Assembly (NCBI GenBank): GCA_964293155.1
Contig: CAXYYA010000028.1
Span: 1 to 48,569, forward strand
From: an uncultured Bacteroidales bacterium
Lineage (GTDB): Bacteria; Bacteroidota; Bacteroidia; Bacteroidales; Dysgonomonadaceae
DNA: 48,569 nucleotides
Direction of reading: 5' to 3'
This document shows positions 1-48,569 of this stretch, in pieces (positions within the stretch are counted from its first letter, which is position 1; each line of letters starts with the position of its first letter). The notes under the pieces are model-generated. The model did not search any database and was not told where the DNA came from. It was given only the letters and a program-made list of their open reading frames with translations. Both the position numbers and the translations under genes were made by a program.

Positions 1-1129
1 TCCCTCCCATAATGCATTTCACCAGTGTTGATTCTCCCTCGCCGTTTTTTCCCACAAAAGCACCTTCCTCACCCCGGTTGATGGTCAGTGTTACGTTTGA
101 GAATACCTGATGATCGCCATATTTTTTGGCTAAATTTTCAGTAACGACCGGATAGGAGCCTGATCGTGGTGCAGGAGGAAACTTTAAATTCAGGCGTGAA
201 TTGTCCACTTCATCCACTTCAATGCGTTCGATTTTTTCGAGTTGTCTGATGCGTGACTGTACCTGGTTGGATTTGGTGGCTTTGTATCGAAATCGTTCGA
301 TGAATGCCTCGGTATCCTGAATTTGTTTCTGCTGATTTTCGTAAGCCCGTTGCTGTTGTTCACGCCTCTCTTTTCTAAGTTCGAGGTATTTGGAGTAATT
401 TACTTTGTAATCGTGGATATTCCCCAACACAATTTCGATAGTGCGGTTGGTTACGTTGTCTAAAAAAGCTTTGTCGTGTGAAACCAGCATCACGGCATTG
501 GTTCGTGAGATAAGGAAGGTCTCTAGCCATTGGATAGATTCAATGTCCAGGTGGTTGGTCGGCTCATCCAGCAGGAGTACGTCGGGTGATTGGAGCAGAA
601 TCTTGGCCAGCTCAATGCGCATCCGCCATCCACCGCTGAATTCTTGCGTCGGGCGGTTAAAGTCGGAACGATTGAATCCTAACCCCAGTAATGTTTTCTC
701 GGTTTCGGCTTCAAAATCATTGATGCCCGACATCAGAAGCAACTCCTGCACGTCGGTGGATCGTTGAATAATATGGTGGTATTCGTCCGATTCATAATCG
801 GTCCGTTCAGCCAATTGCCGGTGAAGCACTTCCAGTTCCTGTTCCAGTTTTTTTAAGTGCTCGAACGCAAGTGCTGCCTCTTCCTTTACCGTTCGTTCAT
901 TGCTGAGCTTCATCTGTTGTGGCAGGTAGCCCACCGTGACTTCTTTCGGGTACGAAATGATGCCGCTTGTAGGCTGTTGTGCTCCCGCCATAAGTTTCAG
1001 TAACGTGGATTTTCCCGCGCCGTTTTTCCCGGCGAGTGCAATTCGTTCGTTCTTGTTGAGAACAAAAGAAATACTGTCGAGTAACGTAAAGCCGCCGAAT
1101 TCAACGGTGAGGTTATCAATGGAAATCAT
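1..1129 (-). CDS. ABC-F family ATPase (tandem ABC domains), partial. The N-terminal ~375 aa lie in the window and the gene continues past coordinate 1.
   Basis: Reverse-complement translation from the ATG at 1129..1127 gives MISIDNLTVEFGGF...ALAGKNGAGKST (Walker A), then the ABC signature FSGGWRMRIELAKIL and Walker B LLLLDEPTNHLD. A second ABC domain starts before the window edge. This strand is not in the ORF track because there is no stop in the window. Confidence 0.85.
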   Translation of the reverse strand, partial: MISIDNLTVEFGGFTLLDSISFVLNKNERIALAGKNGAGKSTLLKLMAGAQQPTSGIISYPKEVTVGYLPQQMKLSNERTVKEEAALAFEHLKKLEQELEVLHRQLAERTDYESDEYHHIIQRSTDVQELLLMSGINDFEAETEKTLLGLGFNRSDFNRPTQEFSGGWRMRIELAKILLQSPDVLLLDEPTNHLDIESIQWLETFLISRTNAVMLVSHDKAFLDNVTNRTIEIVLGNIHDYKVNYSKYLELRKERREQQQRAYENQQKQIQDTEAFIERFRYKATKSNQVQSRIRQLEKIERIEVDEVDNSRLNLKFPPAPRSGSYPVVTENLAKKYGDHQVFSNVTLTINRGEEGAFVGKNGEGESTLVKCIMGG

Positions 1130-1372
1130 CTGATCGAAATTTTGTGCAAAGAAACATCATTATAACCAAACACGGAATTATTTAACTTATATATTTAAGA
1201 AAACAATGTTAAAACATAAATTTAGGCAACTTCATGCAAACGATTGCATCCGATGTGAAGTACAAATAAATCAAAAGATATATATAAATCAATGAAAAAA
1301 ATGTAAATTTGTAAAAAATGGATTTTATTGAGTGAAATGTCTGATTTTTATAACTTCTAATTTTGAACGATT

Positions 1373-4315
1373 ATGACAAAAAGTGAAAAACAAAATTTAT
1401 CACAGCTGCGGAAAGCAATCATAATTTTATTTTTATGCATGTTTTCTTTTGGTATGATGGCTCAGAGTCATACGGTTACCGGTACGGTGAAAGACAACAA
1501 AGGTGAGCCACTTATTGGTGTTACGGTTCAGGTTCAGGGAACTACAACAGGTACGGTTACGGATATTGACGGAAATTTCGCAATTCAAAATGTGAGGCCA
1601 AATGATAATTTGGAGTTTTCGTATGTGGGAATGAAATCGCAAGTTATTCCTGTTCAAGGCAAGACGAATATTCAGGTAACTTTATCGGATGATTCAGAGT
1701 TGCTGGACGAGGTGGTTGTTGTAGGTTATGGTACGCAAACAAGAAGGGAGATTACCGGATCGGTGGCGAATGTAACCGAAAAAGACTTTAATCAGGGTGT
1801 TACCCGTAATGCAGCTGATTTACTGCAAGGTAAAGTTGCAGGGTTGTCCATTACTTCTGCCAGTGGTGACCTAAACGATAACCCGATTATCAGACTCCGT
1901 GGTGTGAATACGTTACAGCGGGACAACGGCCCGTTCATCGTTATTGACGGAGTTCCCGGAGGAGACTTGTCTTCTGTGGCGCCTCAGGACATCGAATCAA
2001 TATCGGTATTGAAAGATGCATCTTCTGCAGCTATTTATGGATCGAGATCGGCCGGAGGTGTTATTCTCATCACCACAAAACGCGGATCGGGAAGCACACA
2101 ACGAATTTCGTACGATGGTTACCTGGCATTCTCGAATGCGGCGAACAAACCCGATATGTTGTCGGCGCAGGATTGGCGTGATTATGTGAACAAGAATAAT
2201 TTGCAAGAGCAAGCTAAAGCTTTTGACAGGTATAATGCCGATACCGATTGGTTCGGCGAAATTATGCGGACGGGAATTTCACACAACCACTCCTTATCGC
2301 TTTCAGGCGGCGGATCGGCTCACAATTACAGGGCTTCCGTAAACTACCGGAATATGGAAGGAATTATGAAAGACAATAGTTTCGAAAACATAAACTTCCG
2401 TTTCCAATTCAGTCAAAGGGCGATAAATAATAAATTGAGAGTAGGGTTAACAGGAGTTGCCAATATCCGGAACATATCTCCCAGTAATAAAACCAATACG
2501 ATGCTGGCATCCAATTTCCTGCCCGTTTATCCGGTTTATAATCCCGACGGTAGTTGGTTTGATTTAACGGAATGGAACCAAGGCAACCCATTGCGACAGA
2601 TCGCTGAAAATTACAGAGATATCAAAAATGTGGATTTCTATGGAAACGGCGATGTCGAGTTTAATTTTACGGAAGATTTGATTGGTAAATTAACGCTTTA
2701 CAAACAGCGCATGGGATTCGATTATGCGCAGTACGACAGTAGTGAGACCTATTCGGGAAGAGACCCGAAAGGATTTGCCAACCGCTCGGCTTTCACCAGA
2801 AATAAAGATTTGTTGGAATCAACATTAACCTACAATACCAGGTTGGGAGATGCTCACAAAATAACTCTTCTCGGAGGTTACTCGTGGGAGCAAAACGATT
2901 TTCAACGGGTTTATGCACAAAACAGGTTCTTTATTACCAATTTATTGGGAGCAAATGACTTGCAGTCGGGGCAAAATCTTTTGCCCGAAGATGTTGGATC
3001 GGAAAAGAACATGTTCCGTCTTATATCATTCTTCACCAGAGCTAATTATGCGTTTAAAGAACGCTACATGTTAACGGCTACATTGCGCTATGACGGATCT
3101 TCAAAATTCGGGCCGAATAACAAATGGGGTACTTTCCCATCAATTTCGGCTGCATGGGGAATTTCACAGGAAGAATTCATGAAAGACGTAAACTGGCTGG
3201 ATGATCTTAAATTGCGTGTTGGTTATGGAGTTACAGGCAACCAGGACGGACTTGATCCGTACAGAACGCTGGAACTTTATGGCCGGTACGGTTCGTATTA
3301 CGATTCGGGAAATTGGTACACCGCTTACAGAATTTCGCAGAATGCCAACCCCGACCTTAAATGGGAACAAACATCTTCCTTCAACATTGGTTTGGACTTT
3401 GTTCTGCTAAAAAACAGGTTGAGCGGAACGGTGGAGTGGTACAAAAAGAATACTTCGGACATGTTGTATGAATACACGGTACCAACGCCTCCTTTTTTGC
3501 ATGACAGAATTATGGCGAATGTTGGCGATATGTTGAACACAGGTATCGAGTTCGCTCTCACGGCCGGAATCATACAAACCAAGGACTTCGGCTGGACTAC
3601 ATCGTTCAACGGCGCATTCAACAGAAACAAAGTTACGAAACTTTCAAACGATTTATATTCAACCAATAGATTGTATGTGGGAGACGTTGGCGGAATTCGC
3701 GGTATGTCGGCCACCACTTCAACAATCATCGAAGAAGGTTACCCTGTAGGTCAGTTTTACATGTTGAAATGTGATGGAATTGATTCCAACGGAAAGTATA
3801 TCATAGAAGATATTGATAAAGATGGCACCATTTCCGATGCCGATCGTACGTATGTTGGAAATCCTCAACCCGATTTTGTTTTCGGTTGGCAAAACACGTT
3901 GAACTATAAGAATTGGGATTTATCGTTCTTTTTCAGAGGAACTTATGGGAATGATGTGTTGAATATCGGAAAAATAGCATACTCCAATTTGCAAAGTTTA
4001 ATCGGTGCAAATGTAAGAAAAGAAGCTATCGCAATAGGATTAAATCAAGCTCCCCAACTCTGCAGCTATTATGTTGAAGATGGTTCCCACATAAGGTTAG
4101 ACAACGCAACATTGGGATACACTTTCAATACTTCCAAACTGGGATGGCTCAATTCGGCAAGATTATACCTAACGGGTCAGAATTTGTTTGTTCTCACAAA
4201 ATACACAGGGCTTGATCCCGAAGTTCGTATGGATGGTGTCGACCCAGGGAAAGAGGAAAGGGAATTTTATCCGAAAGCAAGGACATTTACATTCGGAGTA
4301 AGCTTAAATTTCTAA
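1373..4315 (+). CDS. SusC/RagA-family TonB-dependent outer membrane receptor
   Basis: 980-aa protein with a signal peptide, a carboxypeptidase-regulatory-like N-domain, a TonB plug region (VVVVGYGTQTRREITGSV, DIESISVLKDASSAAIYGSRSAGGVILITTK) and a C-terminal aromatic end (SLNF). A SusD-like gene follows immediately. Confidence 0.9.
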   Translation: MTKSEKQNLSQLRKAIIILFLCMFSFGMMAQSHTVTGTVKDNKGEPLIGVTVQVQGTTTGTVTDIDGNFAIQNVRPNDNLEFSYVGMKSQVIPVQGKTNIQVTLSDDSELLDEVVVVGYGTQTRREITGSVANVTEKDFNQGVTRNAADLLQGKVAGLSITSASGDLNDNPIIRLRGVNTLQRDNGPFIVIDGVPGGDLSSVAPQDIESISVLKDASSAAIYGSRSAGGVILITTKRGSGSTQRISYDGYLAFSNAANKPDMLSAQDWRDYVNKNNLQEQAKAFDRYNADTDWFGEIMRTGISHNHSLSLSGGGSAHNYRASVNYRNMEGIMKDNSFENINFRFQFSQRAINNKLRVGLTGVANIRNISPSNKTNTMLASNFLPVYPVYNPDGSWFDLTEWNQGNPLRQIAENYRDIKNVDFYGNGDVEFNFTEDLIGKLTLYKQRMGFDYAQYDSSETYSGRDPKGFANRSAFTRNKDLLESTLTYNTRLGDAHKITLLGGYSWEQNDFQRVYAQNRFFITNLLGANDLQSGQNLLPEDVGSEKNMFRLISFFTRANYAFKERYMLTATLRYDGSSKFGPNNKWGTFPSISAAWGISQEEFMKDVNWLDDLKLRVGYGVTGNQDGLDPYRTLELYGRYGSYYDSGNWYTAYRISQNANPDLKWEQTSSFNIGLDFVLLKNRLSGTVEWYKKNTSDMLYEYTVPTPPFLHDRIMANVGDMLNTGIEFALTAGIIQTKDFGWTTSFNGAFNRNKVTKLSNDLYSTNRLYVGDVGGIRGMSATTSTIIEEGYPVGQFYMLKCDGIDSNGKYIIEDIDKDGTISDADRTYVGNPQPDFVFGWQNTLNYKNWDLSFFFRGTYGNDVLNIGKIAYSNLQSLIGANVRKEAIAIGLNQAPQLCSYYVEDGSHIRLDNATLGYTFNTSKLGWLNSARLYLTGQNLFVLTKYTGLDPEVRMDGVDPGKEEREFYPKARTFTFGVSLNF

Positions 4316-4334
4316 CATTTTAATAATTACGATT

Positions 4335-5906
4335 ATGAAAAGAAAGTTTATATATATAATTAATATAGCAATTGCAGCACTGCTTTTTTCATGTACGAAT
4401 CTTAACGAAGATGTATATGATAAAATACCCGCAGACGAATTCGGAAACACTCAGGCTCAGATAAACTCCATTATTGCACCTATTTACAGGACACTGACAG
4501 GTCTGTGGCCCGGTGATGGTTTTGTTATTGCGGAAGAAGTTGGAGATATGGCCATTACACCGACAAGAACCGGTGGTGACTGGTGGGACGGCGGTATTCA
4601 CATGGAACTCGGACGTCACGTTTGGCAACCCCGAAACGGCGCGATTAACGGTTTGTGGAATACGGCAAGTAACGGCACGTCAACCTGTAATAAAATTATG
4701 GCCATTATTGAGGCAAACAAGTCGCTCGATGAAACTCAAAAACAGGCTGTGTATGCCGAGATCAGGGGCGTAAGGGCATTTTGGTATTATATTTTTCTGG
4801 ATTACTTTGGAAATGTACCTTTAGTAACGAGTTTCAATGATCAGGAGTTGCCTGCAACCAAGACCAGAAAAGAAGTATATGATTTTGTTGTAAGTGAGTT
4901 GAACGCGATAAAAGACCTGCTTCCCGCCGATGTTTCAGCCAAAACATACGGAAAGTTTACCAAAGGAGCCGCATATTTTCTGTTGGCGAAAATGTACCTC
5001 AATGCCGAGATATTTACCGGAACATTAACAGCTAACTCCTTTACAAAAGGAGCAGCCGAATGGCAAAAAACCATTGATGCCTGCGATGCGGTTTTGGACT
5101 TGCCTTATATCCTTGAACCAACATGGACACTGAATTTTGCCGTGAATAACGAAGCATCGAAAGAGATAATCTTCCCGTGTGTATTCACAAAGAAAGAATG
5201 GGGTAATTACATCCTTCACCGCACGTTGCATTACAAAGATCCCATCGCGTTGGGCATAAGTATCAGTCCTTGGAACGGTATTAGTGCAGTGCCGGATTAT
5301 GTAAACAGTTTCGATAACGCTGATAAGCGAAAAGCATGGTCGTTCCTTACCGGACCTATGATTGATCCGGCTACGGGTACCGTTTTATATACGCAGCACG
5401 GCAGGCCGTTGATTCACACCGTGGATATTCCCATGATCGCCGGAACAACGAGTAAATATGATGGTGTTTGGGGAGAAGTGGAACAAGAAGTCGGTGCAAG
5501 ATGTTTCAAATGGGCTATCGAACCCGGTATGTCGGCAACGTCTGAAAACGATTTTGCATTTTTCCGTTTAGCAGATGTTTATCTGATGAAAGCGGAAGCA
5601 TTGGCCAGACTGGGAAGAACAGCCGAAGCTTTGCCATTGGTTAACGCGGTAAGAACGCGTGCTTTTGATGATAAAACAAAATTATTGACTGCCGTAACGC
5701 TGAATGATATTTATAAAGAACGTCGTTTTGAGTTGGCGTGGGAGTGCTATACGCGTCAGGATATGATCCGTTTTGGAACGTTCACCGCTCCGCATTTTTT
5801 GAAACCGGAAGTAACGCCAATTTATCGCATCTTGTTACCGATACCTGTTCAGGCATTGGAGGCGAATAATAAACTGACACAGAATCCGGGATATCCTGGT
5901 TTATGA
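4335..5906 (+). CDS. SusD/RagB-family nutrient-binding outer membrane lipoprotein
   Basis: 523 aa with a lipoprotein signal (LLFSCTN). It sits 19 bp after the SusC-like gene. TPR-like helical content and length are typical of SusD partners. Confidence 0.85.
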   Translation: MKRKFIYIINIAIAALLFSCTNLNEDVYDKIPADEFGNTQAQINSIIAPIYRTLTGLWPGDGFVIAEEVGDMAITPTRTGGDWWDGGIHMELGRHVWQPRNGAINGLWNTASNGTSTCNKIMAIIEANKSLDETQKQAVYAEIRGVRAFWYYIFLDYFGNVPLVTSFNDQELPATKTRKEVYDFVVSELNAIKDLLPADVSAKTYGKFTKGAAYFLLAKMYLNAEIFTGTLTANSFTKGAAEWQKTIDACDAVLDLPYILEPTWTLNFAVNNEASKEIIFPCVFTKKEWGNYILHRTLHYKDPIALGISISPWNGISAVPDYVNSFDNADKRKAWSFLTGPMIDPATGTVLYTQHGRPLIHTVDIPMIAGTTSKYDGVWGEVEQEVGARCFKWAIEPGMSATSENDFAFFRLADVYLMKAEALARLGRTAEALPLVNAVRTRAFDDKTKLLTAVTLNDIYKERRFELAWECYTRQDMIRFGTFTAPHFLKPEVTPIYRILLPIPVQALEANNKLTQNPGYPGL

Positions 5907-5926
5907 TCATTCACTAAATATAATAG

Positions 5927-5958
5927 AAAATGCTCAGGTTTTTCCTGAGCATTTTTTA
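5927..5958. terminator. Intrinsic terminator hairpin after the SusD-like gene, plausibly bidirectional
   Basis: AATGCTCAGG-TTTTT-CCTGAGCATT stem-loop followed by TTTTTT. Confidence 0.6.
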
Positions 5959-5974
5959 TCATTTGCCTTAGAAC

Positions 5975-6008
5975 AAGCGAGTTCCGACTCGCTTGATTTT
6001 TTTATTTT
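5975..6008. terminator. Second hairpin, AAGCGAGTTCCGACTCGCTT, followed by GATTTTTTTATTTT. It is a copy of a hairpin repeat also found upstream of hisS.
   Basis: Perfect 7-bp stem plus T-run on the plus strand. A near-identical hairpin lies at 7432-7451. Confidence 0.45.
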
Positions 6009-6012
6009 AAAG

Positions 6013-7374
6013 CTATTTGGAAATCGCTTTACCCAATTCTTCACCCGAAACCAATTTCTGTTCTCCCGATTTCATATCCTTCAACGTAATTTTACCTTCC
6101 TTCATTTCGTTTTCTCCCATTAACGCGACAAAAGGGATATTGTTGCTGTCGGCATACGACAGTTGTTTCTTCATTTTGGCGGCTTCGGGATAAATTTCGG
6201 CACAAATTCCTTTGTTTCGCAATTGGGCGAGGAGAGGCAAGATATAAGATTCTTCCTTATCGCCGAAATTCACAAAAAGCACATCGGTGGCGTGTGTAGA
6301 GTTTTCGGGGAAAAGGTTGAGTTGGTTGAGCACATCGTAAATGCGGTCGGCACCGAAGGAGATGCCGACACCCGATACGCCCGGCAGTCCGAAAATGCCC
6401 GTCAGGTTATCGTAACGGCCGCCGCCGGTGATGCTACCGATCTCTGCGTCAAGCGCTTTTACTTCGATAATAGCGCCGGTATAATAGTTGAGTCCGCGGG
6501 CAAGGGTAAGGTCGAGTTCAAGTTCGCAACCGATGCTTAATAAACCGGTTTTGTTGAGAATAAATTCCAGCTCCTCCACACCTTTCAATCCGGTTTGGGA
6601 GACCGAAAGCACGCTTTTCAGCGTTGCAAGTTTGTCGTTGTTCGTGCCTTCGAGCAATATGATAGGCTGCAATTGTTGAATAGCGGCTTCGGAGATTCCT
6701 TTTTCCCGAAGTTCTTCGTTCACCTTTTCCAACCCGATTTTATCCAATTTATCGATAGCCACCGTGATGTCGGTAATTTTATCGGCTTCGCCGATGATTT
6801 CGGCAATTCCCGAAAGTATTTTTCGGTTGTTGAGTTTTACGGATACACGGATATTTAATCTGCGAAAAACTTCATCAATGATCTGGATCAGTTCCACTTC
6901 GTTGAGCAGCGAATCAGAACCCACCACATCGGCGTCGCATTGAAAAAATTCGCGATAACGACCCTTTTGCGGACGGTCGGCACGCCACACGGGCTGAATC
7001 TGAAACCGCTTGAATGGAAACGAAATTTCGTTGCGGTGCATTACCACGTAGCGGGCAAACGGTACGGTAAGGTCGTATCGCAATCCTTTTTCCGAAATTT
7101 TGTTGGCGGTTTTAGCCGAGTTTCCTTCGGTAACGTCATCGGCGTGCATACTCGACAGGAAATCGCCCGAGTTCAATATCTTAAACAGCAGTTTATCGCC
7201 TTCTTCGCCGTATTTTCCCATCAATGTGGAAAGGTTTTCCATGGCGGGCGTTTCGATCTGGCGGAAGCCATATAGGCGGTACACTTCTTTAATGGTGTCG
7301 AAAATATAGTTGCGTTTCGCCATCTCTTCGGGCGAAAAATCGCGCGTTCCTTTGGGTATGGACGGTTTTTGCAT
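6013..7374 (-). CDS. hisS: Histidine--tRNA ligase
   Basis: 453 aa. The N-terminus [18 protein letters not shown] is the class-II HisRS motif-1 region. Length and the anticodon-binding C-domain are consistent. Confidence 0.95.
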
Positions 7375-7431
7375 CGTTGTTTGTGTTTTGATTCAGGATG
7401 CAAAGATAGTGATTTTTGGGTTACGGGGGTG

Positions 7432-7451
7432 AAGCGAGTTCCAACTCGCTT
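7432..7451. repeat. Palindromic hairpin AAGCGAGTTCCAACTCGCTT, the second copy of the hisS-flanking repeat
   Basis: 19/20 identical to 5975-5994, in the same orientation. Confidence 0.4.
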
Positions 7452-7639
7452 TAAAAATTCAAACGAATCGGAATTCGTTTTCAATCAGAAATCGTTTAAA
7501 AGTGACTTTAGGGTTTTGACTATTAAGTAGAGCTACAACAATAGCCTTGTGAAGTTTTCAAAATTTCTCCCCATTGTCGTAACTTTTTATTCATCATTCT
7601 TGTTATAAGTATTATTAAAATATCCGTAAAAAGAACATT

Positions 7640-9310
7640 ATGACTATTCTTCCCGAAAAAATAGAAAATTATTCCGGCATCATCGCTTTTATGCTTAAGT
7701 ATCGTAACAGCCACGTTTTTAACACCGTTGTGGATAATGCCGCGGACTTAGACGATGACGAAAAAACCGAAAGCGATGATTCAGGAATAACTCCGCAGGA
7801 TTTTGCAAACGATCTTAAACAGATGGGCCCCGTGTATGTGAAGTTGGGACAACTCTTATCCACACGTCCCGATTTATTACCCGAAGAATATTTGGATGAA
7901 CTGGCAAATTTGCAGGACGATGTAGAACCCATTGGATATGGGAAGATTGAGCGGTTGATAGAAGAGGAATTGGGTGTAAGAATTTCCAAAGCTTTCAAGA
8001 CATTTGATCCGGCACCCTTAGCCAGCGCTTCCATCGGCCAGGTACACAGGGCGGAATTGCCATCGGGCAAAAAAGTGGCCGTTAAGGTGCAGCGTCCCGG
8101 TATCCGGAAACAGTTTACGGAAGAACTGGAAACCTTAAAAAACATGGTGGACATGGCCGTAAAATACACGAAAACAGCCGATAAATACGCGCTGGACGAT
8201 GTTCTGGATGAACTCAGCCACATGTTAATGAACGAGCTGGACTATAAAATGGAGGCTCAAAGTCTGGTTATTTTGGGACAAAATCTCAAAGAATACAAGC
8301 GTCTTATCGTTCCTCAGCCGGTGATGGATTATTGCACTCCAAAAATCTTAACGATGGATTATGTGGAAGGTAAGAAAGTTACAAAAGTATCGCCATTTAC
8401 CAAAACGGAAGTGGATTTCACTCCATTGATCGATGAGTTAGTTAAGTCCTATCTTCAACAAGTGGTTATTGACGGTTTTGCACACGCCGATCCGCATCCG
8501 GGTAATGTACATTTTACTCCTGACAATAAAATAGCGCTGATAGATTTGGGCATGGTAGCCAAATTTAGCAATACGTTGAAAGATCAAATGTTGCGTTTGC
8601 TCCTTGCCATGAGTGAAATGTCGGGCGATAAGATCGTGGATATTTTACTGGGAATGAGCACGTATGACGAGACTGCAATGATAAAAGATTTCAGGAAAGA
8701 TGTTAACAGATTAGTTCTGGATAATCAAATCAGTATCGCTAAAGATTTAAAAACAGGCCGACTGATTATTCAAATGAATCGGATGGCTGCCGAGCGAAAC
8801 ATAAAAATAGCCGTAGAACTAAATCTGCTCGGCAAAATATTGTTGAATATTGATCAGATTATTGCAACATTAACTCCCGATTATGATTTTCAGAAAGCTA
8901 TAAACGAAAATGCCGAACGGTTGATGACGCAGAAAATGACGCAGGAATTGAAACCTGAAAACATGTTTAAAATGCTGTTGGAAACCAAAAAATTGGGCGA
9001 AAATTTACCGGAACGTTTAAACAAAATTTCTCAACGTTTAGCGGACAACGAGTTTGAAATTAAAGTGAATGCGATTGACGAAAAACGTTTTACCGATGGT
9101 TTTCAGAAAGTGGCTAACCGAATTACTGTGGGGTTAATAATTGCGGCACTTATTCTTGCCGCTTCTATGCTCATGCGTATGCCCACAAGTTTTACCATTC
9201 TCGGATATCCCGGGTTACCCCTTATTTTCTTTTTAATTGCATCCGGAGCAGGGATTATGTTGGTTTATAATATCATATCGAAAGACGAATATTTCCGAAA
9301 AAGAAAATAG
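7640..9310 (+). CDS. ABC1/AarF/UbiB-family atypical protein kinase with a C-terminal membrane anchor
   Basis: 556 aa. The ABC1 kinase-like core (GQVHRAEL, VAVKVQRPG, HADPHPGNV, IDLGMVA) is followed by two C-terminal TM helices. Confidence 0.85.
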   Translation: MTILPEKIENYSGIIAFMLKYRNSHVFNTVVDNAADLDDDEKTESDDSGITPQDFANDLKQMGPVYVKLGQLLSTRPDLLPEEYLDELANLQDDVEPIGYGKIERLIEEELGVRISKAFKTFDPAPLASASIGQVHRAELPSGKKVAVKVQRPGIRKQFTEELETLKNMVDMAVKYTKTADKYALDDVLDELSHMLMNELDYKMEAQSLVILGQNLKEYKRLIVPQPVMDYCTPKILTMDYVEGKKVTKVSPFTKTEVDFTPLIDELVKSYLQQVVIDGFAHADPHPGNVHFTPDNKIALIDLGMVAKFSNTLKDQMLRLLLAMSEMSGDKIVDILLGMSTYDETAMIKDFRKDVNRLVLDNQISIAKDLKTGRLIIQMNRMAAERNIKIAVELNLLGKILLNIDQIIATLTPDYDFQKAINENAERLMTQKMTQELKPENMFKMLLETKKLGENLPERLNKISQRLADNEFEIKVNAIDEKRFTDGFQKVANRITVGLIIAALILAASMLMRMPTSFTILGYPGLPLIFFLIASGAGIMLVYNIISKDEYFRKRK

Positions 9311-9490
9311 CGGGAACATCATTTTAAAATTAACGTGAGTTCAATACAAGAAAAGGCTCTTAATTGATTTATAATAAGGTAATAAGGTCTTTGTTCTATT
9401 TTAATTTAACTCTACTAAGGTTGCTTTTAAAAAATAAGGTTTCCAATACGCTTTGAACCCTGCCTACCGCAGGCAAGCTTATTTACAAAT

Positions 9491-9839
9491 ATGATTATCC
9501 GCATAATGTCCTACATCAATTGCCACGTCCCTTTACAGGCTGTGTAAAAAACATCGCAACAGTATCAATTTGTCATTCCGACGATAGGAGGAATCTTATT
9601 TGTCATAAATTATAGACTCTTCACTCCGCAAAGCTGCGTTCAGAGTGACAAAAAGACACCTAATTTTCATTTTTACACAGCCTCTTTAGGGCGTGGTTTT
9701 TGAGATACAGAGCAGATAGGCTTTAGCCGAAATTTATACTATTATTGGGCTGAAGCCCGTAATTCTTAGACATTATTATCCCACGACTTAAAAATCGTGG
9801 CAATAGATAAAGCCGTTAGGACACTTTGCGGATAATCAT
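9491..9839. mobile_element. MITE-like element of the outer family (TIR ATGATTATCCGC / GCGGATAATCAT) carrying a nested 148-bp insertion
   Basis: Terminal inverted repeats and subterminal hairpins (CCACGTCCC...GGGCGTGG, CCACGACTTAAAAATCGTGG). With the 9536-9683 insertion removed, it is near-identical in reverse complement to 46226-46420. Confidence 0.7.
9536..9683. mobile_element. Nested 148-bp MITE-like element of the inner family (TIR CAGGCTGTGTAAAAA...TTTTTACACAGCCT) with a 5-bp CTTTA target-site duplication
   Basis: Flanked by CTTTA at 9531-9535 and 9684-9688. The uninterrupted homologous site at 46226-46420 reads CCTTTAGGGCG. A second copy lies at 23143-23291. Confidence 0.65.
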
Positions 9840-9984
9840 TTTTACGAATAATATAACCTTAATAGGAATCAACGCAAGCAAAGTTTCAGCCTTATTAGCT
9901 TATTTACTGATTCTTATGAAATGAGTTGTGTCAAACTCACGTTAATTATTTCTTTCGCATTTTACACGGATTAGAACCGATAAT

Positions 9985-11580
9985 TTAGCTACTGCACACC
10001 TGCAAAGCGGCCGGAACAATATCAATGGTTACGGGAGTTGTGCCGCTGATCTCACCGTCAATTACCAGTTTCTGCGTCGGGTGTGTATCTAACTCCACGT
10101 GTTTCCCCTGAAAATGCTTCACGAATTCGCTACCTTCGGTAGGTTTGTCTTTGAGCAACTGCACCAATGTTTCGGCGGCATTTGCTTCGTTTTCCACGTT
10201 CACGATTACCGTCACGTCCAGCAGCCCGTCGTCCGGTAACGGTTCAGAACCTCCCTGTGCAAAAATGGATGTTTTAGGTGCAGTGTTTGCGATTGTTACG
10301 CTTCCGGTTTGAAACGTGTAGGTTTGATCATCAACTTTTAACGTTGCTTCAAAAATATCTTCTTTTTTAATGTGTTTTATTCCTCCGAGAATGTATCCGA
10401 AAGCGCCCCATTCGTCTTTTAAGCCGTCTTCGGCTTCTTCGGTCATTCCGCGCTCCAAACCTGCGCCTGCAAGCAAAACCATGTAAGAGTCGTTTATTTT
10501 CGCTATATCAATTTTGCGCGTTTTTCCCGAAGTGATCACGGCGCACGCCGTTTCAATGGGTTTCAACCGGATGCCATCGCCGTACAACATGGAAGCCAGG
10601 GCGTTGCTCGTCCCGAACGGAATTATTCCCATTACTGCGTCGGTATTTACCAAGGCTTGAGCCACCTGTGTTACGGTACCGTCGCCTCCGGCGGCAACCA
10701 CAAATTGCTTCCCTTCATTCACCAATTGTTGGGCAATGTCTTTAGCCTGATTTTGCTCTGTAGCTTCATGGAACGTGAGTTCGAAAAAGCTTTTCAACAG
10801 TTCGTTGACTTTATCCAGTTTTTCTTCTTTGGCTGTTCCTGCTGCTGCATTATAGATGATATGCAGTTCATCGGATTTCTTTTCCATGGATATCCCGAAG
10901 CTGTTCAGACTGGCGAATTGTCGTGTATTCGGCTTAACGTTCGGCCTGACTTTCCGGACTTCGTCAATCAAATCCTGATACGAACGCGACGGGTCCAGAA
11001 ATTTGAGATACGCCAAAAGTACGGTCACCGACCGACCTTGTCCCAATGCGCAGTGGATCAAAACTTCTTTTCCGTCTTTTCGTTGCTGATCAATCCATCT
11101 GACAGCCATTTCCAATTGGTTTTTCCGGGGACTATTGTGATCCATTACCGGGATGTTCAGATATTCTACATCACGTCCTAAAAATTGTGTTTCAATGGCA
11201 TCGAATTCAGCCGTAACGTCCAGTATGGCATTGATAGGACTCTCTTTGAGCGATTTCAGATCGGTGAACACCAACCGTCTGCTCAACCATAATCCGTCAC
11301 GGATTTCCTGCAATGGTGGCACATTGTCTCTTGATCGGGCGATCAGATTAAAAATGGTGGCGCCCAGCAAAACCGGAAATATGGCAATTTTTATGTAAAA
11401 CGGTAGTCGCCCGCCCTTGCTTTTAAAAAGCATTTCGCCGAAGTCGGCGAAATAAGCGATCGCGTAATAAAGCGATGAGAGCGATATCCAGATTAAAATG
11501 ATCTGTAGGATAAGAGGAGTGAAAAAACTAAGTACGGCAACAAGTACCGAAAAAATCAGGTAGATGTATCCTCTGTTCAT
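9985..11580 (-). CDS. Membrane-anchored fusion protein: dual-specificity/tyrosine phosphatase domain plus diacylglycerol-kinase-family (YegS-like) lipid kinase domain
   Basis: 531 aa with N-terminal TM helices. The CX5R phosphatase motif is VLIHCALGQGRSVTV. The DAGK_cat glycine motif is FVVAAGGDGTVTQV and a YegS-like C-domain follows. Confidence 0.75.
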   Translation of the reverse strand: MNRGYIYLIFSVLVAVLSFFTPLILQIILIWISLSSLYYAIAYFADFGEMLFKSKGGRLPFYIKIAIFPVLLGATIFNLIARSRDNVPPLQEIRDGLWLSRRLVFTDLKSLKESPINAILDVTAEFDAIETQFLGRDVEYLNIPVMDHNSPRKNQLEMAVRWIDQQRKDGKEVLIHCALGQGRSVTVLLAYLKFLDPSRSYQDLIDEVRKVRPNVKPNTRQFASLNSFGISMEKKSDELHIIYNAAAGTAKEEKLDKVNELLKSFFELTFHEATEQNQAKDIAQQLVNEGKQFVVAAGGDGTVTQVAQALVNTDAVMGIIPFGTSNALASMLYGDGIRLKPIETACAVITSGKTRKIDIAKINDSYMVLLAGAGLERGMTEEAEDGLKDEWGAFGYILGGIKHIKKEDIFEATLKVDDQTYTFQTGSVTIANTAPKTSIFAQGGSEPLPDDGLLDVTVIVNVENEANAAETLVQLLKDKPTEGSEFVKHFQGKHVELDTHPTQKLVIDGEISGTTPVTIDIVPAALQVCSS

Positions 11581-11687
11581 AGGATTAGCGATTGTATTTA
11601 TTTGAACTATAACAAAGTAAATTTAAAGAATAAACATTTTTAACACGGGCAAAGTTCAGAGAGTAAAGTTGTTTTTAAGTACGAAAC

Positions 11688-11724
11688 AAAAAGCGCATCG
11701 CAATATTTTGCGACGCGCTTTTTG
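11688..11724. terminator. Intrinsic terminator downstream of the PhoH-like gene
   Basis: AAAAAGCGCATCGCAA-TATT-TTGCGACGCGCTTTTTG. An 11-bp stem with one G-U position, with A-run and T-run flanks (bidirectional shape). Confidence 0.65.
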
Positions 11725-11761
11725 TCTTATGTCTTATGTCTTTGTTCTTTGTTCTAACTGT

Positions 11762-13153
11762 TTACAACAGATTACTTGCCAGTTCAGAAAGCTCGCTCCG
11801 TTCACCTTTCACGAGGTTTACGTGCGCGAAAATATTTTGTCCCTTCATCTTATCAATCATATACGCAAGGCCGTTGGATTGCGAATCGAGGTAAGGTTGG
11901 TCAATTTGTTGCAGGTCGCCCGTGAACACCATTTTTGTGCCTTCGCCTGCGCGGGTGATAATGGTTTTCACTTCGTGAGGGGTGAGGTTCTGAGCTTCGT
12001 CTATAATGCAAAACGTTTCCGTGAGGCTACGGCCGCGGATGTAAGCCAAGGCTTCGATTTCCAGTTGTCCCGATTTTTGCATTTCTTCAATTACGCGCAA
12101 ATCGCCGCTGTTGGTTCCAAGTTGCGATTTGATCACGTTCAGGTTATCGAAAAGCGGTTGCATGTAAGGCGCGATTTTCTGTTTTTCGTCGCCGGGCAGG
12201 AATCCCAGGTCTTTGTTGGACAATGATACAATGGGGCGCGCAAGCAGTATCTGATGATACAGTTTGTTTTGTTTGAGCGCCGATGCCAGCGCCAAAAGGG
12301 TTTTTCCGGTTCCGGCTTTTCCGGTGAGCCCCACGAGTTTCACTTCGGGATCGTTCAACACCTTAAAAGCAAAAGCTTGTTCGGCGTTTCGCGGATGGAT
12401 GCCGAAATTGTTGTCTTTATCAACCTTTTCAACCGTTTTGGTGAACGGATTGTAGCGTGCCAATACGCTGTTGCGGTCGCTTTTAAGTATAAAACACTGG
12501 TTTGGCGCAATTTCCGTTTGAAAATTGAATTCGTCGAAATCCACCCCTTTTTGCTGTGCATAGATCTGATCAATCAAATCGGGATTCACACCCTCAATAA
12601 CGAGCTCTTCCTGTTCAAATATGTCAATGTTGGTAACTTTGTCAGTGATATAATCTTCGGCCAGCAATCCGAGCGAGCGCGCTTTCATGCGCAGGTTAAT
12701 ATCTTTGGATACTAAAATGGCTTTGGTTTTCGGATATTTTTCCGTGATGCTTTGCAAGGTGGACAGTATGCGATTATCAGGGACTCTTTCGGGGAAAGCT
12801 TGCGTAATTTTCGGATTATCAGGAATATTAACAATGTATAATTTTCCGCGTCCGACACCGAGTTCGGCTCCGTTGGTAAACAGATCATCGTCTGTTATCA
12901 GGTCCAGTTCCCGCACAAATGCGCGAGCATTAAAATTTATTTGTTCGTTGCCTTTTTTAAATTTATCCAATTCTTCCAATACCACAAAAGGAATATAAAC
13001 ATCGTTCTCTTCAAAATTATCCAAACACTTGTAGTCGTGCAGGATAACGTTGGTGTCGAGAATGAAATTCTTTTTGGGATTCCGTGAAGTTGATTTAGTC
13101 TTTACGGTTGACTTTTCGGTTGTAGCTTTCGTAGTCTTACCAGTTGTTGCCAT
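11762..13153 (-). CDS. PhoH-family ATPase with an N-terminal PIN domain (YlaK-like)
   Basis: 463 aa. The PIN-like N-terminus is NFILDTNVILHD. The Walker A is GLTGKAGTGKTLLALA and a PhoH C-domain follows. Confidence 0.85.
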   Translation of the reverse strand: MATTGKTTKATTEKSTVKTKSTSRNPKKNFILDTNVILHDYKCLDNFEENDVYIPFVVLEELDKFKKGNEQINFNARAFVRELDLITDDDLFTNGAELGVGRGKLYIVNIPDNPKITQAFPERVPDNRILSTLQSITEKYPKTKAILVSKDINLRMKARSLGLLAEDYITDKVTNIDIFEQEELVIEGVNPDLIDQIYAQQKGVDFDEFNFQTEIAPNQCFILKSDRNSVLARYNPFTKTVEKVDKDNNFGIHPRNAEQAFAFKVLNDPEVKLVGLTGKAGTGKTLLALASALKQNKLYHQILLARPIVSLSNKDLGFLPGDEKQKIAPYMQPLFDNLNVIKSQLGTNSGDLRVIEEMQKSGQLEIEALAYIRGRSLTETFCIIDEAQNLTPHEVKTIITRAGEGTKMVFTGDLQQIDQPYLDSQSNGLAYMIDKMKGQNIFAHVNLVKGERSELSELASNLL

Positions 13154-13264
13154 GTTTCGTTGCGTTTAAAGTTTTTGTACGTTTTTTCATTTCAATAAAA
13201 ACGTAAATATACTAAGAATGTTTACACGAAACGCATTTATTTCGTTTTTTGATGCGTCGTTCCA

Positions 13265-13296
13265 CAAAAAAAGCGCCATTGGCGCTCTTTATTTTC
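13265..13296. terminator. Hairpin terminator AGCGCCA-T-TGGCGCT with A/T flanks, downstream of the lipoprotein gene
   Basis: Perfect 7-bp stem flanked by AAAAAAA and CTTTATTTT. Confidence 0.55.
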
Positions 13297-13312
13297 CGAT
13301 CATTATCTTCCG

Positions 13313-13720
13313 TTATGTGAAAGTGATTTCCTGAAGCCCAAGGTCGCCAATTGTCATTTTAAGCACCAGTTGGGTTAATGAGACCGAAACCACTTCGTAT
13401 CGCGTAACAATGGCCCCGTTTTTCAGGGTAAGCAATTTTCCGTCGGTTGATAATTGCCATTCTCCGCTTTGGTTGGTTTCTGCGAAACAAATATCGGAGC
13501 CAACGTTGATGGTGTAGGTGCCATCCGCTTTAAAATCCCAGACATCGTCTTTCTGACAATCCAACAGGTCAATCGGCGCTTGCGAAGTCATTTTCCAGTT
13601 TTTTACCATCATAGCCGCTTTCGTGAGGTCGCCCTGTATTTCCTCTTTCGAGCAGGACGAAACCAATATTCCGATGAGGCTGGTTAGCAGGAAAAGCGCT
13701 AAATAATTCAATTTTTTCAC
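13313..13720 (-). CDS. Small lipoprotein, lipocalin-like domain
   Basis: 135 aa with a lipoprotein signal (ILVSSCSK). The W...DGTYT...GEWQL...L pattern is typical of Bacteroidales lipocalin-like lipoproteins. Confidence 0.5.
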   Translation of the reverse strand: MKKLNYLALFLLTSLIGILVSSCSKEEIQGDLTKAAMMVKNWKMTSQAPIDLLDCQKDDVWDFKADGTYTINVGSDICFAETNQSGEWQLSTDGKLLTLKNGAIVTRYEVVSVSLTQLVLKMTIGDLGLQEITFT

Positions 13721-13980
13721 AAGGATTACTTTTTTTGATTAATAAGTATAAAAATAGAAGTTGTGAACTTCAAAAACAGTTTCTTTTTAATATAAACGCG
13801 TGAAGCTTTGTGAATGTTAATGCTTTAAACATACTTTACGATAACATCTCGTTTTTTTGCGTTTACTAACGCTTTGTCGGTTTCTTTCACATCATTCCTT
13901 GTTTTCAGGATAAAGTTTTGAGCAGAACAATACAAAAAGTATTATCTTTGTCATCATTTTTGACTTTAAATAAAACGTTT

Positions 13981-16074
13981 ATGAAGAAAATCTTATTAGC
14001 AATTTGTTTTATGACAGCAATCACAGCTCTCCACGCGGAAGAGAATCCGTTTTTTAAACCGTACGCCACGCCTCACGAAACGCCACCGTTCGATAAAATT
14101 AAAACCGGACATTTTGAACCGGCTTTCGATAAGGCGATACAGGAACACGAACGTCAAATTGATGCTATCGCAAACAACGCCCAGGCGCCTACTTTCGCGA
14201 ACACTATTTTGGCTATGGAGTATTCCGGCGAATTGTTGAACAAAGTGAGCAGCGTGTTTTTCAATCTGTTAAGTGCCGAGAGCAACGATGAGATGATGGA
14301 AATATCGCAACGCTTGAGCCCGAAACTTTCGGAACACGGCAACAACATCAACCTCAACGAAAAACTTTTCAACCGAGTGAAAGCGGTTTATGATGTCCGC
14401 AACACATCGGGACTTACGCCGGAGCAGATCCGCTTGGTGGAAAAATATTATCAGGGGTTTGAAGACAGCGGCGCTACGCTTTCTCCCGAAGACAAAGCGA
14501 AATACAGGAAATTATCAGCGGAGTTGAGCCTGGCATCGTTGGAATTCGGGCAAAACAGTTTGAAAGAGACCAATAAGTACGAGATGCTGCTTACCGATAA
14601 AGCCGATCTTGCCGGACTTCCCGAAAGCGTGCTGGACGCCGCTGCGGCCAAAGCCAAATCGAAAGGAAAGGAAGGCTGGATGTTCGATTTGTCTGCGCCC
14701 AGTTACATCGGTTTTATGAAGTACTCATCGCGTCGCGATCTGCGCGAAAAACTCTACATGGCCTACAATACCAAAAGTGTGATGGGTGGCGAGTTCGATA
14801 ACCAACAGAACGTGGAAAAGATCGTTAACCTGCGGTTACAGATCGCTAACCTGCTCGGATACAAAACGTATGCCGATTATGCGCTGAAATACCGCATGGC
14901 AAAAAATCCCGGTGGCGTTTACAACCTGCTCAACGATCTGGCAAAAGCCTATGGCCCCGTTGCCGCAAAAGAATTCAACGATGTGCAGGCTTACGCCTCC
15001 GAAATGGAGGGAAAACCGGTTGATATTCAGCCGTGGGACTGGAGTTATTATTCCGATAAACTGAAAGACGAACGTTTTAGCGTGAACGATGAACTGGTTC
15101 GCCCGTATTTCGAGTTGGAACGTGTGAAAAAAGGCGTTTTCGGACTGGCTACCGACCTTTACGGTTTAACGTTTGTGAAAAATCCCGACATCCCCGTTTA
15201 TCATCCCGAAGTGGATGCGTATGACGTGATGGACGAAAACGGCAACTTCCTCGCCGTGCTTTTCACCGACTTCCATCCCCGCGATGGCAAGCGCGCCGGC
15301 GCCTGGATGACGGAGTATAAAAGCCAGTGGGTGAGAGACGGAAAAGACAGCCGTCCGCACGTATCGCTGGTGATGAATTTTACCCGTCCTACCGAAACCA
15401 AACCCGCATTGCTCACTTTCGACGAGGTAGAGACTTTCCTCCACGAGTTTGGACACGCCCTGCACGGAATGCTTTCGCGCGGAAACTACGAATCGCTGAG
15501 CGGAACCAACGTTTACCGCGATTTTGTGGAACTGCCGTCGCAAATCATGGAAAACTGGCTGGTGGAAAAAGATTACCTCGACAAATTTGCCGTGCACTAC
15601 AAAACAGGTGAGAAAATGCCTGCCGAACTGGTTCAAAAGATCATTGACGCGGCCAACTACAACGCCGGTTACCTTTGCCTGCGGCAATTATCGTTCGGCT
15701 ACCTGGATATGGCCTGGCACACGTTAGATAGCCCTTTCGCCGGCGATGTTCGTGCATTCGAGCATGCCGCCATGGATAAGGTGAAAGTGCTTCCGGTGAT
15801 ACCCGAAACCTGCATGTCCACATCGTTCGGACACATTTTCTCGGGCGGATACGCCGCCGGATACTACGGTTATAAGTGGGCGGAAGTGTTGGATGCCGAT
15901 GCATTTTCGGTATTCCGTAAAAACGGTATTTTCGATAAAAAAACGGCCGCATCGTTTCGCCGCAACATTCTTGAAAAAGGCAACTCGCAAGAGCCGATGA
16001 CGCTGTACAAGAATTTCCGCGGGCAGGAGCCTTCCATCGAAGCTTTGCTCCGGAGAAACGGCGTGAAAGAATAA
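13981..16074 (+). CDS. dcp: M3-family zinc metallopeptidase (peptidyl-dipeptidase Dcp / oligopeptidase A-like), secreted
   Basis: HEFGHALH zinc motif and M3 family length. The ORF track begins at 13918, but the Met at 13981 (MKKILLAICFMTAITALHA) gives a clean signal peptide and is the more likely start. Confidence 0.85.
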   Translation: MKKILLAICFMTAITALHAEENPFFKPYATPHETPPFDKIKTGHFEPAFDKAIQEHERQIDAIANNAQAPTFANTILAMEYSGELLNKVSSVFFNLLSAESNDEMMEISQRLSPKLSEHGNNINLNEKLFNRVKAVYDVRNTSGLTPEQIRLVEKYYQGFEDSGATLSPEDKAKYRKLSAELSLASLEFGQNSLKETNKYEMLLTDKADLAGLPESVLDAAAAKAKSKGKEGWMFDLSAPSYIGFMKYSSRRDLREKLYMAYNTKSVMGGEFDNQQNVEKIVNLRLQIANLLGYKTYADYALKYRMAKNPGGVYNLLNDLAKAYGPVAAKEFNDVQAYASEMEGKPVDIQPWDWSYYSDKLKDERFSVNDELVRPYFELERVKKGVFGLATDLYGLTFVKNPDIPVYHPEVDAYDVMDENGNFLAVLFTDFHPRDGKRAGAWMTEYKSQWVRDGKDSRPHVSLVMNFTRPTETKPALLTFDEVETFLHEFGHALHGMLSRGNYESLSGTNVYRDFVELPSQIMENWLVEKDYLDKFAVHYKTGEKMPAELVQKIIDAANYNAGYLCLRQLSFGYLDMAWHTLDSPFAGDVRAFEHAAMDKVKVLPVIPETCMSTSFGHIFSGGYAAGYYGYKWAEVLDADAFSVFRKNGIFDKKTAASFRRNILEKGNSQEPMTLYKNFRGQEPSIEALLRRNGVKE

Positions 16075-16386
16075 TCGTCTTAGCGCGAGCGTCGTGCGGT
16101 TTTGAGCCGCAAGATGCATTCCGGAACGGCAGAAGAATGATAATTTGACAGAAATTGTCCGTAAACGTCCTCAAATATCGGGGGCGTTTTTCTTTTTTAC
16201 GTTTTTTACCGAAAAAAAACAACTAAAAACGTAAGACTTAGTTTTTTATTCCTATCTTTGCTGCGCAAAAGTTTTTATAGCAGAATCGTTTTCAAATTTC
16301 TTCTCGCAACGTTAAGCAATTGGTTAACCTCTCTTATACATTATCTTTCTGCGCAATTTTTAATTTATTTATTTTAATTTTTTTAC

Positions 16387-16704
16387 ATGAACATTTTCGT
16401 TGCAGGCTTGAGCTATCAGATTAGCGATGCCGATTTAAAAGAGCTTTTTGAGGAATATGGAGAAGTATCCTCAGCAAAAATTATTACAGACAGGGAAACG
16501 CGCCGTTCTAAAGGCTATGGCTTTGTAGAAATGGCTGATGAAGACGGACAACGTGCTATTGATGAATTAAACGGAGCAGAATACGACGGACGTACATTAT
16601 CGGTATCCGTGGCTCGTCCACGCGCCGAAGGCGGCGATCGCCCGCGCCACAACAACCGTGGTGGTTACGGAAATCGCGAAAACCGTGACAGAAACAGATA
16701 TTAA
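16387..16704 (+). CDS. RRM-type RNA-binding protein with an Arg/Gly-rich tail
   Basis: 105 aa. RNP-2 is IFVAGL and RNP-1 is KGYGFVEM, followed by an RGG-like tail. Confidence 0.85.
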   Translation: MNIFVAGLSYQISDADLKELFEEYGEVSSAKIITDRETRRSKGYGFVEMADEDGQRAIDELNGAEYDGRTLSVSVARPRAEGGDRPRHNNRGGYGNRENRDRNRY

Positions 16705-16728
16705 GGAACAAAAACTTCGATAGTATGA

Positions 16729-16765
16729 AAGACTGCTTCTGAAAATGATGCAGTCTTTTTTTATT
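16729..16765 (+). terminator. Terminator after the RRM gene
   Basis: AGACTGC...GCAGTCT stem followed by TTTTTTT. Confidence 0.5.
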
Positions 16766-16813
16766 GAACTATTTAACAGATCGAGTGTTATTAAACCAAA
16801 TTGCGACGCGCTC

Positions 16814-17509
16814 ATGAGCACTTTTTTACAAATTGAAACAGCTACACCGGTTTGTTCGGCTACCCTTTCAAAAAACGGAGAAATCGTTTACAATAAAGAA
16901 GACTTTACGGGACAATCGCATGCGGTAAAACTCGGCGTGTTTGTGGAAGAAACAATGCAACACGTCCGCCGTGAAGGGCTGCATGTGGATGCCGTTGTGG
17001 TGAGTAGCGGCCCGGGCTCTTATACCGGATTGCGCATTGGCGTGTCCGAAGCAAAAGGCCTCAGCTATGGCCTCGGCGCGCCGCTGATCGCTATCCCCAC
17101 GCCTTTGATCATGGCGCACATGTTGAAAGACGAAGTAGAAGAAGATGCTCTTCTTTGTCCGATGATAGATGCGCGGCGAATGGAAGTCTATGCCACTTTC
17201 TTCGATACTTCGCTGAACGTTGTTCGCCCCACAGCCGCCGATATTGTAACGGAAAACAGCTATTCCGACCTGTTGGAAAACCATCGCGTGGTGTTTTTCG
17301 GTAACGGAGCCGATAAGTGTAAAACGATGATCACACATCCCAACGCCCGATTTTTACCGGATGTTTATCCGCTCGCTTCGGCCATGACGGCGCTCGCCGA
17401 AAAATCTTTCACAGAAAAAGATTTCGTGGACACGGCTTATTTTGAACCTTTTTACTTAAAAGAATTTGTGGCCACCGTGCCGAAAAATAAAGTATTGTCT
17501 AATATATAA
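16814..17509 (+). CDS. tsaB: tRNA threonylcarbamoyladenosine (t6A) biosynthesis protein TsaB (YeaZ-like)
   Basis: Kae1/YeaZ fold motifs are present (VVSSGPGSYTGLRIG). The track ORF starts at 16745 inside the upstream terminator, so the start was moved to the Met at 16814 (MSTFLQIETATPV). Confidence 0.8.
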   Translation: MSTFLQIETATPVCSATLSKNGEIVYNKEDFTGQSHAVKLGVFVEETMQHVRREGLHVDAVVVSSGPGSYTGLRIGVSEAKGLSYGLGAPLIAIPTPLIMAHMLKDEVEEDALLCPMIDARRMEVYATFFDTSLNVVRPTAADIVTENSYSDLLENHRVVFFGNGADKCKTMITHPNARFLPDVYPLASAMTALAEKSFTEKDFVDTAYFEPFYLKEFVATVPKNKVLSNI

Positions 17510-17514
17510 ATTAA

Positions 17515-17703
17515 TTGATTATGAGCGATTTTAAAATTAAAGTTCAGCCCAACGGCCCGCTTATCGTGACCGGAAAATTCAAATTGGAATTACAAAACGG
17601 AACAGTTGAAGAAAAAGAAACGGCCACGCTTTGTCGTTGTGGACATTCGCAGAATAAACCTTTTTGCGACGGATCGCACCGGAAAGTTGGTTTTGAAGGG
17701 TAG
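17515..17703 (+). CDS. CDGSH iron-sulfur domain protein
   Basis: 62 aa containing CRCGHSQNKPFCDGSH. Confidence 0.75.
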   Translation: MIMSDFKIKVQPNGPLIVTGKFKLELQNGTVEEKETATLCRCGHSQNKPFCDGSHRKVGFEG

Positions 17704-17744
17704 AGGGAAAAGGTCTGTACAACATTTGTTATAAAATTATTTTT

Positions 17745-17960
17745 ATGATTATCCGCAAAGTGTCCTAATATCAATTGCCACGGCTTTCAAGCCGTGGAAG
17801 GTATGAATTTAATTAAATTGGCTTTAGCCGAAATTTATGTAAACTTCCCGATTGCGGAATAAGTTGGGCTAAAGCCCATCTCATAGATACATCTAATTAT
17901 CCACGCCATAAATGGCGTGGCAATTGACACGGTTAATTAGGAAGGTTTGCGGATAATCAT
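17745..17960. mobile_element. MITE-like element, outer family, divergent variant (216 bp)
   Basis: Termini are ATGATTATCCGCAAAGTGTCCTAA...GCGGATAATCAT. The subterminal hairpins are CCACGGCTTTCAAGCCGTGG and CCACGCCATAAATGGCGTGG. The central GGCTTTAGCC/GGGCTAAAGCCC palindromes are shared with the other copies. Confidence 0.65.
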
Positions 17961-18455
17961 TATTATTTTAAACGCTAAGACGCCAAGCCGCTACGTTATT
18001 TTCTCATTTAAAAGAAAGCCTGTCTCTCAGATTATTAGTGAGGTGAAAAATAACTCTTTGCGCCTTCCCGTCTTTGCGCCTTTGCGTACATAAAACGCTT
18101 TTATATGCTGATGTGCGTTATTTTTTGATGAAATGTTGTTAGCGATGTAGTCCCTATAATTATCGGATCACTTCAAACAATGATAAATTGAAAAGATTAT
18201 CATGATTTTGATACAACTTCTTCAATTAACCATAAACTTAGAAACTGTTTTGAATTTTTTCTGACGATGTTTTTTATTCATTTTTTGATGGATTTGGATT
18301 CCTGCCTGCGGCAGGCGGGTTCGTTACGAATCAAATAGCGGGCTATTTGGAAGAAAGGAAAATTCAAAGACGCAAAAAAGGGCAAAAAACAGTCTGAAAG
18401 AATCAGAAAAATAGTTAAAAAACAAGATTCGTAAAATTCAAAACAGTTTCTTACA

Positions 18456-19535
18456 ATGCAAATGAAAACAAAATCATTTTTTTTACTCTGTTGTCTTCTG
18501 TTTGTTTCACTGGTGATTTATGCCGAAACACCTCTCACCGTAAGGGGATTATGCTTAGGTGCACCGGCTAAGGACGATGTTCCCGCATTTGTGAAACTGA
18601 TTGACGAAAAACTAGCGCCCGACAGCGTGAACACGTTGGTGCTGCGCATTGATTACCGCTACGAATACAAATCGCATCCCGAGCTGAGAGCCGATAACCC
18701 GTTATCGGAAGCCGATGTGAAAAAAATTGTGGCCGCTTGCAAGCGGCACAATATTAGGGTGATCCCGCAGGTGAATTTATTAGGGCATCAATCGTGGGCA
18801 AGCCAGACAGGCAAGTTGTTGGAAGTTTATCCGCAATTCGATGAGACCCCGTCCATTAAACTGCCGAAAGATTATAAATGGCCGAATGCCGACGGATTGT
18901 ACTGTAAAAGTTACTGTCCGCAGCATCCAGAAGTGCACGATGTTGTATTCGAGGTAGTGGATGAAATTGTGCAGGCGTTTGAATCGGATGCGTTTCACGC
19001 GGGAATGGACGAAGTGTTCTACATTGCGCATCCCGATTGTCCCCGGTGCAAAGGTGAAGACCCTGCTGTTCTGTTCGCGGGCGAAGTAACGAAAATTCGC
19101 AACCATTTAGCCGATAACGGCAAGGAGCTATGGATTTGGGGCGACCGGCTGATTGATGGAAAAACAACCGGTATCGGTTTGTGGGAAGGCAGTTACAACA
19201 ATACACACCGGGCTATTGATCTTATTCCCAAAGACGTGGTGATCAACGACTGGCATTACGAAAAACCGCATCCAACACCCGTGCTTTTTGCTGCCAAAGG
19301 TTTCGATGTGATTATTTGTCCCTGGAGAATACCCGATGTTGCCGTAAAGGAGGCTGCGATGATGAAGATGCTGCGTGAAAACGCTTCGGACGAAATGCGG
19401 CCGCGATATGCAGGCATCATGCATACCTTCTGGAGCGATGCACGCACGTTTATAGACGGGATGAACAATACTACAGAAAAAGGCAAAAACGATCCTTCCG
19501 TTCAAACATTCAAGGAATTGGTGAAGGTTTGGTAG
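18456..19535 (+). CDS. Secreted GH20-like (beta-N-acetylhexosaminidase-family catalytic TIM-barrel) protein
   Basis: Signal peptide present. RGLCLGA...NTLVLRID...IRVIPQVNLLGHQSW...FHAGMDEV mirrors the GH20 RG-x-LD, H-x-H-x-D, VIPEID-x-PGH and HIGGDE pattern. Confidence 0.6.
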   Translation: MQMKTKSFFLLCCLLFVSLVIYAETPLTVRGLCLGAPAKDDVPAFVKLIDEKLAPDSVNTLVLRIDYRYEYKSHPELRADNPLSEADVKKIVAACKRHNIRVIPQVNLLGHQSWASQTGKLLEVYPQFDETPSIKLPKDYKWPNADGLYCKSYCPQHPEVHDVVFEVVDEIVQAFESDAFHAGMDEVFYIAHPDCPRCKGEDPAVLFAGEVTKIRNHLADNGKELWIWGDRLIDGKTTGIGLWEGSYNNTHRAIDLIPKDVVINDWHYEKPHPTPVLFAAKGFDVIICPWRIPDVAVKEAAMMKMLRENASDEMRPRYAGIMHTFWSDARTFIDGMNNTTEKGKNDPSVQTFKELVKVW

Positions 19536-19553
19536 CGAATGGCCGAAAAACAA

Positions 19554-19578
19554 ATAAAAAATCCCGGGATTTTTTTAT
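19554..19578. terminator. Palindromic bidirectional terminator AAAAAATCCCGGGATTTTTTT between convergent genes
   Basis: Perfect palindrome with A-run and T-run flanks. Confidence 0.5.
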
Positions 19579-20090
19579 TACTGATTCTGTCCGTAATAAA
19601 CGTCCTTTTCTGTTTGCGGGATGAGGGTGGGAGAGTACTCAACCGGAGAAAGAACGTAACTGTCGCCGAAGATAACGCGTTCGTTCTCTCTGAACGTCAG
19701 TGTTGTGTCGTCCACCATCACAAACGCGCCGGAGCCTTCCAGCAGTTTATTGTTCTTCAACAGAAAGTATTTGTCAATGTTGGAAACAAATCCTTTGGAC
19801 ATGAACCGGTAAACGCCTTTCAGCGTATCGCCCGAAATAGTGCCTTTGTATTCGCCCTGCGAGTTTTCGGCGTTGCGTAGCTTATAGAACAAAAAGCCCT
19901 TAAAATTATCGCCGGTGCGTTCCAGTTCCAGTTTAACGGTGTCTCGTTTTATTGAACCTACGTAAGACAGATACTCCGTTTTCGGAGTTGTAAGCGCCGT
20001 GGAATCAACCGTTTGGGATGTTTCGCCTCCTTTTTTAGAGGTACACGAAACTGCCATCACAAGCGCAAGTGCGAAAAATAATTGTTTCAT
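19578..20090 (-). CDS. Lipoprotein of unknown function (tandem paralog 1)
   Basis: 170 aa with a lipoprotein signal (VSCTSK). Shares GDTLKGV..FMS.G..SN.DKYFL.K...LLEG with its neighbour. Confidence 0.6.
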   Translation of the reverse strand: MKQLFFALALVMAVSCTSKKGGETSQTVDSTALTTPKTEYLSYVGSIKRDTVKLELERTGDNFKGFLFYKLRNAENSQGEYKGTISGDTLKGVYRFMSKGFVSNIDKYFLLKNNKLLEGSGAFVMVDDTTLTFRENERVIFGDSYVLSPVEYSPTLIPQTEKDVYYGQNQ

Positions 20091-20134
20091 AAGATAAGGA
20101 AATGAAGTGGGTATAAAAAATGAGCTAAAGTTGG

Positions 20135-20659
20135 TTATTTGTTTGTTTTCAGCTTATAGTAGAACTCCCTGTTTTGGCGGGAAATAAATTCATCCGCGCA
20201 AGTTGCCGGTTGGAGGATATAACTTTCGCCGAACTTCACCCGAGCCGTATCGGTAAAAACCAGCGAAATGGAATCTTTTTCGGTGAGCGGGCCGATTCCT
20301 TCCAACAAGTTTCCGTCTTTCATCAGAAAGTATTTATCCACGTTGGATATCATTCCTTCCGACATAAAATTGAATACACCTTTCAGCGTATCGCCCGAAA
20401 CCTTGCCGTTGTATTCTCCGATGGAACTATCGCTCTCATAACGGTCGTAAAACAGAAATCCGTTGAAATCACTATCGGTGCGTTTCAGTTCCAGTCTCAC
20501 GGAATCCCGGTTTGCCGTTCCTAAAAAACAAAGTTTTTCCGTTGCCGGAACAAGTGTTGCCACCGAGTCGGTTTGAGCTGCGCTATTCCCGCTTTTGTTG
20601 TTGGTGCATGCCATCGCAAGCAATGCGATGCTTACCAGCGGCACAAAAAAATATTTCAT
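20135..20659 (-). CDS. Lipoprotein of unknown function (tandem paralog 2)
   Basis: 174 aa with a lipoprotein signal (LAMACTNNK). It aligns along its full length with the 19578-20090 product. Confidence 0.6.
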   Translation of the reverse strand: MKYFFVPLVSIALLAMACTNNKSGNSAAQTDSVATLVPATEKLCFLGTANRDSVRLELKRTDSDFNGFLFYDRYESDSSIGEYNGKVSGDTLKGVFNFMSEGMISNVDKYFLMKDGNLLEGIGPLTEKDSISLVFTDTARVKFGESYILQPATCADEFISRQNREFYYKLKTNK

Positions 20660-20729
20660 CAGTTAAGGGTATAAAATTAATTTTCCGATGTATTAACAAA
20701 TAACTGTTACCGAATGTTCTTTCGCCCCG

Positions 20730-21611
20730 TTATTTGTATATCAGTTTCTTCCCGGCCAATAAGGTGTTTTTCATCAATGAAACAATGGTCATTGGGCCAA
20801 CGCCTCCGGGAACGGGAGTGATGTACGAACATTTGGGCGCAACCTCGTCGAATGCCACATCGCCTTTCAATTTGAACCCCGATTTGGTTTTGTCGCTCGG
20901 CACACGTGTTGTGCCCACGTCAATAACCACAGCGCCTTCTTTTACCATATCGCCTTTCAAAAATTCGGGAACGCCCAGCGCAGCGATGATAATATCGGCT
21001 TGCAGACACATATCTTTGATGTTTTTTGTGCGGCTGTGGCAAACGGTTACGGTGCAATCGCCGGGATAGGCTTTTTGTAACATGAGCTGCGCCACAGGTT
21101 TACCTACGATATTGCTCCGCCCCAGCACAACACAATGCTTGCCACGGGTTTCAATTTCGTATCGTTTCAACAATTCCACGATTCCCGACGGCGTAGCCGA
21201 CAAAAAACACGGCATGCCGAGCGACATGCGGCCTACGTTCACGGGATGAAAGCCGTCAACATCTTTGCGGTAATTGATGGCTTCGGTGATTTTGTCTTCC
21301 GAAATGTGTTTGGGCAACGGCAGTTGCACGATGAAACCGTCAATATCGGCATCGTTGTTCAACCGATCTACGCAAGCGAGCAGTTCCTCTTCCGTAACAT
21401 CGTCTTCATAACGGATGAGCGTGGATTTAAAACCCACTTCTTCGCACGCTTTTACCTTGTTGGCCACGTAGGTTTCGCTGCCTCCGTCGTGTCCCACGAG
21501 AACGGCGGCCAAATGTGGCGTTTTTCCACCGTTGGCTCTAAGTTGCGTAACTTCTTCCGCGATTTCTTTTTTTATTTGGGCGGCTACGGCCTTTCCGTCG
21601 ATTAACTGCAT
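20730..21611 (-). CDS. folD: Bifunctional methylene-THF dehydrogenase / methenyl-THF cyclohydrolase
   Basis: [11 protein letters not shown] start and conserved FolD core. The track ORF extends 10 codons further upstream to 21641, but the internal Met is the canonical start. Confidence 0.9.
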
Positions 21612-21661
21612 AATTATATTTTTTATTTGAGACGCAAGCATTGCGTCTCTACAACCCGCAA

Positions 21662-22987
21662 CTATCTTCTTCTCATATTTTTCATCATCGCTTTTCCGCC
21701 GCCGGTAGTCATCATACGCATCATTTTGCGGGTCTCGTCGAACTGTTTGAGCAGTTTGTTCACTTCCTGAACACTGGTTCCGCTTCCCAAAGCGATGCGT
21801 GCGCGGCGGCTGCCGTTCAGTATCTCGGGATTGGTGCGTTCTTTCGGCGTCATTGAGCGGATGATGGCTTCGATGCCTCTGAAAGCATCGTCGTCAATAT
21901 CCATATCTTTGATCTGTTTTCCAACACCGGGTATCATGGATGCCAAATCCTTGAGGTTACCCATTTTTTTGATTTGCTGGATTTGGGAAATGAAATCGTT
22001 GAAATCGAATTGATTTTTGGCGATCTTTTTCTGTAGGCGACGGGCTTCCTCTTCGTCGTATTGTTCCTGCGCTTTCTCAACCAGCGAAACAATGTCGCCC
22101 ATGCCGAGAATACGGTCGGCCATACGTTCGGGATGGAAAACATCAATCGCATCCAGCTTTTCGCCCGTTCCCACAAACTTAATAGGTTTGTTCACAACCG
22201 AGCGAATGGAAAGCGCGGCTCCGCCGCGGGTATCGCCGTCCAGCTTGGTAAGCACAACGCCGTTGAAATCGAGCCTGTCGTTAAATTCTTTTGCGGTGTT
22301 CACCGCATCCTGTCCGGTCATGGCATCCACAACGAAAAGGATTTCCTGCGGATTTACGGCATTCTTGATGGCGGTGATCTCGTTCATCATCTGCTCGTCA
22401 ATGGCCAGACGTCCTGCCGTGTCAATGATCACGAGGTCTTTACCGTGCTGACGGGCGTATTGAATGGCGTTTTGCGCGATCTTGACCGGATTTTTGTTCT
22501 CTTCTTCCGAATACACCGGCACGCCGATTTGCTCGCCCAGCACTTTCAACTGCTCAATGGCCGCAGGACGATATACGTCGCCGGCAACCAACAACGGATT
22601 TTTGCCGCGCTTGGATTTGAGCATGTTCGCCAGCTTTCCCGAAAACGTAGTTTTACCCGAACCTTGTAACCCCGACATCAGAATAATCGCCGGATTGCCC
22701 TTGATGTTAATATCGGTGGCGGTACCGCCCATGAGGGTTGCCAACTCGTCGTGGACGATCTTAACCATCAACTGGTCGGGTTTCACGGCGGTAAGCACGT
22801 CTTGCCCCATCGCTTTCTCCTTGACGGTTTCGGTGAAATCTTTGGCAGTTTTATAGTTCACGTCGGCATCGAGCAACGCGCGGCGCACTTCTTTTAGCGT
22901 AGAAGCAACGTTAATTTCGGTGATTCTTCCTTCACCTTTCAGTATCTTGAACGACCTTTCGAGCCTGTCACTTAAATTTTCAAACAT
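21662..22987 (-). CDS. ffh: Signal recognition particle protein Ffh
   Basis: 441 aa. The N/G domain carries GLQGSGKTT and the Met-rich M domain ends [10 protein letters not shown]. Confidence 0.95.
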
Positions 22988-23142
22988 CGTAATTTATCCT
23001 ATATTTTTATTGGGCTACAAAGATAGTGAAAATGCTTTATTTGGCAAAGACGTAAAGTTTATCCGCAATGTTTCGAGGCTGAGAATTTTCAGTAGTCATG
23101 GCTAAAGCCGGTGTTCACGTTTGCTGGGTTCTCCGCTTTAAA

Positions 23143-23291
23143 CAGGCTGTGTAAGAAACATCGCAACAGTATCATTTTGTCATTCCGACGATAGGAGGAA
23201 TCTTTATTTGTCATAAATTATAAACTCTTCACTCCGCAAAGCTGCGTTCAGAGTGACAAAAAGACACCTAATTTTCATTTTTACACAGCCT
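23143..23291. mobile_element. Second copy of the inner-family MITE, 149 bp and about 97 percent identical to 9536-9683
   Basis: Same TIRs and internal sequence. It is flanked by TTAAA/CTAAA. An isolated outer-family terminus, ATTGCGGATAATCA, lies at 23316-23329. Confidence 0.6.
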
Positions 23292-23850
23292 CTAAAAGCA
23301 GGGTTATTAAGACGTATTGCGGATAATCAAAAAAATGACTATTTTTGTGAACGGGAAAAACATTTGTAAATGCCCATTAATTTGGTTGATTATTAAATCG
23401 CATAAATGAAGATGTTGGCAACGATTTGTAAATGTAAACTACAAAAATTTGGTAAATGGACAAGATTTGGTTAATAACAATAGCAACTGCAATTTTTTTG
23501 ATCATAAATTTTCTTTTTTATAAAACGCTCAACGTGTATTACAAAGAGGAATTTGGCAAAAAGACGTGAAAATTAGGAGGAGGGAGAATATACTTTTGGC
23601 AGGCATCAATAATTGTCAGCACAATAGGTGCGTTGATAGCAATTTATTTTTTAAAATAGTAAACGTTCATCACACCCTTCCCGCTTACGCGGATTTCTCG
23701 TCATAACGAGCGCACAGGTTCGAGCGGTAATCGGTGTGTGCCGCAGGCAAGAGTTTACTTCGTAACACACGCTTTGCAAAAGCGCGCGAGCACAAGCGGG
23801 ACACGAAGTTTGTAACTTCGTGAACGAAGGCACAGCCATCGTCTCCCAAT

Positions 23851-23893
23851 AAAAAAATCCGCCAAACGCTTCATCGCTTGGCGGATTTTTTAT
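23851..23893. terminator. Bidirectional intrinsic terminator
   Basis: AAAAAAATCCGCCAA-ACGCTTCATCGC-TTGGCGGATTTTTTA. It lies directly after the stop of the 23913-24743 minus-strand gene, and the plus-strand side also carries a T-run. Confidence 0.6.
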
Positions 23894-23912
23894 ACAGTTG
23901 ATCTTTAAATTT

Positions 23913-24743
23913 CTACAAAGGTATTAAGTAAAATGCCGACACGGAAAACCCTGAACTTACTTTATAATCGGCAGCGCTATCTTTCGTAAACGGGAAATTG
24001 AGCGAATATCCAAATTGCAGCTCAAAATTGCCCAAATTTACACTCAAGGGGAGAAACAGCTGGACGTTTAACAAGCCGAATACTTCCTCGGGAGTGGTTG
24101 CAAGGTTTATGGTTTCTTTGGCAAAATAGCCCGAAATTTCAGGGCCGAAATAAAAACGGTTGTTTTTCCCAAAATCTAAAAAATAAAAACCGGCAAAAAC
24201 GCTCGGACTGAGCGTATAGAATGTCTGACTCCCGAAAAGCAAATTGTTGGAGATACGTGCTCCATACCAGTCTTTTCGGTACGAAAGCGTTAAGTTGGCA
24301 TTGTTTTCATAGGGATAAATGGCTGTGGTGTCGGAATTGTAAATGAGACGGCTGTATGAACCGCTGGCTCTGAAGTGCTTGCTTTTATCCAGGTAAAGGC
24401 CGTATCCAAGCGTCAGCATTGTTGTGGTGTAGCCGGGCGAAAGCTGGTCGTACCATATTCCGGATGCTCCTGCAAAGAGTCCGTATTTGCTGAAATAATA
24501 AACGTGACCACTTACATTCGCTAAGTCGGTACCGATTTCTCTGCCTGCAAAGAACGTTTTATTATTGTAATTAAGGCCTGCGTACAAAAAGTCTTTCTTT
24601 TCACTAATTATTTCAGACAATAAAGTTTCATCACTAAATATCAAATCATTTAGTAATGAGTCAATTCTATCGGTTTGAGCGGCGGCTGAAATACCGTATA
24701 GAAGGAACAATATAAAGAATGCTTTTTTCATATGTTTATTCAT
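23913..24743 (-). CDS. Secreted, probably outer-membrane protein of unknown function
   Basis: 276 aa with a signal peptide (FFILFLLYGISAAAQ). The composition is aromatic/Gly-rich and beta-strand-like. Confidence 0.5.
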   Translation of the reverse strand: MNKHMKKAFFILFLLYGISAAAQTDRIDSLLNDLIFSDETLLSEIISEKKDFLYAGLNYNNKTFFAGREIGTDLANVSGHVYYFSKYGLFAGASGIWYDQLSPGYTTTMLTLGYGLYLDKSKHFRASGSYSRLIYNSDTTAIYPYENNANLTLSYRKDWYGARISNNLLFGSQTFYTLSPSVFAGFYFLDFGKNNRFYFGPEISGYFAKETINLATTPEEVFGLLNVQLFLPLSVNLGNFELQFGYSLNFPFTKDSAADYKVSSGFSVSAFYLIPL

Positions 24744-24916
24744 TGATTTTTACATTATGGTCACATAGCTCATTCGAACGTACGAGAGAACACGCGTTTT
24801 AATTAATCCCCTGTTTCAAAATTATTCCGGTATGGCAGTTATTCCAATACCTTTAATAAAAACTTTTGAAAGAGCGTGAGCTCTTTCAAAAGTAATTTAA
24901 TTTTCATAATTAAGGT

Positions 24917-25558
24917 TTATTTGCCGCCACCTTTCATGCCGCCACCTTTTCCACCACCTTCGCCAAGCTGCTGCATTTGTTGCTGCATTTGCTGTTGCTG
25001 GCTGCCGGTAGATATATTCTGGTGTTCTCTGATTTGGTTGCGTTGTTGTTCCTTAACCTGTTCTTTGGTTTGCGTTGCAACTCCTTTGTTCAACCGGTTT
25101 TGATCTCTATACTGCAATTTCAGCATATTGCGTTGTTCTTCCGACAGAGAATTCATAAAGGCTTCTCTTTTTTCAGCTCTGGTCATCGTTTGGTTTTGAA
25201 GCAATTCAATTTGTTCGGGGGTAAGAGAGTTCTTGAATTGTTCGCGATTTCTCTGATTTACCATGCTCTGAATATCAGCATTTACCTGATTCCCTGTTGC
25301 TGAATGTAACCGATCCCGATCCCTCTGTTGCAATTGGTCAGCATCTTCAAGCGGATCGTGAATGCGGTCTCTTGTCTGGTCTTTCAACTGATCTTTCAGT
25401 TGATCTTTAGTTTGATCTTTGGTCTGATCTTTCAATTGATCCTTTTTTTCAATTTTGGTTTGGTCTTTTGCTCTTATAGGTGTGGTTTGAGCAAATGTAT
25501 TTGCGGCTAAAAAAAGAAAAGCTACAAATAAAACTCCGAAGATTGATTTTGTTTTCAT
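24917..25558 (-). CDS. Secreted LTXXQ-motif (Spy/CpxP-like) protein with KDQ[T/L] tetrapeptide repeats and a Gln/Gly-rich tail
   Basis: Signal peptide present. (KDQT/KDQL) x7 repeats. SLTPEQIELLQN...REAFMNSLSEEQRNMLKLQ are LTXXQ-type helices. The C-terminus is QQQQMQQQMQQLGEGGGKGGGMKGGGK. Confidence 0.6.
   Translation of the reverse strand: MKTKSIFGVLFVAFLFLAANTFAQTTPIRAKDQTKIEKKDQLKDQTKDQTKDQLKDQLKDQTRDRIHDPLEDADQLQQRDRDRLHSATGNQVNADIQSMVNQRNREQFKNSLTPEQIELLQNQTMTRAEKREAFMNSLSEEQRNMLKLQYRDQNRLNKGVATQTKEQVKEQQRNQIREHQNISTGSQQQQMQQQMQQLGEGGGKGGGMKGGGK
25368..25450. repeat. 12-bp tandem repeat (TGATCTTTNNNT, about 7 units) inside the LTXXQ gene, encoding KDQT/KDQL
   Basis: Visible directly as CTTTCAACTGATCTTTCAGTTGATCTTTAGTTTGATCTTTGGTCTGATCTTTCAATTGATC. 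Confidence 0.7.
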
Positions 25559-25691
25559 AATTCTTGTTTTTAATAATTAATTCGTTTCCGTTTTGTATAA
25601 GATAACCGAACAAGTCTTGTAATACCCTACTTTTTTATTGAGATTTTTTCAATTAAATACTTTTTTTACTTTGAAAGGCGGTTCCAGCGGT

Positions 25692-26948
25692 TTATCTTGG
25701 AGATTGTTTTCCGCCTTCTCTTCTCATTCCGCCACCTTCTTTTTCAACCGGAGTGTTGGACAACTGGTTTTTACGATTCCGTTGTTCATCTTTCACGTTC
25801 TCTTTTATTCCGTCTTTGTGAACATCTTTGCCGAATTCTATTTCAGTGTTTTGATCCCTGAGCAATTGTCTTTGTTCGTTTGTAAGGGATTTAATGAACG
25901 CTTTCTGTCTTTCAGTTCTGCTCAACGTTTTGTCTTCCAGAATGTCGAGTTGCTTTTGGGTCAGTGAGTTTCTGAATCGGTTTTTAGCCGGTTCCGCATT
26001 ATTGTCTGCTGTTTCCCCCTGGCGATTTTGAAGATTCGTGCGTTCCTGATTTTCGGTTTGCAGTTTTGTCTCCGCTTCGTCTAGTAAGTTTTTAATTTCG
26101 TTTAAATGATTTTCCTTTAGCTCATTCGACAAATTCGGTTCTACTTTTAACGGGGTTGGCTCCTGCAACTGAATTTTCTCCTGACTCATCGTTCTCTGCC
26201 TTTCCGGTTCGGGTTTCATTTCGTCTTTTGGAATGACGGCAGGTTTTTCTTCCGTGATATTCATATCTTTTTCTTCTACGGCTACAGTTACTTCCGGAGT
26301 TACCTCAGTAGGATTGTTGTGATGCTGAGAAATAATTTCGAACTGTTTATCCGCCTTCAGCCTTGCTTTCTGACCGGTCGTTATCACAACTTCGTTTTTT
26401 TCGGCAAACTCCACAAGCATCACTTTTCCATGTTCGCAATTCACCTGGTATTCATTTTCGCGAGCCGTTACCAAAAATCGTGTTCCTAAAACCACCGTTT
26501 TGGCCTTTTCAGAAACAACTTCGAACCTACTTCCGCTTTCCACTTCAAAATAAGCTTCGCCGTTTAGCTTTGTTGTCCGGCTGAACTTCCACAGCAAAGG
26601 TTTGTAGCTCAGCGACGAATTGGCGTGCAACACCACCTTGGAATTGTCCGGCAAAAGAAAACTCTTTTCAGCTATCACGGTTTTCACATTCTTTGTATAT
26701 AATGTTGCTGTAACAGCAAATGAAACCAATAAAGCGATCGAGGCTACTGCCGCGTATTTCAACAGTTGGAAATACCGGACGGGCTGAACTTTCTTCCCGG
26801 TTGGGTTAGCATCCAGTTTTGCTTCCATTTCCATCCAAATATCCTCTTTGGACCTGATCCATTGAGGTCGGGTGTTGGAAATGATATCTTCTACTTCCTT
26901 CGAAAATACGATATTTTCTTTTTCGGAATATGTATGTTTAATAATCAT
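25692..26948 (-). CDS. FecR-family anti-sigma factor with an extra C-terminal LTXXQ (Spy/CpxP-like) periplasmic domain
   Basis: 418 aa. The cytoplasmic N-domain is followed by one TM helix (AAVASIALLVSFAVTA) and a FecR domain (VVLHANSSLSYKP...GEAYFEVE...TRFLV). The C-terminus NSLTQKQLDILEDKTLSRTERQKAFIKSLTNEQRQLLRDQ matches the neighbouring secreted protein. Confidence 0.8.
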   Translation of the reverse strand: MIIKHTYSEKENIVFSKEVEDIISNTRPQWIRSKEDIWMEMEAKLDANPTGKKVQPVRYFQLLKYAAVASIALLVSFAVTATLYTKNVKTVIAEKSFLLPDNSKVVLHANSSLSYKPLLWKFSRTTKLNGEAYFEVESGSRFEVVSEKAKTVVLGTRFLVTARENEYQVNCEHGKVMLVEFAEKNEVVITTGQKARLKADKQFEIISQHHNNPTEVTPEVTVAVEEKDMNITEEKPAVIPKDEMKPEPERQRTMSQEKIQLQEPTPLKVEPNLSNELKENHLNEIKNLLDEAETKLQTENQERTNLQNRQGETADNNAEPAKNRFRNSLTQKQLDILEDKTLSRTERQKAFIKSLTNEQRQLLRDQNTEIEFGKDVHKDGIKENVKDEQRNRKNQLSNTPVEKEGGGMRREGGKQSPR

Positions 26949-26957
26949 AGGGTTTGG

Positions 26958-27440
26958 TTATAATAATGATTTTTTCAAAAATTGTAATGCTGCACTCATT
27001 CGTTTTTCTACAGCTTTCACACTTAAGCCCAGACGTTCGGCAATTTCCCAGTATTTCAAGCCCTCAATCCTCGACATTAGAAATACGGCTCGTTGCTTTT
27101 CGTTCAAACTGTTAAGTGCGATTTTATACTTTTCAAGTAACTCTTTGTGACTCAATGTATCTTCTGTCGAAGGCTCGTTACCGTAATAACGGATCGAAGC
27201 TATATAGTTCATTTCCAATACATCACGTCTATATTTACTAACAAACATGTCACCGGCAATTTTATAGAGGAGACGTTTTGCTGTTGTTTTATCTACCTCG
27301 AATTGTTTCTCCCAAAGCCGCATAAAAACCTCCTGTGCTATGTCTGAAGCATCATCCGGCCCCGCACCTCTATAATACAGGTAACCCCGTACCGAATCGA
27401 AGTAGGTATCGAACAAATATTTAAAATCCTCTTTTGTCAA
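26958..27440 (-). CDS. ECF (sigma-70 family) RNA polymerase sigma factor
   Basis: 160 aa. Region 2 is DIAQEVFMRLWEK and region 4 is KYWEIAERLGLSVKAVEKRMSAAL. It ends 9 bp before the anti-sigma gene start. Confidence 0.85.
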   Translation of the reverse strand: MTKEDFKYLFDTYFDSVRGYLYYRGAGPDDASDIAQEVFMRLWEKQFEVDKTTAKRLLYKIAGDMFVSKYRRDVLEMNYIASIRYYGNEPSTEDTLSHKELLEKYKIALNSLNEKQRAVFLMSRIEGLKYWEIAERLGLSVKAVEKRMSAALQFLKKSLL

Positions 27441-27708
27441 AATACAATGTACTTAACTTTGTTAGTATCCGAATGAATAAGCAAATACCCTACAATTTTT
27501 ATTATTATTCTTAATAAATTCCCGAAAATTATGAAAAATCAGGCATTTCAGGAAGATACCCATGAGTTTATTTCAACTTTTTTGACGATAAATAAACCGG
27601 CATTTTAAGTGGCACCGTGCTCAGCTATTTTTTCGCTGAATAAGGAATGGGCAATGCCGCAAGAAACGTTAGTGCCCGGTTTTATAATAAACAATATAAA
27701 TAAAGCGC

Positions 27709-28323
27709 TTATTTCACCAAATTCAAACCATCCTTTGCCGATTGATCCGTTGGCGAGATAATGAGAACCGTGTTGAAAAGCCGTTGCGCATCGTTCTTTT
27801 TCCCGAGGAAATATTTTGTCCAGGCGCTCATCAGCGTAGAGTAATAATCGAACGGATACATCTGTTGCACCAAATCGAAATATTTCTCGGCTTCCATAAA
27901 GTTTTTCCGATAATAATAAATGTTTCCCAGCGCGTAATTTACCCGCGAATTCACCTTGTCCAGCAAAAGAATTTTTTTGTAAACCGCTTCCAATTCATCG
28001 GTTTTTTTCTGCGCTTCCAGCGGATAGCACAGGCCGAGCAGCGCTTCAACCGCTTTAGGAGCTATGTCCACCGCTTTTTGGTAAAATTTCTTGCTGCTTT
28101 CGTAATCTTTGGAAAGATAATACAACCAACCCATTCTCAGAAATTTATGATAATCGAATCCATTCAGGCTGTTTAATTCGCTGATGGCTTTCTGGTAATC
28201 GCCTGACGACTCGTACTGATAACTGTTTGCAAAAACCTGCGAAGGATTCACCTGTGCCGATGCGGTAATTAAGCCCGCCGCCAGCAGAAAGGTGAGTACC
28301 GTTTTTTTAATTAAAAGTTCCAT
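27709..28323 (-). CDS. Secreted TPR-repeat protein
   Basis: 204 aa with a signal peptide. The TPR-like repeats are rich in Y, K, A and L. Its start overlaps the upstream gene stop by 13 nt. Confidence 0.65.
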   Translation of the reverse strand: MELLIKKTVLTFLLAAGLITASAQVNPSQVFANSYQYESSGDYQKAISELNSLNGFDYHKFLRMGWLYYLSKDYESSKKFYQKAVDIAPKAVEALLGLCYPLEAQKKTDELEAVYKKILLLDKVNSRVNYALGNIYYYRKNFMEAEKYFDLVQQMYPFDYYSTLMSAWTKYFLGKKNDAQRLFNTVLIISPTDQSAKDGLNLVK

Positions 28324-29696
28324 TGTAACGCGAGATTTAAAAGATGATTATTATATTTGTATGTTGTGTAATTGGTTGACGAATAGGCGTATCCTTCCCT
28401 TTGTTGCCATTGATATCCGGCCGATAACATGGTTTTTTTGATAAAATAGGAGAGGGAAGCACCCGCAAGGGCTTTAACGGGATCGTACGTGTCGTAAACT
28501 AAAAATGAGTGCCCGGTAATGTAATTTTGATGATTCCCGATGCTGAACGCCCCATCCAGCCACAGCGATTTGGCTAATTTTACACCCAAATTTTGAGAAA
28601 AAACAACTTGTGTGCCTGTCCAGGCGTTTTGGTTGTAGATGGCTGCAAGAGCGGTTGTTCCGTAAAAATCGAGGTTTCCCAGCGGATAATAAGTGAGCGA
28701 TCCTTTTGCCTGATACTGATGTCCGCCGCCGAAATTGGAATAAGCCACGGCAATTTCGGGCAAGGTGTACGCAGAGCGTTTGTTAAGAAATGCCAGCATG
28801 GAGAAAGCCGAAATCGTGTTTCCGGTTGATGCGGTGTAATATATGGAAGGATAATAAAAACCGCCTCCGCCAGGGCCCCCGCCTCCTCCACCCGGGCCGT
28901 ATCCGCCGGCACGCGTTCCCATAGTGGCAGATGCAACAGCGGTCGTAGTGTACGGGATCGCTTTATCAATCTTTTCGATGTTGTAATACGCGCCGGCAAA
29001 TCCCCAGGTAACGTTATTATCCGAGAAAAAATCAAATCCGGCGATCAATTGATGTTGAGACAATCTCTCTTCTTTTACCAATCCCGTGCTGTTTGACCGC
29101 TGAAACTTGGTGTTATACAGTTGATATCCGAGTTTTAGCTTGGCCTTGTCGGAGAGTTTAAACCCAACGCCCAGCGTAGTGAATACCATATCCTGAAACT
29201 GGTTCAGCGAATCGTAGCCCATAAAATTTGAACGCAGATCGGGTTTGTTGTCGTTCGTAAGATAACCGCCTGAGAGCGCAATAAAATCCATCGCCGAAGG
29301 CGAATATCCGATAGCGGCCTGCGTGTGTGGCGCGAGCGATTTGGCAAGTATATCGGCATTGTTTTTCTGGCCGCTCAGCAGGTAGGCGTAATACAGGCTT
29401 TCCAACAGAGCCGGCTCGGTGGAAGTTTCTGCAAGCGTTTTTTTGTAAAATTCCGCCGCTTTGGCATAATTTTTCAGTTCATAATAAGCAATAGCGGTGC
29501 GGTAATTCAGATAATAAAAATCAATGTTTTGCGCCTGCGCCTGTTTGCTGGTCTCAATCAGATTTTTATAATCCTTTTGCAGGTATTGCTGATAGGTAAT
29601 GCTGTCAATGCGGGTTGCTTCCGGGCTTTGTTGCGCCTGTAGCGCAAACGTCCACATCATCATTACCGTTGCGAATGTTATACCCATTCGATACAT
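28311..29696 (-). CDS. Outer-membrane protein with an N-terminal TPR-like region and a C-terminal beta-barrel-like domain with a Gly-rich loop
   Basis: 461 aa with a signal peptide. TPR-like helices are followed by a GGYGPGGGGGGPGGGG tract. The strand pattern alternates aromatic/hydrophobic residues and the protein ends NLALQWNF (terminal Phe). Confidence 0.5.
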   Translation of the reverse strand: MYRMGITFATVMMMWTFALQAQQSPEATRIDSITYQQYLQKDYKNLIETSKQAQAQNIDFYYLNYRTAIAYYELKNYAKAAEFYKKTLAETSTEPALLESLYYAYLLSGQKNNADILAKSLAPHTQAAIGYSPSAMDFIALSGGYLTNDNKPDLRSNFMGYDSLNQFQDMVFTTLGVGFKLSDKAKLKLGYQLYNTKFQRSNSTGLVKEERLSQHQLIAGFDFFSDNNVTWGFAGAYYNIEKIDKAIPYTTTAVASATMGTRAGGYGPGGGGGGPGGGGFYYPSIYYTASTGNTISAFSMLAFLNKRSAYTLPEIAVAYSNFGGGHQYQAKGSLTYYPLGNLDFYGTTALAAIYNQNAWTGTQVVFSQNLGVKLAKSLWLDGAFSIGNHQNYITGHSFLVYDTYDPVKALAGASLSYFIKKTMLSAGYQWQQREGYAYSSTNYTTYKYNNHLLNLALQWNF

Positions 29697-31870
29697 AAGA
29701 CATGTTTTTTAGTGTTAATTTCCATTCTGTTTTTTATTACCGTGATAGTTGATTCTTTCACCGGCATTTTTATATTGAACGACTTAGCGTCTATAATGCT
29801 TTGATATACAATTTTTTCAGGATAAAAAATATGATCCGATTCCGTTAATTGCGAACGGTAATTTATGGTTGTGAAAATAACAAAAGGCGCCAAAAAATCC
29901 TGAAACCAACGCGTTCCGAAGGGGTGTTCCTTGGTAAGCGGTATTTTATCGGTAACGGAGATCTCTTTTTCGTTGGACAGCAATAATTTAAAGCAACTAC
30001 GGTAAAACAAATACAACGGCGATGATTTTCTTCCTTCAAAATCGGTAAAATAGAACATGGTGCCATCGTTTTCCACGTACGCCACGGCTTTCGATTTTTC
30101 GCAACGGATGTAGGTTTTGTTGTATTCGTCGGTAGCAATTGTCCAGGGATAATTTTCGTTGTCGTAGGTAACTTTCAGCAACCGGCCCGGTTTGCCTTCG
30201 AAAGCATCTTGCGCCAGCAACGAAGGAACTACGTTGAAGATCGTAGTATCCTGTTTCGGAACCTCGCCGATGTGCAAGAGCGGCTTACCGGCTGTTTTTT
30301 CAAAGAAATAACCCATGGGGTACGCATGTGTTGCCGACCCGATTTCGGGCGACAACTGCACCTGAAAATGAAGGTGCGGCTCCGGCGAACGTCCCGAATT
30401 GCCGCATGCGGCAAGTACGGTTCCTTTTGTTACATAATCGCCGGTTCGCACGTTAAAACTGTCTTTTTTAAGGTGGCTTAGCTGCGAGTATAACCCGTTC
30501 AAATGATTGATAATGATCGTATTTCCCCAATTCTTTTTCGTGTTTACATCATTTATTTCATTGTCTTCGGTAATGTTGCTGATCATGTACACATAACCGT
30601 CGGCCGGAGCCAACACCGGTTTGTTGTAACAGTAAAAATCTTCTTTCTGCGCACACCGGCCGAAACACGTTTTTCCTTCTTCGTCCGTGATCATAAAATC
30701 CAACGCTTTTCCCCATGCGCCCAGGTGGGTTATTGTACCGTTGTAGCCCTGCGTTACACGCCATTCTCCCAAAAAAGGCAATTGCATTTTAAACAGCATG
30801 TTTTGTGCGAAACGCTGCATGTAATTCACGTTTTTATATACCGTTTTCTCGGGATTATAATATTGAATATACGGAAAAATAAAGAACCGGCTAAAGCTGC
30901 GTTGTTTGAGAATGAACAGTACGAGAATGGATAAAAGACTGAATGATAATGTGTAAGAAGACAGCCCGGTATCCGATATCAAACTCTCCACGCTGGCATA
31001 AAACAGAAACAGGGCGGGCGTGAGGCCAATGACCAGTATGTAGCTGTAGATGTTGGGGATGATAAAGAAGCTTCCGATTGCCATTCCCCAGAAAATGTAG
31101 TTAACGCCAGCCAGATCCTGCGTGAGTTCTGCGATATCCACGCCAAGCAATTTACTGATGATAAATGCAAAGAAAAATCCAAAAAATGCTACCGTGGATT
31201 TGATGCGTGAGTGAAAAAGCAATGCAACGGCTATGATGATGCCGACTAACACGCTGTCGGTAAAGAAAATGGATGCCAATGTTTTAAAATAATAAAACAA
31301 CATGGGCGGCAAGTGCGCATTATCGAGTGAGTGGACGAAAGTGTACCACGGTACTTTCATTTGCCCGGCCAACACGATGGTGAAACGGTCGAACGGAATA
31401 ATGTACTCAATGTTCGTGAACGATTTTACCGAAAGATCAACGATGAACAACGTGAAAACAAACGGCAGAGTAAGCACGGGAATATCGTGCTTCGCAAAAA
31501 CCGATTCGAGCCATACCGTGAACATGAATACCAGAATAACCGATAAAACAAAAAGAATAATGAACGAGCCGTTCACGTAAAATTTGTAAACCAGACTCAA
31601 CCCGACAAAAACGGCGTTAAATCCGTACAATCCGCTCTTGATCCTTTTCTTCGAAAATCCGAGCCCGTGCGCGATGATGTTCGTCAGAACCACAGCCGAA
31701 AGTCCGCCCAATCCCAGCCGGATGTCCAGCATGCTAAGCACCAGCAAGATGATCGCTAACCACCTGCTTTGCGAGAAAAATATCATGGCATAGCTGTTCA
31801 GCGTGCCATCGAGATACATCAACGCGTATGATTTGAGACTTTGTTTCATTTGTTTATGATTTCGGGACAA
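29678..31870 (-). CDS. Polytopic membrane protein (urea-transporter-like duplicated domain) fused to a C-terminal M23/LytM zinc metallopeptidase domain
   Basis: 730 aa. The first ~330 aa hold about 10 TM segments with internally repeated GLYGFNAVFVG / LAGVNYIFWG and LTLPF motifs. The M23 motifs are HLGAWGKALD ... GNSGRSPEPHLHFQV. The stop overlaps the downstream gene start by 19 nt. Confidence 0.7.
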   Translation of the reverse strand: MSRNHKQMKQSLKSYALMYLDGTLNSYAMIFFSQSRWLAIILLVLSMLDIRLGLGGLSAVVLTNIIAHGLGFSKKRIKSGLYGFNAVFVGLSLVYKFYVNGSFIILFVLSVILVFMFTVWLESVFAKHDIPVLTLPFVFTLFIVDLSVKSFTNIEYIIPFDRFTIVLAGQMKVPWYTFVHSLDNAHLPPMLFYYFKTLASIFFTDSVLVGIIIAVALLFHSRIKSTVAFFGFFFAFIISKLLGVDIAELTQDLAGVNYIFWGMAIGSFFIIPNIYSYILVIGLTPALFLFYASVESLISDTGLSSYTLSFSLLSILVLFILKQRSFSRFFIFPYIQYYNPEKTVYKNVNYMQRFAQNMLFKMQLPFLGEWRVTQGYNGTITHLGAWGKALDFMITDEEGKTCFGRCAQKEDFYCYNKPVLAPADGYVYMISNITEDNEINDVNTKKNWGNTIIINHLNGLYSQLSHLKKDSFNVRTGDYVTKGTVLAACGNSGRSPEPHLHFQVQLSPEIGSATHAYPMGYFFEKTAGKPLLHIGEVPKQDTTIFNVVPSLLAQDAFEGKPGRLLKVTYDNENYPWTIATDEYNKTYIRCEKSKAVAYVENDGTMFYFTDFEGRKSSPLYLFYRSCFKLLLSNEKEISVTDKIPLTKEHPFGTRWFQDFLAPFVIFTTINYRSQLTESDHIFYPEKIVYQSIIDAKSFNIKMPVKESTITVIKNRMEINTKKHVLCIEWV

Positions 31871-31949
31871 AAAACAAAGACATACGGAACAAGACTTTGC
31901 GTTGCATTATTCAACACCGGCCTGATGACGGTAAATTGCGTTGCTATTT

Positions 31950-33305
31950 TCAAAGTTTAAACCCTTTCAGATGTTCCGGTGTAACCTCCTGTTGTACAAT
32001 GGATTCCACGGTTTCGCTTTTGCGAATAAGATGCACTTTCCCCGTGGTATCAATCATGACCACATTGGGACGTAGCGTAATGAATTGCATCCATTGTGTC
32101 ATGTTGTAAGCGCCCACTTCGTGCACCACCACGCGGTCGTCCTTTTTTAACAGCGGTAAGCTAACGCTTTCGCGCAGGCAGTCAATGTTCATGCAAAGCG
32201 GCCCGTACAGCGCCATTTCTTCGGCATGCTGTGTGAAATCCTGCGCTGGCGATACTTTGTGATTGTACCAAAACGATGTGAACATGATATTTACCCCGAT
32301 ATCGAGCACGGTAGCCCGACGGCCGTTGGCCAGGCGTTTGGTTGCAAGCACGGAACCGAGCAGATAACCCGCTTCGTCAATCAATGCGCGTCCGGTTTCG
32401 AGGATCAGCAAGGGCAATTCATCGGGTTTAAAGCCGAATTGCAAAATGGTTCCGGTGATGGCTTCGGCATAATCGTCGAACGTAGGAATAACATCAGCAC
32501 CTTGCAGATACGAACCTTTGAGTGTGTTGGACGAACAGAATCCGCCACCCATATCAATGTATTTTATCTTTACGCCGGTTTTGTTTGCCGTATTTTGCGC
32601 CAGTTCGCACAGTTTGCGCGCCGCAACGGCATAAGCGTTGGCGGTGAGCATGTAGGTGCCGATGTGGGTGTGTAATCCTTCCAACTGAAGGTTTGGCTGC
32701 GTAATGATCTTCATGATCGCATTCCACGCCTGCCCGCTTTCGTAGTTGAAGCCGAACCTGTCCCACTGCGGATAAACGCCGGTGTCCATATTTACGCGAA
32801 TGGCAACACGCGCTTTTTGTGAAGTTCCTTCCAAAATCTCGATAAGCGAATAGAGCTCGTCGAAATGATCAATGTGGATGAGCGAACGGTTTTCCACGGC
32901 TATTTTCAGGTCATCGGCCGATTTATCAGGGCCGTTGAAAATGATCAGATTGCCCGGAACGCCGTTGCGAAGGGCTTTTTGGTATTCAAAACCCGATACG
33001 ACTTCCGCCCAGCTTCCTTCCTGATGGAAAACGTTGCAAACGGCATCCAGATAGTTGGTTTTGTAGCTCCAGGCGAATTGCACTTTCGGATAGCGCATTT
33101 TAAAGGCTTTTTGTGCTTTTTGATAGGTTTGGCGGATGGTTTTTTCGCTGATTACGAAGAGCGGCGAGCCGTATTCATCCATTAACCCGGCAACTGCCAC
33201 GCCATCAATTTGTTTCACAGGTATGTATTCGGTTCTGCTGCCGAATTTATTCATCAGGTTTGTGTTCAGTTTCTGAATCACAGGACGTTCGTAGGTTGGT
33301 TTCAT
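31950..33305 (-). CDS. Fold-type III PLP-dependent decarboxylase (Orn/DAP/Arg decarboxylase family)
   Basis: 451 aa. The PLP lysine motif is AWSYKTN, the glycine motif is DMGGGF, and beta/alpha-barrel plus C-terminal beta-domain features are present. Confidence 0.8.
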   Translation of the reverse strand: MKPTYERPVIQKLNTNLMNKFGSRTEYIPVKQIDGVAVAGLMDEYGSPLFVISEKTIRQTYQKAQKAFKMRYPKVQFAWSYKTNYLDAVCNVFHQEGSWAEVVSGFEYQKALRNGVPGNLIIFNGPDKSADDLKIAVENRSLIHIDHFDELYSLIEILEGTSQKARVAIRVNMDTGVYPQWDRFGFNYESGQAWNAIMKIITQPNLQLEGLHTHIGTYMLTANAYAVAARKLCELAQNTANKTGVKIKYIDMGGGFCSSNTLKGSYLQGADVIPTFDDYAEAITGTILQFGFKPDELPLLILETGRALIDEAGYLLGSVLATKRLANGRRATVLDIGVNIMFTSFWYNHKVSPAQDFTQHAEEMALYGPLCMNIDCLRESVSLPLLKKDDRVVVHEVGAYNMTQWMQFITLRPNVVMIDTTGKVHLIRKSETVESIVQQEVTPEHLKGFKL

Positions 33306-33391
33306 ATTGCCTTTGACCCCTGTAGTGGGATTTATTTAGTTATTATGAGCGTCCGACGGCTTGAAGTCCGTCTGACGCATATTTCAGACGG

Positions 33392-34447
33392 TTATCGAGC
33401 ATATTCCCCTGTTGTGGAAATCTGCTGAAATTCCGATATATCCACGATCATATCGTACGCGTAGCGGATAAATATTTTGCCGCTTTCGTACTCCGTGAAT
33501 GGTAGTACATCCTCGCTCAACGCCATTTTCACCAAAGCTTCGGCGTGATTTTGGCCGCAGCCGATAGCAAGGTACATCCAGGCGGGAAAACGGGGATTCA
33601 TTTCCAGCAGATAATATTCGTCTTTTTTTGTTTTGATAAACTCCAGTTCGCAACCGCCTTTCCATCGGCTGTTCTCAATTACGCGACGAGAAATCTCCAT
33701 GAGTTTATCGTCTTCCAACGAAACGCCCGACCATGCTTTTCCCTTGTCCGTGATGTACAATTTTCGCATCGGCACCGCGCCGATGCATCGGCCTTTTCCG
33801 TCGCCGATGGCGGTAACGTTTACTTCCGTTCCGGTTACAAACTCCTGGACGATAATGGGATATCCCCATTTGGCGACGATTTTGTAAAAATAAGAGCTGG
33901 CCTGCTCGTAGTTCGAAGCAATGTAGGCATCGTAGTATCGCCCTTTGATCACCATGGGATAATCGAGGTCATCTTCCAGTTTTTTAATTTCCGAAACCTG
34001 ATTAATGATATGGCTTTCCGGTACTTTTATATCGTATTTTTCGCCGAATTTATTCAGTTCCGATTTGTGGCGCTCTTCAAATTGCTCATGCGATGGCAGG
34101 AAAGTGGCTATCCCAAGCTCCGATTTTAATTCGTGTTGAATTTTGATGAAATTGTGCAATTCGGCATCAAAATTCGGGATGAGCACGTCAATTTTTTCCT
34201 GGCTCACGATGTATTGCAGCCGCTCTTTGAGCATGGCTGAGCCCGCGGTGGGCAAAGGCAGCTGATAGACTTTGTCCACCAATTCGTGCATATAAATTCC
34301 CGGTTCCAGCGTTTCGTACGATAAGCCGACAATGCGCACATCGAACGCCGAACTGTCTTTCAATGCACGAATAACGGGAATTCCCGGCCCGGGGCTGTCA
34401 ATGTTGTTGAGCCCAGTGACCGCTACGGTAATTTTTCGCTTATTCAT
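33392..34447 (-). CDS. ATP-grasp family carboxylate-amine ligase
   Basis: 351 aa. The ATP-grasp core (KGRYYDAYIA, IIVQEFVTGTEVNVTAIGDG, CELEFIKTKKDEYYLLEMNPRF) is present. The start overlaps the PqqD-like gene by 8 nt. Confidence 0.75.
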   Translation of the reverse strand: MNKRKITVAVTGLNNIDSPGPGIPVIRALKDSSAFDVRIVGLSYETLEPGIYMHELVDKVYQLPLPTAGSAMLKERLQYIVSQEKIDVLIPNFDAELHNFIKIQHELKSELGIATFLPSHEQFEERHKSELNKFGEKYDIKVPESHIINQVSEIKKLEDDLDYPMVIKGRYYDAYIASNYEQASSYFYKIVAKWGYPIIVQEFVTGTEVNVTAIGDGKGRCIGAVPMRKLYITDKGKAWSGVSLEDDKLMEISRRVIENSRWKGGCELEFIKTKKDEYYLLEMNPRFPAWMYLAIGCGQNHAEALVKMALSEDVLPFTEYESGKIFIRYAYDMIVDISEFQQISTTGEYAR

Positions 34448-34685
34448 TTTCGGATAGTTGGTAGCTTTTTAACATATCCAGAAAATCGTTGAGGTCTTTC
34501 TCGGCCGTGTGGGCATCGAGTTCGTATTCATCCTGAAGTGCTTTCAAAACGGTTTCGTTACTTTCACCGTTTTTTAATTGTTGAAGAACGAAAACGCCGG
34601 TTTGGTTTACACTGAAACTGTCGCCTGTAAGTGGATTAAAGATAAATCCGTTTTCGCTGATGGCTATGTTTTTTCTAATGTTCAT
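34440..34685 (-). CDS. PqqD-family protein (RiPP recognition element-like peptide chaperone)
   Basis: 81 aa. FNPLTGDSFSVNQTGVFVLQQLKNGESNETVLKALQDEYELDAHTAEKDLNDFLDMLKSYQL matches the PqqD/RRE winged-helix pattern. Confidence 0.7.
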   Translation of the reverse strand: MNIRKNIAISENGFIFNPLTGDSFSVNQTGVFVLQQLKNGESNETVLKALQDEYELDAHTAEKDLNDFLDMLKSYQLSENE

Positions 34686-34719
34686 AGGACGTATATCTGT
34701 TAATGGGTTATTTCCTATG

Positions 34720-35328
34720 TTACGGTTGTACGATATCGGAGAACTGTGACAAATTTAATACTTTTGGTTGATAATCAATGCCTCTGCGCGATAAATTTCG
34801 TACAAACGCCCGCAAATGGTTCTCCGAAGCGCGCAAGAGGTTGGAATAAATCCGTTGGATATCGGGATTGTCGGTTTTCTGCAAGTGCGATTGCAGGTCT
34901 TCGATATCCTGTTCTTCGATCAACGCTCCGGCTTGCAGCGCCTCGATGAGCGTTGTGCCTTTGGTGAGCTCGGTGTACATTTTCTGTAACTCACGATTGG
35001 TAAACACGCCTTCCGCTTTCGCGAGGTCTTTTAACCCATACGTATCCACAAGCCACATCATGGCGTTCTGGTGCACCGTTTCGCTACGCGAAATATTTCG
35101 GAAGATAGGGATGCTATACTGCCGGGCGTAAAACGTATAAACGTCGTGGGCAAGTTTTTCTTCTTCGCGCATGTACTCAATGCTTTGGATGTCGGCCTTC
35201 GTCAGATTTTGCGTTGAAGCCGGTATTCCCATCGTCTTATTCTGTGTGGTTTTAGCCCCATCGGCAGCTTGGGGCAACAAAAGTATTGCCCCTGCCGCGA
35301 TCAGAATGAATAAATATTTTGTTTTCAT
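34720..35328 (-). CDS. Exported DUF2202-like (ferritin-like superfamily) protein, paralog 1
   Basis: 202 aa with a signal peptide. YMREEEKLAHDVY...SETVHQNAM...LRASENHLRAF is a ferritin-like four-helix pattern of E/H ligands. Confidence 0.6.
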   Translation of the reverse strand: MKTKYLFILIAAGAILLLPQAADGAKTTQNKTMGIPASTQNLTKADIQSIEYMREEEKLAHDVYTFYARQYSIPIFRNISRSETVHQNAMMWLVDTYGLKDLAKAEGVFTNRELQKMYTELTKGTTLIEALQAGALIEEQDIEDLQSHLQKTDNPDIQRIYSNLLRASENHLRAFVRNLSRRGIDYQPKVLNLSQFSDIVQP

Positions 35329-35332
35329 TTTT

Positions 35333-36025
35333 TTATGTGTTTATGATAGCGTTGAAATCATCGTTGCTCAATAATTGAGGTTGATATGCAATACCGTTGA
35401 ATTTGAGATTTGCGACAAAGGCTTTCAAATGAAACTGTGAAGCACGGAGTAGATTACCGTAAATTCTTTTGATAAACGGGTTTTCTGTTTCGGCTATTTC
35501 TCTTTGAAGATCAATAATATCGTGTTCTTCGATAAAAGCGCCGGCTTTGTAAGCATCTACAACTGTAAGGGCTTCGGTTGTAAGCTTTGTGTATAAATTT
35601 TGCAATTCTTCGATGTTAAATACCCCCGGTACCGTTTCGGCGGGAGTCTCAATTTTGTAGAGATTAATAAGCCAGGCGATAGCTTTTCCGTGTGCTATCT
35701 CGCTTTTGGAGATGTTGCTGAACACGGGTCTGGCGAATTTTTCGTTAAAATACACATACACATTATTGGCTAATTTTTCTTCTTCGCGCATGTACAGGAT
35801 GCTGTTTATTTCACTTTCGGTGAGTGGCGCGAGTTGCGTATTTGTCAACAAACAAAGCGAATCGGTGGTTGCAGCCAGTGTTGCATCAAGTCGCGTAGTT
35901 GAAACTGCGTTTATCAATGCGGCTTGTTCGGCATTTTCTTCCGGTGAATTTACGCTGTTCGCTTCACAACCGAAAAGCAAAATTGCAAGAAATGCCACGA
36001 CGGAAATTTTTTGATAAGTTTTCAT
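35333..36025 (-). CDS. Exported DUF2202-like (ferritin-like) lipoprotein, paralog 2
   Basis: 230 aa with a lipoprotein signal (LLFGCE). YMREEEKLANNVY...SEIAHGKAI...LRASQFHLKAF parallels the neighbour. It lies 4 bp upstream of paralog 1. Confidence 0.6.
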   Translation of the reverse strand: MKTYQKISVVAFLAILLFGCEANSVNSPEENAEQAALINAVSTTRLDATLAATTDSLCLLTNTQLAPLTESEINSILYMREEEKLANNVYVYFNEKFARPVFSNISKSEIAHGKAIAWLINLYKIETPAETVPGVFNIEELQNLYTKLTTEALTVVDAYKAGAFIEEHDIIDLQREIAETENPFIKRIYGNLLRASQFHLKAFVANLKFNGIAYQPQLLSNDDFNAIINT

Positions 36026-36079
36026 AATGAAAAAGTTGGTTTACTGTGATTAAGTTAATGAGATAAGCGTTTTGTAAGA

Positions 36080-36109
36080 AAAAATGGGGAGCGAATCCCC
36101 ATTTTTTTG
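36080..36109. terminator. Intrinsic terminator after the EF-hand-repeat gene
   Basis: AAAAAATGGGGA-GCGAA-TCCCCATTTTTTT. Confidence 0.6.
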
Positions 36110-36123
36110 TGGTTGGTGCGTGG

Positions 36124-36687
36124 TTATTTTGTGGTTTCCCTACGGTCGCAAATACCGTTTTTATTGGCGTCCACAAAATTTACCGCACTGCCTTTTCCAT
36201 TCCGAAGGCCGGTGCCTTTCCCTGTACCGCGTCCCTGGCGCGGTGTTCCGTTTTCGAAGTTGTCACAAATGCCGTCTTTGTCGGCATCTACGAAATTTGC
36301 TCCACCACCTCTGCCGTTACGCAGTCCGTTGCCATAGCCTTGTCCGCGTCCTCCACGGGGAGTTCCGTTTTCGAAATTGTCGCACACGCCATCTTTATCG
36401 GCATCCACAAAGAAGCGTCCTTGTCCTCTGCCGTTGCGTAATCCCTGGCCTTTGCCTTGTCCGCGGCCGCTACCGTCGAGCAGTCGTTGTTTGCCGTTGG
36501 CATTCGGATTTCCGGGTGTTCCGTTCTCGAAATTATCGCAAACGCCGTTGTTGTTTTTGTCCACAAATGCAGGTCCGGTTTGAGCGGTTTTCGCCGTTTC
36601 CTTTGCTGCCTGATTTTGATTTTGGGCGGTTGCTAATCCTATGGTGGCAACCAGCGCCATTGCAGTGATAAATACTTTTGTTTTCAT
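36124..36687 (-). CDS. Secreted protein with four canonical EF-hand calcium-binding loops separated by Gly/Arg-rich linkers
   Basis: 187 aa with a signal peptide. There are four repeats FVD(A/K)(D/N)K(D/N)G(V/I)CDNFENGTP, and each matches the EF-loop D-x-D-x-D-G-x-x-D-x-x-E and contains one Cys. The linkers are GRGQGKGQGLRNGRGQG. Confidence 0.6.
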   Translation of the reverse strand: MKTKVFITAMALVATIGLATAQNQNQAAKETAKTAQTGPAFVDKNNNGVCDNFENGTPGNPNANGKQRLLDGSGRGQGKGQGLRNGRGQGRFFVDADKDGVCDNFENGTPRGGRGQGYGNGLRNGRGGGANFVDADKDGICDNFENGTPRQGRGTGKGTGLRNGKGSAVNFVDANKNGICDRRETTK

Positions 36688-36717
36688 AATAATCTTATTT
36701 TTAATTGTTTATTTAAT

Positions 36718-37293
36718 TTATCTGGTTTCGTTCCAATCGCGTCCGTAGCGATGCCGGTATCCGCGTCCCATACCGAGACTGTCGGTTCGGTTATATCCGT
36801 ATCCGTACCCGCGACGGGCATTCACCGTTTCATCGCGATACAACGGTAGGAATGCTCTTTCTAATTGAGCGCACTGCGCGTCGTTGCACGCCGATTTTAT
36901 CTTCAGGTAGAAATCGTTTGTAAGCTTTTTCAGTTCTGCGTGATGATTTCCGATGTGATCCGATAACGCATTTAATTTTGTTTCGTCGGGTTTCGGTTTG
37001 TTCAACTCCATGAACATTTCGTTTTTCAGCGAATCCATTTCGTAAATCAGCAGGTTGGCACGGGGTTGAAATTCCCGGTTCGCTGCGCGAAAAACATCCA
37101 TCTGATCATTGTCGAATCCCAGCCTTTGCCGAAAATACCTTCCGGTGAGCGGGGGCTGGCCTTCGTCAATAACAATTGCTGTGTTATCGTCTTTTTCCTG
37201 CTGATTGTGATAGACGATAGTTCCGATGGTTGTCAGGTTCAGCACCACAAGCAGTGCAATTACCCACATCATTATTTTATTCGTCTTATTCAT
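36718..37293 (-). CDS. Membrane-anchored periplasmic Spy/CpxP/ZraP-like protein (periplasmic heavy-metal sensor family)
   Basis: 191 aa. An N-terminal TM anchor is followed by a helical domain (QMDVFRAANREFQ...HHAELKKLTNDFYLKI) and a Tyr/Gly/Arg-rich tail. It overlaps the upstream gene by 8 nt. Confidence 0.5.
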   Translation of the reverse strand: MNKTNKIMMWVIALLVVLNLTTIGTIVYHNQQEKDDNTAIVIDEGQPPLTGRYFRQRLGFDNDQMDVFRAANREFQPRANLLIYEMDSLKNEMFMELNKPKPDETKLNALSDHIGNHHAELKKLTNDFYLKIKSACNDAQCAQLERAFLPLYRDETVNARRGYGYGYNRTDSLGMGRGYRHRYGRDWNETR

Positions 37294-37579
37294 AATCGTC
37301 GAAATTATAATAGCCTAAATTCTCGATCTGACTGTCGTTTATGTTCATCGTAAACTCGTGAGAAACGCTTTTCTGGTAACTGTTACCGATGCTTACGCCT
37401 AAAAATGCAACGGCAGCAAGGCTGGCAGCCACAACCACAGTTTGCCAAACGGGCGTTCTGCGACGCTCCGGTTGTTGCCTTTTTTCGATTTCGGCCATCA
37501 CCCGCGTACTCAGGAACGGATTATGTTCCGTTTGCTTTTCGCGTTTGATGAAATCGTCTATGTACTGTTCCGTTTTCAT
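37286..37579 (-). CDS. Small single-pass membrane protein, putative anti-sigma factor
   Basis: 97 aa. A cytoplasmic N-terminus is followed by one TM helix (VWQTVVVAASLAAVAFLGVSI). It lies immediately downstream of an ECF sigma gene (36-bp gap). Confidence 0.4.
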   Translation of the reverse strand: MKTEQYIDDFIKREKQTEHNPFLSTRVMAEIEKRQQPERRRTPVWQTVVVAASLAAVAFLGVSIGNSYQKSVSHEFTMNINDSQIENLGYYNFDDYE

Positions 37580-37615
37580 TTTTTGTTCGTTTTATAGGTT
37601 AGACATTTGTATTGA

Positions 37616-38161
37616 TTATTTCCTACGGTCATATTCTAATTTTTTTTGCAGAGTGCTTTTTGCACGTTGTAAAAGTTGTTCCACAGCGCCTTCCGATTTT
37701 TTCATGACGGCGGCAATTTCTTTCTGCGGTAATTCTTCGTATTTACTCAGGATGAAAGCTGTTCGTTGCGAATCGGGCAGGGAATTGATGGCGTTTTTTA
37801 TCCGCTTGTCCCGTTCCGATTGTTCCAATCGTTCCAACGGCGTCTTTTCCTCACTCTGTTTGTGAAAGATGTTTTCCAACGATTCCACCACGCGGTTCTT
37901 CTTTTTTCGATTCACAAAATTGATACTCGCGTTTACGGTAATCCGGTACAGCCATGTAACAAATTGGGCTTCGCCCTTGAAATCGGGCAACGATTGATAT
38001 ATTTTAATGAAAACTTCCTGCGTGATATCTTCCGCATCTGCTTTGGAGTGCACAAAACCCAACGTCGTTCGGAACACCATACCCTGGTATTTCTCCATAA
38101 GTTCTTTAAAGACAATGGTGTTACCTGAAATTATTTCTTGTATGAGTTGCTCGTCCGACAT
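37616..38161 (-). CDS. ECF (sigma-70 family) RNA polymerase sigma factor
   Basis: 181 aa. Region 2 is DITQEVFIKIYQ and region 4 is LPQKEIAAVMKKSEGAVEQLLQRA. Confidence 0.85.
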   Translation of the reverse strand: MSDEQLIQEIISGNTIVFKELMEKYQGMVFRTTLGFVHSKADAEDITQEVFIKIYQSLPDFKGEAQFVTWLYRITVNASINFVNRKKKNRVVESLENIFHKQSEEKTPLERLEQSERDKRIKNAINSLPDSQRTAFILSKYEELPQKEIAAVMKKSEGAVEQLLQRAKSTLQKKLEYDRRK

Positions 38162-38392
38162 GTGCAGCAGTTCTTTTTCGTTTGTTTAGACAACGAAGAC
38201 CGGTTTTTCCTACGGTTGGTGATAATTTAACATTGCAATTTCGTTAAAAAATTTGGAACTAAAAAAAGTTTTTTTATTTTTGCAAAAGATAATGTTCTAT
38301 CGAACAACCGATATCATGATGTGTTAGTTTCTCTTTCGACTGCCGTCTCAGGCAGGTATTTTTTTAGCGCTACTGATTTAAACCAACCAGCT

Positions 38393-39664
38393 ATGAAAAC
38401 GAATTTTTTTATTTTTGGCATAATATCCCTTATGCTTGTATCCTGTTATCAGGAATATCCTGCACATTTTAGGCAGTATATTGATGTGAATGCTTCCATT
38501 GATGGGCTGAAAACCCGCGCCACAAATGCCTCATGGGAAGCGAATGATGCCATCGGAATTTATATGAAAATCAGTGGAGAGGGTTTGTCTGTACCAGCTT
38601 TGGCTGAAAATTCGAAATATATTACCGACGGAACGTCCGCTTTTCAGTCTGCTACGGCCGATGGAGCTATCAGCTTTCCGCTCGACGGCACTGATGTGGA
38701 TTTCATCGCGTATTATCCACATCAAACAACAATCACGGACTTAACGTATCCGGTAAATGTTTCCGATCAAAGCAGCCTGCCGGCTATTGACTTGTTGTAT
38801 TCAAACAATGCCGCGGGGCTAAATTCTCAAAATCCGGATGTTGGGCTGACTTTCGTTCACCAATTATCGAAGATAAACGTGCTAATTATGCCCGAAGATG
38901 CAACGTCTGATTTAAGCGGTTTAACCGTAACGATGACCGGTGTGGGAACCTCCGCAACATTTTCATTAGCCGACGGAACGCTTTCGGCGCCCGCTATCAC
39001 GGGTAATGTCGCATTCAATATGAGTTCCGACGGACGCACTGCTCAGGCTATTCTATTGCCGATGGCCGATTTCACGGGTAAATCGCTTATTATCGCTTTT
39101 GGATCCAATTCTTACGAATTCCCGTTGACTCAAGGGGTAAATATCACTTCTTTCGAAAAAGCAACGCAATACACGTATAACGTTACGCTTTCATCGCAAG
39201 CACTGTCGGTTTCCAACGCAACCATCACCGATTGGGTTACCGGCCCGTCGGAAAATGTGATCATCGGAAGCGTCGGAACGGCGCCTGTAACCGGCGGAAC
39301 ACTCGATGATCCGTTTACTATTGAGGAGGCAATTGCCAATCAGGGGTTGATGGATAGATGGGTAAGAGGGTTTATTGTGGGTTACTATAAAACGACTTCC
39401 TATAAATCATTTACCACAAGTGTAGATGATGTGACGAGCACCACCAACATTGCTTTAGCAACAGTTAGCACAGAGACCGATTCAACCAAAACGTTTCCTG
39501 TACAATTGTCTGCTACCCAAATCAGAGATACACTCAATCTGCTGGATCATCCTGAAAATTTGGGCAGAGAAGTTCTGGTACGAGGAGATTTGGCAACTTA
39601 TCAATACATTGCCGGAATGAAGGCGGCTGATGGAGCAGTAATTAACGGAGATACCATTCCCTAA
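38393..39664 (+). CDS. Cell-surface lipoprotein, fimbrillin-like (FimA/Mfa-type N-domain)
   Basis: Lipoprotein signal MKTNFFIFGIISLMLVSC. The Thr/Ser-rich beta architecture resembles Bacteroidales fimbrillin-family proteins. The track ORF begins at a GTG at 38321, and the Met at 38393 is preferred. Confidence 0.45.
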   Translation: MKTNFFIFGIISLMLVSCYQEYPAHFRQYIDVNASIDGLKTRATNASWEANDAIGIYMKISGEGLSVPALAENSKYITDGTSAFQSATADGAISFPLDGTDVDFIAYYPHQTTITDLTYPVNVSDQSSLPAIDLLYSNNAAGLNSQNPDVGLTFVHQLSKINVLIMPEDATSDLSGLTVTMTGVGTSATFSLADGTLSAPAITGNVAFNMSSDGRTAQAILLPMADFTGKSLIIAFGSNSYEFPLTQGVNITSFEKATQYTYNVTLSSQALSVSNATITDWVTGPSENVIIGSVGTAPVTGGTLDDPFTIEEAIANQGLMDRWVRGFIVGYYKTTSYKSFTTSVDDVTSTTNIALATVSTETDSTKTFPVQLSATQIRDTLNLLDHPENLGREVLVRGDLATYQYIAGMKAADGAVINGDTIP

Positions 39665-40782
39665 TTTACGTGATACCCCTGGCTATGCATTTCCGATGCA
39701 CGAAAGAGGGTGTATTTTTCCTCGTTTAGCGGATAATCCCAGCAACCGAGGCTGTGATAGATTTCGCCGCCGAAACCCGATTTGAATTTATACAACCCGT
39801 ACATCGGGTGTTCGGGATCGGGCGTGGGCGATATGCCGAACATATCATACTGGGTGCAGCCTGCGGCTTTCGATAGCCGGATGGCTTCCCACTGCAACGC
39901 GTATGCAGCCATCAGGTTCCGGTTTTCCGACGAAGAGGCGCCATACAAATACGAACCCCTGTTTCCCGAAATTACCAGAAACATGGCTGCGAGCGGTTTT
40001 TGGTTATATTCCGCAATCAAAAGACGCACACGCGCCGGTGAACGTGTATTATCGGCTTTTGCCGAAAGCACGGCTTCAAAGTATTTTATATCGTTTAGCA
40101 GGATACCGTTTCGTGCCGCCGTCTCTTTGTAGAGTTCATACCACGTGGAAATTTCCTCCATCCCTGCCGATTTTACGGTTGCGCCGCGACGTTGTGCCAG
40201 ACGGATGTTGTAGCGGGTTTTCGGTTTCATGCGTTGCAGGATGCTTTCTTCGTCTTGTCTTAGGTTCAGATAAACGGTACTTGCCGGAAGTATGTTGGAA
40301 AGCGCTTTTTTGAAATTCCAGTTTTCCGTATTGAAATTGAACCGGAATTCTTGTGTGCGTAATTCCGGTTCGCCTTTCCATAAGCCGTTTTCATCAAAAT
40401 TATCGGCTTCTTTTGTCCAGTATGATTCCCAACAAAGATCATAGCGAATGAGGATGCAGTTATTCGGTAAATACGGGCGAATGCTTTCCGATAATTCTTC
40501 CAGAAAAAGGCTTTGAAATTCATCGGATGGTTCCAGTTCAGGGCCGTAAGGCACATACGCCACAGAATGATTCCTGTCGATTTGTTGCAGGACGATCAGC
40601 AGGTCTGAAACCAGCAATTTATCGCTCCTGGAATGAAAAATATCCGACTCCCTCGATTTAAACCCGACAGCAAGCGTTTCGGCGCCCAGCTTGTTCTTTA
40701 CTTCCGACCAAAATGCCGTCTGTTGCAGAATGGGCGTTTTGTTCAGTTCGTCCGTGTCTTTTTTCCGAATATCTAACAGCAT
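39661..40782 (-). CDS. FemAB-family aminoacyltransferase (GNAT fold)
   Basis: 373 aa. YLYGASSSENRNLMAAYALQWEAIRLSKAAGCTQYDMFGI matches the FemAB/lipid II peptidyltransferase family core. Confidence 0.75.
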   Translation of the reverse strand: MLLDIRKKDTDELNKTPILQQTAFWSEVKNKLGAETLAVGFKSRESDIFHSRSDKLLVSDLLIVLQQIDRNHSVAYVPYGPELEPSDEFQSLFLEELSESIRPYLPNNCILIRYDLCWESYWTKEADNFDENGLWKGEPELRTQEFRFNFNTENWNFKKALSNILPASTVYLNLRQDEESILQRMKPKTRYNIRLAQRRGATVKSAGMEEISTWYELYKETAARNGILLNDIKYFEAVLSAKADNTRSPARVRLLIAEYNQKPLAAMFLVISGNRGSYLYGASSSENRNLMAAYALQWEAIRLSKAAGCTQYDMFGISPTPDPEHPMYGLYKFKSGFGGEIYHSLGCWDYPLNEEKYTLFRASEMHSQGYHVN

Positions 40783-40872
40783 GATTATTTTTATTTTACG
40801 GGTGCAAAGGTAGGCATTATTTCCATGTAAACAAAACGGCGCAAACCCGAAAATTTGCGCCGAAAGCTTTTC

Positions 40873-43191
40873 CTATATTGTGAATTTTAACCCGGTAAAG
40901 AACGTGCGCGGTAAAGACGGGCCGTACATGTAGCCGGCGTCGCGAAGCGCTCCCTGATCAAAATCCTGCTGAAAGCTATTGAAAAGGTTCTGTATACCTG
41001 CGTTAAGTTGCACAAAAGTGCTAGTCGTTAAGCGAAAATCTTTTGCTACTTTAACAGTAAGGTCGAAAAAATCCGGTGTTCGCACCGCGACATCTTCCGG
41101 CACATACCCGGCAAAGTGTTGTACCCACATAGGTCCTGTATATACGCCTGAAACTGAAATGTTGAACGTTTCAACCGGTAATATATTGGCAGTAAGGTAG
41201 CCATAAACATCTGGTGTGCGAAACATATTTCGTTTCGGTACCACATCGGGATTGTTGCTCCACGATTCAGCTTCGTCATACAAACTCTCTTGAACTGTTG
41301 CGCCCAACTGAAGTTGAAATTTACGGCTTGGAGCTATTTTTCCTTCCATGTTTAGGCCTTTAACCACTGCCCCTGATCCGTTTCTCCTTTCCTGTAATAA
41401 ATTTCCTTGCTCATCTCTTCCGATCTCTTCCAGCAGAAACACGTCTTTCAGGTGCGTATAAAACCCTTCGATCAGCAGGTTGGCTTGCACAACGCCGAAT
41501 GTTCTGTAGATATCGGCCGATATACTGAAAGTTTGTGACCGCTCGGGTTTGAGATCAGGAGAGAGCTGAATGATGCATACCTCTCCGCCTACGGCGGTAA
41601 TGTGCAAGTCTTCATCGAAAGCCTGCGGAGCCCGAAAACCAGTGGAATATCCGCCGCGAAACACGATAAACGGGTTAGGAGTATAACGCACGTTTATCCT
41701 CGGACTAAAAATAGCATCCTGTATCAGGTTGTGCTTATCTAAGCGGGCGCCTAGTAAGATACTCCATTGCTCGTTTTTCCATTCGTTCTGGGCAAAAACA
41801 CTCTGTATATTCACCGATTGATCCAGAATGCGGTTATATCCGAGCATTTGGTCGTGCATTACGTTATAATTCATTTCCAATCCAGCGGTGATTATTGAAG
41901 GCATAAACAGAAAACGATCCGCACTGTAGTTGTATTGCATGCCGCCCATCATGCTTTTATCGTTTGTTGTTCCGTAAGCATTCGGGTCTTTCTGCGCGCC
42001 GTAGTAACTTTGTCTGTCTATAAATTGCCCTGAGAGATACAGGTTTACCTTGTGTTTGTAATCGCGCGACAACACGTTATAGTTTATGTTTGCGGAGTGA
42101 ATGTTATGTTCCGCTTGTTCGGTGATATCGGTTTCGTGTGGTGGTTTATGGAGCAGATTACCGCCACGACGGAATTCGTTGATAAAATGATATTCGGCTT
42201 TGAGTTTATGATAGTTGTTGAAATTATAAAACCCGCGAAGCCCGATATTGCTGCTATTCAATTTGCCAATTTCGGTAAATCCGTCGCCGTCGTAATCCAG
42301 CGCAGCGCGCTGGCGTGAGGAGCCGAAGATCATCATGCCCGTTTTTAAATTGCCGTTTACCAGTGAGGTGTGAAAGGAGAGGTTGTTGTCCGGTGATTTT
42401 CCGTTGATAATATTTGTAACATTGTTAATAGATAATGAGTTGGCTTTGGGCTCTTTTGTTATGATATTTATAGTCCCCGCTATAGCGTTAGAGCCGAACA
42501 AAGCCGATCCGCCGCCGCGTACAACTTCAACACGCTCAATCATATTGGCGGGAATCTGCTCGATGCCGTACACGCCGGCCAATGCGCTAAAGATAGGACG
42601 GCTGTCAATAAGGATTTGTGAATATGGACCGTCTAGTCCGTTGATGCGAACCTGCTGAAATCCGCAATTCTGACAGTTGCTTTCTACACGTAATCCCGGC
42701 TGAAAGTTCAATCCCTGCGCCAGCGTTACGGAATTGGTGTTTTCCATAAGCAACGGAGTGATAACGTTTACTATCGTGGGCGCTTCTCTGCGTTTAGTTT
42801 CTGTGCGGTTGGCAGATACAACTACCGTTTCAAGTATTATCTCGTCGTCATCTACTTCGAAATTTACTTCAATGGTTTCACTCTCCTGTAAAGTAACAGA
42901 TTTTTCTACCGGCTTATATCCTATACCGGAGACCATTAGCGTGAAATTTCCTTCGGGCAGGTTTTTTAGGTAATAATGTCCCGATGCGTCGGTTGAAGTG
43001 CCGAAGTGGGTTCCTTTTAAAGATACAGTTACAAAGGGAATATGTTCCTTTGTGGATTTATTGAGCACGTGTCCAATAATATTGGCATCGCTACTTCTTT
43101 GTCGATTACGATGCTGATGTCTGTTTTGTTGTGGAAATACAGCGGTTGTTATGCTGAACAAGATGCACAGCACTATAATAATTTTTTTCAT
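40873..43191 (-). CDS. TonB-dependent outer membrane receptor
   Basis: 772 aa. A signal peptide is followed by a carboxypeptidase-regulatory-like domain, a plug (VVVSANRTETKRREAPTIVNVI) and a barrel. Confidence 0.85.
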   Translation of the reverse strand: MKKIIIVLCILFSITTAVFPQQNRHQHRNRQRSSDANIIGHVLNKSTKEHIPFVTVSLKGTHFGTSTDASGHYYLKNLPEGNFTLMVSGIGYKPVEKSVTLQESETIEVNFEVDDDEIILETVVVSANRTETKRREAPTIVNVITPLLMENTNSVTLAQGLNFQPGLRVESNCQNCGFQQVRINGLDGPYSQILIDSRPIFSALAGVYGIEQIPANMIERVEVVRGGGSALFGSNAIAGTINIITKEPKANSLSINNVTNIINGKSPDNNLSFHTSLVNGNLKTGMMIFGSSRQRAALDYDGDGFTEIGKLNSSNIGLRGFYNFNNYHKLKAEYHFINEFRRGGNLLHKPPHETDITEQAEHNIHSANINYNVLSRDYKHKVNLYLSGQFIDRQSYYGAQKDPNAYGTTNDKSMMGGMQYNYSADRFLFMPSIITAGLEMNYNVMHDQMLGYNRILDQSVNIQSVFAQNEWKNEQWSILLGARLDKHNLIQDAIFSPRINVRYTPNPFIVFRGGYSTGFRAPQAFDEDLHITAVGGEVCIIQLSPDLKPERSQTFSISADIYRTFGVVQANLLIEGFYTHLKDVFLLEEIGRDEQGNLLQERRNGSGAVVKGLNMEGKIAPSRKFQLQLGATVQESLYDEAESWSNNPDVVPKRNMFRTPDVYGYLTANILPVETFNISVSGVYTGPMWVQHFAGYVPEDVAVRTPDFFDLTVKVAKDFRLTTSTFVQLNAGIQNLFNSFQQDFDQGALRDAGYMYGPSLPRTFFTGLKFTI

Positions 43192-43364
43192 TTTTATTTG
43201 TTGTCAATTATACGATTAATGAGAGTGCATCAAAAGCAAGACTATCGCTTTAAATTGTTATAGCAACGTGAAAACCATATTCACTTCGCGAACGAGCAAA
43301 TAGTGATACGATAACAGTTTTTCACTTCTGGCAGTCTCTGTGAATTATGTGCGAAAAAATCCGC

Positions 43365-43739
43365 TTAAAAAGAATAAAACGTAGAATTGAAAGGTGGAGC
43401 GCGCAATCCGTTAGAGTGAATGAAAATGTTTTTTTGCGCGATATGTTGTGCTTTTGGGTATCGTGAAATGCAGATGTAACGGTTAAATGCATCAACGGAA
43501 ACATCGAAATGCAAGCCGAGAGAAAAGAAATGAGACAGAACATGAATAAGATTAAACGACGACGTGTTGTGTTGATGATCGGCTTTGTTTCCGTCGTGAA
43601 CCGGAAAATGCAGATGCGAGTGTATTACGCGTTCGCCGTTAACGGTATGAGTGTGAGTAAATAAAGAAATACTTCCGTAATAGCTTGCAAAAAGCATTAA
43701 CAGAAAATATCCCGATAGTATTCTAACCCTTTGTCTCAT
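43365..43739 (-). CDS. Small His-rich membrane-anchored protein of unknown function
   Basis: 124 aa. An N-terminal hydrophobic segment is followed by HTHTVNGERVIHSHLHFPVHDGNKADHQH. It lies immediately upstream of the TonB-dependent receptor on the same strand. Confidence 0.35.
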   Translation of the reverse strand: MRQRVRILSGYFLLMLFASYYGSISLFTHTHTVNGERVIHSHLHFPVHDGNKADHQHNTSSFNLIHVLSHFFSLGLHFDVSVDAFNRYICISRYPKAQHIAQKNIFIHSNGLRAPPFNSTFYSF

Positions 43740-43844
43740 TGCGATGGCAAAGATACGATTATTTAGAATAAGTTTAAATAGTATTGATAAAATTGATTAC
43801 AAACCGACCGTAATTGCGAGCGCCTATGCCGTAAAAAAACTCCT

Positions 43845-44831
43845 TTACAATTTCGATAAAACCTCTTCTGATAATTTAAGGGAAGGCTTTGACTTTTTTG
43901 CCGACACCGCAAGCACTTCGCACGCGAGGTGTTCTCCCGGCCTCATTTTCCGGAGATAAAGCCTCACGGTATCTATTTTTTTGCCATAGATACTTTCGGT
44001 TATCTCCAGCGAACACCGGTACTTGTCTTGCAGCAGGTAAGCTTTGCCGTTGTATTCATCGGCAATGACGGTTATATCTACAACCGTGTTTACGAGGGCG
44101 GCAAGTTGCTCCCGCTCTTCCTGCGACAGATCGGGTTCGGCTTCCTCACGTGGTTTGCGCCTGTTGAAACATCTTGGCGAGACATATTGCGTGCTGTCCG
44201 TGGTATTACGAATACCGTCAACGGCAACGGGAACGACTTCCGCGGCAGTTTCTCGAAATTCAAGGGTCTGTTTCTTTTCTGAAAACGCCAGAAAACGCAC
44301 TTGCCCGGCTTTCATGTTGGCAATGGTAGCTTTTCCTTTCAGGTTTTCCGCCGGAATAAAACCGTGCACTGATCCGCATTTCCATCCGAAATGAAGCCCC
44401 AGCTCTACGTGCACGCCTTTAGATGATGTTTGCAGGATGATCCCCTTGTATATGCTGCCCGGTTTCAGGTCGGGCACACAGGCTCTGTTCACCACTGCGT
44501 CCACAAGAACGAAATTCCGTTGCGGAAAGGCTTCATATACCGAGCCGAGGAAAGAGTGCATCACCAGATAGGGCGCAGCGTTGTGCCACCACTCCATATT
44601 GGGGTACGACCATGCCATGTGGCCATACGATACGAAACCGGAAATTTTTTCAACGCGTATGTTGAATCCTTTTTTGTTAAACGACCTTATCTCGAAAGGG
44701 AAAATTTCACCCGATGCTTCAGCCACGAGCATCCGGTTAAACTTGTCTTCTTCGGGCTCGTCTTTCTGTTTCCAGAAATCGTTGCGCTCTGACGGGCGAA
44801 ACCATCGCGCCAATATATCAATTATTTTCAT
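43845..44831 (-). CDS. Hypothetical protein
   Basis: 328-aa ORF with a clean frame. No motif was recognised. Confidence 0.4.
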   Translation of the reverse strand: MKIIDILARWFRPSERNDFWKQKDEPEEDKFNRMLVAEASGEIFPFEIRSFNKKGFNIRVEKISGFVSYGHMAWSYPNMEWWHNAAPYLVMHSFLGSVYEAFPQRNFVLVDAVVNRACVPDLKPGSIYKGIILQTSSKGVHVELGLHFGWKCGSVHGFIPAENLKGKATIANMKAGQVRFLAFSEKKQTLEFRETAAEVVPVAVDGIRNTTDSTQYVSPRCFNRRKPREEAEPDLSQEEREQLAALVNTVVDITVIADEYNGKAYLLQDKYRCSLEITESIYGKKIDTVRLYLRKMRPGEHLACEVLAVSAKKSKPSLKLSEEVLSKL

Positions 44832-44952
44832 TTGGGTTTATAACAGGTTTGCCGACCGATGCCGCGGTTTACGGCAAAGGGGAGGAACTAAAAACGGATG
44901 CGGATCGTAAAACCCGCACCCTTTAATAACAGAAAATTCCAATCTTCTTTCC

Positions 44953-45702
44953 TTAAGCGCCCGGCGGCAACGGAATATCGGGTTCGCTGCTTCCCTTACC
45001 GTCTTTTGCTTTGCGTATGGCCAGCATGTTTTTGTAATAGCTGATCAATTCATTTATCTTCCCAATGATGTTTTGGTACACTTCCGCATCGCCCACCAGC
45101 GAAAGGCCGTTTATGGCGGTTACAATTTTTTTGTAAGCTTCATCAACTGCTCCGCGGGTTTTGGAAACGTTGCCGCTACCGCGGGAGGCCTGCTCGTCGT
45201 TGCGCGAACCGAATCGGGTGATGAAATCGTCGTTGGCTTCTTTTAATTTGGTAACCAGCGTTGTTTGTTCGGTAACGGCAAGGTCACCGGCATAATTGGT
45301 TATAAGTTGATCTACGAGGCTGGTAAGGGCTTTACTTTCCTCCGGATAGGGGTCGCGGCTCACGTATCCCACCTGATCTACGATGCGCCGGATGTTATCG
45401 GCGGCGGCGCGCACATCGGGGTCAAACCAATTGATCTTGGCATTAAGATCGTTAATGAAAGCGCTGTAAATCTCGTCGCGATACTCATCGGCGGCAGCGA
45501 TGCCTGAGGTCAGGCGGCTGCCCGATTCCACGTTAATGGTGTTGATTTCGGTTTGTAGCGCTTTCACATAGGCAGGGTAGATTTTGATAATACCCAGTTT
45601 TTCGGCAGTTTCTTCCTCTATATATTTTTTCACCAAGTCGTGAAATTGTGCATGTTCTTTGTCACGGTAGCGTGAGAGGTCAAATCGTTGAATCTGTTCC
45701 AT
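44953..45702 (-). CDS. Hypothetical protein
   Basis: 249-aa ORF, helical with charged residues. No motif was recognised. Confidence 0.4.
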   Translation of the reverse strand: MEQIQRFDLSRYRDKEHAQFHDLVKKYIEEETAEKLGIIKIYPAYVKALQTEINTINVESGSRLTSGIAAADEYRDEIYSAFINDLNAKINWFDPDVRAAADNIRRIVDQVGYVSRDPYPEESKALTSLVDQLITNYAGDLAVTEQTTLVTKLKEANDDFITRFGSRNDEQASRGSGNVSKTRGAVDEAYKKIVTAINGLSLVGDAEVYQNIIGKINELISYYKNMLAIRKAKDGKGSSEPDIPLPPGA

Positions 45703-45779
45703 TGTATTCCAATTTAGTTAAAAATTTATTCAGCGGCAGCATTGCCGGTAACAATAAAGAGCATCAGCTCTTTCTTTAG

Positions 45780-46105
45780 TGCGATGCTGCGGGATGCTTT
45801 CGGGTTGCCCCGAAGAGGCGCCGCATGACCGCAGACTGCATTGTAACTTCCCGATATCGTGCCGCAATCGTGCGGCTGTCTTTCGTACATTCCCGATGGT
45901 TCCCCGCACGCGTGCGGGAACATTTCTGGGCGCCCCCAAAGTGGGCCGCCCGCCTGCGGGAAGGGTTCGTTAATTCCCCCAAACATGCTGCAAAGCTGTG
46001 GCTTAATTTCGGGGTTTTACGGATGCGGCCGCACTGTTTTTCTCCTTTCTTCTGCCGCATGCCCTACGTTAATCCGCGTTTGCAGCCCGGTTCCGGGCAT
46101 CTAAA
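45780..46105. repeat. GC-rich (about 60 percent) cluster of short palindromic hairpins
   Basis: GCCGCAATCGTGCGGC, CCCGCACGCGTGCGGG, GCGGCCGC and GCCCGGTTCCGGGC are arranged in TTCCCG-led repeating units. Six-frame ORFs on both strands here are repeat artefacts. Confidence 0.4.
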
Positions 46106-46225
46106 GATCGCTTATGCGCAAATATATATGTTAAAAACGTCATTTGCAAGTAAATTAACAGATAATATTTTATGTTTTAGAGCAGGTTTTTTGGGAAAAA
46201 TGATAAGGTTAACCATCAATTTTTC

Positions 46226-46420
46226 ACATTATCCGCGAAGTGTTCTAACGGCTTTATCCATTGCCACGACTTTTAAGTCGTGGGATAATGATGTCTAAGA
46301 ATTACGGGCTTTAGCCCAATAATAGTATAAATTTCGGCTAAAGCCTATCTGCTCTGTATCTCAAAAACCACGCCCTAAAGGGACGTGGCAATTGATGTAG
46401 GACATTATACGGATAATCAT
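46226..46420. mobile_element. MITE-like element, outer family, intact copy (195 bp) lacking the nested insert
   Basis: It is the reverse complement of 9491-9839 minus the insert at 9536-9683. One terminus is degenerate (ACATTATCCGC). Confidence 0.7.
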
Positions 46421-46523
46421 ATTAAATTATTATTCATGTCATTTCCTCTTTATGCCCAATTTTGGGTGGGGACGTGACAAGATGAAACTGTTCTTGCTCT
46501 TTTGATACTGCCTCTTTTATTGT

Positions 46524-48026
46524 TTATTTTTCAATCGTATTCTTTTTGGGCGCGTTTACCGGAGATTCCTTTTCAATAGGAATAGTTTCTGTTGTTTCTT
46601 TGCCTTTCAGGTAATTGGGCAACTGCATTCCCGCCATATTGAACAAGTCGTCCAATGGTGGAATGGTTCGCATTAACCCCGAAAGAAAGTTCGCGGTAGA
46701 GCCTTTACCATCTGCATTATTTCCCGAATCCCAAACGGTAACTTTATCAATTTTCAGGTTTTTAACCGCTTCAACCTGTGTTCTGATGAGTTCCGGTAAT
46801 TTCTCGATCATCAGCAACTGATACGCTTTATCGGGATCGCCGCCGGCGGCCGAAACCACATCTTTGTACCCTTGCGCCTGCTTGCTCAGAATCTCGAACA
46901 AACCGCGCGCTTCGGCGTCCATTTTGGCGAAGATGGCATCGGCATCGCCTTTAGCTTGAACGCGAGTGCGTTCGGCCACGGCTTGTGCGTCAATAATGGC
47001 TTTTTGTTTGGCGATCTCGGCCGGAACCACAATGTTGGCGGTTTCGGTAGAACGTTCGCGTTCGGCGCGGGCATTTTCGGCCAACTTTTCAGCCACATAA
47101 GCTTCTTCCAGCGCTTTTGCCTGTTGCACTTTCTCGGCCGCGATAGCCAGACGCGCAGCCTCGGCTTCTTTTTCGCGACGTGCCGCATCGGATTGGGCGA
47201 TGGTAATTTTTGCCGTATTTTCACCCTGAACGGCTATGGAGTTTGCTTCGGATGTTTTGATACGCGTTAGTTTATCGGCTTCGGCCTTTCCGATCAATTC
47301 GTCTTTCTTAGCCGATGCAATATTTACCTCGCGGTCTTTATCGGCCTCAGCTTTACCGGTCTCACCGATCTTTTCTTGTTGTGCCACGCTGATTTTGGCT
47401 TCGTTTATGGCCTTTGCTGCGGCTTCTTTTCCCAACGCTTCAATGTATCCCGACTCGTCTTTGATATCGGTAACGTTCACGTTGATCAATTTCAGACCGA
47501 CTTTCTTCAATTCCGAATCCACTGTTTTGGAGATGGCTTCAAGGAATTTATCGCGGTCGGAGTTGATTTCTTCGATCGTCATGGTGGCGATCACCAAACG
47601 CAGTTGTCCGAAGAGAATGTCGGAAGCCAGTTCTTTTATTTTATCGGGTGTAAGCCCCAACAACCTTTCGGCGGCCGTGTTCATCAGATCGGGTTCGGAC
47701 GAAATGGCAATGGTAAACCGTGAGGGTACATCCACGCGAATATTCTGACGGCTGAGCGCGTTGGTGAGGTTGGCCTCGATGGACAATGGCTTCAGATCGA
47801 GGTAAGCGTAGTCCTGAATTACCGGCCACACAAAAGCGCCTCCGCCAGGAATACAACGAGCCGAGGAGCCGCCTGTTTTTCCGTAAACCACCAGAATTTT
47901 ATCGGAAGGACATCTTTTAAAACGCGATGCCAGCGCCAGAATAGTAACAAAAATAACTACCGCCAGTATGATGATCAGGAACAATGGCGATGAAAGCGTC
48001 TCCGTCGGTAATCGCATCCAGTTCAC
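46524..48026 (-). CDS. Flotillin-like SPFH/band-7 protein (YqiK-type)
   Basis: 500 aa. An N-terminal TM helix is followed by an SPFH domain and a long Ala/Glu/Lys-rich coiled coil (AEADKDREV..., EAEAARLAIAAEKVQQAKALEEA). Confidence 0.85.
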   Translation of the reverse strand: MNWMRLPTETLSSPLFLIIILAVVIFVTILALASRFKRCPSDKILVVYGKTGGSSARCIPGGGAFVWPVIQDYAYLDLKPLSIEANLTNALSRQNIRVDVPSRFTIAISSEPDLMNTAAERLLGLTPDKIKELASDILFGQLRLVIATMTIEEINSDRDKFLEAISKTVDSELKKVGLKLINVNVTDIKDESGYIEALGKEAAAKAINEAKISVAQQEKIGETGKAEADKDREVNIASAKKDELIGKAEADKLTRIKTSEANSIAVQGENTAKITIAQSDAARREKEAEAARLAIAAEKVQQAKALEEAYVAEKLAENARAERERSTETANIVVPAEIAKQKAIIDAQAVAERTRVQAKGDADAIFAKMDAEARGLFEILSKQAQGYKDVVSAAGGDPDKAYQLLMIEKLPELIRTQVEAVKNLKIDKVTVWDSGNNADGKGSTANFLSGLMRTIPPLDDLFNMAGMQLPNYLKGKETTETIPIEKESPVNAPKKNTIEK

Positions 48027-48489
48027 GCACAGAACCCCTCACACTGATCAGAATTTTTCCTTTGCCCGACCGTTGAGGCGGAATGGTAAGATACACTTCC
48101 GCCGTTTTATTCAGCGTTTCTTCCATTTTAAACGAATCGTTTTCGGCCAGTCGCATAAATTGCTTTATGATGAAGAAAAACAGCGCCACAAAAATAATGC
48201 CGACCAGTGTAGCTACAAAAATCAACAAAATTTTGTTGGAAATAAGCGGATAAAACACAATTCCCGACCAACTGAAACCGAGTAGAAAATTGATGAGATT
48301 GCGCAGCGAAAACAATTGAAACGGCGCATCGGTATCGCTGAAATCACCATCGAAATCGGCGTCCACGCCATCCATGGAGTTGCCACCGATAAAGGTCATG
48401 ATGGCCTGAATGATAAAAATCAAACTAACGGGAATGGCGATATACCAAAAGGTTCTCAACAAGGGTTCCAGGTTTTGTAATGCATCCAT
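47917..48489 (-). CDS. NfeD-like membrane protein (YqiJ-type partner of flotillin)
   Basis: 190 aa. Three TM helices are followed by an acidic DGVDADFDGDFSD segment and a C-terminal beta-rich region. The ORF overlaps the flotillin start by about 110 nt in a different frame. Confidence 0.6.
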   Translation of the reverse strand: MDALQNLEPLLRTFWYIAIPVSLIFIIQAIMTFIGGNSMDGVDADFDGDFSDTDAPFQLFSLRNLINFLLGFSWSGIVFYPLISNKILLIFVATLVGIIFVALFFFIIKQFMRLAENDSFKMEETLNKTAEVYLTIPPQRSGKGKILISVRGSVRELDAITDGDAFIAIVPDHHTGGSYFCYYSGAGIAF

Positions 48490-48569
48490 AGTGTTAAAAT
48501 TTAACTTTCCAAAGATAAGTAATCAATAAAAATTAATGTTATATTTTTCGTGTCCAATATTTTTTAATA

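Follow-up and report, generated by a model that had tools for sequence, protein, structure and literature searches.

A PqqD-like protein, an ATP-grasp ligase and a PLP decarboxylase as the possible enzyme core of an envelope-linked six-gene operon found in several phyla

Several described systems contain parts that resemble those of the locus discussed here. In rhizoferrin biosynthesis in Francisella, the FslA/FslC pair (FigA/FigC) makes a side-chain amide first, and a PLP enzyme with the alanine-racemase fold then carries out the α-decarboxylation. In the butirosin system (BtrI/BtrJ/BtrK), an ATP-grasp enzyme and a decarboxylase act on a tethered glutamate, assisted by a small partner some 80-90 aa in length. 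The butirosin pathway also includes a later amide-cleaving "deprotection" step, which we count as a further likeness. The LysW/LysX/LysK system pairs a small protein with an ATP-grasp ligase and uses a metallopeptidase to release the product. In RRE-dependent RiPP pathways, such as those of PQQ (PqqD/PqqE) and the lasso peptides (B1/B2/C), a discrete PqqD protein is coupled or fused to a modifying enzyme, and the pathways also contain a peptidase and an enzyme that forms amides at the expense of ATP. To our knowledge RRE domains have no role other than presenting a peptide substrate. Synthase-dependent exopolymer exporters (PgaA, BcsC, AlgK/AlgE) have a periplasmic TPR module paired with an outer-membrane barrel, and the genes for the pair come directly after that for an inner-membrane component.

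The window analysed here is a stretch of 48,569 nucleotides from an uncultured Bacteroidales bacterium (GCA_964293155.1 CAXYYA010000028.1:1-48569). An initial annotation described a unit of three genes at positions 31950-34685, coding for a PqqD-like protein, an ATP-grasp ligase and a decarboxylase. All three ORFs were found on the minus strand at those coordinates and their domain assignments were borne out by Pfam, so the genes are real and linked. The unit is, however, incomplete. Three further translationally coupled genes, missed in the initial annotation, lie downstream of the decarboxylase (27709-31870) and code for a channel–peptidase fusion and TPR proteins. The PqqD-like protein, the ATP-grasp ligase and the decarboxylase are only the enzyme half of a tightly packed six-gene operon. 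Its genes are given below in operon order, followed by three genes located upstream on the same strand.

34440..34685, minus strand: PqqD-family (RRE-type) small protein, 81 aa (PF05402, E = 1.1e-12)
33392..34447, minus strand: ATP-grasp carboxylate–amine ligase of the CPS/biotin-carboxylase-like clade, 351 aa (PF15632, CPSase_L_D2, ATP-grasp_3)
33306..33391, minus strand: ATP-grasp/decarboxylase spacer, 86 bp, with a stem-loop (8-bp perfect stem, CCGTCTGA/TCAGACGG)
31950..33305, minus strand: fold-type III (alanine-racemase-fold) PLP decarboxylase of the FslC/SbnH/BtrK/MccE/DAPDC clade, 451 aa (Pfam)
29678..31870, minus strand: inner-membrane UT–M23–β-rich fusion, 730 aa; the listed start is TTG and an in-frame ATG lies at 31849
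28311..29696, minus strand: secreted 461-aa protein with N-terminal TPR and a probable outer-membrane β-barrel; 19-nt overlap with the UT–M23 gene
27709..28323, minus strand: secreted 204-aa TPR protein with a signal peptide; 13-nt overlap with the 461-aa gene
36718-37293, minus strand: Metal_resist/Spy-like periplasmic protein, 191 aa (Pfam)
37286-37579, minus strand: anti-sigma-like protein, 97 aa
37616-38161, minus strand: ECF sigma factor (Pfam)

The 8-nt overlap of the PqqD and ATP-grasp ORFs (ATGAATAA) and the 86-bp gap between ATP-grasp and decarboxylase were read directly in the sequence. The spacer RNA folds with -24.7 kcal/mol (z = -2.5) and has no match in Rfam. Its stem-loop is not conserved; among the 80 loci described below the decarboxylase starts at a median of 36 nt after the ATP-grasp gene. 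No function or description of the six-gene operon was found in the accessible literature, and none of the six window proteins matched the anti-phage defence models of PADLOC.

Relatives of the ATP-grasp ligase occur at 568 or more genome loci, and the operon spans hundreds of bacterial species, among them isolates such as Petrimonas sulfuriphila DSM 16547. The neighbourhood analysis covered the best 80 of these at least 568 loci. All six genes are present in the best 80 wherever the contig extends far enough, and the gene order is kept in these loci and also beyond Bacteroidota, where the system extends into several phyla. Median intergenic gaps across the operon range from -16 to +36 nt; between PqqD and ATP-grasp the value is -8 nt (n = 78). 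The conserved overlap and spacing indicate that the arrangement of the genes is not due to chance. Natural fusions of PqqD to ATP-grasp (P0341) and of ATP-grasp to the decarboxylase (P0281) show that these three proteins work together. The coupling of PqqD to the ligase proposed in the initial annotation is thus upheld by both the overlap and P0341, and the proposed joint action of ligase and decarboxylase by P0281. Across Bacteroidota classes the ATP-grasp and decarboxylase are about 67% identical (63-72% for the ATP-grasp), and the transport proteins 27-41%; the identity of the PqqD-like protein to distant loci is 47%. In other phyla the ATP-grasp gene is tandem-duplicated or fused to the decarboxylase, and TPR proteins accompany the distant variants as well.

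The decarboxylase provides the most specific information on the chemistry. Profile searches matched it to Orn_Arg_deC_N (E = 6e-33) and Orn_DAP_Arg_deC (E = 3e-12), as they matched the other two enzyme-half proteins to the PqqD and ATP-grasp families. Its closest solved relative is the N-citrylornithine decarboxylase FslC (7kh2, 189 bits); other top PDB matches are DAPDC (1twi, 151 bits), BtrK (99 bits) and D-Orn/Lys decarboxylase. The scores fall below the cut-offs of the LysA model TIGR01048 (223.3 bits vs 297.9) and the FslC/FigC family NF041039 (217.6 vs 500). The "clade 2" fold-type III PLP decarboxylases comprise DAPDC, FslC, SbnH, AcsE, MccE, BtrK and D-ODC (PMC7857480), and the catalytic set (the PLP lysine K82, the stacking H214, the GGG loop G253-255, the phosphate site E303/R306 and C371) together with the nearest relatives in the PDB places the window protein among them. 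T343 replaces R343 of MjDAPDC, the Arg that binds the distal carboxylate in DAPDC, and aligns with T327 of FslC. The catalytic loop is C371-M372, as in FslC, whereas DAPDC has Cys followed by an acidic residue (C-E). The enzyme lacks the acidic residue to which a free side-chain amine would bind, and the FslC citrate contacts H357, R387 and N389 are replaced by I374, Q404 and M406. These specificity positions are invariant in 73 loci and retained in 6 distant variants, and the resulting pocket is invariant and neutral or hydrophobic. The invariant specificity residues point to an amino acid tethered via its side chain as the substrate, and the tether is predicted to be an amide already in place on that side chain when the enzyme acts. 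The comparison with BtrJ/BtrK made in the initial annotation, in which ligation precedes decarboxylation, holds, as the decarboxylase groups with the FslC/BtrK-type enzymes and not with LysA.

The ATP-grasp ligase is less easily compared with the described systems. It scores above the Pfam cut-offs for PF15632 (41.8 vs 29.1) and PF02786 (26 vs 19.8), and its Mg-ATP motif E-x-N-x-R (LLEMNPRF) is invariant in a 10-sequence alignment (A1). A PDB profile search returned only CPS, 2pn1 and the ATP-grasp domains of biotin and urea carboxylases. The best score against the PRK12767-type NCBIfam equivalogs ("carbamoyl phosphate synthase-like protein") was 94.6 bits, below the cut-off of 390. The RimK/LysX/MdnC (graspetide) clade is absent among the NCBIfam, Pfam and PDB matches, and the LysW/LysX comparison in the initial annotation is not supported for this CPS/biotin-carboxylase-like enzyme. 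Its nearest solved relatives activate bicarbonate or carbamate, and the ligase may conceivably perform carboxylation-type chemistry instead. The Francisella pathway, in contrast, has a NIS synthetase where an ATP-grasp ligase with an RRE partner is found here.

The 81-aa protein matches PF05402 with 48.6 bits against a cut-off of 23.4, covering 63 of the 67 profile positions, and its homologues in the distant variants match PF05402 too; an RRE-type fold is predicted. It falls below the cut-offs of all the curated NCBIfam PqqD subfamilies (PQQ PqqD TIGR03859, lasso B1 NF033530 and NF033536, HPr-rel-A TIGR04353, ScmD and WgkC), the scores and cut-offs being 45/70, 17.8/46, 25.4/35, 23.5/100, 24.8/110 and 22.1/80. 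The best curated match is to lasso B1 (E = 1e-11). No precursor ORF had been noticed near the three genes in the initial annotation, and the wider search agrees with this. Small ORFs of at least 15 aa show no conservation across the 80 loci; those of 15-100 aa are never common beyond close relatives, and where one is shared it is a shadow ORF of a flanking gene. This screen, with its 15-aa floor and BLAST clustering, is blind to very short or fast-evolving peptides. The locus thus differs from the RRE-dependent RiPP pathways in that no precursor gene was found among the 80 loci, the PqqD-like protein lies below every curated subfamily cut-off and its partner is a CPS-like ATP-grasp enzyme. We know of no RiPP class that contains a PLP decarboxylase and a UT channel. 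The PqqD-like protein probably serves the ATP-grasp ligase as an accessory subunit. RREs seldom lack a peptide encoded alongside, so this one may have a role other than peptide presentation.

The gene following the decarboxylase encodes a fusion of a urea-transporter-fold (UT) domain (residues ~21-321), an M23 domain (~360-515) and a β-rich C-terminal domain (~520-730). The UT domain matches PF03253 with 152.9 bits against a cut-off of 25, over profile positions 2-291 of 292, and its PDB matches are UT-A, UT-B and dvUT. The UT signature LPxxTxPF is kept (IPVLTLPF in the window protein, LPFLTxPF in the family consensus), and the score against the Yut equivalog TIGR03441 is 98.5, below the cut-off of 274.6. 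The M23 domain scores 60.8 bits against a cut-off of 28.7, and its zinc ligands and catalytic histidines (H375, D384, H449, H459, H492 and H494, numbered as in alignment A3) are invariant in 73 sequences. Neither the sequence nor the predicted structure contains transmembrane helices beyond the UT domain. In variants from Methylomirabilota, Nitrospinota and Acidobacteriota metagenome assemblies a sirtuin takes the place of M23, and one of these variants additionally has a GNAT domain; PADLOC gave only marginal SIR2 matches for a UT–SIR2 variant. The topology of UT proteins is known, and together with the sirtuin swap it leads to the prediction that the M23 and β-rich domains are cytoplasmic. 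Replacement of M23 by a sirtuin suggests that the domain after the channel is probably a cytoplasmic amidase, and the sirtuin and GNAT variants at this position point to chemistry on an N-acyl alkylamine.

The last two genes encode secreted proteins. The 461-aa protein has a signal-peptide-like N-terminus, no other hydrophobic helix and TPR matches at residues 20-125. In the remainder Gly, Tyr, Ser, Thr and Asn are abundant, hydrophobic dyads alternate and the C-terminus reads ...LQWNF; there was also one weak match to a TonB-dependent-receptor barrel. These features suggest a β-barrel. The protein was detected in 47 loci, and 9 others have a 318-aa alternative instead. The 204-aa protein matches several TPR Pfam families (E down to 1.6e-15), has no lipobox Cys and is conserved as the product of the last gene of the operon. 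The TPR regions show weak matches to those of PgaA, BcsC and PrsT. The exopolymer exporters differ from this locus, which has no glycosyltransferase synthase, a barrel suggested only by its sequence features and a UT channel as the inner-membrane partner. The UT–peptidase fusion and TPR/outer-membrane export also distinguish the operon from the Fsl pathway, which has an MFS pump, and its membrane link and lack of aminoglycoside genes distinguish it from the butirosin system.

Domain identities, operon conservation, the fusions, the decarboxylase signature, the M23 residues and the M23/sirtuin swap are directly supported. It is most likely that an amine-bearing amide compound is built, trimmed and exported by the operon. 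With a confidence somewhat below an even chance, we tentatively regard the three genes as coding for the cytoplasmic enzymes at the core of an operon that spans the envelope and is conserved across several phyla. In the equally tentative mechanism, amide ligation would be assisted by PqqD, the tethered residue would then be decarboxylated, an amide would be cleaved at the channel, and export would follow. The PqqD-like protein, as the dedicated partner of the CPS-like ligase, would present an extended peptide-like acceptor encoded outside the operon. The ligase would then use ATP to join this acceptor, through an amide bond, to an amino-acid side chain, leaving the α-amino-acid centre free. 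The side-chain group could be a γ- or β-carboxyl (Glu or Asp) or a distal amine (Orn, Lys or the like). The FslC/BtrK-type decarboxylase would strip the α-carboxylate from the tethered residue and yield an unbranched aminoalkyl amide of the 4-aminobutanoyl or N-acyl-diamine type. The M23 domain at the cytoplasmic mouth of the UT-type channel would cleave or trim the product amide, a task that may be done by the sirtuin deacylase in other phyla, once together with GNAT. The released molecule would exit via the channel and pass to the TPR protein of the periplasm and the TPR/β-barrel protein of the outer membrane. The UT pore is narrow, however, and may conduct a by-product or a substrate rather than the product. 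We infer the order of these steps, the location of M23, the direction of transport and all chemical identities.

A non-ribosomal small molecule or polymer, such as an N-acyl-diamine, a GABA- or β-alanyl amide or an iterated polyamide, is a less likely product, though one to be taken seriously; PqqD would then be only structural or regulatory. The logic of FslA/FslC and BtrJ/BtrK and the invariant neutral or hydrophobic decarboxylase pocket fit such a product, the ATP-grasp modules that occur in tandem or in two copies in other phyla point to two steps of ligation, and the TPR and outer-membrane-barrel pair is like the polymer exporters PgaA and BcsC, although the matches are weak. M23 enzymes also prefer side-chain-free, Gly-Gly-type substrates. 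What it leaves unexplained is the conserved RRE fold, which in one variant is fused to the ligase; moreover, no carrier, primer or additional biosynthetic genes are conserved in the 80 loci, and these bacteria are not known to make a natural product of this kind. A classical RiPP with an unlinked precursor is somewhat more doubtful still. Here PqqD would bind the leader, the ATP-grasp enzyme would extend or cyclise the core, the decarboxylase would modify the added residue and M23 would be a leader peptidase coupled to export. The genuine PqqD/RRE domain coupled or fused to a modifying enzyme and the peptidase fused to a membrane channel, as in a peptidase-containing transporter, are what would be expected, and sirtuins also recognise peptide-embedded acyl-lysine. 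However, no small ORF is conserved in the 80 loci, most of which leave no intergenic room for one, or in the five-gene variants of other phyla. A precursor unlinked throughout several phyla would be unusual, and the enzymes are much more conserved than typical RiPP tailoring enzymes. UT pores are also narrow, too narrow for a peptide according to UT structures.

The remaining explanations are far less probable. Envelope or peptidoglycan remodelling, with M23 as a periplasmic endopeptidase and an altered precursor (for example, peptide-bound DAP converted to Lys), is improbable even though most M23 members are murein hydrolases, the decarboxylase is related to DAPDC, the regulators are of the envelope-stress type (ECF sigma, LytTR) and the operon contains TPR envelope proteins. 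No transmembrane segment separates UT from M23, M23 is swapped for NAD- or acetyl-CoA-dependent sirtuin and GNAT domains, the decarboxylase lacks the residues that bind the distal carboxylate and amine of DAP, and Mur- or Fem-type genes are not conserved alongside in the 80 loci. It was also suggested in the initial annotation that the small protein might itself be the carrier. In such a scheme, like that of LysW or BtrI, a residue would be ligated to it, decarboxylated and released by M23. The set of small protein, ATP-grasp, BtrK-like decarboxylase and metallopeptidase parallels LysW/LysX/LysK and BtrI/BtrJ/BtrK, and the PqqD tails in Bacteroidota are acidic. But tail length and the C-terminal residue vary among loci (E, D, A, G, K, N and others), some tails are non-acidic (L087, ...KKMMLA), and the stretch rich in acidic residues and Lys falls where the overlapping gene has its A-rich start region. 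The serine of the "GDS" motif is V or T in some distant variants, so that, unlike the ACP of butirosin, there is no conserved carrier serine. Profile searches found no ACP (PP-binding) or LysW zinc-ribbon (Zn_ribbon_LysW) signature, and the conserved C-terminal Glu of LysW is also missing. In P0341 PqqD is fused N-terminally to the ligase and its C-terminus is therefore not free. This proposal is not supported and is very improbable. A coincidental neighbourhood, with a housekeeping lysA beside unrelated genes, was considered as well, as some sources would call the enzyme a diaminopimelate decarboxylase (jgi name) and the LysA model is its top NCBIfam match. The LysA score is under the cut-off, the DAPDC active-site residues are wrong and the non-LysA active site is invariant, and gene order is kept across phyla with genes found fused; coincidence is refuted.

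The 36718..38161 genes of the window are, from their position, a possible regulatory module of the operon. The sigma factor and the 191-aa protein are found upstream of the operon in 16-17 of the 80 loci, including Flavobacterium. Other lineages have AraC-type regulators (16 loci), LytTR two-component systems (14 loci) or sigma-54 two-component systems in their place.

The PqqD-like, ATP-grasp and decarboxylase genes are part of a six-gene operon, with three further genes directly downstream on the same strand. The initial annotation had described three genes with PqqD, ATP-grasp and Orn/DAP decarboxylase domains between 31950 and 34685; the ORFs, all on the minus strand, and their Pfam domains were found as described. 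The genes of the operon, in order, and a group of genes upstream of it are as follows.

Genes of the operon and its upstream region in the window
34440-34685, minus strand: PqqD-like protein, 81 aa; Pfam PF05402, E = 1.1e-12, 48.6 bits against a gathering score of 23.4
33392-34447, minus strand: ATP-grasp protein, 351 aa; Pfam ATPgrasp_Ter, CPSase_L_D2 and ATP-grasp_3
31950-33305, minus strand: PLP decarboxylase, 451 aa; Pfam Orn_Arg_deC_N (E = 6e-33) and Orn_DAP_Arg_deC
29678-31870, minus strand: UT–M23 protein, 730 aa; full-length urea-transporter (UT) domain, E = 1.4e-44, followed by an M23 peptidase domain, E = 1.5e-16
28311-29696, minus strand: 461-aa secreted protein with an N-terminal TPR region; 19-nt overlap with the UT–M23 gene
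27709-28323, minus strand: 204-aa secreted TPR protein; 13-nt overlap with the gene for the 461-aa protein
36718-38161, minus strand: ECF sigma factor, 97-aa anti-sigma-like protein and 191-aa Metal_resist/Spy-like protein

The PqqD stop codon and the ATP-grasp start codon lie within a common 8 nt, ATGAATAA, and 86 bases separate the ATP-grasp gene from the decarboxylase gene, so that the overlap and gap reported earlier are both seen in the sequence. The spacer (33306-33391) contains a perfect 8-bp stem-loop, CCGTCTGA...TCAGACGG, with an RNA fold of -24.7 kcal/mol. An RNA element or terminator at this position was rejected because there was no Rfam match, promoter and terminator scans were at chance level, the hairpin had a z of only -2.5 and the spacer is not conserved elsewhere.

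Two ATP-grasp peptide motifs were scanned against one genome per species, and at least 568 loci encoding an ATP-grasp relative came up; the best 80 of these were fetched and compared against the window proteins. Co-location of the first three genes in other genomes was checked, and their order is conserved across these best 80 loci; wherever the contig is long enough the full order is PqqD, ATP-grasp, decarboxylase, UT–M23, TPR/outer-membrane protein and TPR protein. The 80 loci span Bacteroidia, Chitinophagia, Sphingobacteriia, Flavobacteriia, Cytophagia-type lineages and Kapaibacterium, and hundreds of Bacteroidota from the environment and from anaerobic digesters carry the operon in tightly conserved form. 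The window belongs to a Petrimonas-like genome; the closest database protein is 98% identical and is named from a Petrimonas metagenome-assembled genome (MAG).

Median gap at each junction (best 80 loci)
PqqD / ATP-grasp: -8 nt
ATP-grasp / decarboxylase: +36 nt
Decarboxylase / UT–M23: +20 nt
UT–M23 / outer-membrane protein: -16 nt
Outer-membrane protein / TPR protein: -13 nt

Identity of the window proteins to more distant loci (n = 66)
Decarboxylase: 68%
ATP-grasp: 66%
PqqD: 47%
TPR protein: 41%
UT–M23: 37%
TPR/barrel protein: 27%

The identities of 66% and 68%, against 27-41% for the envelope components, indicate that the two enzymes are under much stronger constraint. A conserved seventh gene was sought around the operon in the best 80 loci and only lineage-specific regulators were found. 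An ECF sigma factor and a Spy-like periplasmic protein flank the operon, on its upstream side, in 16-17 of the 80 loci, including the window and Flavobacterium; an AraC-type regulator does so in 16, and a LytTR response regulator and a histidine kinase lie near it in 14 and 10 loci, respectively. In the variants from other phyla a sigma-54 two-component system occupies the regulator position. By gene position, the operon and its variants are predicted to be always under a dedicated regulator.

These variants came from an exhaustive HMMER search of 1.8 billion cluster representatives, which gave only 219 clusters at E ≤ 1e-30. Among them are a PqqD–ATP-grasp fusion (cluster P0341, 477 aa), an ATP-grasp–decarboxylase fusion (cluster P0281, 871 aa) and tandem double ATP-grasp proteins of ~710 aa, whose relatives are named from Rokubacteria/Methylomirabilota, Nitrospinota and Terriglobales MAGs. 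Variant operons occur in at least 3 other phyla. In locus L081 the order is TPR(857), PqqD–ATP-grasp, degenerate ATP-grasp, decarboxylase and UT–SIR2–GNAT, and in L085, L094 and L095 a divergent sigma-54 two-component system is followed by TPR(~450), PqqD, tandem ATP-grasp, decarboxylase and UT–SIR2. Locus L082 has PqqD, ATP-grasp–decarboxylase and a 637-aa protein, preceded by genes for large TPR and HEAT proteins, while L087, L088 and L092 have UT–M23 forms, rearranged or syntenic, with an ATP-grasp identity of 39-45%. From these variants the invariant core comprises PqqD, the ATP-grasp protein, the decarboxylase, a TPR protein and a UT channel to which a hydrolase or transferase domain is fused.

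The degenerate ATP-grasp of the high-GC L081 operon (4980-5852, 290 aa) lies between the PqqD–ATP-grasp fusion and the decarboxylase and resembles the window ligase in its N- and C-terminal parts alone. It may lack catalytic activity and serve as a partner equivalent to the second module of the tandem ligases. Two lone ATP-grasp paralogues, P0244 and P0254, have unrelated contexts and were set aside. The lone paralogues in L086 (9001-10056) and L090 (9001-10047), with 46% and 40% identity, occur without PqqD, decarboxylase or UT genes; one is beside a 1263-aa unknown protein and GcpE, and the other is in a polysaccharide-type locus with MBOAT, M1 peptidase and glycosyltransferase genes. The ATP-grasp ligase family is thus used in other pathways too. 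In L095 a 94-aa protein (17846-18130) with a weak Zn_ribbon_LysW match lies amid HMA, MerB and MerR genes 3.7 kb from the UT–SIR2 operon; it was seen in one locus only, on the opposite strand, and is probably unrelated to the operon.

The decarboxylase has as its best solved relative the N-citrylornithine decarboxylase FslC/FigC (7kh2, 189 bits), followed by an archaeal DAP decarboxylase (151) and BtrK (99). It scores below the cut-offs of both the LysA model (223 against 297.9) and the FslC model (218 against 500). The active site was read from HMMER alignments set against a published structural analysis (PMC7857480). The catalytic set is complete: K82, H214, the GGG loop, E303/R306 and C371. 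T343 occupies the position of the diaminopimelate decarboxylase (DAPDC) Arg that binds the distal carboxylate of DAP, where FslC also has Thr (PMC7857480). Directly after the catalytic Cys there is a Met, as in FslC, at a position that in ODC, ADC and DAPDC is acidic and binds the free amine of the side chain (PMC7857480). The residues proposed to hold citrate in FslC, H357, R387 and N389 (PMC7857480), are replaced by I374, Q404 and M406. None of these positions varies among 73 Bacteroidota loci, and six distant variants, the UT–SIR2 operons among them, keep them too. Housekeeping LysA was therefore rejected, given the score below the cut-off and the absence of the DAPDC specificity residues. 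The active-site signature places the decarboxylase with the clade acting on side-chain-tethered amino acids (FslC, SbnH, AcsE, MccE and BtrK), and predicts a neutral or hydrophobic pocket and the same substrate throughout the family.

For the ATP-grasp protein, sequence and profile searches found as solved relatives only ATP-grasp modules of carbamoyl-phosphate synthetase (CPS), 2pn1 and biotin/urea carboxylases. Matches to PRK12767-type 'CPS-like' models are far under the cut-offs, and no relationship to RimK, LysX or graspetide ligases was seen in these comparisons. The PqqD-like protein matched none of the curated PqqD subfamilies at cut-off, though the family model was matched. Its C-terminal tail is acidic and Lys-rich in Bacteroidota, with variable length and last residue, is unrelated in distant variants (e.g. 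...KKMMLA), and has a composition that coincides with the A-rich start region of the overlapping gene. A 'GDS' motif, a possible lookalike of the ACP serine, reads GRVYS, GETYS or GTTFT elsewhere. The suggestion that the small protein could itself be the carrier did not survive this comparison: neither the tail nor the 'GDS' serine is conserved, and in P0341 the PqqD domain is fused at the N-terminal side of the ligase, so a LysW/BtrI-type role was rejected and covalent attachment to PqqD is considered highly improbable. There is support for PqqD as an accessory domain that presents substrate to the ligase.

Every ORF of 15-100 aa lying up to 2.5 kb to either side of the operon was taken from the 80 loci and clustered, and no precursor peptide was found; only shadow ORFs of flanking genes were common to close relatives. 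The earlier statement that no short precursor ORF lies nearby is borne out by this screen, and the short intergenic gaps leave too little room for a hidden gene. A peptide substrate, if there is one, has its gene elsewhere, is less than 15 aa long or forms part of a larger protein.

The zinc ligands and catalytic histidines of the M23 domain are invariant or nearly so across the family, and the domain is therefore probably active. Hydropathy and an AlphaFold model (pLDDT 85) of the UT–M23 protein show helices only to about residue 315, one amphipathic helix and then all-β domains, with no extra transmembrane segment after the UT domain. UT proteins have both termini in the cytoplasm, as in the UT-B and dvUT structures. 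In variant operons the M23 position is taken by a sirtuin with intact NAD and zinc motifs, followed in one case by a GNAT domain, and both sirtuins and GNATs need cytoplasmic cofactors. From these observations we infer that the M23 and C-terminal domains are cytoplasmic, at the inner mouth of the channel. M23 peptidases favour side-chain-free peptide bonds such as Gly-Gly, sirtuins remove N-acyl groups by hydrolysis from lysine, whose aminoalkyl chain is unbranched, and GNATs acetylate such aminoalkyl amines. Their interchange fits a substrate that would be an amide of an unbranched aminoalkyl group, as from a decarboxylated side-chain-tethered amino acid. The UT signature LPxxTxPF is kept, which suggests a functional narrow channel recognising amides.

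The 461-aa protein begins with a signal-peptide-like stretch and contains a TPR region. Its remaining 330 residues have no hydrophobic helix, 12% Gly, 9% Tyr, many alternating hydrophobic dyads and a C-terminal ...LQWNF, a composition that fits a putative outer-membrane β-barrel; a profile search of the PDB matched the TPR part only. Paired with the periplasmic TPR protein, it is reminiscent of the TPR-plus-porin pairs that serve exopolymer exporters, the TPR matches to PgaA, BcsC and PrsT being weak.

What, then, could the operon make? It is proposed, with somewhat less than even confidence in the scheme as a whole, that PqqD would present an extended acceptor to the ATP-grasp protein, which would link an amino acid to it by its side chain; the decarboxylase would strip the free α-carboxylate from the tethered amino acid, the channel-anchored amidase would cleave or trim the resulting aminoalkyl amide, and the product would leave by the UT channel and the TPR/outer-membrane proteins. 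Among the rivals, a peptide-independent small-molecule or polymer pathway is possible but rather unlikely. Coupling to PqqD is the likeness to RiPP enzymes, and a classical RiPP pathway with an unlinked precursor is an unlikely reading. Periplasmic peptidoglycan remodelling would suit an M23 peptidase and is very improbable with the predicted cytoplasmic placement, while a coincidental neighbourhood around a housekeeping lysA has a negligible chance beside the conserved gene order. None of the six window proteins matched a PADLOC defence model, and a defence system was rejected on this absence.

A more speculative scheme, and a decidedly improbable one, is BtrJ/BtrK chemistry repeated. In each round the ATP-grasp protein would couple Glu or Asp, through its side-chain carboxyl, to the amine at the end of a growing chain, and decarboxylation of the new residue would follow, giving a side-chain-free polyamide, oligo- or poly-GABA or poly-β-alanine ('natural nylon'). 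The chain would be threaded through the amide-selective UT slot, cut to length or freed from a PqqD-bound primer by M23 or sirtuin, and exported via TPR/β-barrel proteins in the manner of synthase-dependent exopolymers. If true, the product would represent a new class of secreted biopolymers made neither by ribosomes nor by NRPS, and the urea-transporter fold would have a new use.

Every enzyme is from a known family, and ligation of an amino acid followed by decarboxylation while tethered is already known from FslA/FslC and BtrJ/BtrK, whose likeness to the proposed mechanism is one of chemistry. Defining features of each of these systems and of RiPP systems were tested on the window operon and were absent. 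In the literature searched, no pathway is described that joins an RRE-type PqqD lacking a precursor gene to a CPS-like ATP-grasp and to an FslC-like decarboxylase whose pocket is its own and invariant, together with a UT channel that carries a predicted cytoplasmic amidase (M23 or sirtuin) as a fused domain. The unusual parts are the RRE without a precursor and the fusion of the UT channel to a predicted cytoplasmic amidase, with M23 and sirtuin interchangeable. A full-text literature search, whose coverage leaves out most subscription journals, returned no description of this operon. Its tight conservation, its presence in at least 3 other phyla and its predicted dedicated regulators make it likely that the product matters for envelope or stress physiology. 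Solving the operon could define one or more of the following: a new metabolite (an amide or a peptide derivative), an RRE domain in a non-canonical role, a new transport function of the UT fold and the first role of a cytoplasmic M23 peptidase, of which we know none so far. Cultured carriers such as Petrimonas sulfuriphila DSM 16547 make direct testing feasible.

Several other genes of the window were noted. Directly upstream of PqqD, with a gap of 34 bp, are tandem DUF2202 (ferritin-/rubrerythrin-like) secreted or lipoprotein-type proteins (34720-35328 and 35333-36025, minus strand). In this lineage they may share a transcript with the operon, and only a few close loci (L001, L003, L008 and L009) have a relative of either protein upstream. 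A 187-aa secreted protein (36124-36687, minus strand) has four ~18-aa repeats, FVDxxKxGxCDNFENGTP, with one Cys per repeat, EF-hand- or thrombospondin-like acidic loops and Gly/Arg/Gln-rich spacers between them. It has only a sub-threshold DUF6520 match and is kept upstream of the operon in the loci of 12 close relatives and in none of the distant loci. Directly downstream, 268 bp from the last operon gene, are a second ECF sigma factor (26958-27440) and a FecR-type anti-sigma factor (25692-26948), both on the minus strand. A FemAB-family protein (39661-40782, minus strand), here in a Bacteroidota genome, lies about 5 kb from the operon and is not among the families that recur near it elsewhere; this family includes aminoacyl-tRNA-dependent enzymes that form peptidoglycan bridges. 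Divergent from the upstream ECF sigma gene is a Mfa-like fimbrillin–DUF6359 fusion (38321-39664, plus strand), and at 9985-11580 (minus strand) a 531-aa protein joins a dual-specificity phosphatase domain to a diacylglycerol-kinase/YegS-type lipid kinase.

Follow-up and report, generated by a model that had tools for sequence, protein, structure and literature searches.

The locus lies in a 48.5-kb stretch of DNA (the window, by which we mean the whole stretch that was analysed), a Petrimonas-like contig, and was compared with about 200 related loci; 80 genome loci were used for the counts on the PqqD operon. The genes and the signals that accompany them are listed here in the direction of transcription.

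38186..38214, minus strand: P1, ECF-type promoter, CGTAGGAAA-N13-TGTCTAA, about 50 nt 5' of the sigma ATG
37616..38161, minus strand: ECF sigma factor, 181 aa (Pfam Sigma70_r2 and Sigma70_r4_2; NCBIfam sigma70-ECF)
37599..37627, minus strand: P2, second copy of the ECF-type promoter, about 20 nt 5' of the anti-sigma ATG
37286..37579, minus strand: short anti-sigma-like single-pass membrane protein, 97 aa, predicted TM segment at residues 47-65
36718..37293, minus strand: Spy/CnrX-type membrane-anchored protein, 191 aa (PF13801 Metal_resist), N-terminal TM segment
36124..36687, minus strand: secreted Gly/Arg-rich repeat protein (Pfam MJ0753_N / DUF6520 family)
36079..36108 (about), minus strand: intrinsic-terminator-like hairpin with T-run, GGGGA-TTCGC-TCCCC + T6
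35333..36025, minus strand: DUF2202a, ferritin-like, lipoprotein-type signal (LLFGC) (Pfam DUF2202 E = 1e-38)
34720..35328, minus strand: DUF2202b, ferritin-like, signal peptide (Pfam DUF2202 E = 5e-43)
34750..34778, minus strand: candidate housekeeping Bacteroidetes-type promoter, TTGA-N17-TAAATTTG, 72 nt 5' of PqqD
34440..34685, minus strand: PqqD-family protein, 81 aa, first gene of the operon (Pfam PqqD E = 1e-12)
33392..34447, minus strand: ATP-grasp ligase, 351 aa (Pfam ATPgrasp_Ter and CPSase_L_D2)
31950..33305, minus strand: fold-III PLP decarboxylase of the DAP-decarboxylase family, 451 aa (Pfam Orn_Arg_deC_N and Orn_DAP_Arg_deC)
29678..31870, minus strand: UT/M23 membrane protein (Pfam UT E = 1e-44, Peptidase_M23 E = 2e-16)
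28311..29696, minus strand: exported protein p461, 461 aa, weak N-terminal TPR matches
27709..28323, minus strand: TPR protein p204, 204 aa, last gene of the operon (Pfam TPR_2 and TPR_1)

The original prediction described an 11-gene block on one strand. All the open reading frames and spacings that it quoted were found on the minus strand and each family label was borne out by Pfam and NCBIfam, but 31950-38161 holds nine genes; the count of 11 is reached only when the UT/M23 gene and the next gene are added, and conservation reaches one gene further, to p204 as the twelfth. The sigma gene is separated by 36 bp from the anti-sigma-like gene, which overlaps the Spy-like gene by 8 nt, and a 30-bp gap leads to the repeat-protein gene. 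There are 4 bp between the two DUF2202 genes and 34 bp between DUF2202b and PqqD, PqqD overlaps the ATP-grasp gene by 8 nt, and gaps of 86 bp and 79 bp precede the decarboxylase and UT/M23 genes, respectively. Judged from the comparison of loci, the block consists of two units that can occur apart and here follow one another head to tail: the ECF module, called unit A, and a six-gene operon, called unit B.

The ECF module and its promoters

The sigma factor of the window and the sigma factors of all the related modules form a single family, and the ECF unit (sigma, anti-sigma, Spy-like and repeat protein, with or without DUF2202) is conserved in every context examined. The promoter pattern has exactly two matches in the window, P1 and P2, against 0.02 expected. 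P1 scores 32 bits with the position weight matrix (PWM) and P2, which sits within the 3' end of the sigma gene and was outside the training set of the matrix, scores 19 bits. In 19 of 21 upstream regions CCGTAGGAAAA-N12-TGTCTAA stands in register before the sigma gene, nearly all related modules, the autonomous ones included, have a site equivalent to P2, and 87 of 140 exact metagenome matches of the promoter lie before sigma or anti-sigma homologues. From this arrangement we infer that the sigma factor probably regulates its own gene through P1. No ECF-type promoter was found before the repeat-protein, DUF2202 or PqqD genes in any ECF-module locus; the promoters that had been thought worth seeking upstream of 36025 and 34685 are absent at both positions.

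The anti-sigma-like protein matches residues 47-136 of a 142-aa zf-HC2 anti-sigma factor in one related module (L085; E = 2e-16). The zinc-finger (zf-HC2) segment present in longer homologues is missing from it. The Spy-like protein matches Pfam Metal_resist with 30.4 bits, the cut-off being 29.2, and its homologue in the Flavobacterium-like modules is encoded by their third gene (hhalign 96.9%, E = 1.8e-10); no solved relative was detectable by sequence. H118 and C136 are among its invariant residues and the ligand set of CnrX is not recognisable in it, the invariant His and Cys being one each.

The repeat-protein gene comes after the Spy-like gene in all contexts examined, and the precomputed Pfam family of its product is PF27309. 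The protein has four D-x-N-x-N-G-x-C-D motifs with one cysteine in each (loop pattern D-x-[DN]-x-[DN]-G-x-C-D-x-x-E, four copies); relatives have two to four motifs, in which only D1, C8 and D9 are invariant. It had been described as a four-EF-hand protein. The four loops are there at the level of the motif, but a canonical EF-hand identity was rejected because Pfam EF-hand_1 gave only E = 0.4, the invariance is limited to D/C/D, and the AlphaFold model is disordered (pLDDT 44) with no helix-loop-helix. The terminator noted 3' of this gene is visible in the sequence as a hairpin and T-run with a fold energy of -15.4 kcal/mol (z = -5.4). Its presence here, and that of an equivalent hairpin at the corresponding place in about 12 of the 22 related genome loci, argues for separate transcripts.

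Beyond the hairpin, DUF2202a has the E, ExxH, IEE and SxxH positions conserved, and DUF2202b has an additional Pfam match to Rubrerythrin and matches MJ0754 (PDB 3q4o) with E = 9e-35. DUF2202 genes usually come after the repeat-protein gene in ECF modules and occur in 7 of the 80 PqqD-operon loci; they go with the ECF unit and not with the enzyme trio.

The six-gene PqqD operon

PqqD, ATP-grasp and decarboxylase had been grouped as a trio. The genes are as described, but the grouping is too narrow because they are part of a six-gene operon. Depending on the gene, 55 to 80 of the 80 genome loci conform to the order PqqD, ATP-grasp, decarboxylase, UT/M23, p461, p204; the loci span Bacteroidales, Chitinophagales, Flavobacteriales, Cytophagales and Kapaibacteria; PqqD is found in 79, decarboxylase in 78, UT/M23 in 70, p461 in 55 and p204 in 61 of them. 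The ATP-grasp protein is 68-72% identical across Bacteroidota classes. This is an ancient and uncharacterised Bacteroidota envelope operon, and a literature search on it found no publication.

The N-terminal segment of PqqD, KNIAISENGFIFNP..GDSFS.N, is nearly invariant. Neither a precursor peptide nor a carrier-type tail was found for this protein, and no conserved precursor gene adjoins it in the 80 loci. The solved structures nearest to the decarboxylase are FslC (1e-54), LysA and BtrK (3e-27). UT/M23 combines urea-transporter-like and M23 peptidase domains with a 225-aa C-terminal domain that has no family assignment, and its start is probably the ATG at 31849 since relatives align from residue 8. 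It is overlapped by p461 by 19 nt, which in turn is overlapped by p204 by 13 nt; p461, with its C-terminus ...LALQWNF, might be outer-membrane-barrel-like. The segment at 34750..34778 may tentatively be taken as a housekeeping promoter. It is present only in the window and in four related loci (L001-L004), in two of which (L003 and L004) it survives as a non-coding remnant after loss of DUF2202.

By analogy with FslC, BtrJ/BtrK and PvsA/PvsE, the ATP-grasp ligase of unit B (27709-34685) would probably couple an amino acid with a partner, either a carboxylate or a peptide, that PqqD holds, the PLP decarboxylase would then decarboxylate the conjugated amino acid, and the three envelope proteins UT/M23, p461 and p204 might process or export the product.

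Relation of the two units and known systems

In relatives the block is conserved in part: 19-23 of 28 genome loci from Bacteroidales have unit A immediately 5' of the PqqD operon and on its strand, but each unit also occurs alone. ECF genes are found in only 19-23 of the 80 PqqD-operon loci, and the operon is without the ECF unit in most Bacteroidota. Unit A without unit B occurs in at least nine genomic contexts (L081, L083, L085, L087-L090, L094 and L096). Among 22 classifiable metagenome clusters, which were found through the promoter alone, 11 have unit A without B and 10 have PqqD/ATP-grasp at most 600 bp after the module. The smallest gaps between the units are 1-33 bp. In two Flavobacterium-like loci (L037 and L057) the sigma, anti-sigma and Spy-like genes lead directly into PqqD, with a 24-bp gap in L037, and in L061, whose sequence ends upstream, the Spy-like gene adjoins PqqD. 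In 23 other loci a LytTR regulator of a two-component system lies within 4 kb upstream of the operon, and in 13 loci direct repeats spaced by 21 bp lie about 65 nt before PqqD; these show the position upstream of PqqD to be a regulator slot. The arrangement suggests that unit A may help control unit B.

In three loci (L085, L214 and L111) what comes after the module is instead a gene pair homologous to the sigma/FecR pair p160/p418 of the window. Since the module also adjoins this pair, conserved adjacency need not mean regulation.

What the data show are the families of the genes, both copies of the promoter, the terminator, and units that are conserved and separable. On this footing we incline, with little more than even confidence, to a two-unit model in which an autoregulated ECF module A probably drives DUF2202 and unit B, the latter with the ligation-decarboxylation chemistry proposed above. 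Unit A (about 34720-38214) would be an autoregulated stress module with the DUF2202 pair as cargo. Its sigma factor would be released by a periplasmic signal, for which the neighbours of related modules, and these only, suggest metal, metalloid or thiol/redox stress, and would transcribe from the near-identical P1 and P2 its own gene and the anti-sigma gene. The transcript from P2 would span the anti-sigma, Spy-like and repeat-protein genes and reach the hairpin. Read-through there would probably carry stress-induced transcription into DUF2202 and unit B and add to the weak housekeeping promoter before PqqD. Unit A would thus fill the regulator position that the LytTR system holds in other lineages. 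The functional grouping proposed originally is partly supported: the conserved ECF unit and the repeated adjacency of A and B speak for it, and the lack of an ECF promoter at DUF2202 or PqqD, the hairpin and the separate occurrence of the units speak against it.

It is possible, though we think it doubtful, that the two are neighbours only, in which case a self-contained ECF unit would stop either at the hairpin or beyond the DUF2202 genes, the PqqD operon would have its own promoter and independent regulation, and the adjacency would be an inherited gene order without regulatory meaning. The terminator in the window and in related loci, the lack of ECF-type promoters at DUF2202 and PqqD, the candidate housekeeping promoter before PqqD, the autonomy of the module in half of the clusters and in its other contexts, the fact that in most Bacteroidota the operon stands by itself or beside LytTR regulators, and the likewise conserved position of the module beside the unrelated sigma/FecR cluster all agree with this. 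However, the adjacency is kept across families whose sigma factors are only 40-75% identical and is seen again in Flavobacterium-like loci, the 1-33 bp junctions in several lineages are too short for a terminator or promoter, and in a distant locus with no sigma gene nearby (L079) a 24.8-bit ECF-type promoter match lies 48 nt before PqqD. 

Two other readings concern what the operon makes. That it makes and exports a small polycarboxylate/amine metallophore like vibrioferrin or rhizoferrin, with the ECF module as metal sensor and the DUF2202 and repeat proteins buffering periplasmic metal, is unlikely in our view. In its favour, FslC of the rhizoferrin pathway is the enzyme closest to the decarboxylase, vibrioferrin is a known case of such a decarboxylase combined with an ATP-grasp ligase, the module has a PF13801 'heavy-metal resistance' protein, and NikR, cation-efflux and TonB-receptor genes lie near autonomous modules. 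ECF281-type groups, too, are linked to metal stress, and a zf-HC2 anti-sigma factor is described for them (Casas-Pastor et al. 2021, PMC7826278). Against this, the operon contains neither a NIS synthetase nor a conserved receptor gene, CnrX metal ligands are not evident in the Spy-like protein, the neighbours of autonomous modules point at least equally to thiol, sulfur or redox stress, and ATP-grasp conservation this high across the phylum is unusual for siderophore genes. Less probable still is a ribosomal-peptide pathway in which the repeat protein is a multi-core precursor, bound by PqqD and modified by the ATP-grasp and decarboxylase enzymes, with the terminator setting an excess of precursor over enzymes. 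The two to four near-identical short motifs would fit this, as would the position of the repeat protein directly 5' of PqqD, followed by the hairpin, in many loci of Bacteroidales; in two loci of Paludibacteraceae (L008 and L010) it stays beside PqqD without a sigma gene. But a classical signal peptide is found on the repeat protein, and the enzymes are proteins of the cytoplasm. The repeat protein accompanies the Spy-like gene everywhere, including the contexts without the enzymes, and 52 of the 80 loci have the enzymes but not the repeat protein, no small ORF being conserved upstream of them. Because of these distribution data this pathway is strongly disfavoured.

The two-unit model can be set beside known systems. 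Like the ECF281/ECF20-derived groups and CnrYXH of Cupriavidus metallidurans, the module has a membrane anti-sigma at +1, a PF13801 CnrX/Spy-fold protein at +2 and an apparently autoregulated promoter, and the relatives L081, L083 and L085 carry exactly the zf-HC2 anti-sigma of ECF281. Unlike these, the +1 protein of the window is without the zinc-finger segment, the gene order differs from CnrYXH with no efflux pump attached, and there is additional conserved cargo, the MJ0753_N repeat protein and DUF2202. The Spy-like protein resembles Spy/CpxP/ZraP in that it matches Metal_resist and has two segments of the LTxxQ type (LGFDNDQ and C-x3-Q), and its Gly-rich tail recalls ZraP, but it is anchored by an N-terminal TM helix instead of being soluble and is always paired with an ECF sigma and not with a two-component system. 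MJ0754, the structural representative of DUF2202, is the counterpart of DUF2202b, and the Pfam family of the repeat protein is named after MJ0753; the two families recur as a pair among related modules, and from the gene numbering we infer that the archaeal genes are adjacent. The window proteins differ in being exported and under an ECF sigma, with DUF2202 duplicated into a lipoprotein and a soluble form. The pairing of a ligase with a DAP-decarboxylase-family enzyme recalls BtrJ/BtrK with the carrier BtrI (butirosin), PvsA/PvsE (vibrioferrin) and FslC (rhizoferrin), and the nearest known enzymes to the decarboxylase have as substrate an amino acid that is already conjugated. In the window, however, a PqqD-family protein takes the place of an acyl carrier protein or NIS synthetase, and the pair is in an operon with UT/M23 and two TPR proteins. 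Finally, as in RiPP recognition elements, an 81-aa PqqD-fold protein is translationally coupled to a modifying enzyme, but it has no conserved precursor neighbour, and its conservation is phylum-wide and housekeeping-like and not patchy as in RiPP clusters.

Two conserved units in the block

The window, a 48,569-bp contig, is from a Petrimonas-like bacterium (Dysgonomonadaceae, Bacteroidales), and its ATP-grasp protein is 98% identical to a protein from a Petrimonas sp. metagenome-assembled genome. An ORF check of the window found all the named ORFs and their spacings on the minus strand, and Pfam and NCBIfam bore out the family labels of the block proteins. The original prediction was of an 11-gene same-strand block at 31950-38161; the same-strand order stands but there are nine genes inside these coordinates. 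The unit that is conserved elsewhere extends past the urea-transporter-like/M23 (UT/M23) gene through two overlapping genes, p461 and p204. The genes are as follows.

Genes of the block and of its downstream extension
37616-38161, minus strand: ECF sigma factor (Pfam/NCBIfam)
37286-37579, minus strand: 97-aa single-pass membrane protein (anti-sigma-like)
36718-37293, minus strand: Spy/CnrX-type protein (PF13801 Metal_resist), anchored in the membrane at its N terminus
36124-36687, minus strand: secreted repeat protein
35333-36025, minus strand: DUF2202 protein
34720-35328, minus strand: DUF2202 protein
34440-34685, minus strand: PqqD
33392-34447, minus strand: ATP-grasp
31950-33305, minus strand: DAP-decarboxylase-family PLP enzyme
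29678-31870, minus strand: urea-transporter-like/M23 fusion
28311-29696, minus strand: TPR-containing exported protein, 461 aa (p461)
27709-28323, minus strand: TPR protein, 204 aa (p204)

The predicted terminator after the repeat-protein gene is present as a clean hairpin with a T-run; a generic promoter/terminator scan, whose counts equalled those in shuffles, missed it. Rfam families had zero matches over 27000-39000 of the window. Just upstream of the sigma gene are an Mfa-like fimbrillin/DUF6359 gene (38321-39664, plus strand) and a FemAB-family peptidyltransferase gene (39661-40782, minus strand), neither of which is kept beside the block in related loci.

It is well established that the block consists of two units, an ECF module and a six-gene operon that begins with PqqD. 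Eighty genome loci anchored on the ATP-grasp gene, with 10-kb flanks, were searched with all window proteins. The order PqqD, ATP-grasp, decarboxylase, UT/M23, p461, p204 is common to Bacteroidales, Chitinophagales, Flavobacteriales, Cytophagales, and Kapaibacteria, and across these groups the identity of the ATP-grasp proteins is 68-72%. The six genes were present in 79, 80, 78, 70, 55, and 61 of the 80 loci, respectively; much of the shortfall is due to contig ends, while a few full-length loci have no p461 match. Between the ATP-grasp and decarboxylase genes the gap is 2-175 bp among relatives, and the 86-bp gap in the window (33306-33391, minus strand) holds a stem-loop, CGTCTGA-AATATGCG-TCAGACG, without a T-run. 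The sigma, anti-sigma, Spy-like, and repeat-protein genes were found only in a Bacteroidales subset (19-23 of 28 loci), where they stand in constant order and strand directly upstream of the PqqD operon. DUF2202 genes occurred in 7 of the 80 loci, and the copies number zero, one, or two.

The ECF side was examined through homologues of the Spy-like and repeat proteins in their own contigs, which gave nine independent contexts. All nine keep the gene order sigma, anti-sigma, Spy-like, repeat protein; a DUF2202 gene then follows in five (L081, L083, L085, L089, and L096), and the PqqD operon is absent from all nine. Since DUF2202 accompanies the ECF module in contexts that have no PqqD operon, it goes with the ECF unit rather than with the enzymes. 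Of the functional unit proposed in the original prediction, the ECF side and the six-gene operon are each kept in relatives, joined in some lineages and separate in others. In a rough neighbour-joining tree of the sigmas, those of autonomous modules (modules without the PqqD operon) and of operon-linked modules are intermixed and the Flavobacterium-like ones are basal.

The genes that come after the six-gene operon in the window (23913-27440, minus strand) encode a second ECF sigma (p160), a FecR-like protein (p418), p213, and p276. In locus L085 (10939-14922) homologues of all four, with 66%, 40%, ~41%, and 45% identity, respectively, directly follow an autonomous module; in L214 (5332-6582) p160 (79%) and p418 (67%) follow the module, and in L111 (2468-3027) p160 (48%) does. 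Between DUF2202 and p160, the operon therefore looks like a cassette that some loci have and others lack. Because the module is thus also found beside the p160/p418 cluster, conserved adjacency alone is no proof of regulation.

ECF-type promoters and the regulator slot upstream of PqqD

Upstream of sigma, CCGTAGGAAAA-N12-TGTCTAA was found in perfect register in 19 of 21 loci, at 51-77 nt (mostly 51-58) from the sigma ATG. A PWM was built from these 19 sites and the whole window was scanned on both strands with a threshold of 8 bits. It had two matches, the sigma site at 38215 (32 bits) and a site at 37628 (19 bits) that was outside the training set and lies within the sigma 3' end, immediately ahead of the anti-sigma gene. 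When up to two mismatches were allowed, the plain pattern gave the same two sites as exact matches in the window against 0.02 expected. Nearly all related modules, autonomous ones among them, have the second site. These conserved -35 and -10 elements argue for a putative autoregulatory promoter upstream of the sigma's own operon.

An exact-pattern scan of metagenome contigs returned 140 sites in 120 loci, of which 87 lie before sigma or anti-sigma homologues and the remainder look like chance. None of the 140 lies before a repeat-protein, DUF2202, or PqqD gene, and the PWM also found nothing before these genes in the module-carrying genome and metagenome loci. In the window, nothing above 8 bits was found upstream of 36025 and 34685, where the original prediction had placed the search for an ECF promoter. 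Further regulon members were sought in the metagenome scan and rejected, as the unexplained matches are short spurious ORFs or chance sites. The regulon with direct support therefore comprises sigma together with the genes for the anti-sigma, Spy-like, and repeat proteins; DUF2202 would join it by co-transcription where the junction is tight.

Whether the ECF unit is coupled to the operon was examined in a promoter-anchored metagenome sample, which is independent of the operon, with modules clustered at 90% identity of the Spy-like protein. In favour of coupling, PqqD/ATP-grasp lies no more than 600 bp from the module in ten clusters; 11 are autonomous, one is mixed, and 12 are too short to classify. 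Junctions between the module and PqqD go down to 1, 18, 27, and 33 bp, without a hairpin. Two Flavobacterium-like loci, L037 and L057, have genes for the sigma, an 88-aa membrane protein, and a Spy-like protein that lead straight into PqqD, with 24 bp before PqqD in L037; L061 is truncated upstream and has the Spy-like gene beside PqqD. The third gene of the Flavobacterium-like modules is homologous to the window Spy-like gene (hhalign 96.9%, E = 1.8e-10), and these modules have a weaker promoter copy at the sigma 3' end. Locus L079 has no sigma gene within 10 kb, and its 24.8-bit ECF promoter match (CCGAAGGAAAATATTTCTTTTGACGTCTAATG; 9712-9743, plus strand), 48 nt before PqqD, is the only strong match outside ECF modules in 1.24 Mb. 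Weaker promoter look-alikes ending in CGTTTAA were seen in L076-L078.

A further 23 loci have a gene for a LytTR response regulator within 4 kb upstream, accompanied in 14 by a LytS-type kinase gene, and direct repeats, CCGATACATTT-N10-CCGATACATTT, with a 21-bp period are found ~64-90 nt before PqqD in 13 loci (L032, L043, L053, L060, L064, L072, and others). From these genes and repeats, the six-gene operon in non-Bacteroidales appears to be under a LytTR two-component system. As an ECF module is found in some loci and LytTR in others, the position upstream of PqqD is a regulator slot that is filled differently by lineage.

The hairpin that follows the repeat-protein gene, kept in ~12 of 22 related genome loci, speaks against coupling, as does the lack of an ECF promoter further down than the one before anti-sigma. 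The intermixing of autonomous and operon-linked sigmas in the tree, and the p160 genes that follow the module in L085, L214, and L111, count on the same side. The operon also has a candidate housekeeping promoter, TTGA-N17-TAAATTTG, 72 nt before PqqD, which is common to the closest relatives only. In Petrimonas sulfuriphila (L003 and L004) a ~100-bp non-coding remnant of the DUF2202b 3' end lies ~70-200 nt upstream of PqqD, which indicates that DUF2202b was lost there; the remnant includes a promoter-like segment, TTGA-N17-TAAATTTA. On balance, we lean slightly towards regulatory coupling in this organism, which would be by read-through of a leaky terminator. The best-supported reading of the block is a composite: an ECF stress module that regulates itself and has exported cargo of its own, placed in the regulator slot of a six-gene envelope operon of ancient origin.

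Proteins of the ECF module

The sigma, ~180 aa, is an ECF (group IV) factor that has Sigma70_r2 and Sigma70_r4_2 only by Pfam and scores 120 bits against a cut-off of 42.9 for NCBIfam sigma70-ECF. The proteins encoded next to sigma (+1) in distant modules are 140-143 aa, with a match to the zinc-finger anti-sigma domain zf-HC2 in L081, L083, and L085. The 97-aa +1 protein of the window aligns only to residues 47-136 of the zf-HC2 protein from L085; it is homologous to the final two thirds, lacks the zinc-finger part, and has no Cys/His motif of the HxxxCxxC type. The Metal_resist (PF13801) match of the +2 protein is above the gathering cut-off by a small margin (30.4 versus 29.2 bits). In a 15-sequence alignment this Spy-like protein has invariant H118, C136, E96, and D103 but no recognisable pattern of the His/Glu/Met ligand set of CnrX, and no solved relative was detectable by sequence.

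The repeat protein has a signal peptide and four D-x-[DN]-x-[DN]-G-[VI]-C-D-x-x-E motifs joined by Gly/Arg-rich linkers. Its relatives (P0210-P0328) have 2-4 motif copies; the window protein, with four motifs in 187 aa, exceeds its close relatives in length, three motifs in 145 aa being the usual form among them. The canonical EF-hand is a helix-loop-helix whose 12-residue loop is hydrophobic at position 8 and always has Glu at position 12. The original description of a 'four-EF-hand' protein had to be abandoned, because the Pfam EF-hand_1 match (E = 0.4) covers the loop only, position 8 is an invariant Cys, position 12 is variable, only D1, C8, and D9 are invariant, and an AlphaFold model from 33 sequences (pLDDT 44) has no helix-loop-helix and no flanking helices. 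Precomputed annotation places the repeat protein in Pfam family MJ0753_N, and the name DUF6520 is given to some of its relatives. As a peptide precursor for PqqD/ATP-grasp the repeat protein was rejected because of its distribution and signal peptide. In two Paludibacteraceae loci (L008 and L010), the sole cases seen of the repeat protein without sigma, anti-sigma, and Spy-like genes upstream, the repeat-protein gene and hairpin are directly before PqqD, ~700 nt upstream of the ATP-grasp gene.

The DUF2202 proteins of the window match PF09968 with E = 1e-38 and 5e-43; copy a has a lipoprotein signal, and DUF2202b matches the solved archaeal protein MJ0754 with E = 9e-35. The kept positions are E, ExxH, IEE, and SxxH, with the fourth-helix Glu replaced by Ser. 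By the Pfam match, the solved homologue, and the carboxylate/His positions, which are predicted metal positions, these proteins belong to the DUF2202/ferritin-like four-helix bundles. The DUF2202 proteins of L081, L083, L085, and L089 have Gly/Lys/Asn-rich tails similar to the repeat protein. Only incidental mentions of DUF2202, MJ0754, and MJ0753 were found in the literature.

Recurring around the autonomous modules of L081, L083, L085, L089, L090, and L094 are genes for thioredoxin, a rhodanese-fused pyridine-nucleotide disulfide reductase, DsbD, an MBL-fold hydrolase, a TehB-like methyltransferase, NikR, cation efflux, and methionine sulfoxide reductase. These neighbours hint that the signal of the module is thiol, metalloid, or metal stress, and the invariant Cys in each repeat motif would fit that hint.

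The six-gene operon and comparison with known systems

The nearest solved relative of the decarboxylase is FslC, an N-citrylornithine decarboxylase, followed by LysA and then BtrK (3e-27). The substrates of FslC and BtrK are amino acids already conjugated to something else. A profile search of solved structures with the ATP-grasp protein returned only generic CPS and biotin-carboxylase-type domains. The N-terminal segment of the PqqD protein hardly varies but its tail does; among 79 homologues the final residue is E or D in 56 and A, Q, K, G, or V in the others. A carrier of the LysW/LysX type with an acidic C-terminus was considered for PqqD, and since the tail is not conserved a LysW-like role is not supported. 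The p461 protein has weak TPR matches, and its C-terminus, ...LALQWNF, suggests an outer-membrane barrel; the single-sequence structure prediction had a pLDDT of 35.

By analogy with these relatives, the chemistry would be a ligation, then a decarboxylation on a PqqD-held partner, and then processing or export by UT/M23 and the TPR proteins. It is possible, but to us doubtful, that the operon as a whole is an undescribed phylum-wide envelope pathway of this kind. In such a pathway a PqqD-family protein would present the partner for ligation and then decarboxylation outside ribosomal-peptide biosynthesis, and the product would be released and exported through the UT/M23 membrane protein. The pathway would be a stress-response output, and its dedicated regulator would have been exchanged in evolution between the ECF module and the LytTR two-component system.

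We found no description in the literature of an operon joining PqqD, ATP-grasp, decarboxylase, urea transporter, and M23. Also absent from the literature searched were the fixed cargo on an ECF module (a Cys-bearing disordered repeat protein of MJ0753_N plus DUF2202), the recurrent fusion of the module to a phylum-wide operon with a ~70%-identical ATP-grasp, and the ECF/LytTR swap upstream of the six-gene operon. We regard the finding as a good experimental lead rather than a surprise. It offers a concrete and testable way into an envelope function of Bacteroidota that is uncharacterised and seems important, by means of cultured Petrimonas and Proteiniphilum strains, a defined promoter motif, and a sigma/anti-sigma switch to turn the system on. 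If the coupling is real, it gives conditions under which the uncharacterised enzymes of the operon are expressed.

Among known systems, RiPP clusters encode a precursor with PqqD, whereas none was found at the operon in the 14 diverse loci inspected: there was no conserved small ORF upstream of or within the operon, the gaps being too short in many, and none upstream of PqqD is conserved in distant loci. In relation to the BtrI/J/K pathway, the decarboxylase matches BtrK but FslC and LysA better, the nearest matches of the ATP-grasp are the CPS/biotin-carboxylase-type domains, and the window operon has no acyl carrier protein. Export proteins of the PgaA/BcsC type have periplasmic TPRs followed by a C-terminal outer-membrane beta-barrel; p461 showed only weak TPR matches and the ...WNF signature. 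ECF sigma modules with a Spy/CnrX-type partner are already known, and the triad of sigma, anti-sigma, and Spy/CnrX-type partner is a member of this kind. In the ECF reclassification (PMC7826278), group ECF281 is derived from ECF20, is related to CnrH, and has a zinc-finger anti-sigma at +1 and a PF13801 protein at +2. The zinc-finger +1 domain is absent in the window and present in L081, L083, and L085, but the likeness to ECF281 in gene architecture holds for the PF13801 protein, which in the window is also at +2.

Follow-up and report, generated by a model that had tools for sequence, protein, structure and literature searches.

A helix-free, cysteine-bearing Dx[DN]xDG repeat protein encoded at the end of a Bacteroidales ECF sigma operon: a probable envelope metal-binding stress protein

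Ca2+-binding loops of the Dx[DN]xDG class are known from at least 16 unrelated folds. They always have another acidic ligand later in the sequence and, in the survey of Rigden, Woodhead, Wong and Galperin (2011), were not found in intrinsically disordered regions (PMC3123361). The canonical EF-hand (PF00036, PS00018) has a 12-residue loop with D1, [DN]3, [DN]5, G6, an acidic residue at position 9 and E12, and several such loops occur per protein. Thrombospondin type-3 repeats (TSP3; PF02412, PF18884) and Excalibur (PF05901; DxDxDGxxCE, in a domain of about 37 aa) are extracellular, tandem DxDxDG-type loops with Cys that lack helices. Small exported disordered proteins with repeated short metal-binding motifs are also known in SilE and PcoE, which are metal-induced, encoded beside metal exporters, controlled by two-component systems and built on His/Met motifs. 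Among the regulatory systems, CnrYXH-type and ECF281/ECF290-type modules combine an ECF sigma factor, a small single-pass anti-sigma factor and, at +2, a membrane-anchored periplasmic PF13801 protein, and the ECF281 and ECF290 groups have been related to heavy-metal stress by Casas-Pastor et al. 2021 (PMC7826278). The present study concerns a repeat protein encoded in a stretch of 48,569 nucleotides from an uncultured Bacteroidales bacterium (hereafter the window), which resembles each of these systems in part, as detailed below. We propose that, instead of a classical EF-hand protein, it is most likely a stress protein that binds metal in the envelope.

The gene (Table 1) has 678 homologs at E<=1e-3, which supports its reality. 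The initial annotation described its product as a secreted protein made of four cation-loop motifs with one Cys each, joined by Gly/Arg linkers in place of flanking helices, and all of these elements are present. A Sec-type signal peptide is evident by inspection, running from MKTK through a hydrophobic stretch to A-T-A/Q, and this N-terminus is kept in homologs. The mature protein of 166 aa contains 22% Gly and 13% Asn, with a pI of 9.5 and a net charge of about +7. Each of the four D-x-[DN]-x-[DN]-G-[VI]-C-D-x-x-E copies has F-V directly before it, and the linkers between them are rich in Gly, Arg and Asn. Translated in six frames, the window contains the 9-residue core D.[DN].[DN]G.CD at four places, all inside this ORF, and 200 shuffles gave none.

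Table 1 Positions of the features discussed, counted from the first nucleotide of the window
Feature	Position	Strand	Description	Basis
Exported repeat protein	36124..36687	-	187 aa, four Dx[DN]x[DN]G-[VI]-C-D-x-x-E loops	ORF, ATG start
Signal peptide	36625..36687	-	aa 1-21, MKTKVFITAMALVATIGLATA/Q	read from sequence, kept in homologs
Loop 1	36526..36561	-	aa 43-54, DKNNNGVCDNFE	motif, PS00018 comparison
Loop 2	36370..36405	-	aa 95-106, DADKDGVCDNFE	motif, PS00018 comparison
Loop 3	36253..36288	-	aa 134-145, DADKDGICDNFE	motif, PS00018 comparison
Loop 4	36136..36171	-	aa 173-184, DANKNGICDRRE, C-terminal	motif, PS00018 comparison
Tandem duplication	36245..36465	.	117 bp (39 aa), giving the extra, fourth motif	Tandem Repeats Finder
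ECF sigma factor	37616..38161	-	181 aa	Pfam Sigma70_r2 and Sigma70_r4_2, E ~1e-16
Putative small single-pass anti-sigma factor	37286..37579	-	97 aa	+1 after sigma gene, one TM helix by inspection
LTxxQ / 'heavy-metal resistance' protein	36718..37293	-	membrane-anchored, periplasmic, Spy/CpxP/ZraP/CnrX superfamily, Gly/Arg/Tyr/His tail	Pfam Metal_resist PF13801
ECF-type promoter-like element P1	38186..38210	-	GGAAA-N14-GTCTAA, upstream of sigma gene	pattern match
ECF-type promoter-like element P2	37599..37623	-	sigma/anti-sigma junction	pattern match
Intrinsic-terminator-like hairpin	36079..36107	-	A-tract / GC stem / U-tract	RNA folding vs shuffles
Exported ferritin-like DUF2202 protein	35333..36025	-	lipobox LFGC, MJ0754 homolog	Pfam DUF2202 E 1.4e-38
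Second exported ferritin-like DUF2202 protein	34720..35328	-		Pfam DUF2202 E 4.7e-43, Rubrerythrin E 4.7e-6

The loops had been called canonical EF-hand loops, a description that stands for the loop and fails beyond it. Positions 1-12 of PROSITE PS00018 are satisfied in all four copies (D1, [DNS]3, [DENSTG]5, G6-type, hydrophobic/Cys 8, [DE]12), but none of the four is a full match, as position 13, where a hydrophobic residue is required, is N, N, N and T. Pfam EF-hand_1 gives 10.8 bits (E 0.4) for the window protein and at most 14.9 bits among its relatives, below the cut-off of 25.4. No helix-loop-helix was found in the AlphaFold2 models of either the window protein or a Firmicutes relative; in the former, DSSP assigns just a turn of 4-5 residues, which follows two of the four loops, and in place of entering and exiting helices the loops have Gly/Arg/Asn-rich flanks that are predicted to be disordered. 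Glu-12 is the defining bidentate ligand of the EF-hand. It is present in 85% of cases in the 120 closest homologs, which form a close Bacteroidales subfamily, but it has been lost in most of the wider family, where Glu makes up 9% of 206 copies and Gly is the commonest residue. Position 8 of the loop is Cys in almost all copies of the window family. The repeat protein is thus not a canonical EF-hand.

In the alignments, the conserved unit is a 9-residue Dx[DN]x[DN]G-[VI]-C-D loop of the generic Dx[DN]xDG class. It has Asp at position 1, D/N/S/T at 3, D/N at 5, Gly at 6 and an acidic residue after these, which is the linear motif of the class, including the beta-hairpin loops of integrin/FG-GAP, with D9 as the later acidic residue. 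Little or no variation is seen at D1, [DN]3, [DN]5, G6 and D9, either in the 272 copies taken from 120 homologs or in the 206 copies taken from 64 metagenome loci, D1 and the [DN] at 3 and 5 being fixed by the search patterns. Gly-6 is conserved in 94-100% of motif copies, and Asp-9, a putative ligand, is found in every retrieved copy. The same is true of Cys-8, partly by construction since the search patterns demanded it; copies with Asn at this position exist in one locus (L172), and in 17% of the 206-copy set Cys-8 lies inside C-D-x-C. AlphaFold2 was run independently for the window protein with 34 homologs (mean pLDDT 41) and for the Firmicutes relative with 116 homologs (mean pLDDT 54), and the sole recurrent feature of these ion-free, low-confidence models is a beta-bridge between positions 0 and 7 that closes each loop, a further predicted likeness to the Dx[DN]xDG class. 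The remainder of the repeat protein is, in these models, mostly disordered. Unlike members of the class, the window loops sit in low-complexity linkers and carry a Cys-8 beside D9 that lies outside the class definition. If the loops bind metal inside disordered linkers, the Dx[DN]xDG motif would be extended to a disordered context that was not known to its surveyors.

Calcium binding, as the initial annotation proposed, has to be weighed at this point. The protein could be a dedicated Ca2+-binding protein whose four helix-free, EF-hand-like sites have a structural, buffering or cell-surface role and whose Cys residues are structural or disulfide-bonded, as in thrombospondin type-3, Excalibur or dockerin. 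We consider this unlikely, while giving it some weight: the loop chemistry by itself favours a hard ion, Ca2+, which also counts against the metal-buffer role proposed below, and the fit to EF-loop positions 1-12 in all four loops and the calcium-binding record of Dx[DN]xDG loops point the same way. The sole Pfam similarities, all sub-threshold, are to EF-hand_1, EF-hand_5, Excalibur, TSP3_bac and FG-GAP_3, and the Cys motif is mixed with TSP3-like DGDGIPNGQDDDY units, or has Cys replaced by Asn, in a few relatives (L104, L129, L131 and L161 for the TSP3-like units, with L172). However, no curated Ca2+-family model reaches its cut-off. Neither TSP3 profile (PF02412, PF18884) matches the window protein, and TSP3_bac reaches 13.9 bits against a cut-off of 25 in one homolog (P0121). 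The Excalibur comparison suggested by the initial annotation gave no match for the window protein at E<=1, and 16.9 bits against 22 for the best relative; the Cys register is moreover off by one, C8-D9 in the window protein and C9-E10 in Excalibur. A pure Ca2+ site leaves the near-universal Cys-8 unexplained, and Glu-12 is not conserved across the whole family. The suggested disulfide pairing is unlikely as an obligatory feature, as three motifs occur together with exactly three Cys in 31 homologs; such odd totals are common in the family, which has one Cys per unit, and they argue against fixed pairs and a fixed disulfide ladder of the TSP3 kind. Finally, relatives bear His/Cys-rich tails, and the neighbouring genes concern heavy- and transition-metal handling and ECF stress signalling, which indicates transition-metal or envelope stress and not calcium physiology. 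A passing suggestion of the initial annotation, that Cys could bind a softer metal, agrees best with this genomic context.

The repeats had also been regarded as an unusual array. They are not a one-off: Pfam PF27309 (MJ0753_N) has the motif as its core, and DUF6520 is the annotation of some members, among them two homologs so called by their sources (P0083, P0091). PF27309 is listed for many homologs and for the window protein only as 'faint' precomputed matches, while DUF6520 (PF20130) reaches 20.9 bits against 25.4 and is confined to aa 1-35, i.e. the signal peptide. Scans with Pfam and NCBIfam gave nothing over cut-off on the repeats, and a PDB sequence search returned chance matches only (E>=0.2). 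At 50% identity the family comprises 1,561 clusters, and relatives were also gathered with a synthetic triple-motif alignment (A3), with matches limited to short proteins. Its members are small exported proteins from Bacteroidota, Firmicutes and archaea, found in gut, digester and sediment anaerobes, and its habitats are mostly anaerobic, as judged by taxa and sample names. Many of them carry His/Cys/Gly/Arg-rich tails, as do Firmicutes-type (RsgI_M) anti-sigma factors and Metal_resist proteins. Literature searches on DUF6520, MJ0753, DUF7155 and PF27309 found no papers in the library searched, and the family is large and without published function; those on DUF2202 and MJ0754 found passing mentions only. 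In Methanocaldococcus jannaschii, residues 26-54 of MJ0753 carry [FY]-[VI]-D-x-N-x-N-G-I-C-D-x-x-E and the gene for the DUF2202 protein MJ0754 adjoins at 6 bp, as DUF2202 genes adjoin in the window. The window protein differs from MJ0753 in lacking the latter's three extra upstream Cys and in having the element repeated four times. A candidate motif protein upstream of MJ0754 was rejected, the 60-aa ORF there being the detached lipoprotein N-terminus of longer DUF2202 homologs.

The repeat-protein gene closes an ECF sigma operon whose order is sigma, anti-sigma, Metal_resist, motif. The sigma factor scores 120 bits with NCBIfam sigma70-ECF (cut-off 42.9). The anti-sigma factor has a weak NCBIfam 'anti-sigma' match (E 1.6e-4, below cut-off) and no Pfam zf-HC2 match, of which its L096 orthologue has a weak one, and a small anti-sigma is kept at the same position in L004, L009, L010, L045, L094 and L096. 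Placement of the repeat-protein gene within the ECF sigma transcript, as initially annotated, is borne out by tight spacing or overlap of the genes and by two conserved ECF-type promoter elements. These two are the only matches to the element in the window, against 0.25 expected, and both lie in the sigma operon. P1 is identical, with equal spacing, upstream of the operon in L009, L010, L094, L130 and L173, and related versions are found at 9 further loci; five related loci have P2 at the corresponding place despite diverged spacer sequence. The clean terminator reported after the gene is a hairpin, AAAAAAAUGGGGA-UUCGC-UCCCCAUUUUUU, that begins 17 nt past the stop codon and folds with a dG of -15.4 kcal/mol (z -4.9; none of 200 shuffles reached this stability); it was not listed by a consensus terminator scan, though it is clear on folding.

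The arrangement of ECF sigma, anti-sigma at +1 and PF13801 at +2, matched here by gene order, is ECF281/ECF290-like. In contrast to the described CnrYXH, ECF281 and ECF290 modules, the window operon has no efflux pump, and its cargo, the repeat protein, is absent from them. The PF13801 match of the third gene is 30.4 bits against a cut-off of 29.2, and an alignment of 16 homologs displays an N-terminal TM helix, L-x-L-x3-Q, a conserved Cys and a G/R tail ending in ...RHRYGR. The Gly-rich C-terminal tail is shared with ZraP. CnrX, a metal sensor, has His metal ligands, in contrast to the window-type partners, which have no conserved His positions in the alignment of 16, so that a CnrX-like sensing function is unsupported. 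By sequence the Metal_resist partner looks more like a Spy/CpxP-type chaperone or modulator, and the stimulus could therefore be general envelope stress.

Gene linkage was assessed in 64 non-redundant family loci, of which 31 had no less than 1.5 kb of flank on each side. In 30 of the 64, a neighbouring gene on the same strand encodes an ECF sigma or anti-sigma factor, and such a gene adjoins in 19 of the 31 well-flanked loci, in two phyla. The order is motif, sigma, RsgI_M anti-sigma in the Firmicutes type; in Bacteroidota it is either motif, sigma, anti-sigma, Metal_resist or that of the window. A P1B ATPase gene adjoins the family gene in L095, L122, L123 and L171 and lies 1.4 kb off in L106, the L095 enzyme having CopA-type CPC/YN/MxxSS signatures, and a ZIP transporter gene adjoins that of homolog P0215. 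Family members have exported ferritin-like DUF2202 genes as immediate neighbours in Bacteroidales, Rikenellaceae, Chitinophagaceae and Ignavibacteriaceae. Both DUF2202 proteins of the window match MJ0754 (PDB 3Q4O), at E 5e-31 for the one nearer the repeat-protein gene and 8.7e-35 for the second. The terminator stands between the repeat-protein gene and the DUF2202 genes, before which no ECF-type promoter was found in the window. The linkage to ECF sigma and anti-sigma genes in two phyla, together with the metal-handling genes, suggests that Bacteroidota and Firmicutes have a widespread, unstudied circuit for envelope stress, of which the repeat protein is a dedicated output or a co-sensor.

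We propose the following mechanism. The repeat protein is a Sec-exported, basic, largely disordered periplasmic protein built of units of about 39 aa. Each unit has a putative cation-binding loop, [FY]-[VI]-D-x-[DN]-x-[DN]-G-[VI]-C-D(-x-x-E), and after it a conserved Gly/Arg/Asn linker (...G-L-R-N-G-[KR]-G...). As the final cistron of an operon that would be autoregulated by its ECF sigma factor, it may act as an effector of the envelope/metal-stress response, namely a multivalent metal-ion buffer and possibly a chaperone-like carrier. An oxygen-rich site, as in all Dx[DN]xDG loops, would be made up of the Asp/Asn side chains at positions 1, 3, 5 and 9 together with the position-7 carbonyl, and the Cys-8 thiolate could accept a softer metal (Zn, Cu, Fe, Cd or Ni), alone or between paired loops. 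The protein probably works with the LTxxQ protein and the adjoining exported ferritin-like DUF2202 proteins; the structure of MJ0754 has been solved, and the repeat protein would be a functional partner for the DUF2202 proteins. We regard the specific proposal that this disordered envelope 'sponge' for metal ions is the output of an ECF metal/envelope-stress module as having about an even chance of being correct. The absence of any sigma factor near about 40% of well-flanked family loci counts against it, as do the facts that the four loop Cys are the only ones in the window protein, that it has no His-rich tail, that its Metal_resist partner lacks conserved His positions, that a terminator parts its gene from the DUF2202 genes and that EF-type loops turn the position-8 side chain away from the ion. 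SilE and PcoE are the nearest likeness, as small exported intrinsically disordered proteins with short repeated motifs; the window protein has no sequence similarity to them. What the analysis establishes is the anatomy of the protein, its export signal, its place in the operon, the size of the family and the gene linkage in more than one phylum; that the family binds metal, which metal it binds and that it acts as a sponge we infer.

A second role within the same circuit would be regulatory. As a third component, the repeat protein might control the anti-sigma factor from the periplasm, as its ligand or as a co-sensor, for instance by titrating the LTxxQ protein or the anti-sigma Gly/His tail upon metal-dependent folding or oxidation, comparable to client titration of CpxP. 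Members of the Spy/CpxP/ZraP superfamily, to which its partner belongs, bind unfolded clients or modulate sensors. The gene is co-operonic with sigma and anti-sigma genes in two phyla, is in many loci the first gene of a minimal motif, sigma, anti-sigma operon, and low-complexity tails of a similar kind are shared by anti-sigma, Metal_resist and motif proteins. We nevertheless judge this distinctly unlikely, since the family is also found away from sigma factors, with a CopA-type ATPase, a ZIP transporter or solely DUF2202 as neighbour, and since variation in repeat number and recent duplication suit a dosage-type binder better. A broader conception, offered as a speculation with a low chance of holding in full, is that the family forms an unrecognised cross-phylum and archaeal class of disordered extracytoplasmic metal-responsive proteins that belong to ECF sigma/anti-sigma switches as an integral third or fourth part, with metal- or redox-dependent folding or pairing of the loops sensed via the LTxxQ protein or the anti-sigma Gly/His tail, and with metal exchanged with ferritin-like DUF2202 proteins from Methanocaldococcus to Bacteroidales.

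The almost constant presence of Cys and the mostly anaerobic habitats could also fit a thiol-based redox or sulfide stress protein, with exposed sacrificial or exchangeable Cys in the anaerobe envelope (against oxygen, HOCl or polysulfide) and loops that merely place the Cys. Genes for thioredoxin, a thioredoxin-reductase-like protein and a CoA-disulfide-reductase-like protein with rhodanese/DsrE/TusA domains lie near members in L004-L008 and L095, and a TusA/DsrE gene lies near MJ0754/MJ0753. These redox genes are, however, neither adjacent nor consistent, and such a function leaves the strictly conserved Asp/Asn/Gly loop around the Cys, the His-rich tails and the ATPase and ZIP contexts unexplained, which makes it very improbable in our estimation. 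More doubtful still, to the point of being hardly credible, is that the repeat protein is a substrate of neighbouring PqqD/ATP-grasp enzymes, as a RiPP-like or post-translationally ligated repeat peptide. A gene for PqqD, a peptide-binding chaperone fold, and one for an ATP-grasp ligase lie downstream in the window, and both recur beside the module in L009, L130, L173 and, in another gene order, L049. Yet the terminator and two DUF2202 genes lie between in the window, the accompanying PLP decarboxylase suits small-molecule synthesis better, and the identity of a RiPP precursor is at odds with a classical Sec signal peptide in place of a RiPP leader and with the lack of PqqD/ATP-grasp genes in most family loci, including all of the Firmicutes type.

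The number of repeats ranges from 1 to 9 across the family, and in the window gene it has changed recently. Tandem Repeats Finder detects a period of 117 at 1.9 copies and 78% match, and the corresponding 39-aa block is missing from the closest homologs. The window protein alone among the top 120 homologs has four motifs.

The product of the repeat gene, which belongs to an ECF sigma operon (see table), is a multivalent loop protein that is exported and disordered. Its N-terminus reads by eye as a typical Sec signal (MKTKVFITAMALVATIGLATA, with cleavage before QNQ); Gln right behind the cleavage site is frequent among signal-peptidase-I substrates of Bacteroidota. After removal of the signal, the computed 166-residue protein is rich in Gly (22%) and Asn (13%), with a pI of 9.5 and a net charge of about +7, and the motif F-V-D-x-[DN]-x-[DN]-G-[VI]-C-D-x-x-E is present four times. 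A six-frame translation of the window contains the nine-residue core D.[DN].[DN]G.CD at four sites, always within this ORF, and none of 200 shuffles contains it. The gene contains a tandem duplication which, at only 78% matching, is not recent. The duplicated 39-aa block is missing from the nearest homologs, the window protein is alone among the best 120 homologs in having four motifs, and its extra motif is, judged from these comparisons, the product of the duplication. The hairpin AAAAAAAUGGGGA-UUCGC-UCCCCAUUUUUU starts 17 nt past the stop codon and folds with a dG of -15.4 kcal/mol (z -4.9); a simple consensus terminator scan did not pick it up. The initial annotation had described a secreted protein with four Cys-bearing loops in an ECF operon closed by a terminator, and the signal read by eye, the motifs, the gene order and the folded hairpin show this to be accurate.

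Features of the repeat-protein operon and its surroundings in the window
Feature	Position	Strand	Remark
FemAB-family aminoacyl-transferase-like gene	39661-40782	-	precomputed Pfam name
Mfa-like fimbrial/DUF6359 protein	38321-39664	+	divergently transcribed; precomputed Pfam name
ECF-type element ahead of sigma gene	38186-38210	-	GTAGGAAA-N14-TGTCTAA
ECF sigma factor	37616-38161	-	first gene of operon
ECF-type element at sigma/anti-sigma junction	37599-37623	-
Putative anti-sigma	37286-37579	-	97 aa, single-pass
PF13801 Metal_resist, TM-anchored	36718-37293	-	30.4 bits, cut-off 29.2; overlaps anti-sigma by 8 nt
Repeat gene (ORF calling)	36124-36687	-	187 aa; 30-nt gap behind Metal_resist gene
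Loop 1	aa 43-54		motif match
Loop 2	aa 95-106		motif match
Loop 3	aa 134-145		motif match
Loop 4	aa 173-184		motif match
Tandem duplication in repeat gene	36245-36465		117 bp (39 aa)
Terminator hairpin	36079-36107	-
DUF2202 gene	35333-36025	-
DUF2202 gene	34720-35328	-
PqqD-family peptide chaperone	34440-34685	-
ATP-grasp ligase	33392-34447	-
Orn/DAP-type PLP decarboxylase	31950-33305	-
Urea-transporter-like/M23 peptidase fusion	29678-31870	-	large, beyond decarboxylase; precomputed Pfam name

The label of canonical EF-hand given to these loops does not hold. PROSITE PS00018 is matched by all four loops at positions 1-12, so that the 12-residue loop itself fits, but all four fail at position 13, which must be hydrophobic; the protein scores 10.8 bits against the cut-off of 25.4 for Pfam EF-hand_1, and its AlphaFold2 model (34 homologs, mean pLDDT 41) has no flanking helices, as the initial annotation had supposed. 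A helix-loop-helix EF-hand is therefore ruled out. The Excalibur or dockerin-like relationship that had been raised gained no match either, as the Pfam scan of the window protein returned no Excalibur, TSP3, EF-hand_5 or dockerin at E<=1, and the NCBIfam scan and PDB sequence search gave no meaningful match. Relatives show sub-threshold matches only, to EF-hand_1, EF-hand_5, Excalibur, TSP3_bac and FG-GAP_3, each calcium-loop match being limited to 8-11 residues of the loop core. The sole recurrent feature of the model is a beta-bridge in each loop from the residue preceding D1 to position 7, which also appears in the AlphaFold2 model of a Firmicutes relative (116 homologs, mean pLDDT 54). At the level of sequence, the loops match the generic Dx[DN]xDG calcium-loop class, which binds Ca2+ alike in at least 16 unrelated folds, a further acidic ligand always following later in the sequence (PMC3123361); Asp-9 would be this later ligand.

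The repeat protein has 678 homologs at E<=1e-3, and when 1.84 billion representatives were searched with a profile, 1,561 clusters at 50% identity came up, of which 339 have E<=1e-10; lengths among the best 150 listed run from 91 to 319 aa. Petrimonas, Proteiniphilum, Fermentimonas and other Bacteroidales supply the close homologs, each with a signal peptide, 2-4 motifs and conserved linker elements, G-L-R-N-G-[KR]-G among them. The motif-only profile and metagenome scan extend the family to Firmicutes (Ruminococcus, Anaerotruncus), human-gut contigs and other lineages, with one to nine predicted motifs per protein, and repeat number is clearly evolvable across these sequences. Among 272 motif copies from 120 close homologs and 206 copies from 64 metagenome loci, Gly-6 is present in 94% and 100%, respectively, and position 7 is I or V in both sets; Glu-12 is found in 85% of the close copies and 9% of the metagenome copies (Gly in 44%), and 17% of the latter read C-D-x-C. 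The apparent invariance of D1, [DN]-3, [DN]-5, Cys-8 and Asp-9 is imposed by the search patterns, and Asn replaces Cys-8 in some copies (locus L172). A set of three motifs with exactly three Cys is found in 31 homologs; such an odd Cys count contradicts a fixed intramolecular disulfide pattern as a family feature. Many members carry His/Cys/Gly/Arg-rich C-terminal tails (e.g. GQGHGHGRHHGGGHGCAR, CCGRGNGHQHRHGQ), and in some, TSP3-like DGDGIPNGQDDDY units are interspersed with the Cys motif. Many homologs bear the precomputed Pfam label PF27309 'MJ0753_N', and since Methanocaldococcus jannaschii MJ0753 holds the motif inside the first 30-residue stretch behind its signal/TM segment, the motif is the core of this domain. 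The Cys-rich version at the MJ0753 N-terminus is also found fused to membrane proteins, as in a 327-aa membrane protein of Candidatus Oscillochloris fontis (L046:782-1762, minus strand) whose C-terminus, CRTCRRRKHCAYPGDCRDYVDTNGNGRCDLGECG, is of the same version; a DUF2202 gene is located about 3 kb away.

Across phyla, the family shows linkage to genes of ECF signalling and metal handling. A gene for an ECF sigma factor or an anti-sigma is the same-strand neighbour in 30 of 64 non-redundant metagenome loci, and in 19 of the 31 with at least 1.5 kb on either side. Three gene orders recur: motif, sigma and RsgI_M-type anti-sigma (Firmicutes-type); motif, sigma, anti-sigma and Metal_resist (Bacteroidota); and, as in the window, sigma, anti-sigma, Metal_resist and motif, often with DUF2202 next. 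The four-gene module recurs in distant Bacteroidales (the loci of homolog P0091, L004-L008, as well as L009, L010, L045, L094 and L096). A P1B ATPase is encoded directly upstream of a family member in L095, L122, L123 and L171 and, in L106, 1.4 kb downstream; the enzyme of L095 carries the signatures CPC, YN and MxxSS, which we take to be of Cu(I) type. A ZIP transporter is also among the neighbours. The window operon shares the layout of ECF281/ECF290, with the anti-sigma at +1 and PF13801 at +2, which are related to heavy-metal stress (Casas-Pastor et al., PMC7826278), a likeness of gene layout and not a sigma-group assignment.

The ECF-type element GGAAA-N14-GTCTAA has two matches in the window against 0.25 expected, both inside this operon. 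The sigma-upstream element precedes the operon with identical spacing in L009, L010, L094, L130 and L173, with related versions in nine more loci, and the junction element is at the same place in all five of these related loci, both copies being kept while their spacers diverged. We infer that the two would be ECF-type promoters, one autoregulatory and one boosting the downstream genes.

Gly/His/Arg/Gln-rich extracytoplasmic tails occur on all partners, i.e. anti-sigmas, Metal_resist, some DUF2202 and many motif proteins. They include RsgI_M-type anti-sigmas (e.g. ending in GHGHGQGAGKGYGHGRHGN; L105, L112, L114, L118, L120, L132, L155, L157, L168, L176), Bacteroidota Metal_resist proteins (...GRGYRHRYGR; Metal_resist genes of 16 loci) and the proteins P0327, P0329 and P0336. 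Genes related to sulfur and redox chemistry lie a few kb upstream of the module in L004-L008, a distant Bacteroidales lineage, and also near MJ0754/MJ0753 (L178:1-286). They encode thioredoxin, a MarR regulator and a CoA-disulfide-reductase-like protein with rhodanese/DsrE/TusA domains, and, near the archaeal pair, TusA/DsrE; their presence may be chance or may hint at a link to thiols or sulfide.

Both window DUF2202 genes encode exported homologs of MJ0754 (PDB sequence search, E 1e-31 to 1e-35), a ferritin-like four-helix protein of solved structure (3Q4N, 3Q4O, 3Q4Q, 3Q4R), one with a lipobox and the other with a signal-peptidase-I site. In M. jannaschii, 6 bp separate MJ0754 from the gene of the motif protein MJ0753, which comes next. 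Of 80 DUF2202 loci from many phyla, eight encode a protein with the motif no more than 5 kb away; seven of the eight proteins are small and exported (Bacteroidales, Rikenellaceae, Chitinophagaceae, Ignavibacteriaceae), five of their genes lying immediately upstream on the same strand, and the eighth is the larger Oscillochloris membrane protein. Where the genes run sigma, anti-sigma, Metal_resist, motif, DUF2202 comes next in seven of ten loci (the window, L009, L010, L045, L094, L130, L169) and is not next to the module in L004, L096 and L173. A preprint on ferrosomes lists a DUF2202 ferritin-like protein among the conserved genes of iron-storage clusters. The archaeal adjacency, the recurrent bacterial loci and this preprint together indicate that the pairing is old and recurrent. 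Because a terminator separates the repeat gene from the DUF2202 genes, the pairing in the window is one of adjacency, and any co-regulation would be putative; the window scan found no ECF-type element ahead of the DUF2202 genes. Just upstream of MJ0754, a 60-aa ORF (L178:3807-3989) that combines a lipoprotein signal with a Q/N/G-rich stretch resembles the detached N-terminus of longer DUF2202 homologs (232-257 aa) in other Methanocaldococcus species, so MJ0754 may be split or mis-started in this assembly.

We propose that each loop would bind a cation, with oxygens at positions 1, 3, 5, 7 (carbonyl) and 9 as ligands, and that the neighbouring Cys could offer a thiolate for a softer metal or let two loops share one metal. 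The repeat protein would then act as an envelope metal buffer or 'sponge', by analogy with SilE/PcoE, the metal sponges of silver and copper resistance. As for the ion bound, loop chemistry points to Ca2+, and context and tails to a transition metal. The repeat protein may alternatively have a regulatory role, as client or ligand of its Metal_resist partner. Alignment of these partners shows a conserved L-x-L-x3-Q, one conserved Cys, a G/R tail and no conserved His positions, and they are closer to the Spy/CpxP/ZraP type than to the CnrX sensor, a likeness that leaves room for such a role.

No mention of DUF6520, MJ0753, DUF7155 or PF27309 was found in the literature searched. The Dx[DN]xDG class and helix-free tandem forms (TSP3, Excalibur) are already known, the family itself being catalogued among domains of unknown function; the Cys-bearing loop set in disordered linkers, the cross-phylum coupling of motif proteins to ECF sigma/anti-sigma pairs and their archaea-to-bacteria pairing with DUF2202 appear to be undescribed. 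The repeat protein makes a good, inexpensive target for experiments, not a categorically new kind of system.

Behind the DUF2202 genes come those for a PqqD-family chaperone, an ATP-grasp ligase and a PLP decarboxylase, the last of which scores 223 bits for lysA and 218 bits for the rhizoferrin decarboxylase FslC, both under cut-off. PqqD lies beside the sigma/motif module in four other loci (L009, L049, L130, L173), one in a different gene order, accompanied by ATP-grasp wherever the contig extends far enough, and these genes could form a pathway for a metallophore or for peptide modification that is tied to the module.
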